A DNA stretch of 40,808 nt. Source: Pirellulales bacterium (GTDB lineage Bacteria > Planctomycetota > Planctomycetia > Pirellulales > UBA1268). Both the position numbers and the translations under genes were made by a program. How positions within the stretch are numbered: the first letter of the stretch is position 1; the number at the start of each line of letters is the position of its first letter. The notes under the pieces are model-generated. The model was not told where the DNA came from, did not search any database, and saw nothing but the letters and a program-made list of their open reading frames with translations. The stretch spans positions 1 through 40,808 of the forward strand of contig JBIKXY010000002.1 in the NCBI GenBank assembly GCA_044355515.1. The letters are read 5' to 3'. This document shows, one piece after another, positions 1 through 40,808 of this stretch.

Positions 1-1729
1 GCTCGGCCCCCACCACGAGCCAGCCGTCGCGGACATCGACGTAGCCGGCCTTCATGTGCTCGGCCAGCCCCGACGGGCGATACCGCGGCAGCGGCCGGAT
101 CGACTGGCCGAGGAACAATCCCAGCGCCTGCTGCCACGCCGGCGCCCGGTCGGCCGGCGGCGGCGGGGTGAACTCCGCCTCGCCCCGCGTGAATCGCCAG
201 CCCGCGGCATCGCGATCGAGCCGGTAGCCGAGGCGGATCTCCCGCGGCTCCTCCTCGACGACCTGGCCGGCGAGCTCGCAGCCCGTCGTTCGCAGCACGA
301 GATCGATGCCGCCGGGCACGACCCGCACCGCGGCGGGCCGCTCGGCCGCCAGCGTGATCACCGCCGGGATCCGGGCCGCGGGAAGCCGCCGCCACTCGTC
401 GCTCGAAAGCTTGCACTGCACCTCCCACAGCCCGCGGACGGTCGCCTCGTCGAGCCGCAGCCCGGACAGCGCCTCCAGGCTGTTGTTGACCGCCGACTCG
501 TGGACCCAGGTGACCATGTCGAGCCGGGCAAGATCGGCCGCGGCGATCACCGGCCGCGGGGCGATGGCCCCCAGCTGGTCGCTCCCGGCATACCAGGTGT
601 CGCTCCGCATCCCGAGGGCGTCGTTCGAGAGCCTGATCTCGGGCCTGAAGTCGAGGGCCGCGAGCCGGTCCCACACGCCCCACTGCAACAGACCGTTGAG
701 CTTGGTGGCGAGCGTCGTCGCCTGCTCCTCGACCCGCCCGGCCACCGTCCGCTCGATCCGGCCGGCCACGGCCGGGTCGTTGCCGGCCAGCGCCTCCTGG
801 GCGGCCCGCCGCGCGATCCCCTGCACGATCCGGCAGTGGCCGACGAGGCCGTCCACCCGCAGGCCGGAAACGCGGGTCGTGAACCGGGCCTCGACCGCGG
901 GCGGCTCGACGACCACTGCCGTGGGCGTGAGCCGCACCGTGTCGCTGCCGGTCACGCGGGGCACGGCGGTCGCCGCCACATGAACCCTGCGGCGGTAGGC
1001 CGTGGCGGTGATCCGGCCGTCGCCCACGGCATGGACCACGAGCCGGTTCTCGCCCCTCGACTCCGGCACGCTCGCCGAGATCGCGATGGAGACGTGGCCC
1101 TTCCCGGCGATCGCCGTGCCCGCCTGCCGCTCGTGAAACTCGACCGGCTGGGTGAACTCCCGTCGGGCGATCGCCGCCACGAACTCCCGCTTCAAGAGCA
1201 CCGAGACGTTGGCGCCGGAGAGCCGCTCGCGCAGCCGACGGAGTTCTGATTCGCTCAGCTCATCGGCCGCTACCGCCGCCAGGGCCGCGAAGGCCGCGCG
1301 AACCTCCCCGTCGGTCACGGGCGAAGCCCCGGGGGGGTGGCCGAGGTGTGTCTCGAGCGTGGCCCGGGCAGCCGAGGCCGGGGCCGAACCCTGCTCTGCC
1401 CGCCGGGCCAGCCGCGCAAGCCGCCCCACGCCGGTGCGCAGCCGATCGAGCGCCCCTTGGGCCCGGCCGGGCAGCATTCGCCGCAGCGACCGCTCCAGCC
1501 GCTCGAGCGCACCGGCATCGGAAGGATCTCGGGCGATCTCGGCGGCGACCCAGTCGAGCTCGAGTTCGGGGATCAGGATCACCCCGAGCGGCCCCGTCTC
1601 GAGTTCGGCCCGCAGCGCGGCGGTCGCCGCGGCGGCCTCCTGTCGCGCTTGCTCCCCGGGACCGCCGGCCACACTGCCGCTCGCGGCGACAACCACCAGC
1701 GCGACAACCTGTCGAAGGCAGCGGGACAT
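1..1729 (-). CDS. hypothetical secreted protein, 3' end cut by the window edge
   Basis: Absent from the ORF track because it runs off the window. The minus-strand ATG is the complement of 1727-1729, and by manual translation the frame stays open down to base 2. The N-terminus MSRCLRQVVALVVVAASGSVAGG looks like a signal peptide. Third positions are very G/C-rich (ctg/gcc/cgg/gag), unlike the overlapping + strand track ORFs 56..1249 and 306..983. No family motif recognised. Confidence 0.7.
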   Translation of the reverse strand, partial: MSRCLRQVVALVVVAASGSVAGGPGEQARQEAAAATAALRAELETGPLGVILIPELELDWVAAEIARDPSDAGALERLERSLRRMLPGRAQGALDRLRTGVGRLARLARRAEQGSAPASAARATLETHLGHPPGASPVTDGEVRAAFAALAAVAADELSESELRRLRERLSGANVSVLLKREFVAAIARREFTQPVEFHERQAGTAIAGKGHVSIAISASVPESRGENRLVVHAVGDGRITATAYRRRVHVAATAVPRVTGSDTVRLTPTAVVVEPPAVEARFTTRVSGLRVDGLVGHCRIVQGIARRAAQEALAGNDPAVAGRIERTVAGRVEEQATTLATKLNGLLQWGVWDRLAALDFRPEIRLSNDALGMRSDTWYAGSDQLGAIAPRPVIAAADLARLDMVTWVHESAVNNSLEALSGLRLDEATVRGLWEVQCKLSSDEWRRLPAARIPAVITLAAERPAAVRVVPGGIDLVLRTTGCELAGQVVEEEPREIRLGYRLDRDAAGWRFTRGEAEFTPPPPADRAPAWQQALGLFLGQSIRPLPRYRPSGLAEHMKAGYVDVRDGWLVVGAE

Positions 1730-1833
1730 GCGCAGACCCGGGAACGCAGGGTACAACAGGCCGCGTCCCTTGCCGCCGCCGGGATCATACCTGCTCCGGC
1801 GGCCGGTTGCTGCATCCCGCGGGAGATCGCCCG

Positions 1834-4800
1834 ATGGACGTGTTTCGCCTCGGTTTGTGCGTCGGCCTGGGCCTGCTCCTGTGGCGGGCGCAGATCCGTG
1901 GGATCCGGCCGGTGAGGGATTTTTTTCTCTGGGGCGTTGACTACCCGTTCCACTTCCTGATCACGGCCGTGTTCATCCTCGTGATCTGGGGCGGGCTCGG
2001 GGGGGCCTTCGGCCTCCAGGGGCTGTTCCTCGACGAGGATCCGCTCACGCAGGTGCTGCTCGGCGGCACGGTGATGCTGCTCTTCGCCGCGATCGTGGTG
2101 CACTACGTGGCCCTCGGCAGTTCCCGCCCCGGCTGGTGGGCTTCGCTGCACCGGCTCACGGGCGTGCTCCGCGGGCTCAACACGCTCGCCCCGCCGGACA
2201 AGCCCGTGCACTCGGCGCTGGCCAACGGGTTTCTGGAGCGGCTCTCGGCCGCCGACATCGAGGCCCTCGACGTCGCGGCGCGAACCGCGGTGGCCGACCC
2301 TGCGGGGCACGGGGTCGCGACCGGCTCGCTCGACCGCGAGTTGCACGACGCGCTCGAGAGCGAGCCGTTTCGCCTGCTCGTGGCCCCGGCCATCTTCCTC
2401 GTGAAGGGCTTCGCGCTGGTGGTCTTGGTGGGCCTCGTGCCCGCCGTCGTGATCCCGCTGGCCAACCGGGATCCGCAGGGAGTATTCGAACGGCTGCCGT
2501 GGCTCGTGGGCGTGTGCCTCGGCGACGTCATGGGCATCCTGCTCTGCTGCTGGACGACGGCCTGGCTCGCCCAGGCGGCCGGCTGGACCGCGCGGCAGGA
2601 GGCGATCCTCGGCACGCTGCGTCGGTGGGAGACCGCGGGAGGCGCGGCGGCCGCGGCCGCGGCACTCCCGGCGACGCCCCGCTTGACCACTCCGCCGGCC
2701 TGGCTCGTGTTTCTGGCCTGGTTCTTCGCAATTCACGCGGCCGTCACGCTGCTCGTGCCCCGCGACCTGACCTCGCTCTGGATCGACTGGCCGGAGCGGA
2801 ACCTGGCCATGCAGGACGCGGGCGGCCGCCGGGGCGCGAGTGCCTGGACCGAAAACTTCCCCTGGCTGCCCGCGGCGGTCCTGGCCGCCGAGGCGGCCCT
2901 GGCCGGGATCCTCGCGGCGGCCCAACGGCGGGCCGGCAGCCTGGCCAGCGGCCTCGACTGGCGGCCGCTCCTGGCTCCCCCACTGGCGGCCACGGTGCAC
3001 GTGCTGCGGGCCGACTGGCTCCATCGCCTCGTGATCGCGGTGGCGGCCGTGATCGCCGTCGCGTCGGTGGCCGTGACGCTCGGCGTGCGGCCCGAAGCGG
3101 GCGCATCGGCCTGGATCGGACTGCGGGGCTATGCGTCGCTCGGCGCGATCCTCCTCTGCTGGCTGGGCATCTTCTGGCTGGCGACCCATGCGGCCGCCGG
3201 CGGCGGCGCCCGCACGCCGCTCGAACAGCGGACCGCAATCCTCGGGCTCGTCGTCCTCGCGGTCCTGCACGTGCTCGGCGCTCCCCCCGCCCTGATCGCG
3301 CCGCTGGCCGCGGCCGCGGCGATCCTCTCCGGCTCCCGGACCCTCGCCAGCCTGCGGGGCGCCGAGCCGCCGGCCTGGCTGCGGCCCGGCTGGGCCGCCG
3401 TGCTCGCCGTCGTGGCGGCGCTGTCGCTGCTCATCGCCTGGCAGGTCGGCGGTATCGCGGTGGCGGCCGGCGTCTGGCTGGGGCTGGCGGTCTTGTTTCT
3501 CGGCTCCACGTCGCTCGCCCAGGTGGCCTCCCGCCAGCCGGCGCTGCTCTATCCGCTGACCGTGCTGCTCGGCTACGTGTCCTTCGCGATTCCCTACGCC
3601 ACCCTCGACGAGCGGTGGAAGTCGGCCCTCCCGGCCGCCGGGTCGATCGCCTGCGGGATCGCGCTGGTGGCCGCGAGCTACGCGATCCTGGTCCACGCCC
3701 GACCCCGCAGCGCGCTGCTCACCGTGGCGGCGGCCCTCGGCACGGCGCTGCTCGTCAACGGCGCGGCGCTGTTCGTCGCACCCAACGAGTTCAAGGGCAC
3801 CTTCCCCAACATGGAGGCCTACTACGCGCTGCCGGTCTACCTCGACTCCCGCGACTACTTCCGCGACACGACACCTTCGACGGCCCGGCTCCGCAACCGG
3901 GCCGTGACCGAGGACTTCGACCGGATCGCCCGGCAGGGCTACAGCGAGCGGCTCGCCACTGTCTACTTCGCGGTCCGGCCGCTCGAGCGGCGGAGCGACG
4001 GTAGCCACGCGGTGGTGGTCGATGTCGAGGACCCGCGCGGCAGGCTGCGGGCCGTGCCGGGCGACGCGGTCGGGCTGGCCGCCGAGGAGTGGTTCACGAT
4101 CCGGCTGGACGACGACGACTGCATCGCGCTGGCCGAGGAGCCGTTCTACCGGCGGATCCACCGCCTGTTCGGCTACGAGAACCTCCACCTGATCCGCAAC
4201 GGCATCATCCGCGGCCAGCGGCGCCGGCTCGTGCCGGCCGCCGGAGCCGACGCCGATCGGCCCGGCGTCATTCCCTACTCGTTCCTGACGGAGCCGGCCC
4301 CGCCGGGCATGACCGCGGCCGACGTCGCCGACGCCGACACGGTCCTCGGCCTGCGGCTCCGCGGCCTGGCGCACGAATACCGCGAACTCGAGGCGGAATA
4401 TGCCCTGATCGCGATGAACTGGCGGGGCCGCGTGGTGGCCGCGCGGCGCGAGCCACAGGCCGACGTGTATCGCGTCGAGTTCTCGCTGCCGGCCGGCGTT
4501 CCGCCGCTGACGGACGAGCAACTCGTCACGATGCAGTCGTGGATGGAGCGCTGCCACCTCGACACGCTCCGGCCGGCGGAGCCGGCCGCCACCGCTCCCG
4601 CCGCTGGACGGGCGGGCGAGTGCCTCGTGCTCGAGGACGCCCGCACCGACGCGCCGGTGCCGGTGGGCGTGTTCTTCGCCGGGCTGCCGGATCCCGGGAC
4701 CCACGCCCCCGCCTTCGACACCTACTGGCCCACGCCGGGGGCGATTCGCCGCACGATCGAGGCGACCCCGGCCTCGGCCCCCGTGCCGCCGACGTCGGCC

Positions 4801-6804
4801 CGCCCCGGCGCCGATCCCGCCGCCGGCTTCACGCTCCGGCCGGCACACGACCGGGGGCTGTTCGCGAGTCCGGACGCGGCCGTGCGGCTGCTGGAGTCAC
4901 CGCGGGCCGCGTCACTCCCGGCGACGGAACTGACCCTGGCCCTCTACAACGCGGGCCGGCTGCGGCCGGGCGACCAGCTGATCCTCTCCTGGAACGGCCG
5001 CCACGGCACGGCCAGCGGCCCCGACCTCGCGCGGTGCGCGGTCTGCGAAGTCGTGGCGCTCGGCGCGGCTCCCATGGCCGGTGACGACGGCAGGCCCCTG
5101 CCTCCGGGCGCGGTGTGGGTCAGGCTGGTGCCGGTTGGCCGGCTGCCGGTGCCGGGCCCGGCGACCGGGGCCCCGCAGGGCGGGCTCGTCGTCGGCCAGT
5201 GGCAGAACCTCCAGCTCCTCAACAACGCCGAGGTGTTGCTCGCCTGGAAGAACCTCGTGGGCGGCCGCTGGCAGGGCCGCAAGCCCAAGCTCGTGATCGT
5301 CACGGTAAGCGGGGGCGGGATCCGGGCGAGCGTCTGGGCCTCGGTCGTGCTCCGCAAGCTCGAGGCCACGCTGGGCGCCGACTTCCCCTACCACATCCGC
5401 CTGGTCACCGGCGCCTCCGGCGGCATGGTGGCCGGCTCCTATTACGTGACGTCGCTCCGCCCGCCCACGCCCGCGGTGCTGGCCGGCGAGCGGGCCTCGT
5501 TCGCCGACCTCCATGGCGTCTCGATCGGCGATTTCGTGGACCGGATGGGCCTCGACCAGCTCGACGCGGTCGCCGGCCGGATGCTGTTCGCCGACCTGCC
5601 CGCCACGCTCAACCCGTTCCTCCGCCAGGGAGACCGGGGCCGCACGCTCGAGCAGACCTGGATCCGCTGGACCGGAGGCGGGGAAAGCCCGCTGGGCCGG
5701 CCGATCCAGTCCTACGCGGCCGACGAGCGGCTCGGCTGGCGGCCGTCGCTGGTGTTCACGCCGATGATGGTCGAGGATGGAAGGCGGCTGTTGATCAGCA
5801 ACCTCGACCTCGCCTTCGCCACCCGGAACGTGGGGGGCCTGTTGCTCGAGCCGTCGTCGCGGAAGATCGAGCGGCCGGCGATCCAGGGGGGCGACTTCGA
5901 CCAGAGCATCCATGAGGAGGACGAGGTGTTCTCGCTCTCGGCGGTCGAGTTCTTCCGGCTGTTCCCCCGGGCGGCCGACTTCCAGGTGACCACGGCGATC
6001 CGCATGAGCGCCTCGTTCCCGTGGGTCTCGCCGGCCTTCAACCTGCCCACGCTCCCACCCCGCCGGGTGGTCGATGCCGCCTACTACGACAACTACGGCA
6101 TCAACCTCTCGGCCCTCTGGCTCTCGAAACTCGGGGCCTGGCTCCAGGAGAACACCTCGGGCGTGCTCGTCGTGCAGGTCCGCGACAAGGTGAGCCAGGG
6201 GGCCCGGACGGAGATCGACTTCGACCGGGTCGGCGGCGACGATCCGCCCCTCGACCGCCTCGTCTGGAACGGCGGCAGCAAGCTGCTGCGTCCCGGGCTG
6301 CAGGCGCTGAGCACGCCGCTGGTGGGCGTCACGAACGCCCGCCAATGGACGATGGCCTTCCGCAACGACGAGCAGGTCGATCTCCAGGATCTGCTGTTCG
6401 ACGAGTTGAGCGGCCAGGACTTTTTCCGCACGGTCGTGTTCGAATGCCCGGTGGACGTGTCGCTCAACTGGCGGCTCACCGACCGGGAGAAGGCTGTCCT
6501 CGTCGGGGGCTTCGGCAGGCCGGATGCCGCACCCGAGGACGAGCTGGCCCGGGTCAAGGACTACCTCACGGGCCGCGACTCGTACGAGTTTCACAAGTGG
6601 CGGCTGGAGAACCGCAACCGGCCGGCGTTTCGCCGGGAGCTGAAGGCCCGCTACGACGAGCAGCTTCGGGCGCTGGGTTTCGCGGCCACCGACCGGCTGT
6701 CGCTGGAGGAGAGCCAGAGCCTGTACGAGAACGTGGTCAAGAACCTCAAGCGGCTCGGGCTGCTGGCCGACTGGTGGCAGGCGGGCCGGGTGCCGGCCCG
6801 CTGA
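1834..6804 (+). CDS. giant polytopic membrane protein (1656 aa) with a C-terminal patatin-like phospholipase domain
   Basis: This lies in the frame of track ORF 1348..6804. The likely real start is ATG 1834 (MDVFRLGLCVGLGLLLW), preceded by GGGAGA 8 nt upstream, and the upstream part of the ORF is Arg/Pro-rich junk. The first ~640 aa are successive hydrophobic Ala/Leu/Gly-rich helices. About 650 aa of soluble sequence of unknown fold follow. The patatin motifs come next: oxyanion SGGGIRA (5308-5328), nucleophile GASGG with the Ser codon at 5416-5418, ASxSxP-like MSASFPWVSP, and catalytic Asp in VVDAAYYDNYG (Asp codon 6073-6075). Confidence 0.85.
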   Translation: MDVFRLGLCVGLGLLLWRAQIRGIRPVRDFFLWGVDYPFHFLITAVFILVIWGGLGGAFGLQGLFLDEDPLTQVLLGGTVMLLFAAIVVHYVALGSSRPGWWASLHRLTGVLRGLNTLAPPDKPVHSALANGFLERLSAADIEALDVAARTAVADPAGHGVATGSLDRELHDALESEPFRLLVAPAIFLVKGFALVVLVGLVPAVVIPLANRDPQGVFERLPWLVGVCLGDVMGILLCCWTTAWLAQAAGWTARQEAILGTLRRWETAGGAAAAAAALPATPRLTTPPAWLVFLAWFFAIHAAVTLLVPRDLTSLWIDWPERNLAMQDAGGRRGASAWTENFPWLPAAVLAAEAALAGILAAAQRRAGSLASGLDWRPLLAPPLAATVHVLRADWLHRLVIAVAAVIAVASVAVTLGVRPEAGASAWIGLRGYASLGAILLCWLGIFWLATHAAAGGGARTPLEQRTAILGLVVLAVLHVLGAPPALIAPLAAAAAILSGSRTLASLRGAEPPAWLRPGWAAVLAVVAALSLLIAWQVGGIAVAAGVWLGLAVLFLGSTSLAQVASRQPALLYPLTVLLGYVSFAIPYATLDERWKSALPAAGSIACGIALVAASYAILVHARPRSALLTVAAALGTALLVNGAALFVAPNEFKGTFPNMEAYYALPVYLDSRDYFRDTTPSTARLRNRAVTEDFDRIARQGYSERLATVYFAVRPLERRSDGSHAVVVDVEDPRGRLRAVPGDAVGLAAEEWFTIRLDDDDCIALAEEPFYRRIHRLFGYENLHLIRNGIIRGQRRRLVPAAGADADRPGVIPYSFLTEPAPPGMTAADVADADTVLGLRLRGLAHEYRELEAEYALIAMNWRGRVVAARREPQADVYRVEFSLPAGVPPLTDEQLVTMQSWMERCHLDTLRPAEPAATAPAAGRAGECLVLEDARTDAPVPVGVFFAGLPDPGTHAPAFDTYWPTPGAIRRTIEATPASAPVPPTSARPGADPAAGFTLRPAHDRGLFASPDAAVRLLESPRAASLPATELTLALYNAGRLRPGDQLILSWNGRHGTASGPDLARCAVCEVVALGAAPMAGDDGRPLPPGAVWVRLVPVGRLPVPGPATGAPQGGLVVGQWQNLQLLNNAEVLLAWKNLVGGRWQGRKPKLVIVTVSGGGIRASVWASVVLRKLEATLGADFPYHIRLVTGASGGMVAGSYYVTSLRPPTPAVLAGERASFADLHGVSIGDFVDRMGLDQLDAVAGRMLFADLPATLNPFLRQGDRGRTLEQTWIRWTGGGESPLGRPIQSYAADERLGWRPSLVFTPMMVEDGRRLLISNLDLAFATRNVGGLLLEPSSRKIERPAIQGGDFDQSIHEEDEVFSLSAVEFFRLFPRAADFQVTTAIRMSASFPWVSPAFNLPTLPPRRVVDAAYYDNYGINLSALWLSKLGAWLQENTSGVLVVQVRDKVSQGARTEIDFDRVGGDDPPLDRLVWNGGSKLLRPGLQALSTPLVGVTNARQWTMAFRNDEQVDLQDLLFDELSGQDFFRTVVFECPVDVSLNWRLTDREKAVLVGGFGRPDAAPEDELARVKDYLTGRDSYEFHKWRLENRNRPAFRRELKARYDEQLRALGFAATDRLSLEESQSLYENVVKNLKRLGLLADWWQAGRVPAR

Positions 6805-6819
6805 GCCGCGCCGCCGGCC

Positions 6820-7974
6820 CTACTGCGGCACGAGCGGGCGGCCGCGCCACCTGGTTTTGAGGCCGAGGGCTTTGCGGACCAGGGCCACCCACTGGATCGC
6901 GAGAAACACGGCGACACCCAGGGGATGGAGGATGGCGCTCGAGAGGCTCTGTCGGAACCGGATCGCGTCGAGGATCCGTGGGAGATACGCGAGCACCGCC
7001 GCGGCCAAGGCGACCACGGCGCCGCCCGTCGGCCAGCCGGCGAAGCCCGTCGCCAGGCCCTGCGCGGCGAGCAGCGGCGGCAGGACGGCGCCGCCCGCGA
7101 GCAGGATCGTGAACGGCAGGATCGTGGCCGCCGAGCCGACGCCCTCGGTGGCGTTCTTCGCCAGCCCGCGCCAGACGTCGAGGCTGCGGGAATACATCCG
7201 GCAGGAGGCGATTTCCGTGGCGTCGAAGATGTCGGTGACCAATCCAGCGCGGCGGAAGGCCCGGGGCAGCTTCAGGCCGTCGTGGAGCGATGCCCGGATC
7301 GCCGCGTGGCCGCCGGCCCGCTCGTAGTCGGCCCGCCGGGTGACGAACAGCTGCCCGCAGCCGGCCGCCAGGCTCGGGTCGTTCACCTGCCGCGAGCGGG
7401 AAAGCGGCAGGTAGCCCAAGAGCACGAAGTGGATCAGCGGCAGGAGCAGCCACTCCAAAAACGACCCCGTCTCCTGCCGCGGGAAGCCGCTGGCAAGCGC
7501 CGCCCCGCTCGCATCGAGGAAGGCCACCGACCGGGCGATCGCGTCGCGGGCGGGCACCACGTCCACGTCGAGAAACACCCAGCTGTCGTGCCGCGCGGCC
7601 CGGGCCAGCTGCCAGCAGGCGTGCTGCTTGCCGCACCAGGCCTCCGGCAGCGGGCTGCCGGGCACGAGCCGCACCCGCGGGTCGCGGGCCGCGGCCTCCC
7701 TGACGAGCTCCGCCGTCCGGTCGTCGCTGGCGTCGTCGAGCACGACGAGCTCGAGTTCGACCCCCTCGCTCGCCAACACGTCGGCGATGAACCGGCCGAT
7801 CGCCCGCTCCTCATTGCGGGCCGGCACGAGCACCGAGACCTGCGGCCACGGCCTGCCGGCCGCTGGCTCGGGCGGCGGGCGAAACAGCCGCAGGTTGGCG
7901 AGCGTGAGCAGCGCGGGGATCGCCGCCAGGACGAGCCCGGCCCACGCCAGCACCAGGATCACGACCGGACTCAC
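6820..7974 (-). CDS. family 2 glycosyltransferase, carotenoid glycosyltransferase-like (CrtQ/CruC-type)
   Basis: The 384-aa product has an N-terminal TM helix, then VSVLVPARNEE...LVVLDDASDDRT (GT2 DxD region), GKQHA, and C-terminal TM helices. Its GTG start (7972-7974) overlaps the upstream gene stop (GTGA). It is the last gene of an operon that contains two CrtI-family genes. Confidence 0.8.
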   Translation of the reverse strand: MSPVVILVLAWAGLVLAAIPALLTLANLRLFRPPPEPAAGRPWPQVSVLVPARNEERAIGRFIADVLASEGVELELVVLDDASDDRTAELVREAAARDPRVRLVPGSPLPEAWCGKQHACWQLARAARHDSWVFLDVDVVPARDAIARSVAFLDASGAALASGFPRQETGSFLEWLLLPLIHFVLLGYLPLSRSRQVNDPSLAAGCGQLFVTRRADYERAGGHAAIRASLHDGLKLPRAFRRAGLVTDIFDATEIASCRMYSRSLDVWRGLAKNATEGVGSAATILPFTILLAGGAVLPPLLAAQGLATGFAGWPTGGAVVALAAAVLAYLPRILDAIRFRQSLSSAILHPLGVAVFLAIQWVALVRKALGLKTRWRGRPLVPQ

Positions 7975-8798
7975 GCGTCGCCCCCGCTCGCGCCGCCATG
8001 GGAAGGATCGAACCGCCGGCCCCGCAGCCAGGCTCCGAGCCGGCGGATCGTGTCGTAGGCCGGCCCCACGCCCACGCGGCCCGCGAGCAGCGGCCGGAAA
8101 GCGGCGGGGTCACGAGCGATCGCCGCGGCGGCGAGCCGATCCTGGGTGGCCGTCAGCTCGGCAGCCAGCACGCTCGTCCACTCCTCGGCGGAGCGGCCGG
8201 GATGGTCGGTGATCCGGATGGCCGTGCCGAAGGCCGCCACCGCCTCCGGAGACCGCTCGCTCCAAAACGGATACTCGACCGCGAAGGGCAGGACCACACC
8301 CCGCCTGGCCGCGGCGACGGCGTGGCCCACCCCGGGGCGGATCACGACCGGCCGGCCCCGCGGATCGGTGAACTCGCCCTGGGCCGTGATCCACAAGATC
8401 ACGTCGCTCCGCTCGAGCGCCGCCCGGGCCATCCGCAGAAACCGGGCTGATCCCCGCCAGGTGCCCGGCTCGATCCCGATGAAGCCGATCCGCTCCAAAA
8501 ACCTGTATTTGCCCAGGGCCGCCGCGTCGATCGGGCCGTAGCTCATCCGGCCTGGGTAGAGCGTGGCCCCCGCCAGCAGGAACACGAGCGGATCCCACCA
8601 GCCCGGATGGTTCGTGGCGACGAGCACCGGCTCACCCTCGAGGTCGGGATGCCCCGGGCCGCCATCAGGCCCGGCCAGCAGCCGGACCGCGTGAAAGTGC
8701 CGCCGTAGGTAGCGGCGGACATACCACATGAACCAGCCGTTGAGCTGGTGGGAGAACGGCGGCAGCTCGTGCTCGTGTCGCGGTTCGCCGCGTGCCAT
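7971..8798 (-). CDS. PlsC/lysophospholipid-acyltransferase-family acyltransferase (CruD-like candidate)
   Basis: The 275-aa product carries the HX4D motif in VATNHPGWWDP and an ITAQGEF block in the position of the FPEGTR motif. It starts 3 nt after the stop of the upstream CrtI-family gene and overlaps the downstream GT2 start. Confidence 0.75.
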   Translation of the reverse strand: MARGEPRHEHELPPFSHQLNGWFMWYVRRYLRRHFHAVRLLAGPDGGPGHPDLEGEPVLVATNHPGWWDPLVFLLAGATLYPGRMSYGPIDAAALGKYRFLERIGFIGIEPGTWRGSARFLRMARAALERSDVILWITAQGEFTDPRGRPVVIRPGVGHAVAAARRGVVLPFAVEYPFWSERSPEAVAAFGTAIRITDHPGRSAEEWTSVLAAELTATQDRLAAAAIARDPAAFRPLLAGRVGVGPAYDTIRRLGAWLRGRRFDPSHGGASGGDA

Positions 8799-8801
8799 GG
8801 C

Positions 8802-10361
8802 TCACACCGCCACGGCGGCGGCGGTGCGGGCCCGGGGCACGAGCTGGTCGGCATCGACGCAATCGGCGGCGATCCAGCCCGACATCAGGGCCATCGGCAT
8901 GCCCGGGCCGGGATGGGCCGAGCCGCCGGCCAGGTACAGCCCCTGGACGTCGGGCGAGCGGTTGGCCGGCTTGAACGCTCCGAGAAACCTGCCGTGGCTG
9001 GCCAGACCGTAGATCGCCCCGTCGAGCACGTGATAGCGGTCGTTGATGTCCTGCGGCGTGAGGGCCCGCTCCACGACGATGTGCTGCTCGAGATCCTTCA
9101 TGCCGGCGGTCTCGACGAGCTTGCGGATGATCCGGTCGCGATAGGCCGGCAGCATCTTCGACCAGTCGTGGTGGGGCCGGAGGTAGGGCGTGTGGACCAG
9201 GACATACAGCGCCTCGCCGCCGGGCGGAGCAACCTCGGGCTCGGTCACGGCCGGGGCACAGACGTAGCAGGTCGGATCGGGGGCCGGCTCGCCCCGGCGA
9301 TAGATCGCGTCGAACTCTTCGTGCGGGTCTTCCGAGAACACGAAGTTGTGGTGGATCAGCTGCTCGTACCTCTTGTCGAGGCCGAGGTACAGCACCACGC
9401 CGGAGCAGGCCGGCTCGTAGCCGCGGCGGCCCAGGAACCGCCGGGATGGCTCGCCCGCGACGAGTTCGCGGTGGGTGCGGACGGTATCGGAGTTGCTGAC
9501 TACGGCCGCGGCTGCAATGACCTCGCCGTCGGCCGTCTCCACCCCTCGCACCCGCCCTCCCTCGACGAGAATCTGCTTGACAGCCGTGTTGGTGCGGATC
9601 TCGACGCCGAGGTCCACGGCCAGGCTCGCCAGGGCCCGCGGCACGGCCCCGGTGCCCCCGCGGGGATACCAAACGCCGTCGTGCGACTGCATGTGGGCGA
9701 TCCCGCAGAGCACCGCCGGCGAGTTCTCCGGCGAGCTGCCCACGTACTGTGTGAAGTGGTCGAGCATCTGCGCCGCCCGCTCGTCGGGCACGAACGACCG
9801 CACCGTGCCGGCCACGCTCCGCCCCATCCGCATCCCCAAGATGTCCTTGAGGAAGCCCACCGAGAAGCTCTGCCGCGGCTCGAACATGTCCCGCATCCCG
9901 CCCACGCTTCGCCAAAAGAAAAACTCGTCGGAGATCCGGTGGAGCCGCTTGGCCAGGTCCATGAACCGGCCATAGCCGGCCCCCGCGCCGCTGCCGGGGG
10001 CGAACTCGTCGAGCGTGGCCCGCATCGCGGCCACGTCGGCCTTGAGGTCGAGGGTGGTGCCGTCGGTGAAAAAGCTCCGCCACTGCGGGTCGAGCGGCAC
10101 GAGGTCGAGCGACGTCTCCAACTCCCGCCCCGCCTCGGCCCAGATCCGCCGCAGCACCCGCGGGATCGTCAGGATGGTGGGCCCCATGTCGAACCGGTAG
10201 CCCGCCTCGGAGAGCACCGCCGCCTTTCCCCCCACCCAGGCGTTCTTGTCGCAGAGCGTCACCGCGTAGCCGCGGGCCGCAAGGGTGCAAGCCGCCGCCA
10301 GGCCGCCGAGGCCGCCCCCCACCACCACCACCCGCTCGCCGTCTTCCGTCCGCCGCATCAT
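8802..10361 (-). CDS. CrtI-family FAD-dependent carotenoid desaturase/oxidase (CrtN/CrtP-like)
   Basis: It has the Rossmann dinucleotide motif VVVVGGGLGGLAAACTLAARGYAVTLCDKNAWVGGK, followed by YRFDMGPT. I prefer start ATG 10361 (MMRRTEDGERV) because GGGAG lies 7 nt upstream. The track start at 10415 is an alternative. Confidence 0.85.
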   Translation of the reverse strand: MMRRTEDGERVVVVGGGLGGLAAACTLAARGYAVTLCDKNAWVGGKAAVLSEAGYRFDMGPTILTIPRVLRRIWAEAGRELETSLDLVPLDPQWRSFFTDGTTLDLKADVAAMRATLDEFAPGSGAGAGYGRFMDLAKRLHRISDEFFFWRSVGGMRDMFEPRQSFSVGFLKDILGMRMGRSVAGTVRSFVPDERAAQMLDHFTQYVGSSPENSPAVLCGIAHMQSHDGVWYPRGGTGAVPRALASLAVDLGVEIRTNTAVKQILVEGGRVRGVETADGEVIAAAAVVSNSDTVRTHRELVAGEPSRRFLGRRGYEPACSGVVLYLGLDKRYEQLIHHNFVFSEDPHEEFDAIYRRGEPAPDPTCYVCAPAVTEPEVAPPGGEALYVLVHTPYLRPHHDWSKMLPAYRDRIIRKLVETAGMKDLEQHIVVERALTPQDINDRYHVLDGAIYGLASHGRFLGAFKPANRSPDVQGLYLAGGSAHPGPGMPMALMSGWIAADCVDADQLVPRARTAAAVAV

Positions 10362-10411
10362 GTCGTGACTCCCTCGTGTGAATCTGGTGCAGCGCGCGGC
10401 TCGCGGCCGCC

Positions 10412-11965
10412 TCAAACGGCCGCCGCCGCTTCGTGCCCGGCGACCGCCCCCTTGGCCCGCGGAGCGGGCCGCTTCGACCCGGTCATGCCCAGGTCGTCGA
10501 GCAGGAGATCCGTCGTGATCCGGGCGGACGAGTAGATCACCGGCAGGCCGCTGCCTGGGTGGGTGCCGCCCCCCACGAGATACATCCGTTCCACGTCCTC
10601 GAACCGGTTGTGGGGCCGCATGTGGAGCATCTGCCCCAGGTCATGCGAGAGGTTGAACGTGGCTCCCCGGTAAATCTCGTAGCCGTCCTGCCAGTCGTCG
10701 GGCGTGAGCATCTTCTCGTAGCGGATCCGCTCCCGGACGCCCCGGATTCCGACCCGCTCCATCTGGTCGAGCGCCACCTCCCGATACCCCGCGCCCTCCC
10801 GCCGCCAGTCGACATTGGGGTGGCGGTGGGTGACGGGGATCAACAGGTAGAGCGTGCTCATCCCGGCCGGGGCGAGCGTGGGATCGGTGATGCCGGCGTT
10901 TTGCACATACATCGAGGGATCCGCCGAAAGCCGGTGCCGGTGCTCGATGTCGGCCAGGTTCTCCCGGTAGTCCTCCGAGAGGTAGATGTTGTGGTGGGCG
11001 ACGTCGTCGTACCGCCCCTCGATGCCGAGATAGAGCATGAAGGTCGAGCAGGAGAACCGCCGCGAGGCGATTCTGCGGTCGCTCCAGCGGCGCCGCAGCG
11101 AGTCGGGCACGAGCCTGGTCATGCTGCGGGCGAAGTCGGCGTTGACCACCGTGGCGTCGGCCTCGTAGCGGCCCTGCGGAGTCTTCACGGCGGTGATCTT
11201 CCGCCCCGCGAACTCGAGCGCCTCGACCGGCTCCTCGTAGCAGATCTCGACACCCATTTCCTGGGCGATCCTGGCCATCGCAGTCGAGACGGCGCCGCAG
11301 CCGCCGATCGGGTGGAAGACGCCGTGCTCATACTCCAGAAACGAGAGGATCGAGAACAGGCTCGGGCAGCGAAAGGGCGACATGCCCAGATACTTCGACT
11401 GAAAGGTGAAGGCGAGCCGGATCCGCTCGTCGCTGAAGAAGGTGCCGAGCTCCGCGTCGAGGCTCCGCCAGGGCTTGAGCAGCGGCATCAGCCTGATCAG
11501 GTCGGGGTTGGCGAGGTCCCGCCACGACTGGAACGGCTGCTCGAGGAACGGCGCGAACCGGGCGAACTTCTCGCGGGTCGATTCCATGAACCGCGTGAAC
11601 GAGCCGTGGTCGGCCGGCGAGAGCCGGGCCACCTCGGCCTCCATCCGGGCGATGTCGGGCGTGGCCGCGATCTCCCCGCCGGCTCCGAAGACGAGCCGAT
11701 ACTGCGGGTCGAGGCGGATCATCTCCACCTCCCGCCGCAGGTCGCGGCCGCAGGCCGTGAAGATCTCCTCGAGCACCCGCGGGTAAAGGAAGAACGTGGG
11801 CCCGAGGTCGAACTTGAAGCCCTCGGGCGTCGTGATCGTGCTCGTCCGTCCCCCAGGCACGGGCAGCCGCTCGAGCACCCGCACCCGCACGCCCGAGTTG
11901 GCCAGGAGCATGGCACAGGCGAGCCCGCCCGGCCCCGCTCCGATGATGTTGACCGTCCGCGTCAT
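10412..11965 (-). CDS. CrtI-family phytoene/diapophytoene desaturase
   Basis: The sequence MTRTVNIIGAGPGGLACAMLLANSGVRVRVLERLPVPGGRTSTI...FKFDLGPTFF is a typical CrtI N-terminus. The product is 517 aa and this is the first gene of the operon. Confidence 0.85.
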   Translation of the reverse strand: MTRTVNIIGAGPGGLACAMLLANSGVRVRVLERLPVPGGRTSTITTPEGFKFDLGPTFFLYPRVLEEIFTACGRDLRREVEMIRLDPQYRLVFGAGGEIAATPDIARMEAEVARLSPADHGSFTRFMESTREKFARFAPFLEQPFQSWRDLANPDLIRLMPLLKPWRSLDAELGTFFSDERIRLAFTFQSKYLGMSPFRCPSLFSILSFLEYEHGVFHPIGGCGAVSTAMARIAQEMGVEICYEEPVEALEFAGRKITAVKTPQGRYEADATVVNADFARSMTRLVPDSLRRRWSDRRIASRRFSCSTFMLYLGIEGRYDDVAHHNIYLSEDYRENLADIEHRHRLSADPSMYVQNAGITDPTLAPAGMSTLYLLIPVTHRHPNVDWRREGAGYREVALDQMERVGIRGVRERIRYEKMLTPDDWQDGYEIYRGATFNLSHDLGQMLHMRPHNRFEDVERMYLVGGGTHPGSGLPVIYSSARITTDLLLDDLGMTGSKRPAPRAKGAVAGHEAAAAV

Positions 11966-12025
11966 CCGCAGCGTCCCGCCGCCAACGCGGCCCCGGGCAC
12001 GCGCGGGGGCCGCTAAAACGTCCGT

Positions 12026-12053
12026 ACTATAGGACGAGACCCCCAGGGGTCAA
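12026..12053 (-). promoter_or_regulatory. candidate sigma70-type promoter for the carotenoid operon
   Basis: On the minus strand this reads TTGACC (12053-12048), 16 nt, TATAGT (12031-12026), about 60 nt upstream of ATG 11965. It sits in a locally lower-GC intergenic stretch. This is motif evidence only. Confidence 0.35.
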
Positions 12054-12100
12054 CAAACCCGGCCCGCCAAGACGCCGCGAAACCCGCTGGGAGCCGGGCT

Positions 12101-12574
12101 TCAGTACGGGATGTAGTAAGCAGACCGCACCGGCCGCAGGCCACCGAAGAGACCGCGCCGGTAGAGCGGCGCGACGACCGCGGTGGGCGCGTAGTAGGTG
12201 ATGACCGGCGTCACGACCGGCGCGGCCGCGGCGACGACGGGCGAGTAGGCGACGGTGGCCGCCGGCGCGTAGTTCACGACGGTCGGGGCGTAGAACGAGG
12301 TCACCGCGACCGGCGCGTAGTTGGCCGTCACTGCGACGGCCGCGGGCTGGGCATAGACCGGAGGGGAGAAGGCGGTGACAGCGGCATAGTTGCCCGCCGG
12401 TGTGTAGTTGGCGACGTAGGCGGGCGCGGCCACCACGGGAGCAGCCACGACGGGAGCGGCCACGACCGGCCGCAGCGCCGAGTAATAGACGACCTGTGCC
12501 TCGGCTGGCGTGGCGGCGGCCACGGCCAAGACGGCGCAGGCGGTGAGCAGCGTTCGGCTGAAGAACATGGTCAT
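12101..12574 (-). CDS. small secreted low-complexity Ala/Val/Pro/Tyr-repeat protein
   Basis: The likely start is ATG 12574 (MTMFFSRTLLTACAVLAVAAATPAEA, a signal peptide), with GGAAGGGA upstream. The mature part consists of VVAAP x3, NYAP/YAP/NYTP repeats and a C-terminal YYIPY. No family recognised. Confidence 0.6.
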   Translation of the reverse strand: MTMFFSRTLLTACAVLAVAAATPAEAQVVYYSALRPVVAAPVVAAPVVAAPAYVANYTPAGNYAAVTAFSPPVYAQPAAVAVTANYAPVAVTSFYAPTVVNYAPAATVAYSPVVAAAAPVVTPVITYYAPTAVVAPLYRRGLFGGLRPVRSAYYIPY

Positions 12575-12834
12575 CACGTCCCTTCCGGGTGGTCGGACCC
12601 GCCGTTGAATGCGGTCCATGATCGGGGCGGATGCCCGGCGATCACTCGTCCGATGACATGAGGATACGCACGCTTGGCACCCGGTTCAAACTGCCGCTAA
12701 AGTCTGCCACTCCGCCCGTCACACTGGGAAAGCGGCAGCGATCCGGGGGCCACCAGGGGGCCATCCGGGGGCGGTCGCGGCCCCGCTCTCCCCGCCCCCC
12801 CTCCCGATCCTCAGATTCCAGGCGAATCGACACC

Positions 12835-15660
12835 TTGAACGCACCAGCACCCGCCGACCCAGCCCCGAGCCGCACGCCTCCGGGCGGCTTTCCGGCCGTG
12901 CTGGTCGTGCGGGTTCTGACGGTCTTGAACGACAACCTCGCCCGTTGGCTGGTGATCGGCCTGGGCAAGCGGGCCGCGCTCTCGGTCGGCGCCACCGAGG
13001 CGGCGGTGCTCGCGGTGGGCACCGTCGTCTACGTGCTCCCGTTCATCCTCTTCGCCTGGCTCGCCGGCTGGCTGGCCGACCGGTTCACGAAGCGGTCGAT
13101 CGTGATCGGGGGCAAGTTCGCGGAGATCGCGATCGCGGTGCTCACGGCGGCGATCATCGCCTGGGGCACGGCCTCGGGCCCGCTGCTCGCGGGCCTGCCG
13201 CTCGGGCTCTGGCTCCTGATGGCCGCGATCGGGCTGTTCGCGATCCAGACCACGCTCCTGAACCCGAGCCTCCTGGGCACGATCCCGGAGACGGTGCCGA
13301 GCGGACGGCTCTCGGCCGCCAACGGCGTGTTCGCGCTGGTCTCGCTGGCGGCCACGCTCGTGGGCATGGCGCTCGGCAACTGGCTCGCCGACGCCACCTG
13401 GCTCTCGCCCGCGGCCGACGCCGCTCGCCCCCTGCCGGCCTGGCTGGCCGGCCTGCCGGCAGCCCACGCCGCGCGGGCCGCGGCGCTGCTTTTCGGCGTG
13501 GCCGTGGTCGGCTGGCTCGCGTCGCTGGCGTTGCCGCGGGTGCGGGCCGCCGACCCCCGGGCCGCGTTTCCCTGGAACGCGTTCGCGGCCACGTTCCGCG
13601 ACATCCGGCTCTTGCTCGCCACGCCCAAGCTCGCCGGGGCCGCGGCGGGCATCATCTACTTCTGGGCGATCGGCGCGGTCGTGCAACTCAACGTCGATCA
13701 ATATGCCTTCGAGAGCGGGGCCACCGCCCAGGGCCAGGTGATTCCGCTGCTCTTGGCGCTCGTCGGCGGGATCGGGGTGGGCAGCCTCCTCGCCGGCCGC
13801 TTCTCGCGGCGGGGCATCGAGGCCGGCTCGAAGGTCGATCTCGGGTTCGTGCCCTTGGGCATGCTCGTGATGCTGGTGGCCTGCGGGGCCTTGGCCCTCT
13901 CCGGGCGGGAGATCTTCGTCGGCGAGGGCTCCCCTGCCCTGCGGCTCGTTCCGCCGATCTTCTGGCTGGCGGTGCTCGGGATCGGGGCCGGGATGTTCGA
14001 CGTGCCGCTCGAAGCCTACCTCCAGGAACAGAGCCCGCCGGCGAAGCTCGGCACGGTGCTCGCCTCGACCAACATGCTCGTGTTCACGGGGATGCTCGTG
14101 GCCTCGATCGCCTACTACGGCCTGCGGGTGCCGGTGGGCGCGGGCCAGGCCGCCCCCCTGCTCTCGGCCCGCGGCATCTTCGGGCTCTTCGGCCTGATGT
14201 CGGTGGTCGCCCTGGCCGTGGCCGTCTGGGCCGCCCCCCGGGCCACGCTGCGGTTCGTCGTGGGGGGCATCGTGGGCACGGTCTGGCGGTTCCGGGTCTG
14301 CCAGGAGGAGAACGTGCCGACCACTGGCCCCTTGGTGATCGCGGCCAACCACCTCTCCTGGCTCGACGGCTTCCTCCTGCCGCTGGCGGCGCCCCGGCCG
14401 GTGCGGATGGTGGTCTACGGGCCCAACATCCAGGGCCGGTTTCTCAACCTGCTCGCCGACCAGTGGCGGTTCATTCTCTTCGACCCCAAGCCCAAGTCGA
14501 TCGGCCGAGCGCTCAAGGCGATCCAGGGGGGCCTGGCCGACGGCGACTGCATCGGCATCTTCTGCGAGGGGGGCATCTCCCGCACCGGCCAGATCCTCGG
14601 CTTCAAGCGGGGCCTGGAGTGGCTGCTCGAGCGGGTCGAGTCGCCGATTTTACCGGCCTCGATCGACGGGATGTGGGGGAGCCTGCTCTCGTATTCGGAG
14701 GGCCGCTACTTCACGAAGTGGCCCCGGGGCTTCCGCCGCACCGTGACGCTCACCTTCGGCACGCCGCTCCCGGTCGGCACCTCGACCGACCTCGCGCGGC
14801 TCGCGCTCCAGGAGCTCTCGGCCACGGTCGTCCGCCGCCGGATGGCCGCCCGCCGCCCGCCGCGGGGCTTCAGCGGTGACTGGGCCGCGGCCTGCGCCGA
14901 GGCCGAGGCCTTCGACGGCGCCTGCCTCCTGCGCCGCGAGGATCGGCTCGTCACCTCGCTCGCTCCCGGCGACCCACTCGCGGGCACGCTGGGCACCCAC
15001 GCCAGGCCGCTGCTCGGCATCGCCGCGACCCTCATCGACGCCACGAACCCGGCCGGCGAGATCGCCCGCACGCTCGCCGCCACCCGGGCCACGATCTGGC
15101 TGGCCCGCGTCGCGCAGGTGGAGGCCCTCGCCGCCGAGCCGGCCGGCCACCCGAAGCTCGTCGACCACCTCGCCGCGATCGTGATGCCGATCGCCGCGGC
15201 GGCCGACCTGCCCTGGGCCCGGCATGCCGCCGAGCGGTTTCGCGAAACAAACGGCATCGAGCCGGTGGTGGCCTATTGCCCGCGGGAGGCCTGCCGCCTG
15301 GTGGCGATGAACACGCCCCCGGCCCGGGCGGCCGGCGACTTCGAGATCACCTGCAAGCCCGAGTCGCTCGGCCGCGTCTTGAACGGCGGCGTGGTCTGGC
15401 CCCGGGCGTCGCTCCGGCCCCCGCTGGGCCTGCGGTCGCTGGCCTCGGCGGGCATCCCCGACACCTCCGACGCCACGCTCGTGATTTCGGCCCTCCTCCC
15501 CTGCCCCGCCGATTCGGCTCCCGCCGCCACCCTCCTGGCCGACGCCCTGGACGTGGACAAGGAGGGCTTCCTCGTGCCCCGGGCCGCGCTGCCCCCCGCG
15601 GATTCCGCGAGTCTCACCGACTCAACGGATTGCGGCACCGGAGCCGGGGGAAGCGGCTGA
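12835..15660 (+). CDS. fusion protein: MFS transporter (LplT-like) + PlsC-type acyltransferase + degenerate adenylation-like C-terminal domain
   Basis: This is the frame of track ORF 12631..15660. The start is uncertain: TTG 12835 is preferred because the 12631-12834 part has poorer codon bias and a non-protein-like Arg/Ser/Pro sequence, and ATG 12631 or 12658 remain possible. About 12 hydrophobic helices span 12.9-14.25 kb. The acyltransferase motifs follow: AANHLSWLDG (His codon 14350-14352) and IFCEGGISRTG. The last ~270 aa resemble the middle of an acyl-ACP/CoA synthetase, but no TSGTTGxPKG P-loop is visible. Confidence 0.7.
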   Translation: MNAPAPADPAPSRTPPGGFPAVLVVRVLTVLNDNLARWLVIGLGKRAALSVGATEAAVLAVGTVVYVLPFILFAWLAGWLADRFTKRSIVIGGKFAEIAIAVLTAAIIAWGTASGPLLAGLPLGLWLLMAAIGLFAIQTTLLNPSLLGTIPETVPSGRLSAANGVFALVSLAATLVGMALGNWLADATWLSPAADAARPLPAWLAGLPAAHAARAAALLFGVAVVGWLASLALPRVRAADPRAAFPWNAFAATFRDIRLLLATPKLAGAAAGIIYFWAIGAVVQLNVDQYAFESGATAQGQVIPLLLALVGGIGVGSLLAGRFSRRGIEAGSKVDLGFVPLGMLVMLVACGALALSGREIFVGEGSPALRLVPPIFWLAVLGIGAGMFDVPLEAYLQEQSPPAKLGTVLASTNMLVFTGMLVASIAYYGLRVPVGAGQAAPLLSARGIFGLFGLMSVVALAVAVWAAPRATLRFVVGGIVGTVWRFRVCQEENVPTTGPLVIAANHLSWLDGFLLPLAAPRPVRMVVYGPNIQGRFLNLLADQWRFILFDPKPKSIGRALKAIQGGLADGDCIGIFCEGGISRTGQILGFKRGLEWLLERVESPILPASIDGMWGSLLSYSEGRYFTKWPRGFRRTVTLTFGTPLPVGTSTDLARLALQELSATVVRRRMAARRPPRGFSGDWAAACAEAEAFDGACLLRREDRLVTSLAPGDPLAGTLGTHARPLLGIAATLIDATNPAGEIARTLAATRATIWLARVAQVEALAAEPAGHPKLVDHLAAIVMPIAAAADLPWARHAAERFRETNGIEPVVAYCPREACRLVAMNTPPARAAGDFEITCKPESLGRVLNGGVVWPRASLRPPLGLRSLASAGIPDTSDATLVISALLPCPADSAPAATLLADALDVDKEGFLVPRAALPPADSASLTDSTDCGTGAGGSG

Positions 15661-16048
15661 AATCCCGATCGACCGTCCAGAGTTCATCGACCCCGTGGAT
15701 CACGCAGCAGGCGGCGATTCGGGCGTCGTGGATCATGCCGCCTGTGACCCGGCTGGCGACGGCCAGTTCCTCGAGCAGTTCGAGGCTGTCGTCGGAATCG
15801 TGCAGGATTCGGAGGCTCGGCGACTCCCGCCAGGCACGAATCTGATTCACGGCGGCCGCCGGGCTCGACGGCTTGCCCCACAGCCCGCGGCGGGTGACGA
15901 CGGCGTGGAACTCCACCAGCGTGTGGTAGCAGACCGCCCAGGGGGCCGCCGCCTCGGCCAGTTCCGCGAGCAGGGGCAGGGCCCGGTCGTGGAGGCTGGC
16001 ATCCCGGCGGTGGGCATGGACCAGGATATTCGTGTCCAGAGCGATCAC
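15614..16048 (-). CDS. vapC: PIN-domain toxin VapC
   Basis: The sequence MIALDTNILVHAH...DARIAACCVIHGVDELWTVDRDFSRFP shows PIN acidic residues in the canonical positions. The GTG start overlaps the antitoxin stop (GTGA at 16045-16048). Confidence 0.85.
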   Translation of the reverse strand: MIALDTNILVHAHRRDASLHDRALPLLAELAEAAAPWAVCYHTLVEFHAVVTRRGLWGKPSSPAAAVNQIRAWRESPSLRILHDSDDSLELLEELAVASRVTGGMIHDARIAACCVIHGVDELWTVDRDFSRFPRLRCRNPLSR

Positions 16049-16281
16049 GGCTGAACATCCTGCTCCCGCTGGTCATCGATCCAGCGGTTGATCGCGGCGG
16101 CATCGACGACCTCCTCCGGGTCGCCCGCGGCCGCATCCCGCAGCTTGAATCGCCTGGGACTCTCCCTCAGGCTCTGCTCAAGCGCGTCGAGGACCAGCCG
16201 CCGGAGGGTCGTTTTGCGTCGGGCCGCCGCCCGTTTTGCCCGCTCCATGAGCGCGTCTGGAATATCGATGCTTGTTCTCAT
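16045..16281 (-). CDS. vapB: VapB-type antitoxin (78 aa)
   Basis: The internal start ATG 16281 gives MRTSIDIPDALMERAKRAAARRKTTLRRLVLDALEQSL, a typical VapB/ribbon-helix-helix-like N-terminus. The track start at 16431 adds a Gly/Ala/Pro-rich extension that looks non-coding. An AT-rich stretch (ATATTTATGC) lies directly upstream. Confidence 0.75.
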   Translation of the reverse strand: MRTSIDIPDALMERAKRAAARRKTTLRRLVLDALEQSLRESPRRFKLRDAAAGDPEEVVDAAAINRWIDDQREQDVQP

Positions 16282-16414
16282 GCATAAATATGTAGCAACG
16301 CGGGTTGCCCCGGGCAAGGCCCTGTCCCCGGCCGCTCCGGCCGCTCCGGGGCCGCCCTGGCCAGGAATCGGGGCCAGGTTTGCCGCCGGGCGGCCGCTTG
16401 TTTTGCGATCAGCT

Positions 16415-16442
16415 TTGTGCCGGACTGCCACCGCGGTATCCT
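16415..16442 (+). promoter_or_regulatory. candidate promoter for tRNA-Arg
   Basis: TTGTGC (16415-16420), 16 nt, TATCCT (16437-16442), ending 10 nt before the mature tRNA 5' end. This is motif evidence only. Confidence 0.3.
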
Positions 16443-16452
16443 TCGGAGAGAT

Positions 16453-16526
<74 letters not shown>

Positions 16527-16587
16527 GTGGCGGCCGGCGGGCCGAATGGGTTTGGGCGTTTCAGGGCCCGGCCGCTAGGCTCCTGGC

Positions 16588-17130
16588 ATGGAACGGGCGT
16601 CCACCATCCATCGCGTCGTCGGGTTCGACCCCGGCCTCAACGTCACCGGCTACGGGATCGTGGAGTGCCAGGGCGGGAGCGTGAAGCTCGTCGAGGCCGG
16701 CACGGTCCGGTCGCAGGGCGACTCGATCGAGACCCGGCTGGCCACCATTCATGCGGGCGTCCGCGAGGTGCTCGAGACCTTTTCCCCCTCGGCCATGGCG
16801 ATCGAGCAGGTGTTCGCCCATGCCCGGTTTCCCAAGGCCGCGATCCTCCTGGGCCACGCCCGAGGCGTGATCTGCCTGGCCGGAGCGCAGGCGGGCCTGG
16901 CCGTGCACCACTATCTGCCGAATCGCGTGAAGAGCGCGCTCACCGGCAGCGGCCACGCCGGCAAGGAGCAGGTCCAGGCGGCCGTGCAGCGGGAGCTCGC
17001 CCTCGCCTCGAAGCCTGAGCCGGCTGACGCCGCTGACGCCCTGGCCGTGGCGCTGGCCGACTGGCACCTCCGACTACGGCCCTTGTTTTTCGGGACGGGA
17101 ACGGTGCGGATTCGGAGCAGCCGGGCATGA
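16588..17130 (+). CDS. ruvC: crossover junction endodeoxyribonuclease RuvC
   Basis: HRVVGFDPGLNVTGYGIVE is the RuvC N-terminal catalytic Asp motif. The product is 180 aa and the stop overlaps the ruvA start (ATGA). Confidence 0.92.
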   Translation: MERASTIHRVVGFDPGLNVTGYGIVECQGGSVKLVEAGTVRSQGDSIETRLATIHAGVREVLETFSPSAMAIEQVFAHARFPKAAILLGHARGVICLAGAQAGLAVHHYLPNRVKSALTGSGHAGKEQVQAAVQRELALASKPEPADAADALAVALADWHLRLRPLFFGTGTVRIRSSRA

Positions 17131-17756
17131 TCACACGGGTTTCAGGCACGCTCGAACGGGTCGAGCCGACGGCGGTCGAGGTGGCCGTGGGGCCGATGGT
17201 GCACGAGGTGCTCGTCACCGAGCTCGTCCGCCGCAGCCTGCAGACGAAGATCGGCCAGCCGGTCGTGCTCCACACGCTCGAATACCTCGAGGGCAACCCA
17301 ACCCGGGGCAATCTCGTGCCCCGGCTGGTGGGCTTTCTTTCGGAGGTCGAGCGGGAGTTCTTCGAGCTGATCTGCGAGGTCGATGGCGTGGGTGTCCGCA
17401 AGGCGCTGCGGGCGATCGTGCGGCCAGTGGGCGAGATCGCCGCGGCGATCGAGGAGCAGGACGCCAAGAGCCTGTCGGGGTTGCCGGGCATCGGCGCGGC
17501 CACGGCCGAACGGATGATCGCCAAGCTCCGGCGGCGGATGCCGAAGTTCGCCCTGCTCGTGGCCCGCGAGGCCCCTGGCGAGGCGGGCGGCGCGGCCGAC
17601 GTGCTCTCCGAGACCTTCGATGTCTTGCGGTCGCTGGGCCACTCCGACCCCGAGGCCCGCCGGCTGGTGGACACGCTCCGGGGCGAGAAGAAGAAGCCCA
17701 AGGACGTGCAAGAAGCCCTCGAGGCCATCTACCGGCAGATGCACAAGCCGCGGTGA
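17127..17756 (+). CDS. ruvA: Holliday junction branch migration complex subunit RuvA
   Basis: MITRVSGTLERVEP...VEVAVGPMVHEVLV is the OB-fold start. The HhH region GVGVRKALRAIV...LPGIGAATAERMI follows. The product is 209 aa. Confidence 0.92.
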   Translation: MITRVSGTLERVEPTAVEVAVGPMVHEVLVTELVRRSLQTKIGQPVVLHTLEYLEGNPTRGNLVPRLVGFLSEVEREFFELICEVDGVGVRKALRAIVRPVGEIAAAIEEQDAKSLSGLPGIGAATAERMIAKLRRRMPKFALLVAREAPGEAGGAADVLSETFDVLRSLGHSDPEARRLVDTLRGEKKKPKDVQEALEAIYRQMHKPR

Positions 17757-17758
17757 CA

Positions 17759-17909
17759 GACGAGCCCGGGATCGGCGGCTGCTCGAGGAGCTTTTGGGAA
17801 TCGCCCCTCTGGATTTTCAAGCGCAGCCACCTTGGCCGAGCCACCCCACAGCCGGTCGCCGCGATTCCCACCGCGACAAGACAGCTGCCGTCCCGGGCGG
17901 TGCCAACCG
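17759..17909. repeat. 151-bp structured intergenic repeat, copy 1
   Basis: Identical to 17939..18089 except for one base (17878 A versus 18058 G). There is an internal inverted repeat: the outer arms CCCGGGATCGGCGGCTG (17765-17781) and CAGCTGCCGTCCCGGG (17882-17897), and a perfect 10-bp inner stem TGGGAATCGC (17795-17804) / GCGATTCCCA (17861-17870). Confidence 0.9.
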
Positions 17910-17938
17910 GCGGCCTCACGGACCCCAGCCGAACACCG

Positions 17939-18089
17939 GACGAGCCCGGGATCGGCGGCTGCTCGAGGAGCTTTTGGGAATCGCCCCTCTGGATTTTCAA
18001 GCGCAGCCACCTTGGCCGAGCCACCCCACAGCCGGTCGCCGCGATTCCCACCGCGACGAGACAGCTGCCGTCCCGGGCGGTGCCAACCG
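17939..18089. repeat. 151-bp structured intergenic repeat, copy 2
   Basis: A direct repeat of 17759..17909, offset by exactly 180 bp (29-bp spacer 17910-17938). Confidence 0.9.
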
Positions 18090-18130
18090 TTAGACTTCCC
18101 GAGTCAATCGAACCACGGAGCGATCGTCCG

Positions 18131-19147
18131 ATGGAATCCTTTCGCGAGCCGTCGATCCAGGGGCCGCCTGAGCCGCAGCCCGAGGACCGCGCCCTGCGGC
18201 CCCAGCGGATGGCCGAGATGATCGGCCAGCGGGCCGTCTACGAGCGGCTCGAGATCGCGATCGACGCCTCGCGGAAGCGGGGCGAGACGCTCGGCCACAT
18301 CCTGCTCGATGGCCCCCCGGGGCTGGGTAAGACCACCTTCGCCACCTGCATCCCCAACGAACTGGGCGTGAGCCTCCAGATCGCGAGCGGCGCGGCGCTC
18401 TCGGCCCCCAAGGACCTGCTGCCCTACCTCACCAACGCCGCCGAAGGCTCGGTGCTGTTCATCGACGAGATTCACCGGCTGCCGATCGCGGTCGAGGAGT
18501 TTCTCTATCCGGCGATGGAGGATTTCCGGATCGACATCACGCTCGGCGACGGCGTGGCGGCCCGCACGATCAACATGCCGCTCAGGCCCTTCACGCTCGT
18601 GGGGGCGACCACGCGGTCGGGCCTGCTCTCGGCCCCGCTCCGCGACCGGTTCGTGATCCGCGAGCACCTCGACTACTACTCGCCCGAGGAGCTGGCCGAG
18701 ATCGTGCATCGCTCGGCCGGCAAACTGCAGATGCCGATGGACGACGAGACGGCCTGGGAGATCGCCCGCCGCAGCCGGGGCACGCCCCGGCTGGCCAACA
18801 ATCGCCTGCGTTGGATCCGCGACTACTCAACCAGCCGCGCCGAGGGTCGGCTCGACGTGGACATCGCCCGCGTCGCCCTGGCGATGCAGGGCATCGACGA
18901 GCTCGGCCTCGACGGCTTCGATCGGCGCTATCTGGAGACGATCCAGCGGGTCTTCGCCGGCGGACCGGTGGGCATCGAGGCGATCGCCCACACGATGAGC
19001 TCCGCCCCCGACACGCTCGAGGATGACGTGGAGCCCTTCCTGCTACGGTGCGAGCTGGTGATCCGCACCCCCCGCGGCCGCAAGCTCACGCCCAAGGGCG
19101 ACGAGCACCTCGGCGGCACGCCCGCCGCCCGCGGCCGGTTGTTTTAG
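18131..19147 (+). CDS. ruvB: Holliday junction DNA helicase RuvB
   Basis: The start ATG 18131 (MESFREPS...) has GGAG about 10 nt upstream. The Walker A motif is LLDGPPGLGKTT, followed by VLFIDEIHRL and the remaining RuvB AAA+ blocks. The track ORF 17753..19147 adds 126 aa that are just the two repeats read in frame. Confidence 0.9.
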   Translation: MESFREPSIQGPPEPQPEDRALRPQRMAEMIGQRAVYERLEIAIDASRKRGETLGHILLDGPPGLGKTTFATCIPNELGVSLQIASGAALSAPKDLLPYLTNAAEGSVLFIDEIHRLPIAVEEFLYPAMEDFRIDITLGDGVAARTINMPLRPFTLVGATTRSGLLSAPLRDRFVIREHLDYYSPEELAEIVHRSAGKLQMPMDDETAWEIARRSRGTPRLANNRLRWIRDYSTSRAEGRLDVDIARVALAMQGIDELGLDGFDRRYLETIQRVFAGGPVGIEAIAHTMSSAPDTLEDDVEPFLLRCELVIRTPRGRKLTPKGDEHLGGTPAARGRLF

Positions 19148-19170
19148 GCCACGACCACCGGGGTGGGTCG

Positions 19171-19277
19171 CCGGGGGTGAAAGCCTCCGTCGCCTGGAAT
19201 ATTTCGCTTCCACGCCGCTTGCCGCTGCCACGTCAACGCTGCGAAATCTTCAGGGCTCCTCCGGCTTCCACCCCCGG
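19171..19277 (+). repeat. ~105-bp near-palindromic 3'-end element, copy A
   Basis: The left arm is CCGGGGGTGAAAGCCTCCGTCGC...GGAATATTTCGC. The right arm is GCGAAATCTTCAGGGCTCCTCCGGCTTCCACCCCCGG. The arms can pair with each other. Both are found again, as the reverse complement, at 37315..37419 with 23-24-nt exact blocks. This copy starts 24 nt after the ruvB stop. Confidence 0.85.
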
Positions 19278-19357
19278 CGGACTGCAGGGCGTTTCGGGCA
19301 CCCATTTGCCCGCGATCCCGTTGGACGCTACGATCCGGGCCTTCCCCGAGGTGCCCC

Positions 19358-19537
19358 ATGGCCGTTCCCAAGCGACGTCAGTCGAACCAAAAGACCCGCT
19401 CCCGGCGGGCCCACGATTTTCTCACGCCCCGGCAGCTGACCTTCTGCCCCACCTGCGGGAAGGCGGTGCCCACGCACCGGGTCTGCGAGACCTGCGGCCA
19501 CTACATGGGCCGCCCCGTGGTCAAGACCGAGGAGTAG
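19358..19537 (+). CDS. rpmF: 50S ribosomal protein L32
   Basis: Not in the ORF track (59 aa). Manual translation gives MAVPKRRQSNQKTRSRRAHDFLTPRQLTFCPTCGKAVPTHRVCETCGHYMGRPVVKTEE. This shows the canonical MAVPKRR start and a CxxC...CxxC zinc ribbon. The stop is TAG 19535-19537. Confidence 0.92.
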   Translation: MAVPKRRQSNQKTRSRRAHDFLTPRQLTFCPTCGKAVPTHRVCETCGHYMGRPVVKTEE

Positions 19538-19541
19538 CCCC

Positions 19542-20471
19542 TTGGGCGATTCCCCGGCAGGCTCCTCGCCCACCGCCGTGTTGTTCCCCGGCCAGGGCGC
19601 CCAGACGGTGGGCATGGCGGGCGACTGGGTCGAGGCCAGTCCGGCCGCCGCCGACTTGTTTCGGCGGGGCTCTGAGATCTTGGATTACGACCTGCTTGCG
19701 GTCTGCCGCCAGGGTCCGGCCGAGCGGCTCAACACCACGGCCGTCAGCCAGCCGGCGATTCTGGTGACGAGCCTCGCGGCCCTCGAGGTCCAGCGGGCCC
19801 GTGACCCATCGCCGCTCGAAGCCGCCACGCTCACGGCAGGGCTGTCGCTCGGCGAGTACACCGCGCTCGTGTTCGCCGGGGCGCTCGAGTTCGATGACGC
19901 CTTGCGGATCGTGGCCGAACGGGGGCGGGCGATGCAGGACTGTGCGGAGTCGGCGCCGAGCGGGATGGTGGCTGTATTGGGGATGGAGCGGGCGGCCGTC
20001 GTGGCCCTCTGCGACGCCTGCCGAGACGGCGGGATTCTCCAGGTGGCCAACGTGCTCTGCCCCGGCAACATCGTCGTCTCGGGCGACCGCGAGGCCTGCG
20101 GGCGGCTGGAGGAGGCGGCGGCCGCCGCCGGGGCGATGAAGTGCGTCCGGCTGGAGGTGGCCGGGGCCTTCCACACGCCGCTGATGCAGCCAGCGGTCGA
20201 GCGGCTCACCGCCGCCCTGGCCCGGGCCGAGTTTCGTCCGCCCCGGATTCCGGTGGTCAGCAACGTCGATGCCCGGCCCCACACCGATGCCGCCGAGATC
20301 CGCGGGCTTTTGGCGCGGCAGGTGGTCGGAGTTGTCGAGTGGCACGACTCCGTGGCATACATCCTCTCCACCGGCGTCCGCTCGGTGTGGGAAATCGGTC
20401 CCGGCCGCGTGCTCCGCGGCTTGATGAAGCGGATCGACCGGTCCGTCGCCACGAGCGGCGTGCTCGACTGA
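19542..20471 (+). CDS. fabD: malonyl-CoA:ACP transacylase
   Basis: AVLFPGQGAQTVGM, the active-site motif GLSLGEYTALVFAG, and the product length of 309 aa support the call. The TTG start lies 4 nt after the rpmF stop. Confidence 0.9.
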   Translation: MGDSPAGSSPTAVLFPGQGAQTVGMAGDWVEASPAAADLFRRGSEILDYDLLAVCRQGPAERLNTTAVSQPAILVTSLAALEVQRARDPSPLEAATLTAGLSLGEYTALVFAGALEFDDALRIVAERGRAMQDCAESAPSGMVAVLGMERAAVVALCDACRDGGILQVANVLCPGNIVVSGDREACGRLEEAAAAAGAMKCVRLEVAGAFHTPLMQPAVERLTAALARAEFRPPRIPVVSNVDARPHTDAAEIRGLLARQVVGVVEWHDSVAYILSTGVRSVWEIGPGRVLRGLMKRIDRSVATSGVLD

Positions 20472-20510
20472 CGGCGGCCACGAACGACATTTCTATCCGG
20501 AGGTTTTCTG

Positions 20511-21305
20511 ATGGCGGAAGCGGGGGACGCGAAGAAGAAGACGCAGCCGGAGGGGCGGATCAAGGTCGAACTGGCCGGGCAGGTGGCCCTCGTCACGGGC
20601 GCCTCGCAGGGACTGGGTCGGGCGATCGCCGAGGCCCTGGCCGCCAGCGGCGCCACCGTCGCGCTCGTGGCCCGTTCGGCCGACAAGCTGGCCGACGTGG
20701 CCGGCGGGATCGTGGCCGCCGGCGGCAAGGCCGAGGCGTTTCCCTGCGACGTGATGCAGGCCGAGGCCATCCAGCAGGTGGTCGATGCCGTGGTGGAGAA
20801 GTTCGGCCGGCTCGAGATCCTCGTCAACAACGCCGGCGTGACCCGCGACACCCTCCTGCCCCGGATGAGCGACGACGAGTGGGATACGGTGCTCACCACC
20901 AACCTCCGCGGGCCGTTCCTCTTCATGCGGGCCGCCAGCCGGCCGATGATGCAGCAGCGGTACGGCCGGATCGTGAACGTGGCGAGCGTCTCAGGGCTGA
21001 TCGGCAACCCTGGCCAGGCCAACTACTCGGCCTCGAAGGCGGGCCTCGTGGGGCTCACCAAGACCGTCGCCAAGGAACTGGCCGGCCGCAAGATCACGGT
21101 CAACGCCGTGGCCCCGGGCTTCATCGCCAGCGAGATGACGGCGGCCCTGGGCGACGTCCTGCTCGACGAGGTCAAGAAGCGGGTGCCCGCGAAGCGGCTC
21201 GGCGAGGCGACCGAGATCGCCGACGCCGTGCTCTTTCTGGCCTCGCCCTCGGCCGGCTACATCACCGCCCAGACGCTGGTCGTGGACGGCGGGCTGATCG
21301 GGTGA
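20511..21305 (+). CDS. fabG: 3-oxoacyl-ACP reductase
   Basis: The SDR motifs VALVTGASQGLGRAIA, NNAGV and YSASKAGLVGLTK (YxxxK) are present. GGAGG lies upstream of ATG 20511. Confidence 0.9.
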   Translation: MAEAGDAKKKTQPEGRIKVELAGQVALVTGASQGLGRAIAEALAASGATVALVARSADKLADVAGGIVAAGGKAEAFPCDVMQAEAIQQVVDAVVEKFGRLEILVNNAGVTRDTLLPRMSDDEWDTVLTTNLRGPFLFMRAASRPMMQQRYGRIVNVASVSGLIGNPGQANYSASKAGLVGLTKTVAKELAGRKITVNAVAPGFIASEMTAALGDVLLDEVKKRVPAKRLGEATEIADAVLFLASPSAGYITAQTLVVDGGLIG

Positions 21306-21625
21306 CGGCTGCGATGCCGCACGATTGAGTCCTCTGGTGAGAGTTCGGGATTGCCCGTGCCCCTGAGCCGGACGCTCCCCGCCGAAACGTTCGATGCTGA
21401 GGAGCCGGCCGGGGGCACGCGCAGGAACCGAGGCGCTTTGCGGAGCACGCAGTTGGCTACACCTGTAGAGTATGTACTCGCAAAGTCCGAAAGTTCCGAG
21501 CATGTCCCCGGCCGGCGAACCAATCCGGCCAGCTGTTCACGCGGGCTCGCGGTCTCCTGCCGACCGTCGGCAGAATGAGTCAGGTGCCCCCTTGCCCAGC
21601 CCTGTTCAGGCGGATTTTCACGGTC

Positions 21626-21655
21626 TGGACACGTTCGGGGCCGAACGGGTATATC
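21626..21655 (+). promoter_or_regulatory. candidate promoter for acpP-fabF
   Basis: TGGACA (21626-21631), 18 nt, TATATC (21650-21655), inside the 437-bp fabG-acpP gap. This is motif evidence only. Confidence 0.3.
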
Positions 21656-21742
21656 TTCGCAGTGAACACGGGCAAGCGGCGCAGTCTGGAGGCTGCCCGG
21701 GTCCGTGCATGATCGGCTCCGAGCCCGTGGAGGATTCGCAAG

Positions 21743-21997
21743 GTGGCATCAGTTCAAGATCGAGTGATCGAAATCGTGGCCTCGCAGCTCGGGGGCAACA
21801 AGGAGCAGATCACCCGGGAGACATCGTTCATCAATGACCTCGGCGCCGACTCGCTCGACACCGTCGAACTGGTGATGGAACTCGAGGAAGAGTTCGAGAT
21901 CAACATCCCCGACGATGCCGCCGAGAAGATCCAGACCGTCGGCCAGGCGATCGACTTCATCGAGAAGCAGCAGGCCTCCGGGTCTGCCGCCGGCTGA
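21743..21997 (+). CDS. acpP: acyl carrier protein
   Basis: The phosphopantetheine attachment motif [19 protein letters not shown] is present. The product is 84 aa, with a GTG start. Confidence 0.92.
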
Positions 21998-22012
21998 GCG
22001 GCGGGAGACGCG

Positions 22013-23257
22013 ATGAAGCGACGGGCGGTGGTGACGGGCCTGGGAGTGGTCACGTCGCTGGGACGGGCCATCGAGACCTTCTGGGAGCGGATCGTCCGCG
22101 GTGACAGCGGCGTCGGCCCGATCGACCTGTTCGGGGTCGAGGGCTACCGCGTCCAGTTCGGCGGCCAGGTGCACTGGAACGGCGAGGCGGAGGAGATCGC
22201 GCCGCCCAAGGAGCTCAAGCGGCTCGACCGGTTCACGCAGTTCGCGCTGGCCTCGGCCAAGGACGCCGTGGCCGATTCCGGGCTCGACTTCTCGACAGAG
22301 GATCCCTTCCGCTGCGGCGTGGTGATCGGCTCGGGGATCGGCGGGCTGTGGGAGTTCGAAGTCCAGGAGGAGCGGCTGCTCCACAAGGGCATCGACAAGG
22401 TCTCGCCGTTCACGATCCCCAAGTTGATGGTCAACTCGGCCAGCGGCCACGTTTCGAGTCTGTACGGCATCAAGGGGCCGAACTTCGCGGTGGCCACGGC
22501 GTGCGCCAGCGCCGCCAACTCGATCGGCTCGGCCCTGCGGGCGATCCAATACGGCGACGCCGACGTGATGGTCACCGGCGGCAGCGAGGCGGCCCTCACG
22601 CCGATCGGCCTGGCCGGCTTCCAGAACATGCGGGCCCTCTCGTTCCGCTCCGACGCGCCCCAGGCCGCCAGCCGCCCCTTCGACGCCGACCGCGACGGGT
22701 TCGTCTTGGCCGAGGGGGCCGGGGTGATCGTGATCGAGGAACTGGAGCATGCCCGCCGCCGCGGGGCGCGGATCTACGCCGAGCTCAAGGGCTACGGAGC
22801 CAGCGGCGACGCCGGCCACATCACGCAGCCCGACGAGGAGGGCCGCGGCGCGGGCCAGGCGATGGCGGCGGCGCTGGCCGACGCGGGCCTGGGGGTGGAC
22901 GCCGTGGACTACATCAACGCCCACGGCACGAGCACCCCGCTGGGCGACAAGGCCGAGACCGCCGCGATCAAGCGGGTGTTCGGGCCGCAGGCCAGGCGGC
23001 TGGCCGTCTCCAGCACCAAGAGTCAGCTCGGCCACACGCTGGGGGCCAGCGGCGGCATCGAGGCCGTGGTCTGCTCGCTCACGATTCTCCGCGGCGTGAT
23101 CACACCCACGATCAACTACCACACGCCCGACCCGGCCTGCGACCTCGACTACACGCCCAACGTCGCCCGCGAGGCGAAGGTGGGCGTGGCGATGAGCAAC
23201 AGTTTCGGGTTCGGGGGCCACAACGCGAGCCTGGTGCTCGCCCGGCTCGATTCCTGA
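22013..23257 (+). CDS. fabF: beta-ketoacyl-ACP synthase II
   Basis: The start is MKRRAVVTGLGVVTSLG. The catalytic Cys lies in AVATACASAANS, the first His in INAHGTSTPLGD, and the Lys/His in STKSQLGHTLGASG, followed by NSFGFGGHNASLV. GGGAGA lies upstream of the ATG. Confidence 0.93.
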   Translation: MKRRAVVTGLGVVTSLGRAIETFWERIVRGDSGVGPIDLFGVEGYRVQFGGQVHWNGEAEEIAPPKELKRLDRFTQFALASAKDAVADSGLDFSTEDPFRCGVVIGSGIGGLWEFEVQEERLLHKGIDKVSPFTIPKLMVNSASGHVSSLYGIKGPNFAVATACASAANSIGSALRAIQYGDADVMVTGGSEAALTPIGLAGFQNMRALSFRSDAPQAASRPFDADRDGFVLAEGAGVIVIEELEHARRRGARIYAELKGYGASGDAGHITQPDEEGRGAGQAMAAALADAGLGVDAVDYINAHGTSTPLGDKAETAAIKRVFGPQARRLAVSSTKSQLGHTLGASGGIEAVVCSLTILRGVITPTINYHTPDPACDLDYTPNVAREAKVGVAMSNSFGFGGHNASLVLARLDS

Positions 23258-23290
23258 TTCGCCCGCCTCCCTCCCGGAGGGCCACCGACC

Positions 23291-24274
23291 ATGGACCGGT
23301 CGCGGCAGCACACCCTGGTGCTCGGCATGCTGCTCGCGGCATGCCCGCTGGGCTTCCGTCAGGTGCAGGGGCAGCTGCCTTCCGACGCAGGTCAGACCTG
23401 GAAGACCTACGACCTCGGGCCATTCGTGAGAGTCGCCGGCGAGGGAAGCGAGCGGCACGTGGTCGAGTGGATTCTCCAGGAGACGGGCTATCCAGCCTGG
23501 CACGGCACCGTCTCGGCCTCGCTCTCGGCCGGCGCTGGCAAGCTCTCCTGCTACCACACCCCAGAGATGCAGGACCACGTGGCGGAGATCGTGGAGCGGT
23601 TCGTGGCCGAGGCGGACGCGCCGCATCGGTTCACGGTGCGGGTATTCGGCGTCGATGGCCCGGGCTGGCGGGCCACCGCCCGGCCCGCGCTCCAGCCGAT
23701 TCCCACGGCCACGCCGGGCGTGCAGGCCTGGATCGTGCCCCGCGAGACGGCGGCGGCGGTGCTGGCCGGGCTGCGAGGCCGCAGCGACGTCGCCGAACTG
23801 CCCACCGGGCCGGTGCTCGCCGCCAACGGGCTGCCGGCGTCACTCAAGGGGGGGCGGCAGCAGGCCTACGTGGAGGACTACGCCCAGACGCCCAACGCCT
23901 GGCCGGGCTGGCAGCCCAAGCAAGCCACCTGCGACGAGGGACTGGCCGTCGATCTTCACCCGCTCGTTTCCCGCGACGGCACGGCGGTCGAGGCCGCGTT
24001 TCGCTGCCGCATCGACCAGATCGAGCGGATGGCGCCGGTCTCGCTGCCGACCCCTGCCGGGGGGCAGGCACTGGCCGCCCAGGTGCCGCAGGTGGCGGCG
24101 GTGCGGATCGGCGAGCGGTTCCGCTGGCCGGCATCGCACACGCTGGTGATCGGGCTCGGGTTGGTGCCGTGGCCGGTGCCCGCGCAGAATGGTGCGCTGG
24201 TGGCCCTGCTGCCCGGCGTCGCGCGGAGGGACGTAGTCGTGGTGGTGGAGCCGCGGCTGGCCAGCGGCCGCTGA
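23291..24274 (+). CDS. hypothetical secreted protein between two KAS genes
   Basis: ATG 23291 has GGAGGG upstream. The signal-like N-terminus is MDRSRQHTLVLGMLLAACPLGF, and G/C third-position bias is high. The gaps to fabF (33 bp) and to the downstream KAS paralogue (52 bp) are short. No firm family assignment. Confidence 0.65.
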   Translation: MDRSRQHTLVLGMLLAACPLGFRQVQGQLPSDAGQTWKTYDLGPFVRVAGEGSERHVVEWILQETGYPAWHGTVSASLSAGAGKLSCYHTPEMQDHVAEIVERFVAEADAPHRFTVRVFGVDGPGWRATARPALQPIPTATPGVQAWIVPRETAAAVLAGLRGRSDVAELPTGPVLAANGLPASLKGGRQQAYVEDYAQTPNAWPGWQPKQATCDEGLAVDLHPLVSRDGTAVEAAFRCRIDQIERMAPVSLPTPAGGQALAAQVPQVAAVRIGERFRWPASHTLVIGLGLVPWPVPAQNGALVALLPGVARRDVVVVVEPRLASGR

Positions 24275-24326
24275 TCGCGACTGGCCCGGCACCGGCCGGC
24301 CTGGGTAACAACCTGACGGAGATGGC

Positions 24327-25658
24327 ATGAGCGAGCGACGGGTGGTGGTGACGGGGCTGGGCGTGGTCTGCCCGCTGGGTTTGACGACCGACGACGTGTG
24401 GACCGGCCTGGAACGGGGCACGAGCGGCGTCGGGCCGATCGAGTCGTTTTCCGCAGCCGGGCTCCCGCTGCGGCACGCCGCCGAGGCCCGCTGCTTTACC
24501 GGTGCGATCACCGACTTCGGCGACCTCGATGGCGAGAAGAAAAAGGCCGTCCGCAAAGGGCTCAAGGTGATGTGCCGGGAGAGCCAGATGGCGGTGGCCG
24601 CTGCCCAGCGGGCCCTGCACGACGCGGGCGACGCCCTCGCCCGGCATGCGCCGGAGCGGTTTGGCTGCGTGTTCGGCTCCGACTACATGCTCACCCTGCC
24701 CGAGGACTTCACGGCCGGCATCGCGGCCTGCCGGGGAGCCGATGGCGGCTTCGACTTCAACCGCTGGGCCACCGCCGGCATGCCCCTGCTCAATCCGCTC
24801 TGGCTGTTGAAATACCTGCCCAACATGCCGGGCAGCCATATCGCGATCTTCAACGACCTCCGCGGCCCGAGCAACTCCCTCACGGTCCGCGAGGCGAGCG
24901 GCCACCTGGCGGTGGGCGAGGCGGCCGTGACGATCCAGCGGGGGATGGCCGACATCATGGTGGCGGGCGCGACGGGCACCCGCGTCCATCCGATGAAAAC
25001 GGTCCACGCCCTTCAGTGCGAGCAGGTGGCGCTCGAGGGGCTGGGGGGCGACCCGGCCACCTGGAGCCGCCCCTTCGACGCTGGTCGCCGGGGCATGGTG
25101 CTGGGTGAAGGAGCGGCGGTCTTGGTTCTCGAGGAACTCGAGTCGGCGCGGGCGAGGGGCGCGAAAATCTACGCCGAAGTGGCGGGGCACGCCGCGGCCT
25201 GCGGCGCTGATCGCGGTGCCATCGGCCAGCGGCGGGCGACCCTCGCGCAGGCGGTCGGCACGGCGCTGGATCGGGCCGGTCTGGCGGGCGACGGGCTTGG
25301 CCATGTCCATGCTCAGGGCCTGAGCACGGTGACGGGCGACCGCGACGAGGCGGCCGCGCTGTGCGACGTCCTCGGGGACGCCGCCGCTCGAATCCCGACG
25401 GTGGCCGCCAAGGGAAACTTCGGCAACCTGGGCGCGGGCAGCGGCTTGGTGGAGTGCGTGGCCAGCATCCTGGCCCTGGCGCGGGGAACGTTGTTTCCGC
25501 TGCTCAACTACGAGTCGGCCGATGCTGACTGCCCGGTACGGGCGGCCCGACAAGGCGACCCCGCAGGCGAGTCGTTCGTTTCCGCGGCCGCCACGCCGCA
25601 GGGACAAGCCGGGGCCGTGGTTTTTCGCCGCTGGCCTTCAGCTCCAGCAGCTGCTTGA
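24327..25658 (+). CDS. beta-ketoacyl synthase paralogue with a substituted catalytic triad (probably non-catalytic, CLF-like)
   Basis: An ungapped local alignment to the neighbouring FabF shows three substitutions. GPNFAVATACASA aligns with GPSNSLTVREASG (Cys to Glu, codon 24891-24893). INAHGTSTPLGD aligns with VHAQGLSTVTGD (His to Gln, 25314-25316). TKSQLGHTLGASG aligns with AKGNFGNLGAGSG (His to Asn, 25425-25427). The thiolase-fold N-terminus MSERRVVVTGLGVVCPLG is conserved. Confidence 0.8.
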   Translation: MSERRVVVTGLGVVCPLGLTTDDVWTGLERGTSGVGPIESFSAAGLPLRHAAEARCFTGAITDFGDLDGEKKKAVRKGLKVMCRESQMAVAAAQRALHDAGDALARHAPERFGCVFGSDYMLTLPEDFTAGIAACRGADGGFDFNRWATAGMPLLNPLWLLKYLPNMPGSHIAIFNDLRGPSNSLTVREASGHLAVGEAAVTIQRGMADIMVAGATGTRVHPMKTVHALQCEQVALEGLGGDPATWSRPFDAGRRGMVLGEGAAVLVLEELESARARGAKIYAEVAGHAAACGADRGAIGQRRATLAQAVGTALDRAGLAGDGLGHVHAQGLSTVTGDRDEAAALCDVLGDAAARIPTVAAKGNFGNLGAGSGLVECVASILALARGTLFPLLNYESADADCPVRAARQGDPAGESFVSAAATPQGQAGAVVFRRWPSAPAAA

Positions 25659-25844
25659 CAGTCGGCCCTCGGTCGCCTACTCTCGACGGCTTGGCTTTCG
25701 TGAGGATGGTTGCTGGTTCGCGGATTCGCTTCCAGACCTTTTCCGCCGCTCTTGGGCGACGTGGAACAGGTCTCGGCGCCCATGTCGTGGTATGGCGTCG
25801 GCAGTGCCGGCGATGGCATTCCACGCAGGCCGTGCCGAGACACC

Positions 25845-27164
25845 ATGAAACCAGAAGAAATTCTCCGCGTCGTCGATGCGATTCATCGCGACAAAAACAT
25901 CGACAAGGAGATCGTGTTCCAGGCCGTGGAGTCGGCCCTGGTCACGGCTCTTTCCCGTCAGTACGGGGAGACCGCGGCGATCGTGATCGCGATCGACCGG
26001 ACCGACGGCACGATTTCCGGCACGCACGACGGCCAGCCGATCGAGTCGGCCGAGTTGGCCGGCAGGATCGGGGCCCAGACCGCCAAGCAGGTGATCATTC
26101 AAAAAATTCGTGAGGCCGAGCGAGACGCCATCCACGACGAGTTCGAAGAGCAGGTGGGCCACATGGTCTCCGGCGTCGTGACCCGCTTCGAGGGGGCGAC
26201 GGCGACGGTGACGCTCGGGGCCAACGAAGCGATCCTGCCCCGCAGCGAGCAGATCCCGGGCGAGAGCTACCATCCCAACGAGCGGATCCGGGCCACGATT
26301 TTCGAGGTCCGCAAGGTCGGCAGCCGGGTCAAGATCATCCTCTCCCGGATCCGGCCGCAGCTGGTGCAGCGGCTGTTCGAACAGGAGATTCCCGAGATCG
26401 CGGATGGCGTGATCGAGATCCGGGCGATCGCCCGCGAGCCGGGCTACCGCAGCAAGGTGGCCGTGATCAGCTCCGACAACCGGATCGACTGCGTGGGCGC
26501 CTGCGTGGGCGTCCGCGGCAACCGGATCAAGAACATCGTCGAAGAGCTCGGCGGCGAGCGGATCGACATCGTCCGCTGGAGCGACGACCTGCAGGTGCTC
26601 GTGCCCAACGCCCTGCAGCCGGCCGAGGTGGACGAGGTGATCCTCTGCCAAATGCTCGGCCGCGGCATCGTGCTCGTCCGCGAGGACCAGCTCTCGCTGG
26701 CGATCGGCCGCCGCGGCCAGAATGTCCGCCTGGCCAGCAAGCTCTGCGGCTGGGACATCGAGATCATGACCCAAGAGGAGCTCGACCAGCAGATCGAGCG
26801 TGCCACAGCCGGTTTCGCCTCGATCGAGGGGCTCGATGATTCGCTCGCCGAGCGGCTCGTGGGCGAGGGATTTCTCTCATACGACGACCTGTCGGTGATC
26901 GAGCCGGAAGACCTGATGGAGATGGGCGGCTTGTCCGCCGAAGCGGTCGATCAAATAGTTGCGGAAGCGGAGCGGCGGGCGGCACTGGCCGAAGAGGCCG
27001 CAGCCGACGAGCGGCGGAAGCAGCGGGAGCAGGAGCGGATCGCCAAGGCGACGGCGGAGGCCGAGGCGGCAGAGGCTGCTCTCACGGGCGGGTCCGGCCT
27101 GCTGGCGGAGGGCGAGTCGGCGGCACCCGAGGGTGCTGCCGAGGCTGCCGGTGAGTCGCCGTGA
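25845..27164 (+). CDS. nusA: transcription termination/antitermination factor NusA
   Basis: ATG 25845 gives [35 protein letters not shown], a canonical NusA start. The S1 and KH regions follow ([26 protein letters not shown]). The track start at 25710 is a spurious extension. Confidence 0.9.
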
Positions 27165-27254
27165 TGGCCGGAACGCGGGGCCTGCAGGGGTCGATAGCAG
27201 AGGCGGAAAGAACGAGCGGGAGCGGCCGGCGACAGCCGGCAGAAAGAGGCACGA

Positions 27255-29882
27255 GTGGCTGTTCGGATTTATACGCTGGCGAAGGAACTGAAGCTCGACA
27301 GCAAAGAGCTGGTCGACCTGTGCACCCGCGCCGGCATCCAGGACAAGGGCTCCGCGCTCGCCAGCCTCACCGACGAGGAGGTTGTGAAACTCAGGGAGTT
27401 CATGGCCGGCAAGGCCAAGGCCGCTGAGAAACCCGCCGCGGCGGTCCGGCCCGGCGTCCCGATCCGTCCGGCCACGCCCGCCCCCGTCAAGCGCGAGGAT
27501 TACATCGCCCCGGCCGGTGTCGCCGGCAAGGGCAAGCCGCCGGAGGTGGTCCCCCCCGCGCCCGTGGCCGAGAAGCCCGCCGAGCCACGACCGCGTCCCG
27601 GCCCGCGGCCCAGCGGCGCCAAGCCGATGCCCCGGCCGGCGTTCAAGCTGGCGCCGCTCCCGGCGGCCGGCCGCGCCGCACCGCCGCCGACCCGCGCGGC
27701 ACAGGAGCCGGTGGCCCAGAAACCCGACGTCAAGCTCCCGCTCGATGCCATTCGCAGCGCCAAGGCCGGTGGGGCCAAGCCGCTCGCCGATCACATGCGG
27801 AAGGCCGAGCAGCGGCAGGCCGGCGAGGCGGCGCGGGCCCGGACGGGCGGCCTTCTGGGCGGTGCCGGCAGCCCTGCTCCGGCTCCCCTGCCCCCGCTCC
27901 AGCCCGGCATGCGGCCGCGGCGCACGCCCTCCAAGACCGGCGCGGGCGGCGACGACCTGCTCGGCGGCCGCGATCTCCGCCAACTGCACCGCAAGCGGAT
28001 CTCCGAGAAGGGGGGCGGCCTCGACGACGAAGACGGTGCGCTGCGGCGGCGGCGGGCCAGCCGACCCCGCAAGGGATCGGGCGTGTCCACCGCGGCGCCC
28101 CGCAAGGCCAACGCCTCGATCCAGGTTCCCTGCACCGTGCGGGCGTTTTCCGAGGCGATCGGCCTGGCCGCCAGCGAGGTGCTCAAGAAGCTGCTCTCGT
28201 TCGGGATGGACTCGATGCCGAGCATGAGCTCGATGCTCGACCGCGACACGGTCGAACTGCTCGCTGCCGAGATGGGCGTGCAGCTCGACATCAAGACGGC
28301 CGAGGATCTGGAAAAGGAGCTGCTCGCAGGGTTCGACGCGGTGGACGAGGACCCCGAGCTGCGGCAGCCCCGGGGCCCGGTCGTCACCTTCCTCGGCCAC
28401 GTCGACCACGGCAAGACGTCGCTGCTCGACAGGATCCTGGGCATCGACGTGGCGGCCCGCGAGAGCGGCGGGATCACGCAGCATATCCGGGCCTACACGG
28501 TCGATCGCAACGGTATCCCGATCACCTTCGTCGACACGCCGGGCCACGAGGCCTTCACGCAGATGCGGGCCCGCGGGGCCAACGTGACCGACTGCGCCGT
28601 GATCGTGATCGCCGCCGACGACGGGCTGATGCCGCAGACAGAGGAGGCGATCAGCCACGCCAAGGCGGCCGGCGTGCCGATCGTGGTCTGCATCAACAAG
28701 ATCGACCTGCCCGGCGCCGACGTCGACCGTATCTACCAGCAGCTGGCGGCCAACGAGCTCCTCCCGAGCGAGTGGGGCGGCGAGACGGAGGTGGTGAAGA
28801 CGAGCGCGGTCACGGGCGTGGGCGTCGAGTCGCTGCTCGACACGCTCCTGACGATCGCCGAACTCCACGACCTGCGGGCCAACCCCGACCGGGCGGCGGT
28901 GGGCGTCTGCCTCGACGCATCGATCCACGAGGGGCGGGGCGTGGTGGCCTGCCTGATGGTGCAGAAGGGCACGCTCAAGGTCGGCGACGCCATCGTGTGC
29001 GGTGAGGCGAGCGGCAACGTCAAAGCGATGACCGGCACGCTCAACCGCCGCAAGATCGCCGCGGCCGGGCCGGCGATGCCGGTGTTCGTCACCGGTCTCG
29101 ACGTGGCCCCTGGAGCCGGCGAGCGGTTTCAGGTGGTCGACTCCATCGCGCTGGCCCGCGAGGTGGCGGTCAAGCGGAGCGACATCCGCCGCCACAGCAC
29201 GCTGGCGAGCGCCCCCGTGCATGTCACGCTCGAGACGCTGGCTTCCCGGCTGAGCGGCGAGAAGGCCCCCACCCTCAACTTGATCCTCCGGGCGGACGTC
29301 CGCGGTTCGATCGAGGCGATTCTCAAGGAACTCCAGAAGCTCGAGCATCCCGAGGTCAAGATTCGGGTGCTTCAGGCGATGGTGGGGGGCGTGACGGAAG
29401 CCGACGTGGCCCTGGCCGACGCCTCCGACGCGGTGATCATCGCCTTCAACGTGGTGCCCGACGAGCGGGCCCGCTCGGCCGCCGAGGAGCGGGGTGTTCA
29501 GGTCCGCCGCTACGACATCATCTACCAGGTCACCGACGACCTGCGGAAGGCCCTCGAGGGGATGCTCGCGCCGGAGAAGCGGGAGACCGAGCTGGGCCGC
29601 GCCCTGGTCCAGCGGACCTTCAGCATCAGCCGCCTGGGCGTGATCGCCGGCTGCCGCGTGATCGCCGGGGTGATCGCCCGCAATGCCCGGCTGCGGGTGA
29701 TCCGCGACAGCCAGGTGCTCGGCGACTACGCGATCGACTCGCTCAAGCGTGAGAAGGACGACGCCCGCGAGGTGCGGGACGGCCTCGAGTGCGGCATCAA
29801 GCTGGCCGGCTTCAACGACATCAAGGAGGGTGACATCTTCGAGTGCTACCGAATCGAGGAAGTCGCCCGGACCCTCTCGTGA
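27255..29882 (+). CDS. infB: translation initiation factor IF-2
   Basis: The N-terminus is [20 protein letters not shown]. The GTPase motifs are [20 protein letters not shown] and NKID. The product is 875 aa, with a GTG start. Confidence 0.93.
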
Positions 29883-30280
29883 GCACGCGACGACTCCTCA
29901 AGGCGGCCGAGGCGGTGCGGGGGGTGGTCAGCATGGCCATCCTGACCGAGGTGCGTGACCCGCGGGTCAAGGACGTCACCGTCACCCGGGTGGAGATGGC
30001 CCCCGACATGCGGTCGGCGACGGTGTTTGTCTCCGTGATGGGCAATGCCGCCCGCGAGCAACTCGCCCTCCGGGGCCTGGCCAATGCGGCCGGGTTTCTC
30101 CAGTCACGGATCGCCGACCGGATCGAGACCCGCTACATCCCCCGGCTGCGGTTCGAGATCGACGCCGGCGTGAAGCACTCGCTCGAGATCGCCCGCGTGC
30201 TCGGCGAGGTCCTGCCTGCCGAAACGGTCGCCGCCTCACCATCGATCAGCCCCGAGGAACCTCACCAGGACGAAGCATGA
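29879..30280 (+). CDS. rbfA: ribosome-binding factor A
   Basis: The GTG at 29879 overlaps the infB stop (GTGA). The sequence [52 protein letters not shown] is typical RbfA. Confidence 0.85.
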   Translation: MSTRRLLKAAEAVRGVVSMAILTEVRDPRVKDVTVTRVEMAPDMRSATVFVSVMGNAAREQLALRGLANAAGFLQSRIADRIETRYIPRLRFEIDAGVKHSLEIARVLGEVLPAETVAASPSISPEEPHQDEA

Positions 30281-31566
30281 CCGCACCCAAGCGCCCCGTT
30301 CCCCCCAAGTCTCGCCCTGCCGCTCCGGCCAAGCCTGTCCCGCCCGCCAAGGCCGGCTCGAAGGCTGTCCAAGCGGCCGCAAAGGCAGGCCCGGCCAAGC
30401 CGGCCGCAAAGGCAGGCCCGGCCAAGCCGGTGGCAAAGGGAGGGCCCGCCAAGCCGGTGGCAAAGGGAGGGCCCGCCAAGCCGGCGGCCGCGCCGCAGGA
30501 GCCGAAGCCGGTGCCGGAAAAAACTCCGCCTCGTGGCCAGTTGCTTCCCAAACTGCACAAGGCGCTCAAGAGCCACTACACGCCGTTTGCAGCCAACACC
30601 TCGCGGGACTTGCTCGACCAGGTGTTGTTCGCTTGTTGTCTGGAGAACGCTCCGGCTGACGTCGCCGAAAAGGCGTTTGCCCGGCTGAAGCAGGTCTATG
30701 CCGATCCAAACGAGGTGCGGGTGACGACGGTCGCAGAACTCGCCGAGGCCCTGCACGACCTCCCCGATCCGGCGCGGGCGGCGCTCGCACTCCGCCGCGC
30801 CCTCCAGGGCGTGTTCGAGTCGACCTACATGTTTTCCCTCGACCATGCCCGAAAAAACTCGCTCGCCCACGGCCTGAAGATCCTCGAAGGACTTCACGGC
30901 GTGCCGCCTTTCGCCGTGCAATACGTGGCCTCGACCGCCCTCGGCGGACACCTGATCCCGCTCGACCGGGCCGCCCTGGCAGCCTTGTGGCTCTGCGGTC
31001 TTGTCACGCAGCAGGAATACGACTCGGGCAAGGTGCCGGGGCTGGAACGGATCATCGCCAAGAAGTCGGGCGGGGAGTTCAGCTCGCTCCTCCATCAGTT
31101 CGGCATCGACGTGCTCACCAATCTTCATGGCAACACCGTCCGGAAGATCGTGCAGGCCGTGAACCCTGCCGCCAAGGACCGGTTTCCGAAGCGAGGGGAG
31201 CAGGTGCCCGAGCCCGTGCCCCCGGTGGTGACCGACAAGGCGGGGATCAAGGCGGCCGATGCGGCCCGGGCGGCGGCCGAGGAACTTCGCCCGGCGGGGC
31301 CGCAGGCGGCAGCCCGGCCGGCCGGCAAAACTCCGCTGCCACCCCCGGGCTCGGGCCCCAAGAAGCCGGGCGACGGCAAGGGCAAGAGCGGGCCAAAACC
31401 GTTCGTCGTCAAGCCGCTGTCGATCAAGCCGCCCGCGGCCCCGCCGGCTCCGGTACCGGAGCCGGCGCCGAAGGCCGCGGCCAAGCCGCCCAAGGCGGCC
31501 GCGGTCGTCAAGCCCAAGCCGACGCTCAAGCACTCGGCCCAGTTGAGCAAACGGAAGCCGCGCTAG
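30277..31566 (+). CDS. hypothetical protein: Lys/Pro/Ala-repeat tails flanking an EndoIII-like helix-hairpin-helix core (candidate DNA-binding protein)
   Basis: The ATG overlaps the rbfA stop (ATGA). The N-terminal ~90 aa and C-terminal ~130 aa are AKxGPAKP/KP-rich. The core (RDLLDQVLFACCLENAPADVAEKAFARLKQ...LEGLHGVPPFAVQYVASTALGGHLIPLDRA) follows the EndoIII/HhH-GPD helix pattern but lacks the HhH lysine and the C-terminal Cys cluster. Confidence 0.6.
   Translation: MTAPKRPVPPKSRPAAPAKPVPPAKAGSKAVQAAAKAGPAKPAAKAGPAKPVAKGGPAKPVAKGGPAKPAAAPQEPKPVPEKTPPRGQLLPKLHKALKSHYTPFAANTSRDLLDQVLFACCLENAPADVAEKAFARLKQVYADPNEVRVTTVAELAEALHDLPDPARAALALRRALQGVFESTYMFSLDHARKNSLAHGLKILEGLHGVPPFAVQYVASTALGGHLIPLDRAALAALWLCGLVTQQEYDSGKVPGLERIIAKKSGGEFSSLLHQFGIDVLTNLHGNTVRKIVQAVNPAAKDRFPKRGEQVPEPVPPVVTDKAGIKAADAARAAAEELRPAGPQAAARPAGKTPLPPPGSGPKKPGDGKGKSGPKPFVVKPLSIKPPAAPPAPVPEPAPKAAAKPPKAAAVVKPKPTLKHSAQLSKRKPR
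30376..30483 (+). repeat. in-frame 27-bp tandem repeat x4 inside the CDS
   Basis: Units 30376-30402 and 30403-30429 are identical (AAKAGPAKP). Units 30430-30456 and 30457-30483 are identical (VAKGGPAKP). Confidence 0.9.
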
Positions 31567-31577
31567 CAGGAGAGACC

Positions 31578-32327
31578 ATGGCCGGACATTCCCACTGGGC
31601 GAACATCGCCCGCAAGAAGGCCGTCGTTGACGCCAAGCGGGGCAAGCTCTGGAGCAAGCTCGCCAAGGCGATCATCGTGGCGGCCAAGCACGGCGGCGGC
31701 GATCCCGACGCGAACCTCCGACTTCGCTACGCGATCGACGCGGCCAAGGCCGTGAGCATGCCCAAGGACAACATCCAGCGGGCGATCAAGACCGGCACGG
31801 GCGAGTTCAAGGGGGGCGACCTCGAGGAGTCGCTCTACGAGGGCTACGCGGCCGGCGGCGTGGCCGTGTTGTGCGAGATCCTGACCGACAACAAGAACCG
31901 CACGGCTCCCGAGATCCGCAAGATCTTCGAACTGTGCGGCGGCAAGCTTGGCGGCACCGGCTGCGTGGCCTACCTCTTCGAGCGGAAGGGACTGATTCGG
32001 CTGCCGGCGGTGGCCTGCGACGAGGACCGGATCATGGAACTGGCCCTCGAGGCCGGGGCCGACGACGTGAAGCGGGCCGATGACCAATGGGAGATCGTCT
32101 GCGACCCGGCGGCGATGACCGGCGTGCTCGAGGCCCTCCAGGCCGCTGGCCTGGAGCCGGCCTCGAACGAACTCGTGCGTATCCCGACCAACACGGTGGA
32201 CGTGGACGACGTCGAGACGGCCCGCAAGGTGCTCAATCTGATGGAGCGGCTCGACGACCACGACGACGTCCAGAGCGTGGCCGCCAACTTCAGCATCCCC
32301 GACGCCGCCCTGGCGGAACTCTCCTGA
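31578..32327 (+). CDS. yebC: YebC/PmpR-family DNA-binding transcriptional regulator
   Basis: ATG 31578 has AGGAGAG upstream. MAGHSHWANIARKKAVVDAKRGKLWSKLAKAI is the family signature start. The track ORF 30987..32327 is an upstream extension that overlaps the preceding gene. Confidence 0.92.
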   Translation: MAGHSHWANIARKKAVVDAKRGKLWSKLAKAIIVAAKHGGGDPDANLRLRYAIDAAKAVSMPKDNIQRAIKTGTGEFKGGDLEESLYEGYAAGGVAVLCEILTDNKNRTAPEIRKIFELCGGKLGGTGCVAYLFERKGLIRLPAVACDEDRIMELALEAGADDVKRADDQWEIVCDPAAMTGVLEALQAAGLEPASNELVRIPTNTVDVDDVETARKVLNLMERLDDHDDVQSVAANFSIPDAALAELS

Positions 32328-32354
32328 ACCCGCCGCCGGGCGGAGGCCCGGCAA

Positions 32355-32385
32355 GGCGGCAGGGGGCAGGGATGCCCCTGCCGCC
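32355..32385. terminator. GC-rich hairpin between convergent yebC and the cytochrome gene
   Basis: An 11-bp perfect stem, GGCGGCAGGGG (32355-32365) / CCCCTGCCGCC (32375-32385), with a 9-nt loop. There is no U-tract, so its function as a terminator is tentative. Confidence 0.35.
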
Positions 32386-32391
32386 GTGAAG

Positions 32392-33894
32392 CTAGTGCTC
32401 GACGGCGGGCCAGTATTCGTCGAAGTCGAACTGCGGGCTGTTGTCGAGGTCGTGGCACTCGAGGCAGTTGTTGACCGCCTTTTCCTTGCCTTCAGGGGTA
32501 TCGAGCGAGAGCACGAGTTCAGCCCGGAGCCGATCCCGCTCGGCCTCGGTCGCCCGCACATCCCCCCGTTCGACCGCCGTGTGAGCGGCGGCCGGGCCGT
32601 GACAGTTCTCGCAGCCCTGATGGGCGAGGTGCGGCGTCTTCGCCATGCCCGCAAAGCCCCCTTCGAAGGGCTCGAACCGCTGCGGAGCCCAGCCCACGAC
32701 GTGGCAGGAGAGGCATTCGGGATCGCCGTCGCGGCGCGGCCTCGCCTCCTCGAGCGTGGTCAGCGCCGTGGCGTGCGGCGAATCCTTCCAGACGTCGAAA
32801 GCCTCCTGGTGGCACTCCTGGCAGGCTGCGCTGCCGGCGAATCGCCGGCCGGAGGGATGACGGATCGGGGCGAGCCCCAGACCGTCGAGCCCGAACGTCT
32901 CGAGTTTCTGCTGGTAGGTGGCCAGGAGATCGATCATGTCGGCCGCCTCGCCCCAGCGGGCGTCGAGCGGCACTCGCTGCGAGCGGACGGGGGTGGCGGC
33001 GTCGGCGAAGAAGCCCACGGCCACGGCGAACATCCCCTTGTGACCCAGTTCCACGAGCCGGCCGCCCCCGGGCAGCGCGGGCAACTCCCGCGGGGGCTCG
33101 TCGGCCCCGCCGGCCGTGGCCACGATGTCGAACTGCGGAAAGGCCGCGGCCAGCGCCTTGGTCTCCTCGGGCTTGGCGAAGCAGAGCAGCACCTGATGGT
33201 CGCAGCCTGCCTGGGCGAGTTCCGCGGCCACCGGGGCGAGCGCCTTGGCCGCCGGCACCACCTCGATGTCGTCGTTGCGGATCTGGGCCGCTTCGGCGTC
33301 GCCGAGCACGGTGGTGATCCCGATCTTCAGGCCACCGGCCTGGACCACCCGGAACCTGGGGGTGATGCCCGCGTCGAGCCCCAGCAGGCCGACATTGGCG
33401 CTCACGTAGGGCGTGGGCTGGTCGCCGATCGGGGCCACCGCGGCCACCAGTTCCTCGGCCGGCAGCCGCAGATCGCCCGGGCCGAAGCCGACTGCCGCGT
33501 ACTTCATGCCGCGGAGACCGTCCACGATCGACTGAAATTTGGCCTCGGTCTGCTTGCCGAACCGTTTGACCTGGCCGCCGAGATCGACCGGCACCACCTC
33601 CCAGCCGGCGGCTGCGAAGGCCCGGAGGAAGTTCTGCCGGCGGCTCAGGCCTCCCTTCTGGTTTTCCTTGCCGGTGCAGCCACAGGGCTCGATGTAGCCG
33701 TCGAGTTCGCCGGTAAAGACGAGCACCGCCTGCGGCTTCGGCCAGTCGCTGAACACCAGGCCGTTGCGGTCGCGGAAGGTCTCGACCACGCCATCGGCCA
33801 CGCCCGGCCCCCGGTCGGGCATCGTGGCCAGGGCGGCGCGGGCGAACAGGCAGCCGGCCAGGAGGCAAGACAACACGGGTGGGCGACGATTCAT
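32392..33894 (-). CDS. secreted tetrahaem c-type cytochrome with an N-terminal degenerate metallophosphoesterase/5'-nucleotidase-like domain
   Basis: The signal-like start is MNRRPPVLSCLLAGCLFARAALA. There are four CxxCH motifs (CQECH aa 358, CLSCH 394, CENCH 428, CLECH 477). The N-terminal block VLVFTGELDGYIEPCGCTGKENQKGGLSRR occupies the position of a phosphoesterase metal motif, but the Asp/His ligands are not evident. AGGAGA lies upstream of ATG 33894. Confidence 0.75.
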   Translation of the reverse strand: MNRRPPVLSCLLAGCLFARAALATMPDRGPGVADGVVETFRDRNGLVFSDWPKPQAVLVFTGELDGYIEPCGCTGKENQKGGLSRRQNFLRAFAAAGWEVVPVDLGGQVKRFGKQTEAKFQSIVDGLRGMKYAAVGFGPGDLRLPAEELVAAVAPIGDQPTPYVSANVGLLGLDAGITPRFRVVQAGGLKIGITTVLGDAEAAQIRNDDIEVVPAAKALAPVAAELAQAGCDHQVLLCFAKPEETKALAAAFPQFDIVATAGGADEPPRELPALPGGGRLVELGHKGMFAVAVGFFADAATPVRSQRVPLDARWGEAADMIDLLATYQQKLETFGLDGLGLAPIRHPSGRRFAGSAACQECHQEAFDVWKDSPHATALTTLEEARPRRDGDPECLSCHVVGWAPQRFEPFEGGFAGMAKTPHLAHQGCENCHGPAAAHTAVERGDVRATEAERDRLRAELVLSLDTPEGKEKAVNNCLECHDLDNSPQFDFDEYWPAVEH

Positions 33895-33915
33895 CGGGAT
33901 GTCGTTCTCCTGTCG

Positions 33916-35115
33916 TTACGGGCCGATGGCGACGCAGACGGGAAGCAAAAGTTGCGGGGAATCCGGGTGGCCGGTCCGCAGCACGATCCGGCCGGGGGCC
34001 GCCCGCTCCGAGCAGATGTGGTTCACCGGCCGGCTTCCCGGCGGGATCACGATGTCGACGGGGATCCGCACGACGCCGCCGCCGGAGCCCACAGGGCTGC
34101 CCTGGCCGATCGTCACCTGGAGCGTCTGGGGCACCGTCTCCTCCACCGTGAGCCTGACGAGGTCGCGGTACGGCCCCTTGGCCGTGATGAAGAATCGCGT
34201 CCGCAGGCCAGCCTTGCCGGAAACCATTCCCAGCATCAGAGCCTGCCGGGAGGAATCCCATCCCGGTCCGACCGGCACAAGATCACCCCCGACACTTCCC
34301 TCGAGCGGCACCTCCGCCGTCACCCGCTCGGGCATCGTGAACGTGGCGGTGATGGTCTGCCGCAGGCGGCCGAGAGGCAGGCCCGGTCGAATCACGACGT
34401 CGACCCGAAAGCCGCCGGTGGCGCCGGTCTCCGCCGCGACCTCCTCGGCCGACAGGGGGGCCGTGGCAAGAGAGAAAAACTCCGCGGCCTGGGGATGATC
34501 GATCGTCACGCCCTGGACGACCGGGGGCTCCGACCCGTAGGTGTAGACCGTGGCCGAGGCCTGCTGACCGTCTGAGGCGGAGAGGCTCGCCAGCGCGATC
34601 GATTCCGGCACGGCCCGCCACGAGGGCACCACCGCACCCTCCACGACGAAGACCAGCTCCGGCCGGCGCGGATCGTCGGTGAGGATTGTCACCTGCTGGC
34701 GGAAGGGTCCGCCCGGCGGCTTGCCCTTCCAGTGCACCGTGACGAAAGTCACTTCGCCCGGCAGCACCACCTTCTCGGCATCAGGTGCGCCACCCTCGGC
34801 CGAGTCGAAGTCGCTCACCGTGCAGCTGCAACTGGTAGTGCCCCGCGTGAGCGTCAGCGGCCCGCCGCCGGTGTTCCTGATCTCGAACCGGTGGCTGCCG
34901 CTGGAGCCGGTGCCGATGGTACCGAAGGTATGCCGCGACTCGGGCACCTCTGCCCGGGGCGCGCTGGCCGGCACATCGCCCGCCAGGGGCGACAGGTCAC
35001 CGATCTGCCAGGGCGTCAGCGAGGCCCGCAGCGCGGCGCCGCCGGCCCCAACCAGGCTCCCGGTGACCAGCGCTGCCCCGGCCACCAGCCACGCGCTCGG
35101 TCCCTGCCATGCCAT
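33916..35115 (-). CDS. DUF1573-domain protein
   Basis: The start ATG 35115 (MAWQGPSAWLVAGAALVTGSLV) encodes a TM/signal anchor. The block HTFGTIGTGSSGSHRFEIRNTGGGPLTLTRGTTSCSCTV matches the DUF1573 signature pattern. The stop lies 21 nt before the cytochrome start. The track start at 35457 is a likely extension. Confidence 0.65.
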   Translation of the reverse strand: MAWQGPSAWLVAGAALVTGSLVGAGGAALRASLTPWQIGDLSPLAGDVPASAPRAEVPESRHTFGTIGTGSSGSHRFEIRNTGGGPLTLTRGTTSCSCTVSDFDSAEGGAPDAEKVVLPGEVTFVTVHWKGKPPGGPFRQQVTILTDDPRRPELVFVVEGAVVPSWRAVPESIALASLSASDGQQASATVYTYGSEPPVVQGVTIDHPQAAEFFSLATAPLSAEEVAAETGATGGFRVDVVIRPGLPLGRLRQTITATFTMPERVTAEVPLEGSVGGDLVPVGPGWDSSRQALMLGMVSGKAGLRTRFFITAKGPYRDLVRLTVEETVPQTLQVTIGQGSPVGSGGGVVRIPVDIVIPPGSRPVNHICSERAAPGRIVLRTGHPDSPQLLLPVCVAIGP

Positions 35116-35227
35116 TGGACGCCTGTTTCGGATTGAAGCGATCAGCCCGTATTGTAGCCCGTTGTCGGCGCCGGCGACCGAGGGCCGCCGGACGGAACCG
35201 GCCCACCGGCCCGGGGGGCAGGCGGCG

Positions 35228-36286
35228 TCACGCCAGCCAGGTCTTCGATCGCTCTCCGGGGACTTCCCGCACCAGCCGGGGCACCGCGTAGCCCGGGAGC
35301 CTCTCCCGGAGAACCTGATGGAGCCGGCGGGCGTCCTGCTCGGGCACCTCGAAGTGGGCCGCCCCGCGGACCCGGTCGAGGAGATGCAGGTAATACGGCA
35401 CCACGCCGATCTCCACGAGCCGCTCGGAGAGCGCGGCGAGCACGGCGGGCGAGTCATTCACGCCCCGCAGGAGCACGGCCTGGTTGAGCACCACGGCCGG
35501 CAGCCCGGCCAGCCGCCGCACGGCCAGCGTCACCGAGTCGTCAAGCTCGGCGGGATGGTTGGCATGGATCACGACCACGCGGGCCAGGCGGCTCCGGGCG
35601 AGCACCGCCACGAGCCCGTCGTCGACGCGGCTCGGCAACACGACCGGCAGCCGCGAGTGGATCCGCAACCGCCGCAGATGCGGGATCGCGTCGAGTCGCG
35701 CGACGATCGCGGCCAGGTCGTCGTCGTCGGCCAGGAGCGGATCGCCGCCGGAGAGGATCACTTCCGTCAACGAGTCGTCGGCGGCCACCGCGGCGACCGC
35801 CTGCTCGATTCCCCGCCGCGTCGCGCCACTTTCACCATAGGGAAACTCGCGGCGAAAACAGTAGCGGCAGTTGACCGCACAGCCGCCGGTCACGAGCACC
35901 AGCGCCCGGCCGTCGTACTTGTGGACGAGCCCAGGCGCGGCGAGAAACGAGCCCTCGGCCAGCGGGTCGGCCTCGAAGCCCGCCACGGCCCGCGTCTCGG
36001 CGGCGCGGGGCAACACCTGGAGCAAGAGCGGGTCGAGCGGGTCGCTGGGCCGCATCCGCGCCGCGAAGCCGCGGGGCACGAGAAACGGGAAGCCCGCGGT
36101 CGAAGCGGCCGCCGCCGCCGTGACAGCCGGGGGCAGGCCGAGGAAGCGGCCCAGATCGGCCGGATCACGAAAGGCCGCGGCCAGGTCCCTCCGCCAGGCG
36201 GACCGCGGCCCCGTGCCCGGAGGCAGGGCCGCGGGCACTGCCACCGCGGTCGCGTCGATTAGGTTGGTTTCGGTGCTCGCCGCCAT
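35228..36286 (-). CDS. epmB: KamA-family radical SAM lysine 2,3-aminomutase, EF-P beta-lysylation type
   Basis: The radical SAM cluster motif is CAVNCRYCFRREF. KamA-like blocks are present (LSGGDPL, RIHSRLPVV), and the gene is divergent from efp. Start ATG 36286 (MAASTETN) is preferred over the track start at 36448. Confidence 0.8.
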   Translation of the reverse strand: MAASTETNLIDATAVAVPAALPPGTGPRSAWRRDLAAAFRDPADLGRFLGLPPAVTAAAAASTAGFPFLVPRGFAARMRPSDPLDPLLLQVLPRAAETRAVAGFEADPLAEGSFLAAPGLVHKYDGRALVLVTGGCAVNCRYCFRREFPYGESGATRRGIEQAVAAVAADDSLTEVILSGGDPLLADDDDLAAIVARLDAIPHLRRLRIHSRLPVVLPSRVDDGLVAVLARSRLARVVVIHANHPAELDDSVTLAVRRLAGLPAVVLNQAVLLRGVNDSPAVLAALSERLVEIGVVPYYLHLLDRVRGAAHFEVPEQDARRLHQVLRERLPGYAVPRLVREVPGERSKTWLA

Positions 36287-36461
36287 GGCCCGCCGGCCTC
36301 CACGCCCCGCCGCGGCCGCGGCGTTGACATTTCCCGTCCGCATCGCGACTCTTGGGGCTCTTCGCGACGGAGAACCCCCGAGCATACGCCGGCGGCCTCG
36401 ACGCGAAAATCGTTCGGCCGCCGCGGCGGCCCTCCCCCGCTTTCCCACCAGGACAATCCCC

Positions 36462-37031
36462 GTGCCTGCCTACAACACGAGCGAGTTCAAGAAGGGTCTC
36501 AAGGTCCAGATCGACGGCGACCCCTACATCATGATCGAGTGCAACTTCGTGAAGCCGGGCAAGGGGCAGGCGCTCTACAAGTGCAAGCTCCGCAACCTGC
36601 TGCGGAACACCGTGCTCGACCGCACCTACAAGAGCGGCGACTCCCTCGACGCGGCCGACATCACCACGATCGACGCCCAGTTCCTCTACAAGCAGGGCGA
36701 GGCCTTCGTGTTCATGGATCAGGAGAGCTACGAGCAATACGAGCTCTCCAAGGAGCAGGTGGACGACTCCTGGAAGTGGATCAAGGAGGGCACCGTCTGC
36801 TCGATGCTGCTCTACAACGGCAACCCGATCTCGATGGAGCCGCCGCAGCACATGGCGCTGCTGGTGGAGTACGCCGAGCCGGCCGTCCGCGGCAACACCG
36901 CCACCAACCTCACCAAGCCGGTGAAGCTCGAGACGGGAGCCGAGATCCTCGTGCCCGCCTTCATCGAGCAGGGCGAGACCGTGAAGGTCGACACCCGCAC
37001 CGGCGAATACCTCGAGCGGGTGAAGGCGTAG
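36462..37031 (+). CDS. efp: elongation factor P
   Basis: The GTG at 36462 gives (M)PAYNTSEFKKGLKVQIDGDPYIMIECNFVKPGKGQALYKCKLRNL, which has the conserved KPGKGQA loop (the Lys-type modification site). The product is 189 aa. The track ORF 35871..37031 is an upstream extension. Confidence 0.9.
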   Translation: MPAYNTSEFKKGLKVQIDGDPYIMIECNFVKPGKGQALYKCKLRNLLRNTVLDRTYKSGDSLDAADITTIDAQFLYKQGEAFVFMDQESYEQYELSKEQVDDSWKWIKEGTVCSMLLYNGNPISMEPPQHMALLVEYAEPAVRGNTATNLTKPVKLETGAEILVPAFIEQGETVKVDTRTGEYLERVKA

Positions 37032-37110
37032 GGGCGGCCTTCCGCACGCAGGCTCGGTTCAACCCCATGCCATCTCGCGGACGCTCGGGGGGCCTTGCGC
37101 GCGCACGCTC

Positions 37111-37269
37111 GGGGCAATGCCCATGCCATCTCGCCGGACGCTCGCGACGGGCATCCTGCCCTTCGCTCGCTCGGAGAAAACCTCGCTTCGCCGACCAATC
37201 CGCTGCGCGGATCGGTACCCGGGCTACGCGAGGTTTTCTACGCCGCTCGACTGGCATGGGCCTTGCCCC
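37111..37269. repeat. nested long hairpin 3' of efp
   Basis: The outer stem is GGGGCAATGCCCATGCCA (37111-37128) / TGGCATGGGCCTTGCCCC (37252-37269), 18 bp with 1 mismatch. The middle stem is AGAAAACCTCGC (37175-37186) / GCGAGGTTTTCT (37228-37239), perfect. The inner stem is CCAATCCGC (37195-37203) / GCGGATCGG (37207-37215). In addition, the 24/25-nt direct repeat CCCATGCCATCTCGC(C)GGACGCTCG occurs at 37064-37087 and 37120-37144. Confidence 0.75.
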
Positions 37270-37314
37270 TCGCAGTCCATCGGTGGTCATGCACTGAATG
37301 CGATCAACCGGGAG

Positions 37315-37419
37315 CCGGGGGTGGAAGCCGGAGGAGCCTGGAGATTTCGCCCCCAGGACGCCGCCTTCACAAGCCGCACCGCGGCGAAATATCCCAGCGA
37401 CGGAGGCTTTCACCCCCGG
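37315..37419 (-). repeat. ~105-bp near-palindromic 3'-end element, copy B
   Basis: The reverse complement carries CCGGGGGTGAAAGCCTCCGTCGC, GGATATTTCGC, GCGAAATCTCCAGGCTCCTCCGGCTTCCACCCCCGG. This matches 19171..19277 in both arms, while the central ~30 nt differ. It lies 51 nt downstream of the proS stop on the minus strand. Confidence 0.85.
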
Positions 37420-37469
37420 CTCCCCATTCCACAGGAGCCTGACAGTGCAACCGCCGGGCGTAAAGCAAG

Positions 37470-38960
37470 TCAGTACGACCGCGCGAGCACGCTCCGCCGG
37501 GCCACCTCGCGGCCGGTCACGACACACGTGCCCGGATCGTCCGGCCCGTCCTGCGGAATGCACCGCACCGTGACTTTCAGCGGGTCGAGGACGGCGAGCA
37601 CCGCCGGGTCGTCGGCCACGTGCACCCAGGCGAAGCCGGCGTCGTCACGGGCGAAGTAGTCGGTCACCTCCGCCGCCGAGCCCAGCCGCACGCTCTTGGC
37701 CTCCCGGAAGGCCGCCGCCCGGTCGAAGAGGCCCTGCTGGATCTCGGCCAGGATCGCCGGCAGCCGCGTGGGCAACTCGGCCAGCGGGATCGCCTCCCGC
37801 TCCTTGGGGCCGCGGTCACGGCGACAGACGCTCGCCGCACCGGCGGCCAGATCCCGGGGGCCGATCTCGATCCGCACGGGCACGCCCTGCTTCACGTGCT
37901 GCCACACTTTGTCGCCGCCGCGGAGGTCGCGGGCGTCGGTCTTCACCCGGACGGGCTCCCCGGCGAACGTGGCGGCGGTGAGCGCCGCTTCAAGTTTCCC
38001 GCAGGCCTCGAGCACCGCCACCCGCTCCTCGTCAGACCGCGAGATCGGCAGGATCACGGCGTGATGCGGGGCGATCCGCGGCGGCAGCACGAGCCCGTCG
38101 TCGTCGGAGTGGGTCATGATCACGGCGCCGATCAAGCGAGTGGACACGCCCCATGAGGTCGTCCAGCAAAACTCCTCGGCGCCACTGGCACTGGCGAACT
38201 TGATGTTCTGGGCCTTGGCGAAGTTCTGGCCGAGAAAGTGCGAGGTGCCGGCCTGGAGGGCCTTGCCGTCCTGCATCATCGCCTCGATCGAGAGCGTATC
38301 GACCGCGCCCGGAAACCGCTCGCCGGCGGATTTAGGCCCCTTGATCACCGGCATCGCGAGGTCCCGCTCGGCGAAGGTGGCGTAAACGTCGAGCATCTTC
38401 CGCGTTTCCTCCTCGGCCTCTTCCCGGGTGGCGTGGGCCGTGTGCCCCTCCTGCCAGAGGAACTCGGCCGTCCGCAGAAACACCCGCGGTCGCATCTCCC
38501 AGCGCACCACGTTGGCCCACTGGTTGATGAGCACGGGCAGGTCCCGCCACGACTGGATCCATTTGGCATACATGGCGCCGATGATCGTCTCGCTGGTGGG
38601 CCGCACGACGAGCGGCTCCTCGAGCTTGCCGGTCGGGATCAGTTTGCCGTCGGGGCCGAGCTCCAGCCGGTGGTGCGTGACCACGGCGCACTCCTTGGCG
38701 AAGCCCTCGACGTGCTTGGCCTCCTGCTCCAAATACGAGAGCGGGATGAAGAGCGGGAAGTAGGCGTTGACGTGGCCCGTCGCCTTGAACATCCGGTCGA
38801 GAATCCCCTGCATCTGCTCCCAGATGGCGTAGCCGTGGGGTTTGATCACCATGCAGCCGCGGACGGGCGAGGTCTCGGCCAGGTCGGCCGCCCGCACCAC
38901 CTGCTGATACCACTCTGGGTAATCCTCGGCCCGTGTCGGGCTGATCGCGTTGGCCGGCAT
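37470..38960 (-). CDS. proS: prolyl-tRNA synthetase (archaeal/eukaryote-like short type)
   Basis: The sequence MPANAISPTRAEDYPEWYQQVVRAADLAETSPVRGCMVIKPHGYAIWE is followed by class II motifs (FRTAEFLWQEGHTAH, GTSHFLGQNFA). The product is 496 aa and has no INS editing insertion. Confidence 0.92.
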   Translation of the reverse strand: MPANAISPTRAEDYPEWYQQVVRAADLAETSPVRGCMVIKPHGYAIWEQMQGILDRMFKATGHVNAYFPLFIPLSYLEQEAKHVEGFAKECAVVTHHRLELGPDGKLIPTGKLEEPLVVRPTSETIIGAMYAKWIQSWRDLPVLINQWANVVRWEMRPRVFLRTAEFLWQEGHTAHATREEAEEETRKMLDVYATFAERDLAMPVIKGPKSAGERFPGAVDTLSIEAMMQDGKALQAGTSHFLGQNFAKAQNIKFASASGAEEFCWTTSWGVSTRLIGAVIMTHSDDDGLVLPPRIAPHHAVILPISRSDEERVAVLEACGKLEAALTAATFAGEPVRVKTDARDLRGGDKVWQHVKQGVPVRIEIGPRDLAAGAASVCRRDRGPKEREAIPLAELPTRLPAILAEIQQGLFDRAAAFREAKSVRLGSAAEVTDYFARDDAGFAWVHVADDPAVLAVLDPLKVTVRCIPQDGPDDPGTCVVTGREVARRSVLARSY

Positions 38961-39049
38961 CGGTCGCTTTGCTCCTCGGTGAAGGCCGGGATTGTAGCGG
39001 CGGCGGCCGCGTTTGTGGGACGGTCGCCGCCGCCCATAGACTGCCGGCG

Positions 39050-40015
39050 ATGGCGCGACGACTGATCTCGGAACTGCCGGCCCAGGCGAAGGTTGACCAG
39101 GTCTTCCTGGCGACCCACAAGCAGCTGCGGCCCAACCGCAACGGGCAGCTCTACATGCAGGTCGATCTGGCCGACAAGAGCGGCACGATCACCGGCCGGC
39201 TCTGGAACGCCTCCGACGCCGACTTCGACGCCTTCGAGGACGGCGACTACGTCCGCGTGGACGGCCACACCCAGCTCTACTCGGGCGCCCTGCAGATCAT
39301 CATCGCGGCGATCGAGCGGGCCGATCCCGGCACGGTGGACGAGCGGGAGTTTCGCGTGCTCACGCCGGTGGACGTCGAGCGGCTGTTCGTCGAGCTGCGG
39401 GGCCTGCTCGCCGGCCTGCGGCCGCCGCTGGATGCGCTCGTGGACGAGATCCTCGACGATGCGGCGCTGATGAACCGCTTCGCCGCCTCCCCGGCCGGCG
39501 TCAAGCACCACCACGCCTACGCCGGCGGCCTGCTCGACCATGTCGTGAACCTGCTGCGGTTGGCCGACCTCGTGGCCCCGCTCTACCCCGACATGGACCG
39601 CGACCTGCTGCTCGTGGGCGTGCTCGTGCACGACATCGGCAAGACGATCGAGCTCGAGAGCGAGAAGGGCTTCTCCTACACCGACTCGGGCCAGCTGCTC
39701 GGGCACGTGCTCCTGGGCCTCGAGATCGTGGACGCCAAGATCCGTGCGGTCGAGGCCCGCACCGGCACGCCCTTCGACGCCGAGACGGCCGTCAGGGTCA
39801 AGCACATGATCGCCAGCCACCACGGCTCCTACGAGTTCGGCGCCCCGCGGCTGCCGATGACGCTCGAGGCCGTGGCCCTCCACCACCTCGACCACCTCGA
39901 CGCCAAGATGGCCGGCACGATCCAGCTCCTGCGGGCCGAGGCCGCGCTCGACGGCGGCTGGACGCAGTATCAGCAGTCGCAGGGCCGCAAGTTTTTCCGG
40001 GGCACCTCGCCATGA
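39050..40015 (+). CDS. OB-fold + HD-domain protein, YhaM-like 3'-5' exoribonuclease
   Basis: The start is ATG 39050 (MARRLISEL...). The OB-fold-like N-terminus is YMQVDLADKSGTITGRLWNA...YVRVDGHTQLY. The HD motifs are HHHAYAGGLLDHV, LVHDIGK and ASHHG. The stop overlaps the rnr start (ATGA). Confidence 0.75.
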   Translation: MARRLISELPAQAKVDQVFLATHKQLRPNRNGQLYMQVDLADKSGTITGRLWNASDADFDAFEDGDYVRVDGHTQLYSGALQIIIAAIERADPGTVDEREFRVLTPVDVERLFVELRGLLAGLRPPLDALVDEILDDAALMNRFAASPAGVKHHHAYAGGLLDHVVNLLRLADLVAPLYPDMDRDLLLVGVLVHDIGKTIELESEKGFSYTDSGQLLGHVLLGLEIVDAKIRAVEARTGTPFDAETAVRVKHMIASHHGSYEFGAPRLPMTLEAVALHHLDHLDAKMAGTIQLLRAEAALDGGWTQYQQSQGRKFFRGTSP

Positions 40016-40808
40016 CCCGCCAACGGCCGAACTCCGAGAAGGCCGCCCGCCCCCCAGGCCGGCCCCCCGGCCGTGCCCAAGCCCGGCCCCAGGCCCGCAG
40101 CCGCGACGGCGACGTGACGGGCGTCTTTCGCCGGGCCGCCGGCGGCTACGGCTTCGTCCGGCCCGAGGGGGCCCTGCCGGGCGACCGCTCCGGCGACATC
40201 CATATTGCCGCCGCCGCCAGCCTCGACGCGGCCAGTGGCGACACCGTCCGCGTGCGGCTGTCGCGGGGCCGCGACGTCCGCCGGCCCGGCCCCGCCGGCG
40301 AGATCGTCGAGGTCATCGAGCGGAAGACCACCCGCTTTGTCGGCTCCTACTTCGAGCGGGCCGGCGTGGGCTGGGTGCAGGTGGACGGCACGAGCTTCAC
40401 GCGGCCCGTGGCCGTGGGCGACCCCGGCGCCAAGGGCGTGCACGTGGACGACAAGGTGGTGGTGGAGCTCGTCCGCTTCCCCACCCACCTCCGCGACGGC
40501 GAGGGGGTGGTCGTCGAGGTGCTGGGCCAGGCCGGCGACGTGGGCGTGGACACGCAGACGGTGATCCATGAATACGGCCTGCCGGGGGCCTTTCCCCAGG
40601 CGGCCCTCGACGACGCCCGGCGGCAGGCGGCGCAGTTCGACGAGACGGTGCCGGCCGGCCGCCGCGACCTCTCCGACCGCACGATCATCACGATCGACCC
40701 CGTCGATGCCCGCGATTTCGACGACGCGATCTCGCTCGAGCAGGTGGAGCGGGGCCACTGGCTCCTGGGCGTGCACATCGCCGACGTCTCGCACTTCGTC
40801 CGCGAGGG
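40012..40808 (+). CDS. rnr: ribonuclease R, N-terminal part (continues beyond the window)
   Basis: Not in the ORF track because it runs off the edge. Manual translation from ATG 40012 gives GYGFVRPEG...DIHIAAAASLDAASGDTVRV (cold-shock/OB region). It then gives RRDLSDRTIITIDPVDARDFDDAISLE...HWLLGVHIADVSHFV, which is the RNB-domain signature. Confidence 0.85.
   Translation, partial: MTRQRPNSEKAARPPGRPPGRAQARPQARSRDGDVTGVFRRAAGGYGFVRPEGALPGDRSGDIHIAAAASLDAASGDTVRVRLSRGRDVRRPGPAGEIVEVIERKTTRFVGSYFERAGVGWVQVDGTSFTRPVAVGDPGAKGVHVDDKVVVELVRFPTHLRDGEGVVVEVLGQAGDVGVDTQTVIHEYGLPGAFPQAALDDARRQAAQFDETVPAGRRDLSDRTIITIDPVDARDFDDAISLEQVERGHWLLGVHIADVSHFVRE

Follow-up and report, generated by a model that had tools for sequence, protein, structure and literature searches.

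The gap between ruvA and ruvB in the analysed planctomycete locus contains two near-identical copies of a long hairpin, termed Y. We consider Y to be a ruv-resident member of a new REP/MITE-like superfamily of hairpins that probably provides the ruvCA transcripts with a stable 3′-terminal stem-loop, a reading to which we assign a probability of about 60%. Y is located in a non-coding stretch between the end of the ruvC–ruvA unit and the putative own promoter of ruvB, where each copy, upon transcription of ruvCA, would form a stem-loop of very high stability (about −74 kcal/mol). This stem-loop may act as a barrier to 3′ exonucleases, hamper read-through or recruit RNase III, and would thereby define the 3′ end of the ruvCA message, with ruvB expressed from its own promoter regardless of the hairpin.

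The window, as we term the whole 40.8-kb stretch of DNA (40,808 nt) that was analysed, derives from a clade of uncultured freshwater lake planctomycetes. The ORF list, Pfam matches and direct reading of the sequence confirmed the gene arrangement given in a preliminary description of this DNA, with the ruvC stop and the ruvA start overlapping as ATGA and with 374 nt separating ruvA from ruvB (Table 1). This gap is non-coding, as its GC content by codon position (0.62/0.66/0.77) is unlike that of the flanking genes (0.72/0.45/0.92), the reading frame upstream of ruvB is closed in the related loci L004, L011 and L015, the spacer length modulo 3 varies among relatives and no Pfam domain was matched within the gap. 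An amino-terminal coding extension of RuvB, in the form of an ORF (17753–19147) with a GTG start overlapping the ruvA stop and open across both repeat copies, was considered and rejected. The 180-nt period of the repeat corresponds to 60 codons.

Table 1 Features of the ruv locus and of the hairpin elements, in window coordinates.
Feature	Position	Strand	Basis
ruvC	16588–17130	+	Pfam RuvC, E = 5e-45; ORF list
ruvA	17127–17756	+	Pfam HHH_5 and RuvA_N; 79–100% identical to RuvA in 84 related loci
Repeat unit, copy 1	17759–17909	+	5 nt, Y hairpin and 11-nt promoter-proximal flank GGTGCCAACCG
Y hairpin, copy 1	17764–17898	+	Fold; CM match, 155.9 bits; alignment
Spacer between the copies	17910–17938	+	29 nt; homologous to the X end and X–Y linker (L002, L003)
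Repeat unit, copy 2	17939–18089	+	151-nt unitig with exactly these ends in lake metagenome X1
Y hairpin, copy 2	17944–18078	+	Fold, −73.9 kcal/mol, z = −5.4; CM match, 160 bits; covariation
Core, 5′ half (AGGAGC), near-invariant	17966–17971	+	Alignment, covariation
Core, 3′ half (GCGA), near-invariant	18053–18056	+	Alignment, covariation
TAGACT, putative −10-like hexamer	18091–18096	+	34 nt before the ruvB ATG, 12 nt beyond the hairpin base
GGAG, likely Shine–Dalgarno sequence of ruvB	18117–18120	+	Read from the sequence; conserved in L002, L003, L004, L007, L011, L015
ruvB	18131–19147	+	Pfam RuvB_N, AAA_lid_4, RuvB_C
X-type member, ruvB–rpmF gap	19169–19280	−	blastn, 92% to the X of L003 (19166–19279); CM R2, 52 bits, E = 4e-8
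Long Z-type hairpin	37111–37269	+	Fold, −101 kcal/mol; regex and stem scan
Second X-type member, between convergent genes, opposite orientation	37312–37421	+	CM R1, E = 5e-4; CM R2, E = 3e-10; fold; blastn (37314–37420)

A repeat search and Tandem Repeats Finder (17759–18089, period 180, 1.8 copies, 99% matches) reproduced all features of the repeat as initially described, namely two 151-nt copies with 150 of 151 positions identical, separated by 29 nt. A 33-nt probe taken from the unit matched only these two sites in the window and had no match in 100 shuffles. The sole difference between the copies is A17878 in copy 1, corresponding to G18058 in copy 2. A17878 faces C17784, resulting in a C·A mismatch, whereas all relatives have a G and a base pair at this position, indicating that copy 1 is the derived one. 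An assembly artefact was ruled out by independent two-copy junction unitigs, one in each of the lake metagenomes X1 and X2, in which GCGGCCTCACGGACCCCAGC links the end of one copy to the beginning of the following copy; the duplication is thus real.

Scanning one genome per species with a 23-mer of the Y 5′ arm as the query yielded one match in each of four planctomycete MAGs, of which two are labelled Pirellulales, and all matches reside in the ruvA–ruvB gap. A metagenome scan with the RuvA protein provided 80 further loci with RuvA sequences 79–97% identical. Among the 60 distinct complete spacers the ruvA–ruvB distance ranged from 18 to 1493 nt, so that the notion of a normally contiguous ruvA–ruvB junction, which had been the starting point of the preliminary description, does not apply to this clade. 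The content of the gap differs even between close relatives. L005 (RuvA 97% identical) has an “empty” 18-nt gap, and L007 (94%) carries 135 nt of unrelated filler devoid of the hairpin and has the promoter-proximal sequence GGTGCCAACCG(C/T)TAGACT in common with the window. L002 and L003 (97–100%) possess a different hairpin, X, followed by one Y, whereas L001, L004, L011, L014 and L015 (~90%) carry a single Y together with one to three additional tandem copies of its 3′ arm. L082 (83%) has a diverged Y, and a short Y-like hairpin is located downstream of ruvB in L063. An unbranched 413-nt unitig of X6, leading from the ruvA end through one Y to TTAGACT, represents a single-copy allele; the X–Y form was found in X2 as well as in L002 and L003, and RNA-library contigs of X23 and X24 contain the 18-nt gap. 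Several alleles coexist within single lake samples, as observed at the level of unitigs. The doubling is a strain-level polymorphism, with empty, Y, Y–Y and X–Y alleles coexisting. The ruvC–ruvA junction (L031–L038) and the ruvB–rpmF spacer are likewise variable.

As RNA of the + strand, the full unit had a calculated folding energy of −74.8 kcal/mol (z = −4.6), with none of 200 shuffles folding as well, and the trimmed Y hairpin reached −73.9 kcal/mol (z = −5.4). The − strand RNA of the unit was less distinctive (z = −2.5), and as single-stranded DNA the unit folds about equally on both strands. The self-complementary stems previously noted in each copy are present, and the fold joins them into one long imperfect hairpin. 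Y comprises ~135 nt, and all Y copies share one fold (z from −4.9 to −7.2). From base to tip, in copy 2 coordinates, an 8-bp basal helix is followed by the bulged U17952 and a 9-bp helix containing the pair G17957·U18066, which is a G–C pair in the second subclade. Higher up, a 4-bp CUCG/CGAG helix with the bulged A18061 leads into a GA-rich internal loop, above which a 10-bp helix (17975–17984/18041–18050; 10–11 bp across the copies) carries a variable tip. Within the internal loop, 5′ AGGA-GC-UUU is opposite to 5′ CY-GC-GA. G17970–C17971 are paired with G18053–C18054, and this GC/GC mini-helix is kept in 14–15 of 15 superfamily members; the adjacent G17968–A17969 lie opposite A18056–G18055 and could form tandem G·A pairs. 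Compared with the kink-turn motif (canonical helix, 3-nt bulge, tandem sheared G·A/A·G pairs, non-canonical helix), the GA-GC/GC-GA arrangement fits and is near-invariant, but the bulge measures 2 nt in Y and only 1 nt in Z, and that of X is ambiguous. The core could be drawn as a putative K-turn-like element consisting of a 1–3-nt bulge, tandem G·A/A·G pairs and a G–C plus a C–G pair. In the diverged Y of L082 both bulges and the G·U pair are retained, CUG/CAG is swapped for AAG/CUU and the upper helix is wholly replaced yet still paired.

A covariance model (CM) built from Y copies only retrieved X and other hairpins with E-values from 7e-7 to 1e-3 (388 kb searched), where the X elements matched the Y model in the opposite orientation. 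By blastn, X is dispersed, being present at the two window sites listed in Table 1 and, in relatives, either before ruvC or after ruvB. Relatives of the Z-type hairpin in other loci, abundant in the regex and stem scan, have the GAGC/GCGAC core in common, and CM R2 matched Z-type copies weakly (L057, E = 0.08); on the basis of these sequence features we tentatively count the Z type among the superfamily. The second model, CM R2, detected ~30 members in both orientations. These lie ahead of ruvC, in the ruvC–ruvA and ruvA–ruvB gaps, behind ruvB and at the second locus of the window. Within the limited DNA searched, four members were counted in the 40.8-kb window and ~30 in related loci. The members are intergenic, 75–150 nt in length and contain two covarying helices around an invariant GA-rich loop, with 5′ ..GA-GC.. 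opposite 5′ ..GC-GA...

In an alignment of 15 sequences, which was fitted to the CM and hence favours structure, and for which inverted DNA repeats would give the same pattern, 93% of the cells were paired compared with 75% in shuffles and 34–51% in slid controls. Changes on both sides were observed for 21 of the 33 pairs, none of 500 shuffles reached the observed values, and the two G–C pairs of the internal loop were nearly invariant. The structure of the element is supported by covariation. On the sense strand, the superfamily alignment contains 17 G·U cells versus 7 A·C cells, a mild hint of pairing at the RNA level. Searching Rfam 15, as the preliminary description had suggested, yielded no family within the repeats at E ≤ 10; two weak hits in the region 17000–19000 both fall into ruvC, and at gathering scores a tRNA was the only match in the window. 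A search for this element or for ruvA–ruvB hairpins likewise gave nothing in the papers searched. With neither an Rfam match nor a description in the literature found, the superfamily is apparently undescribed.

In 59 of the 60 distinct spacers, the final 60 nt contained exactly one TAnnnT hexamer, most commonly TAGGCT, TAGACT or TACGCT, compared with a chance expectation that we estimate at ~0.2 per 60 nt at 70% G+C. The hexamer is positioned 6–8, 16–20 or 25–37 nt before the ruvB ATG and occurs even in spacers of 18–23 nt. Minimal ruvB–rpmF spacers of relatives contain a clear TTGACC-17-TAC(T/C)CT promoter, suggesting that TAnnCT represents the local flavour of the −10 box. Ahead of the conserved hexamer, no −35 box could be identified consistently, and scanning for consensus sigma-70 promoters gave no call at the element. 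The spacers of L068, L072 and L076 extend over 1.3–1.5 kb, where that of L072 harbours an opposite-strand gene with gene-like GC content by codon position (0.75/0.55/0.90), and in L020 a textbook terminator follows ruvA. Together, the hexamer, the opposite-strand gene and the terminator suggest that ruvB very probably has its own promoter across the whole clade. The earlier proposal that the repeats uncouple ruvB from ruvA is therefore not sustained, as these features of the relatives indicate that ruvB is apparently transcribed independently with or without a hairpin.

The preliminary description had taken the near-identity of the two copies as a possible sign of recent duplication, in line with the one- and two-copy alleles that we found side by side in lake metagenomes, which place the event at the strain level. 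The duplicated block extends beyond the hairpin, as its 11-nt tail GGTGCCAACCG is also present in the hairpin-less L007. Sequence alignment further showed that the 29-nt spacer corresponds to the final 6 nt of X together with the X–Y linker of L002/L003. The inclusion of the 11-nt flank in the duplicated block and the X remnant at the junction argue for a segmental rearrangement and against transposition, and the doubling looks like a recent event of this kind in one strain lineage. A possible route would be an unequal exchange between a single-Y and an X–Y allele at the microhomology CCG, although the alternative order, with the single-Y allele arising from Y–Y via recombination between the copies, would be equally possible.

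Y falls into the broad kind of bacterial intergenic hairpin repeats that includes REP/BIME/REPIN, ERIC and Correia elements, but it lacks the features that define these families. The REP/BIME/REPIN elements of proteobacteria, which are associated with RAYT, are also intergenic imperfect palindromes, often found just downstream of genes in clusters, and they share with the Y family the occurrence in both orientations, the arrangement as singles, inverted pairs and clusters, and the variability between strains. REPs stabilise upstream mRNA and attenuate downstream expression. Their units are 20–40 nt long with a GTAG (or CGTC) foot, whereas members of the Y family measure 75–150 nt, no GTAG foot was found in them and their most conserved part is a GA-rich loop ~20 bp up the stem instead of a terminal tetranucleotide. 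Read as its reverse complement, the 3′ core gives CGTCGC, a sequence that resides inside the stem and not at its foot. In the known system RAYT is flanked by REPs, whereas none was identified for the Y family, and the Y type is confined to a single locus. REPs have been reported in Planctomycetes (PMC3733652). The Correia (NEMIS) elements of Neisseria and the ERIC/IRU elements of enterobacteria resemble Y in their size of ~100–150 bp, their long inverted arms that form hairpins when co-transcribed, their insertion between operon genes and their presence or absence between strains. Correia hairpins are subject to RNase III cleavage and alter mRNA stability. However, the conserved 26-bp terminal repeats, TA target duplication and IHF site of Correia elements were not seen in Y, there is no sequence similarity to either group, and in the Y family the termini vary with compensation and the internal loop is invariant. 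Hairpins of the phage T7 type that are processed by RNase III share with Y the succession of a lower helix, an asymmetric internal loop and an upper helix as well as the location between two genes. After cleavage of these, the upstream message keeps a hairpin that protects its 3′ end. The lower helix of Y is longer (21 bp with two bulges), and members of its family recur across the genome in either orientation.

Hairpins from the same phylum have been described next to REPtron-like class 3 HuH-Y1 (TnpA-Y1) genes, which are found mainly in Planctomycetes and Acidobacteria, are flanked by hairpins of atypical structure and are accompanied by up to hundreds of hairpin copies per genome (PMC6006769). 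Compared by description only, these share with the Y family the phylum and the atypical structure; there was no convincing match to their 5′ CnGA foot (PMC6006769) in the Y-family elements, and neither the window nor the related loci showed a HuH-Y1 gene. By analogy, a class 3 HuH-Y1 enzyme is a plausible mobiliser of the superfamily and the best lead. An integron attC site, with R″/R′ core sites (RYYYAAC/GTTRRRY) at the ends of a bulged hairpin, was rejected: GTTAGAC following copy 2 fits GTTRRRY, but relatives read GCTAGAC or GGTAGGC and have the motif without the hairpin, and the window contains no integron integrase or cassette context around the repeats. The likeness is by chance; the position is that of the −10-like hexamer, conserved in the absence of any hairpin. 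Among the three roles initially put forward, a MITE/REP-like element is the closest: a superfamily with dispersed members in both orientations does exist, while Y itself is neither dispersed nor bordered by target-site duplications.

The last point bears on whether Y might be a MITE or REPIN that is still mobile today and that reached this site by transposition and then transposed beside itself, with the transposase, for example a class 3 HuH-Y1 enzyme, encoded elsewhere. Such a MITE would be small, non-coding and bounded by inverted repeats, and Y indeed has 135 nt, no coding capacity and basal arms forming inverted repeats of 21 bp with two bulges; its presence differs among close strains, its relatives are dispersed in both orientations, and class 3 HuH-Y1 genes of REPtron-like type, accompanied by atypical hairpins, are reported from Planctomycetes (PMC6006769). 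In the community, the Y arms were covered at 2–4x the depth of the centre, and the same arms were also joined to different centres and flanks, from which we infer that other organisms or sites carry related elements. Yet Y always has one orientation and was found only beside ruvB, with a single match to its invariant arm in each of the four MAGs. The depth of the 151-nt Y unitig (21.7 against flanks of 17–19 in X1 and 45.5 against ~20 in X2) corresponds to ~1–2 copies per genome. The hairpin flanks (..CAGACGA/hairpin/GGTGCC..) contain no direct repeat, likewise in L002, L003, L004 and the X copies. A comparison of filled with empty sites of Y and X also revealed no target-site duplication, and filled and empty alleles are not simple insertion/excision pairs, as the ruvB leader differs as well. 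No transposase was found among the window genes examined, and the duplicated non-hairpin flank of 11 nt and the X remnant at the junction speak for a segmental event. Most of the evidence speaks against Y itself being a mobile repeat, and its present mobility is improbable. Still less credible is an independent small RNA gene that has its own promoter and terminator and lies between ruvA and ruvB by chance. The stable, conserved and covarying structure would suit such a gene, as would the Y-like contigs of three metatranscriptomes, which had no flanking match to ruvA/ruvB (17500–18400) at ≥85%. These contigs are of depth 2–5, unstranded and too weak to show ends or processing, they run into the neighbouring X, and DNA carry-over is possible; furthermore, no promoter-like element was found upstream of Y and no terminator downstream, no Rfam family matches and close relatives lack Y. 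6S RNA and retron ncRNA were dropped as candidates, as close relatives are without the element and no reverse transcriptase is encoded nearby.

A greater, though still minor, share of the probability goes to Y being a host-selected cis-regulatory element dedicated to ruvB that tunes its expression instead of being a passive repeat. Two versions may be envisaged, one in which an RNA or DNA hairpin would offer the GA-rich K-turn-like loop and the invariant arms as a putative protein-binding site, and one in which the 3′ arm of Y, in the −35 position, would be part of the ruvB promoter. Between the window and the L004-type lineages the Y arms are identical at 33/33 and 28/29 positions, whereas third codon positions are only 65–73% identical and the tip, unlike the arms, has diverged, which points to sequence-specific constraint on the arms, beyond that of a neutral passenger, and keeps a host function under consideration, although the pairing constraint slows the evolution of the arms whatever the function. 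The diverged L082 element, with its retained bulged U, bulged A and G·U pair, its two compensatory pairs and its replaced but paired upper helix, agrees with selection, as do the single locus and fixed orientation of Y, the excess of G·U over A·C cells on the sense strand and the distance of 12 nt from the arm to the −10-like hexamer, maintained in both subclades despite inserted extra arm copies. Set against this, the element is missing from close relatives, where RuvA proteins 97% and 94% identical go along with the 18-nt gap and the unrelated filler, respectively; in other lineages this site is occupied by superfamily members that are unrelated or inverted, or by a whole gene; one- and two-copy forms occur in the same populations; and copy 1 already has a pair-breaking change. 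A more far-reaching idea, which we regard as rather unlikely, is that the hairpins with a K-turn-like loop constitute a new modular class of protein-binding RNAs in intergenic regions and 3′-UTRs, with Y domesticated for the control of ruvB. Domestication would explain the invariant arms despite ~30% synonymous divergence. A ruv-resident repeat that probably forms the stem-loop end of the ruvCA message remains our preferred reading. No intrinsic terminator was called at the hairpins, which are without a U-tract and followed by GGUGCCAACCGUUAGAC. Four RNA runs sharing ruv sequence had no coverage of Y. In one metatranscriptome X-type arms reached high depth, which would fit transcribed and stable hairpins.

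These hairpins add a new family to the bacterial intergenic repeats, with the unusual pattern that the internal loop and not the termini is most conserved. For annotation, ruvC–ruvA–ruvB does not represent a tight operon in this clade, and the ruvB message is possibly leaderless in some lineages. The junctions of the ruv cluster serve as landing zones for hairpin repeats, and the family accounts for assembly breaks at such sites, with the Y family being a possible strain marker. If the conserved loop binds a protein, the family would provide a handle on post-transcriptional control, which is little understood in this phylum.

In three related loci the Y hairpin, the imperfect hairpin of about 135 nt that occurs twice between ruvA and ruvB in the window, has its 3′ arm in tandem, with two to four repeats at a period of about 40 nt, which gives the single 5′ arm a choice of pairing partners. 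Within the window, a reading frame at 17753–19147 starts with a GTG overlapping the ruvA stop codon (GTGA) and stays open across both repeat copies in the frame of ruvB, which we judged to be due to chance. An ORF of 1818 amino acids at 1348–6804 showed a gene-like distribution of GC over the codon positions and no Pfam match at E ≤ 1e-5.

The ruv junctions vary among the relatives. The ruvC–ruvA distance is about 420 nt in the sub-clade comprising L031–L038 and L056, where the gap contains a 75-nt hairpin belonging to the Y superfamily together with pentanucleotide runs of GACCT and GAACC. The ruvA–ruvB spacer reaches 1.3–1.5 kb in L068, L076 and L072, the last of which carries an opposite-strand gene that weakly matches the xylose-isomerase-like TIM barrel family and has gene-like GC by codon position. 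Downstream of ruvB, the spacer to rpmF measures between 61 and about 600 nt in the relatives, and the hairpin of the X type, another member of the Y superfamily, that lies there in the window is absent from the relatives' contigs in samples X2 and X4, which skip 19123–19357.

Features of the window and of related ruv loci (L numbers).
Feature	Location	Remarks
TAnnnT hexamer	window 18091–18096	counterparts in ruvB-proximal ends of L002–L084
Tandem Y 3′ arms	L011 1990–2160; L004 1495–1560; L015 1740–1810	
ruvC–ruvA gap	L033 2230–2500	also L031, L032, L034–L038, L056
Opposite-strand gene	L072 3153–4625 (−)	between ruvA and ruvB
tRNA-Arg (ACG)	window 16452–16527	just upstream of ruvC
X-type hairpin repeat	window 19169–19280	between ruvB stop (19147) and rpmF (19358–19537)
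55-nt tandem duplication	window 37032–37144	intergenic, convergent genes either side
Z-type hairpin, very long	window 37111–37269	fold −101 kcal/mol
X-type hairpin	window 37312–37421	same intergenic block as Z-type hairpin

Elsewhere in the window, a block between convergent genes (37032–37430) combines three features, among them a hairpin of the Z type, a tentative superfamily member, and a 27-nt tandem repeat at 30369–30485 comprises 4.4 copies with 92% matches. Coverage in RNA runs was high for the tRNA-Arg, and metatranscriptome X26 yielded a 176-nt contig matching ruvB 18458–18624 with 14 mismatches, whose depth of about 2100 far exceeded that of the adjoining ruvB sequence.

Upstream of ruvB, a single TAnnnT hexamer is kept in 59 of the 60 distinct ruvA–ruvB spacers. 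As it lies only 6–8 nt before the ruvB ATG in many relatives, its position suggests that the ruvB mRNA may be leaderless in those lineages.

Follow-up and report, generated by a model that had tools for sequence, protein, structure and literature searches.

A large planctomycete family of FabF-derived pseudoenzymes with glutamate at the position of the catalytic cysteine

Chain-length factors (CLFs or KS-beta proteins, e.g. Act CLF, Iga12, AntE and ApeC) have a ketosynthase fold without the nucleophilic Cys and are obligate heterodimer partners that shape the tunnel of the active subunit. In the CLFs of aromatic polyketide synthases (PKSs) the Cys position is occupied by Gln, and the gene forms part of a biosynthetic cluster with its own ACP and tailoring genes, next to that of a dedicated KS-alpha. 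KSQ and CLF proteins have been proposed to decarboxylate malonyl-ACP for priming, and in the Cys-His-Asn triad of KAS III and chalcone synthase His-Asn is the decarboxylation pair. To our knowledge, every characterised dead KAS-I/II homologue serves as the inactive subunit of a heterodimer.

Besides these CLFs of secondary metabolism, a dead ketosynthase paralogue has very recently been described from the anammox ladderane cluster. There, amxFabFmut (KustE3606 and its orthologues; PDB 9s5h) heterodimerises with amxFabF2, its helix-loop-helix is disordered when it is crystallised without the partner, and amxFabFhet primes synthesis via malonyl-ACP decarboxylation; in ketosynthase dimers this helix-loop-helix caps the substrate tunnel of the partner, and it lines the tunnel in amxFabFhet (bioRxiv 10.64898/2026.05.19.726425). 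With amxFabFmut there is thus a precedent for a ketosynthase of the FAS type that relies on an inactive paralogue in the manner of a CLF. A further protein, Rhodopirellula baltica RB4527 (NP_866153), is listed in Table 2 of Rattray et al. (2009) with Glu163, His298, Lys328, Asn333, Glu342 and Pro392 in FabB numbering (PMC2649909); our literature search on RB4527 and Glu-type pseudo-ketosynthases found no functional work. The first-pass annotation of the locus described below had named the CLF as the only well-known precedent for a dead ketosynthase with a live partner, a claim overturned by amxFabFmut and by the RB4527 signature.

The protein studied here, KSx, is encoded downstream of a fatty-acid synthesis (fab) gene cluster in the window, i.e. 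the whole 40,808-nt stretch of DNA that was analysed. The genes relevant to the comparison are:
19542-20471, + strand, fabD (translation; synteny)
20511-21305, + strand, fabG (translation; synteny)
21743-21997, + strand, acpP (translation with DSLD motif; synteny)
22013-23257, + strand, canonical fabF with Cys-His-His (TIGR03150, 586.8 bits versus a cut-off of 493.75)
23291-24274, + strand, gene of a secreted protein of 327 aa for which a secretin-like fold is predicted, immediately upstream of KSx
24318-24321, + strand, GGAG motif resembling a Shine-Dalgarno sequence, 6 nt before the start codon of KSx (read from the sequence)
24327-25658, + strand, KSx, 443-aa FabF-derived ketosynthase-like protein without the Cys-His-His triad (intact ORF, ATG start)
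25846-27164, + strand, nusA (likely true start ATG 25846), followed by infB and rbfA

The series fabD-fabG-acpP-fabF-(secretin-like)-KSx lies on one strand, with gaps of 33 and 52 nt. The 327-aa gene had been overlooked in the first-pass annotation, and fabF and KSx are not direct neighbours. A promoter scan gave no matches, terminator-like sites occurred at chance rate with none between the fab, secretin-like and KSx genes, and fabH was absent from the fab cluster and from the rest of the window. The local FabF is fully canonical and highly conserved, and presumably forms a homodimer.

The KSx reading frame (GC3 of 0.86) is the intact gene with a ribosome-binding site and codon bias that had been described before. 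Both ketosynthase domains were recognized in its product (PF00109, 8e-33; PF02801, 1e-17), which shares 33% identity with the FabF of the window (BLASTP, E 1e-49). An AlphaFold2 monomer model (pLDDT 90.8) has a confident FabF fold, and the best 40 Foldseek matches of this model were FabF structures, with TM-scores of 0.8-0.88 to FabFs. The catalytic columns were assigned by three independent alignments (BLASTP to the window FabF, phmmer against FabFs of solved structure, and a MAFFT alignment that included E. coli FabF), and identical residues were found in all of them, which bears out the replacement of Cys-His-His by Glu-Gln-Asn at the codons proposed earlier. The alignment had been described as free of gaps across each active-site block; the overall alignment contains gaps and an expansion of about 27 residues relative to FabF. 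The sites compared, in E. coli FabF numbering for the counterparts, are:
24681-24857, + strand, expanded helix-loop-helix, residues 119-177, including PLWLLKYLPNMP (KSx-specific invariant residues)
24888-24893, + strand, Arg188-Glu189 at Ala162-Cys163 (nucleophile), with Glu189 encoded by GAG at 24891-24893
24981-24998, + strand, Arg219 to Lys224, basic residues at the Ala193 and Gly198 positions
25314-25316, + strand, Gln330 (CAG) at the His303 position
25410-25412, + strand, Lys362, the retained equivalent of Lys335
25425-25427, + strand, Asn367 (AAC) at the His340 position
25593-25607, + strand, Thr423-Pro424-Gln-Gly-Gln427 at the GFGG gating loop (Gly399-Phe400-Gly-Gly)

KSx keeps the ketosynthase fold and the structural network of Asp311, Glu314, Lys335 and Glu349 (Glu376 in KSx), and Thr307 is retained as well. 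The earlier statement that the scaffold around the active site is preserved holds for these five residues; it fails for the GFGG loop, for Asp265 and for Ala162, which is Arg in KSx. The basic residues of the 24981-24998 segment are conserved across 171 orthologues (Arg at the Arg219 position in all 171, Lys or Arg at the Lys224 position in 166), and they occupy the Ala193 and Gly198 positions, which we take from FabB/FabF structures to line the acyl pocket. Glu replaces the ACP-docking Arg206 in KSx and in 160/171 orthologues. The gate of FabF comprises the GFGG loop with Phe400 and the Asp265/Asn404 pair (PMC7138838). In KSx, Gly399 is changed to Thr, Phe400 to Pro and Asn404 to Ala (with Pro in 160, Thr in 154 and Gln in 170 of the 171 orthologues at the gating-loop positions), and Asp265 is absent, with Ala, Val or Ser at that position in the KSx alignment. 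The most family-specific conserved segment of the 171-orthologue alignment is the helix-loop-helix, the site of the expansion, and the lowest pLDDT of the monomer model falls there. As follows directly from the sequence, KSx is very probably incapable of condensing-enzyme activity, because no acyl-enzyme could be formed, the Phe400/GFGG gate is missing, the acyl pocket carries basic residues and Glu stands at the Arg206 position.

KSx belongs to an ancient FabF-derived family in which Glu or Asp stands in for the nucleophilic Cys and Asn for the second His. In a neighbour-joining tree (without bootstrap) about 90 Glu/Asp-type database representatives formed one clade, with no Cys-His-His FabF inside. 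The 171 orthologues are all intact and span 35-90% identity. The Cys position is occupied by Glu in 168 and by Asp in 3 of them, never by Gln; Asn is present at the second His position in 167, Arg at the Arg188 position in 168 and Lys at the Lys362 position in 169. Glu/Asp, Arg188, Arg219, Lys362, Asn367 and Gln427 are each conserved in at least 97% of the set. With dN/dS values of 0.13-0.21 against close relatives, KSx is a conserved pseudoenzyme under purifying selection and no pseudogene, as had been suspected from the single sequence, and decay of the gene is effectively refuted by these values together with the 171 intact orthologues. Non-synonymous change is about 3-4 times faster in KSx than in fabF.

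That all three catalytic residues are replaced is true of KSx itself and not of the family as a whole, since the first His (His303) is kept in 129/171 orthologues, including 46 of the 47 at 50-60% identity. Gln is found at this position in all 4 relatives more than 80% identical to KSx; in about one third of the clade of the window, and in that clade only, His303 was repeatedly lost and replaced by Gln, Phe, Val, Tyr or other residues. The family signature is Glu-His-Asn, and the His-to-Gln change is recent, having occurred in the window's own clade. All named members come from the class Planctomycetia, a range that derives from a small number of NCBI names (Pirellulales, Pirellulaceae, Thermoguttaceae and Planctomycetaceae) and on the R. 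baltica paper. No NCBIfam model cut-off was reached by KSx or by 10 diverse family members. The Glu-type planctomycete family is large, unnamed and was first noticed in 2009, and KSx is not unprecedented.

The gene order fabD-fabG-acpP-fabF-(secretin-like)-KSx is present in all loci with KSx proteins of more than 60% identity. It is met again in some deep relatives (46-55% identity), in some of which fabF directly abuts KSx (loci L164, L173, L132, L148 and L156). The placement of KSx in a core acpP-fabF operon, proposed earlier, is correct for the 72/72 loci above 60% identity with fabF upstream, but it does not extend to more distant relatives, where this was so in 6/33. Several of the relatives below 60% identity stand alone (L084, L086, L088 and L091), and many have no link to any lipid gene. 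The linkage had looked universal because the single-protein scan of the genome collection met only close freshwater Pirellulales relatives; the distant loci were added by a profile scan of metagenomes. On the other side of KSx, nusA is found within 0.8 kb downstream in all 83 close loci and in 11 of the 42 distant ones.

The most persistent neighbour of KSx is the secretin-like gene, which adjoins it in 80 of 91 close loci and in 23 of 45 distant ones and evolves with dN/dS of 0.17-0.30. Its 327-aa product carries an AxA|Q signal peptide, which KSx does not have. A secretin-like fold is predicted from its AlphaFold2 model (pLDDT 81), whose top 7 Foldseek matches were secretins, at low TM-scores of 0.25-0.33; searches of Pfam (E up to 10), NCBIfam and, by profile, of PDB sequences gave no match. 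In a crude distance-matrix (mirror-tree) comparison, the partial correlation of KSx was highest with the secretin-like protein (0.48) and weakest with FabF (0.15), which lends no support to co-evolution of KSx with FabF.

Taken together, the reading that we favour, with a probability of roughly 40%, is that KSx would pair, as the dead subunit of a heterodimer, with an active ketosynthase. The most plausible candidate for this partner is the FabF whose gene lies two positions upstream; the enlarged and invariant helix-loop-helix of KSx would close over the partner's substrate tunnel and reshape it, with a change in chain-length preference or priming behaviour. Counted in favour were the catalytic substitutions seen in all three alignments, the residues conserved in at least 97% of the orthologues, the one-strand fab gene order that recurs in deep relatives, the purifying selection, the FabF fold, the precedents of the amxFabF2/amxFabFmut and KS/CLF pairs, the family-specific conservation of the helix-loop-helix, and the low pLDDT of this element in the model, which may parallel the amxFabFmut element disordered without its partner. 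Counted against it were the loss of fabF linkage (6/33) and the several lone KSx genes below 60% identity, the canonical nature of the local FabF, the KSx-FabF partial correlation of 0.15 (a weak test), and the greater similarity of KSx to true FabFs than to any solved CLF or to amxFabFmut. The near-invariant, charged former active site contrasts with the variable dead sites seen in amxFabFmut; it was also set on this side and could mean a new ligand site. A function independent of FabF, tentative as it is, is nearly as likely as the partner role: KSx would form a homodimer and bind, in the former active site, another protein or a small ligand of polar or anionic character. It may work with the secretin-like protein, for instance in a process of the envelope or of export, or it may be a sensor or regulator. 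It is consistent with the secretin-like gene lying beside KSx in 23/45 distant loci versus 6/33 for fabF, with the many relatives lacking lipid-gene linkage and with the top residual co-evolution signal (0.48). The invariant Arg188, Glu189, Arg219, Lys/Arg224, Lys362, Asn367 and Gln427, which make the dead site far more conserved than in known dead ketosynthases, and the Arg206-to-Glu change in 160/171 orthologues point the same way. However, the secretin-like protein is exported and KSx has no signal peptide, and we know of no cytoplasmic ketosynthase-fold protein that works with a secretin. Gene adjacency alone is also weak evidence, about half of the distant KSx genes have no secretin-like neighbour, and the secretin assignment is a predicted fold (TM 0.25-0.33) without sequence-level support.

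Retention of an enzymatic role with other chemistry, i.e. malonyl-ACP decarboxylation for priming or thioester hydrolysis, is improbable. The ancestral Glu-His-Asn recalls the His-Asn decarboxylation pair, His303 is kept in most of the family (129/171; 46/47 at 50-60% identity), Asn340, Lys335 and Thr307 are nearly invariant, and priming by decarboxylation is known from amxFabFhet, with no fabH in the window. Nevertheless, His303 has been lost in KSx and in about one third of its clade while purifying selection persists, and therefore the conserved function does not need that His; moreover, GFGG, the loop of the gate and oxyanion hole, has been exchanged, Arg206 is Glu, and the malonyl carboxylate would presumably be repelled by the acidic side chain that has taken the place of the nucleophile. 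As for a non-functional relic of a decaying fabF duplicate, the missing catalytic residues and the 3-4-fold faster non-synonymous change would fit, but 171 intact ORFs at 35-90% identity, the low dN/dS, dozens of invariant family-specific residues and a confidently folded model make it hardly credible.

The KSx family forms a large clade of its own, is strongly conserved and has no curated family model, and its routine annotation as '3-oxoacyl-ACP synthase II' means that the condensing capacity of planctomycete genomes is overstated. Should KSx partner the housekeeping FabF, primary fatty-acid synthesis would have a control element of the CLF type. In a broader form of this idea, which we consider unlikely, the housekeeping type II FAS of Planctomycetia would use FabF and a Glu-type pseudo-ketosynthase in the manner of KS/CLF, the secretin-like gene tying the module to envelope biogenesis; if such a heterodimer is real, the chain-length-factor principle enters primary lipid metabolism. 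If there is no pairing with FabF, the charged pocket, nearly invariant as it is, and the secretin-like gene that recurs beside KSx would speak for a ketosynthase fold that has taken on another role.

Among known systems, FabF/KAS II (TIGR03150) is the best sequence and structure match of KSx, with a common fold, PF00109 and PF02801, similar length and Asp311/Glu314/Lys335/Glu349. KSx was nevertheless rejected as a FabF: the Cys-His-His triad, the GFGG/Phe400 gate, Asp265 and Arg206 are gone, and its 246.9 bits lie under the TIGR03150 cut-off of 493.75. With CLFs it has in common a ketosynthase fold without the nucleophilic Cys; unlike those of aromatic PKSs, it has Glu and not Gln at the Cys position, and its gene is found outside any biosynthetic cluster, among housekeeping neighbours (fabD-fabG-acpP-fabF, nusA-infB) and the secretin-like gene. 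There was no CLF among the top 50 Foldseek matches, KSx is closer to FabF (phmmer scores of 179 bits to true FabFs, 111 to amxFabFmut and 88 to Act CLF, 1tqy_B), and its assignment as a type II PKS CLF was rejected. Like KSx, amxFabFmut is a planctomycete FabF homologue with all three catalytic residues mutated and a genuine FabF as its closest structural relative, but its substitutions are different and variable (Cys to Val or Thr, the two His to Asn, Glu or Cys, versus Glu/Gln/Asn). Its gene lies beside that of the dedicated amxFabF2 in ladderane cluster I (with amxACP, amxFabZ, radical-SAM and phytoene-desaturase-like genes), whereas KSx is found beside housekeeping fabF or alone and is flanked by none of these genes; together with the 111 versus 179 bits, this led to its rejection as an amxFabFmut. 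A further close counterpart is RB4527, which, like KSx, is a Pirellulales planctomycete protein annotated only as 3-oxoacyl-ACP synthase II. Its Glu163, Lys328, Asn333, Glu342 and Pro392 match Glu189, Lys362, Asn367, Glu376 and Pro424 of KSx, and the two differ at His298, which is kept in RB4527 and is Gln330 in KSx; from this signature and from taxonomy, rather than from a sequence alignment, we infer that RB4527 is orthologous to KSx.

The 443-aa FabF-type paralogue KSx (24327-25658, +) is a real, conserved pseudo-ketosynthase. Both ketosynthase domains are present (Pfam) and the protein shares 33% identity with the neighbouring FabF (BLASTP, E 1e-49), while the positions of the catalytic triad of E. 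coli FabF are occupied by Glu189 (Cys163), Gln330 (His303) and Asn367 (His340). These columns were concordant in three alignments (BLASTP with the neighbouring FabF, a phmmer comparison with FabFs of solved structure, and a MAFFT alignment that included E. coli FabF), all of which bear out the Cys-His-His to Glu-Gln-Asn substitution proposed in the first-pass annotation, with the codons exactly where it had placed them (24891-24893, 25314-25316 and 25425-25427). The neighbouring FabF is canonical, scoring 586.8 bits against TIGR03150 (cut-off 493.75) versus 246.9 bits for KSx, which passed none of the NCBIfam models. Judged from its sequence, KSx is very probably unable to act as a condensing enzyme.

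Orthologues were gathered from 80 syntenic loci of reference genomes and, with a family profile, from 80 metagenome loci, yielding 171 full-length proteins (35-90% identity). At the Cys position 168 of them carry Glu and 3 carry Asp, the second His position holds Asn in 167, and Lys335, Asp311, Glu314 and Glu349 are essentially invariant. The first His is retained in 129/171 (46/47 at 50-60% identity), and Glu-His-Asn, rather than Glu-Gln-Asn, characterises the family; replacement of all three residues thus holds for the window protein and not for its family. Gln occupies this position in all four relatives above 80% identity, and the His gave way to other residues on repeated occasions (Gln, Phe, Val, Tyr, Asn, Ser, Cys, Arg), nearly always within the clade of the window, which implies that the conserved function is independent of it, at least there. 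With dN/dS of 0.13-0.21 against the nearest relatives (fabF, 0.06-0.14) and 171 full-length orthologues, selection shows KSx to be functional; a decaying pseudogene is excluded, and the earlier view of a conserved pseudoenzyme was right.

When 1.84 billion representative proteins were searched, most of the best 150 matches had Glu or Asp where FabF has the catalytic Cys. Approximately 90 Glu/Asp-type representatives formed one clade, free of any Cys-His-His FabF, in a neighbour-joining tree built without bootstrap from sequences picked by similarity to KSx. Each of ten diverse members fell under every NCBIfam cut-off, which is why the family carries no curated name. A sister ketosynthase-like group has Asp at the Cys position (Asp-His-Asn or Asp-His-His; database representatives P0140, P0155, P0160, P0172, P0236, P0249 and others); in the two contexts viewed (P0236 in locus L086, P0249 in L088) the gene stands alone among typical planctomycete genes.

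The remodelling extends beyond the triad. Relative to 87 FabFs from the same loci, Arg188 (Ala162), Arg219 (Ala193), Lys/Arg224 (Gly198), Gly369 (Leu342) and Gln427 are near-invariant in KSx. Positions 162, 193, 198 and 202 presumably line the acyl pocket, as in FabB/FabF structures. The GFGG gate is swapped (Gly399 to Thr, Phe400 to Pro) and its partners Asp265 and Asn404 are gone; the gating roles of these residues have been described (PMC7138838). Glu replaces the ACP-docking Arg206 in 160/171, and Val or Leu stands in for Lys69; Lys65 is kept, and Arg68 is kept as Lys. At residues 119-177, the helix-loop-helix exceeds that of FabF by about 27 residues and contains a KSx-specific invariant run, PLWLLKYLPNMP.

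The genes around KSx lie on the + strand throughout:

5' of fabD, +, ruvC, ruvA and ruvB
19542-20471, +, fabD
20511-21305, +, fabG
21743-21997, +, acpP
22013-23257, +, fabF
23291-24274, +, ORF327 (327-aa product)
24327-25658, +, KSx
25846-27164, +, nusA (25846 being the likely true start)
3' of nusA, +, infB and rbfA

GC3 is 0.86-0.95 across these ORFs (G+C of the window, ~70%), the gaps are 33 nt (fabF/ORF327) and 52 nt (ORF327/KSx), and a scan of the locus found no terminator-like site between these genes. The closest relatives of the window are freshwater Pirellulales and other Planctomycetota metagenome-assembled genomes. Among loci above 60% identity, fabF lies within 2.2 kb upstream of KSx in 72/72, nusA within 0.8 kb downstream in 83/83 and an ORF327 homologue immediately upstream in 80/91; below 60% the counts are 6/33, 11/42 and 23/45, the ORF327 counts being reproduced by HMM search. 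The proposed setting in the acpP-fabF operon therefore stands for the closer loci and fails for most distant ones, where the ORF327 homologue outlasts fabF as neighbour and some relatives stand alone or near nusA only. The order fabF-(ORF327)-KSx-nusA also occurs in deep relatives (including loci L132, L148, L151, L156, L158, L164, L173 and L174) and is probably ancient.

A 187-nt gap (25659-25845) separates KSx from the likely nusA start (ATG 25846); rimP is absent 5' of nusA, its place being held by KSx, and in other planctomycetes KSx often directly precedes nusA-infB-rbfA without fabF (L089, L140, L143, L144). Upstream of ruvC, a tRNA gene (16453-16526, +; Rfam, 63 bits) adjoins a PIN-domain toxin-like gene (15614-16048, -). 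A 180-bp unit (17759-18089; 1.8 copies, 99% identity), which looks like a recent tandem duplication, lies just 5' of the long ruvB ORF and overlaps its 5' end; the real ruvB start is probably near 18150. Two neighbouring CrtI/amine-oxidase-type flavoproteins (8802-10415 and 10412-11965, -), grouped with an unassigned 275-aa ORF and a family-2 glycosyltransferase (6820-7974, -), make 6820-11965 (-) look like a carotenoid or carotenoid-glycoside cluster. Lipid-related genes less than 20 kb from the fab cluster encode a 1818-aa protein (1348-6804, +), with only a weak patatin-like phospholipase match under the Pfam cut-off, and a 1009-aa MFS transporter-acyltransferase fusion (12631-15660, +), like lysophospholipid transporter/acyltransferase fusions.

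The recurrent neighbour ORF327 is the most unexpected element of the finding. It has an AxA|Q signal peptide, many invariant residues and dN/dS of 0.17-0.30, and matched no family in Pfam, NCBIfam or PDB sequences. Its AlphaFold2 model (pLDDT 81) has alpha/beta domains at the N terminus and long beta-hairpins after them, and its seven best Foldseek matches are all secretins: BfpB, PilQ (two structures), 8co1 (type II secretion system secretin), 6q14 (SPI-1 injectisome base), phage pIV and GspD (probability 0.98-1.00, E 8e-9 to 1e-4, but low TM, 0.24-0.33). ORF327 is thus predicted, from its model, to be a secretin-like outer-membrane protein.

By analogy, KSx may serve as the non-catalytic partner of a ketosynthase that is active, FabF being the most plausible one (probability roughly 0.4). 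This reading is favoured on three grounds: all characterised dead KAS-I/II homologues work so, the linkage to fabF seems to be ancient, and no conserved element of KSx is more distinctive than the partner-facing helix-loop-helix. Against it, most distant relatives have lost this linkage, the FabF encoded nearby is canonical in every respect and, in a crude mirror-tree test, KSx and FabF gave the weakest residual correlation (0.15), compared with 0.48 when KSx was paired with the secretin-like protein. Nearly as likely is a FabF-independent function that would use the former active site, now remodelled and charged, perhaps together with the secretin-like protein. Residual decarboxylase-type chemistry, which the Glu-His-Asn arrangement might allow, is improbable for the window protein, since its clade can do without the His.

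The AlphaFold2 model of KSx (61 homologues; pLDDT 90.8, pTM 0.91) is weakest at residues 121-170. Its top 40 Foldseek PDB matches are FabFs (TM 0.8-0.88), with no chain-length factor (CLF) among the top 50. By sequence (phmmer against solved structures), true FabFs are nearest (179 bits), followed by Act KS (128), amxFabF2 (122), amxFabFmut (111) and Act CLF (88).

KSx represents an unnamed planctomycete clade, the signature of which was already tabulated in 2009: Rhodopirellula baltica RB4527 has Glu163, His298, Lys328, Asn333, Glu342 and Pro392, and a second paralogue, RB3714, has Asp163 (Rattray et al. 2009, PMC2649909). The Asp-type sister group fits RB3714. Our literature search found nothing on RB4527 or Glu-type pseudo-ketosynthases beyond that table, including functional follow-up of either paralogue. 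An anammox analogue was recently characterised: amxFabFmut and amxFabF2 form a CLF-like heterodimer that decarboxylates malonyl-ACP, and the helix-loop-helix of amxFabFmut, disordered on its own, lines the tunnel of amxFabF2 once the two are in complex; other planctomycetes are absent from the discussion there (2026 preprint, 10.64898/2026.05.19.726425). The two dead paralogues differ at the Cys position, which is Val or Thr in amxFabFmut and Glu in KSx.
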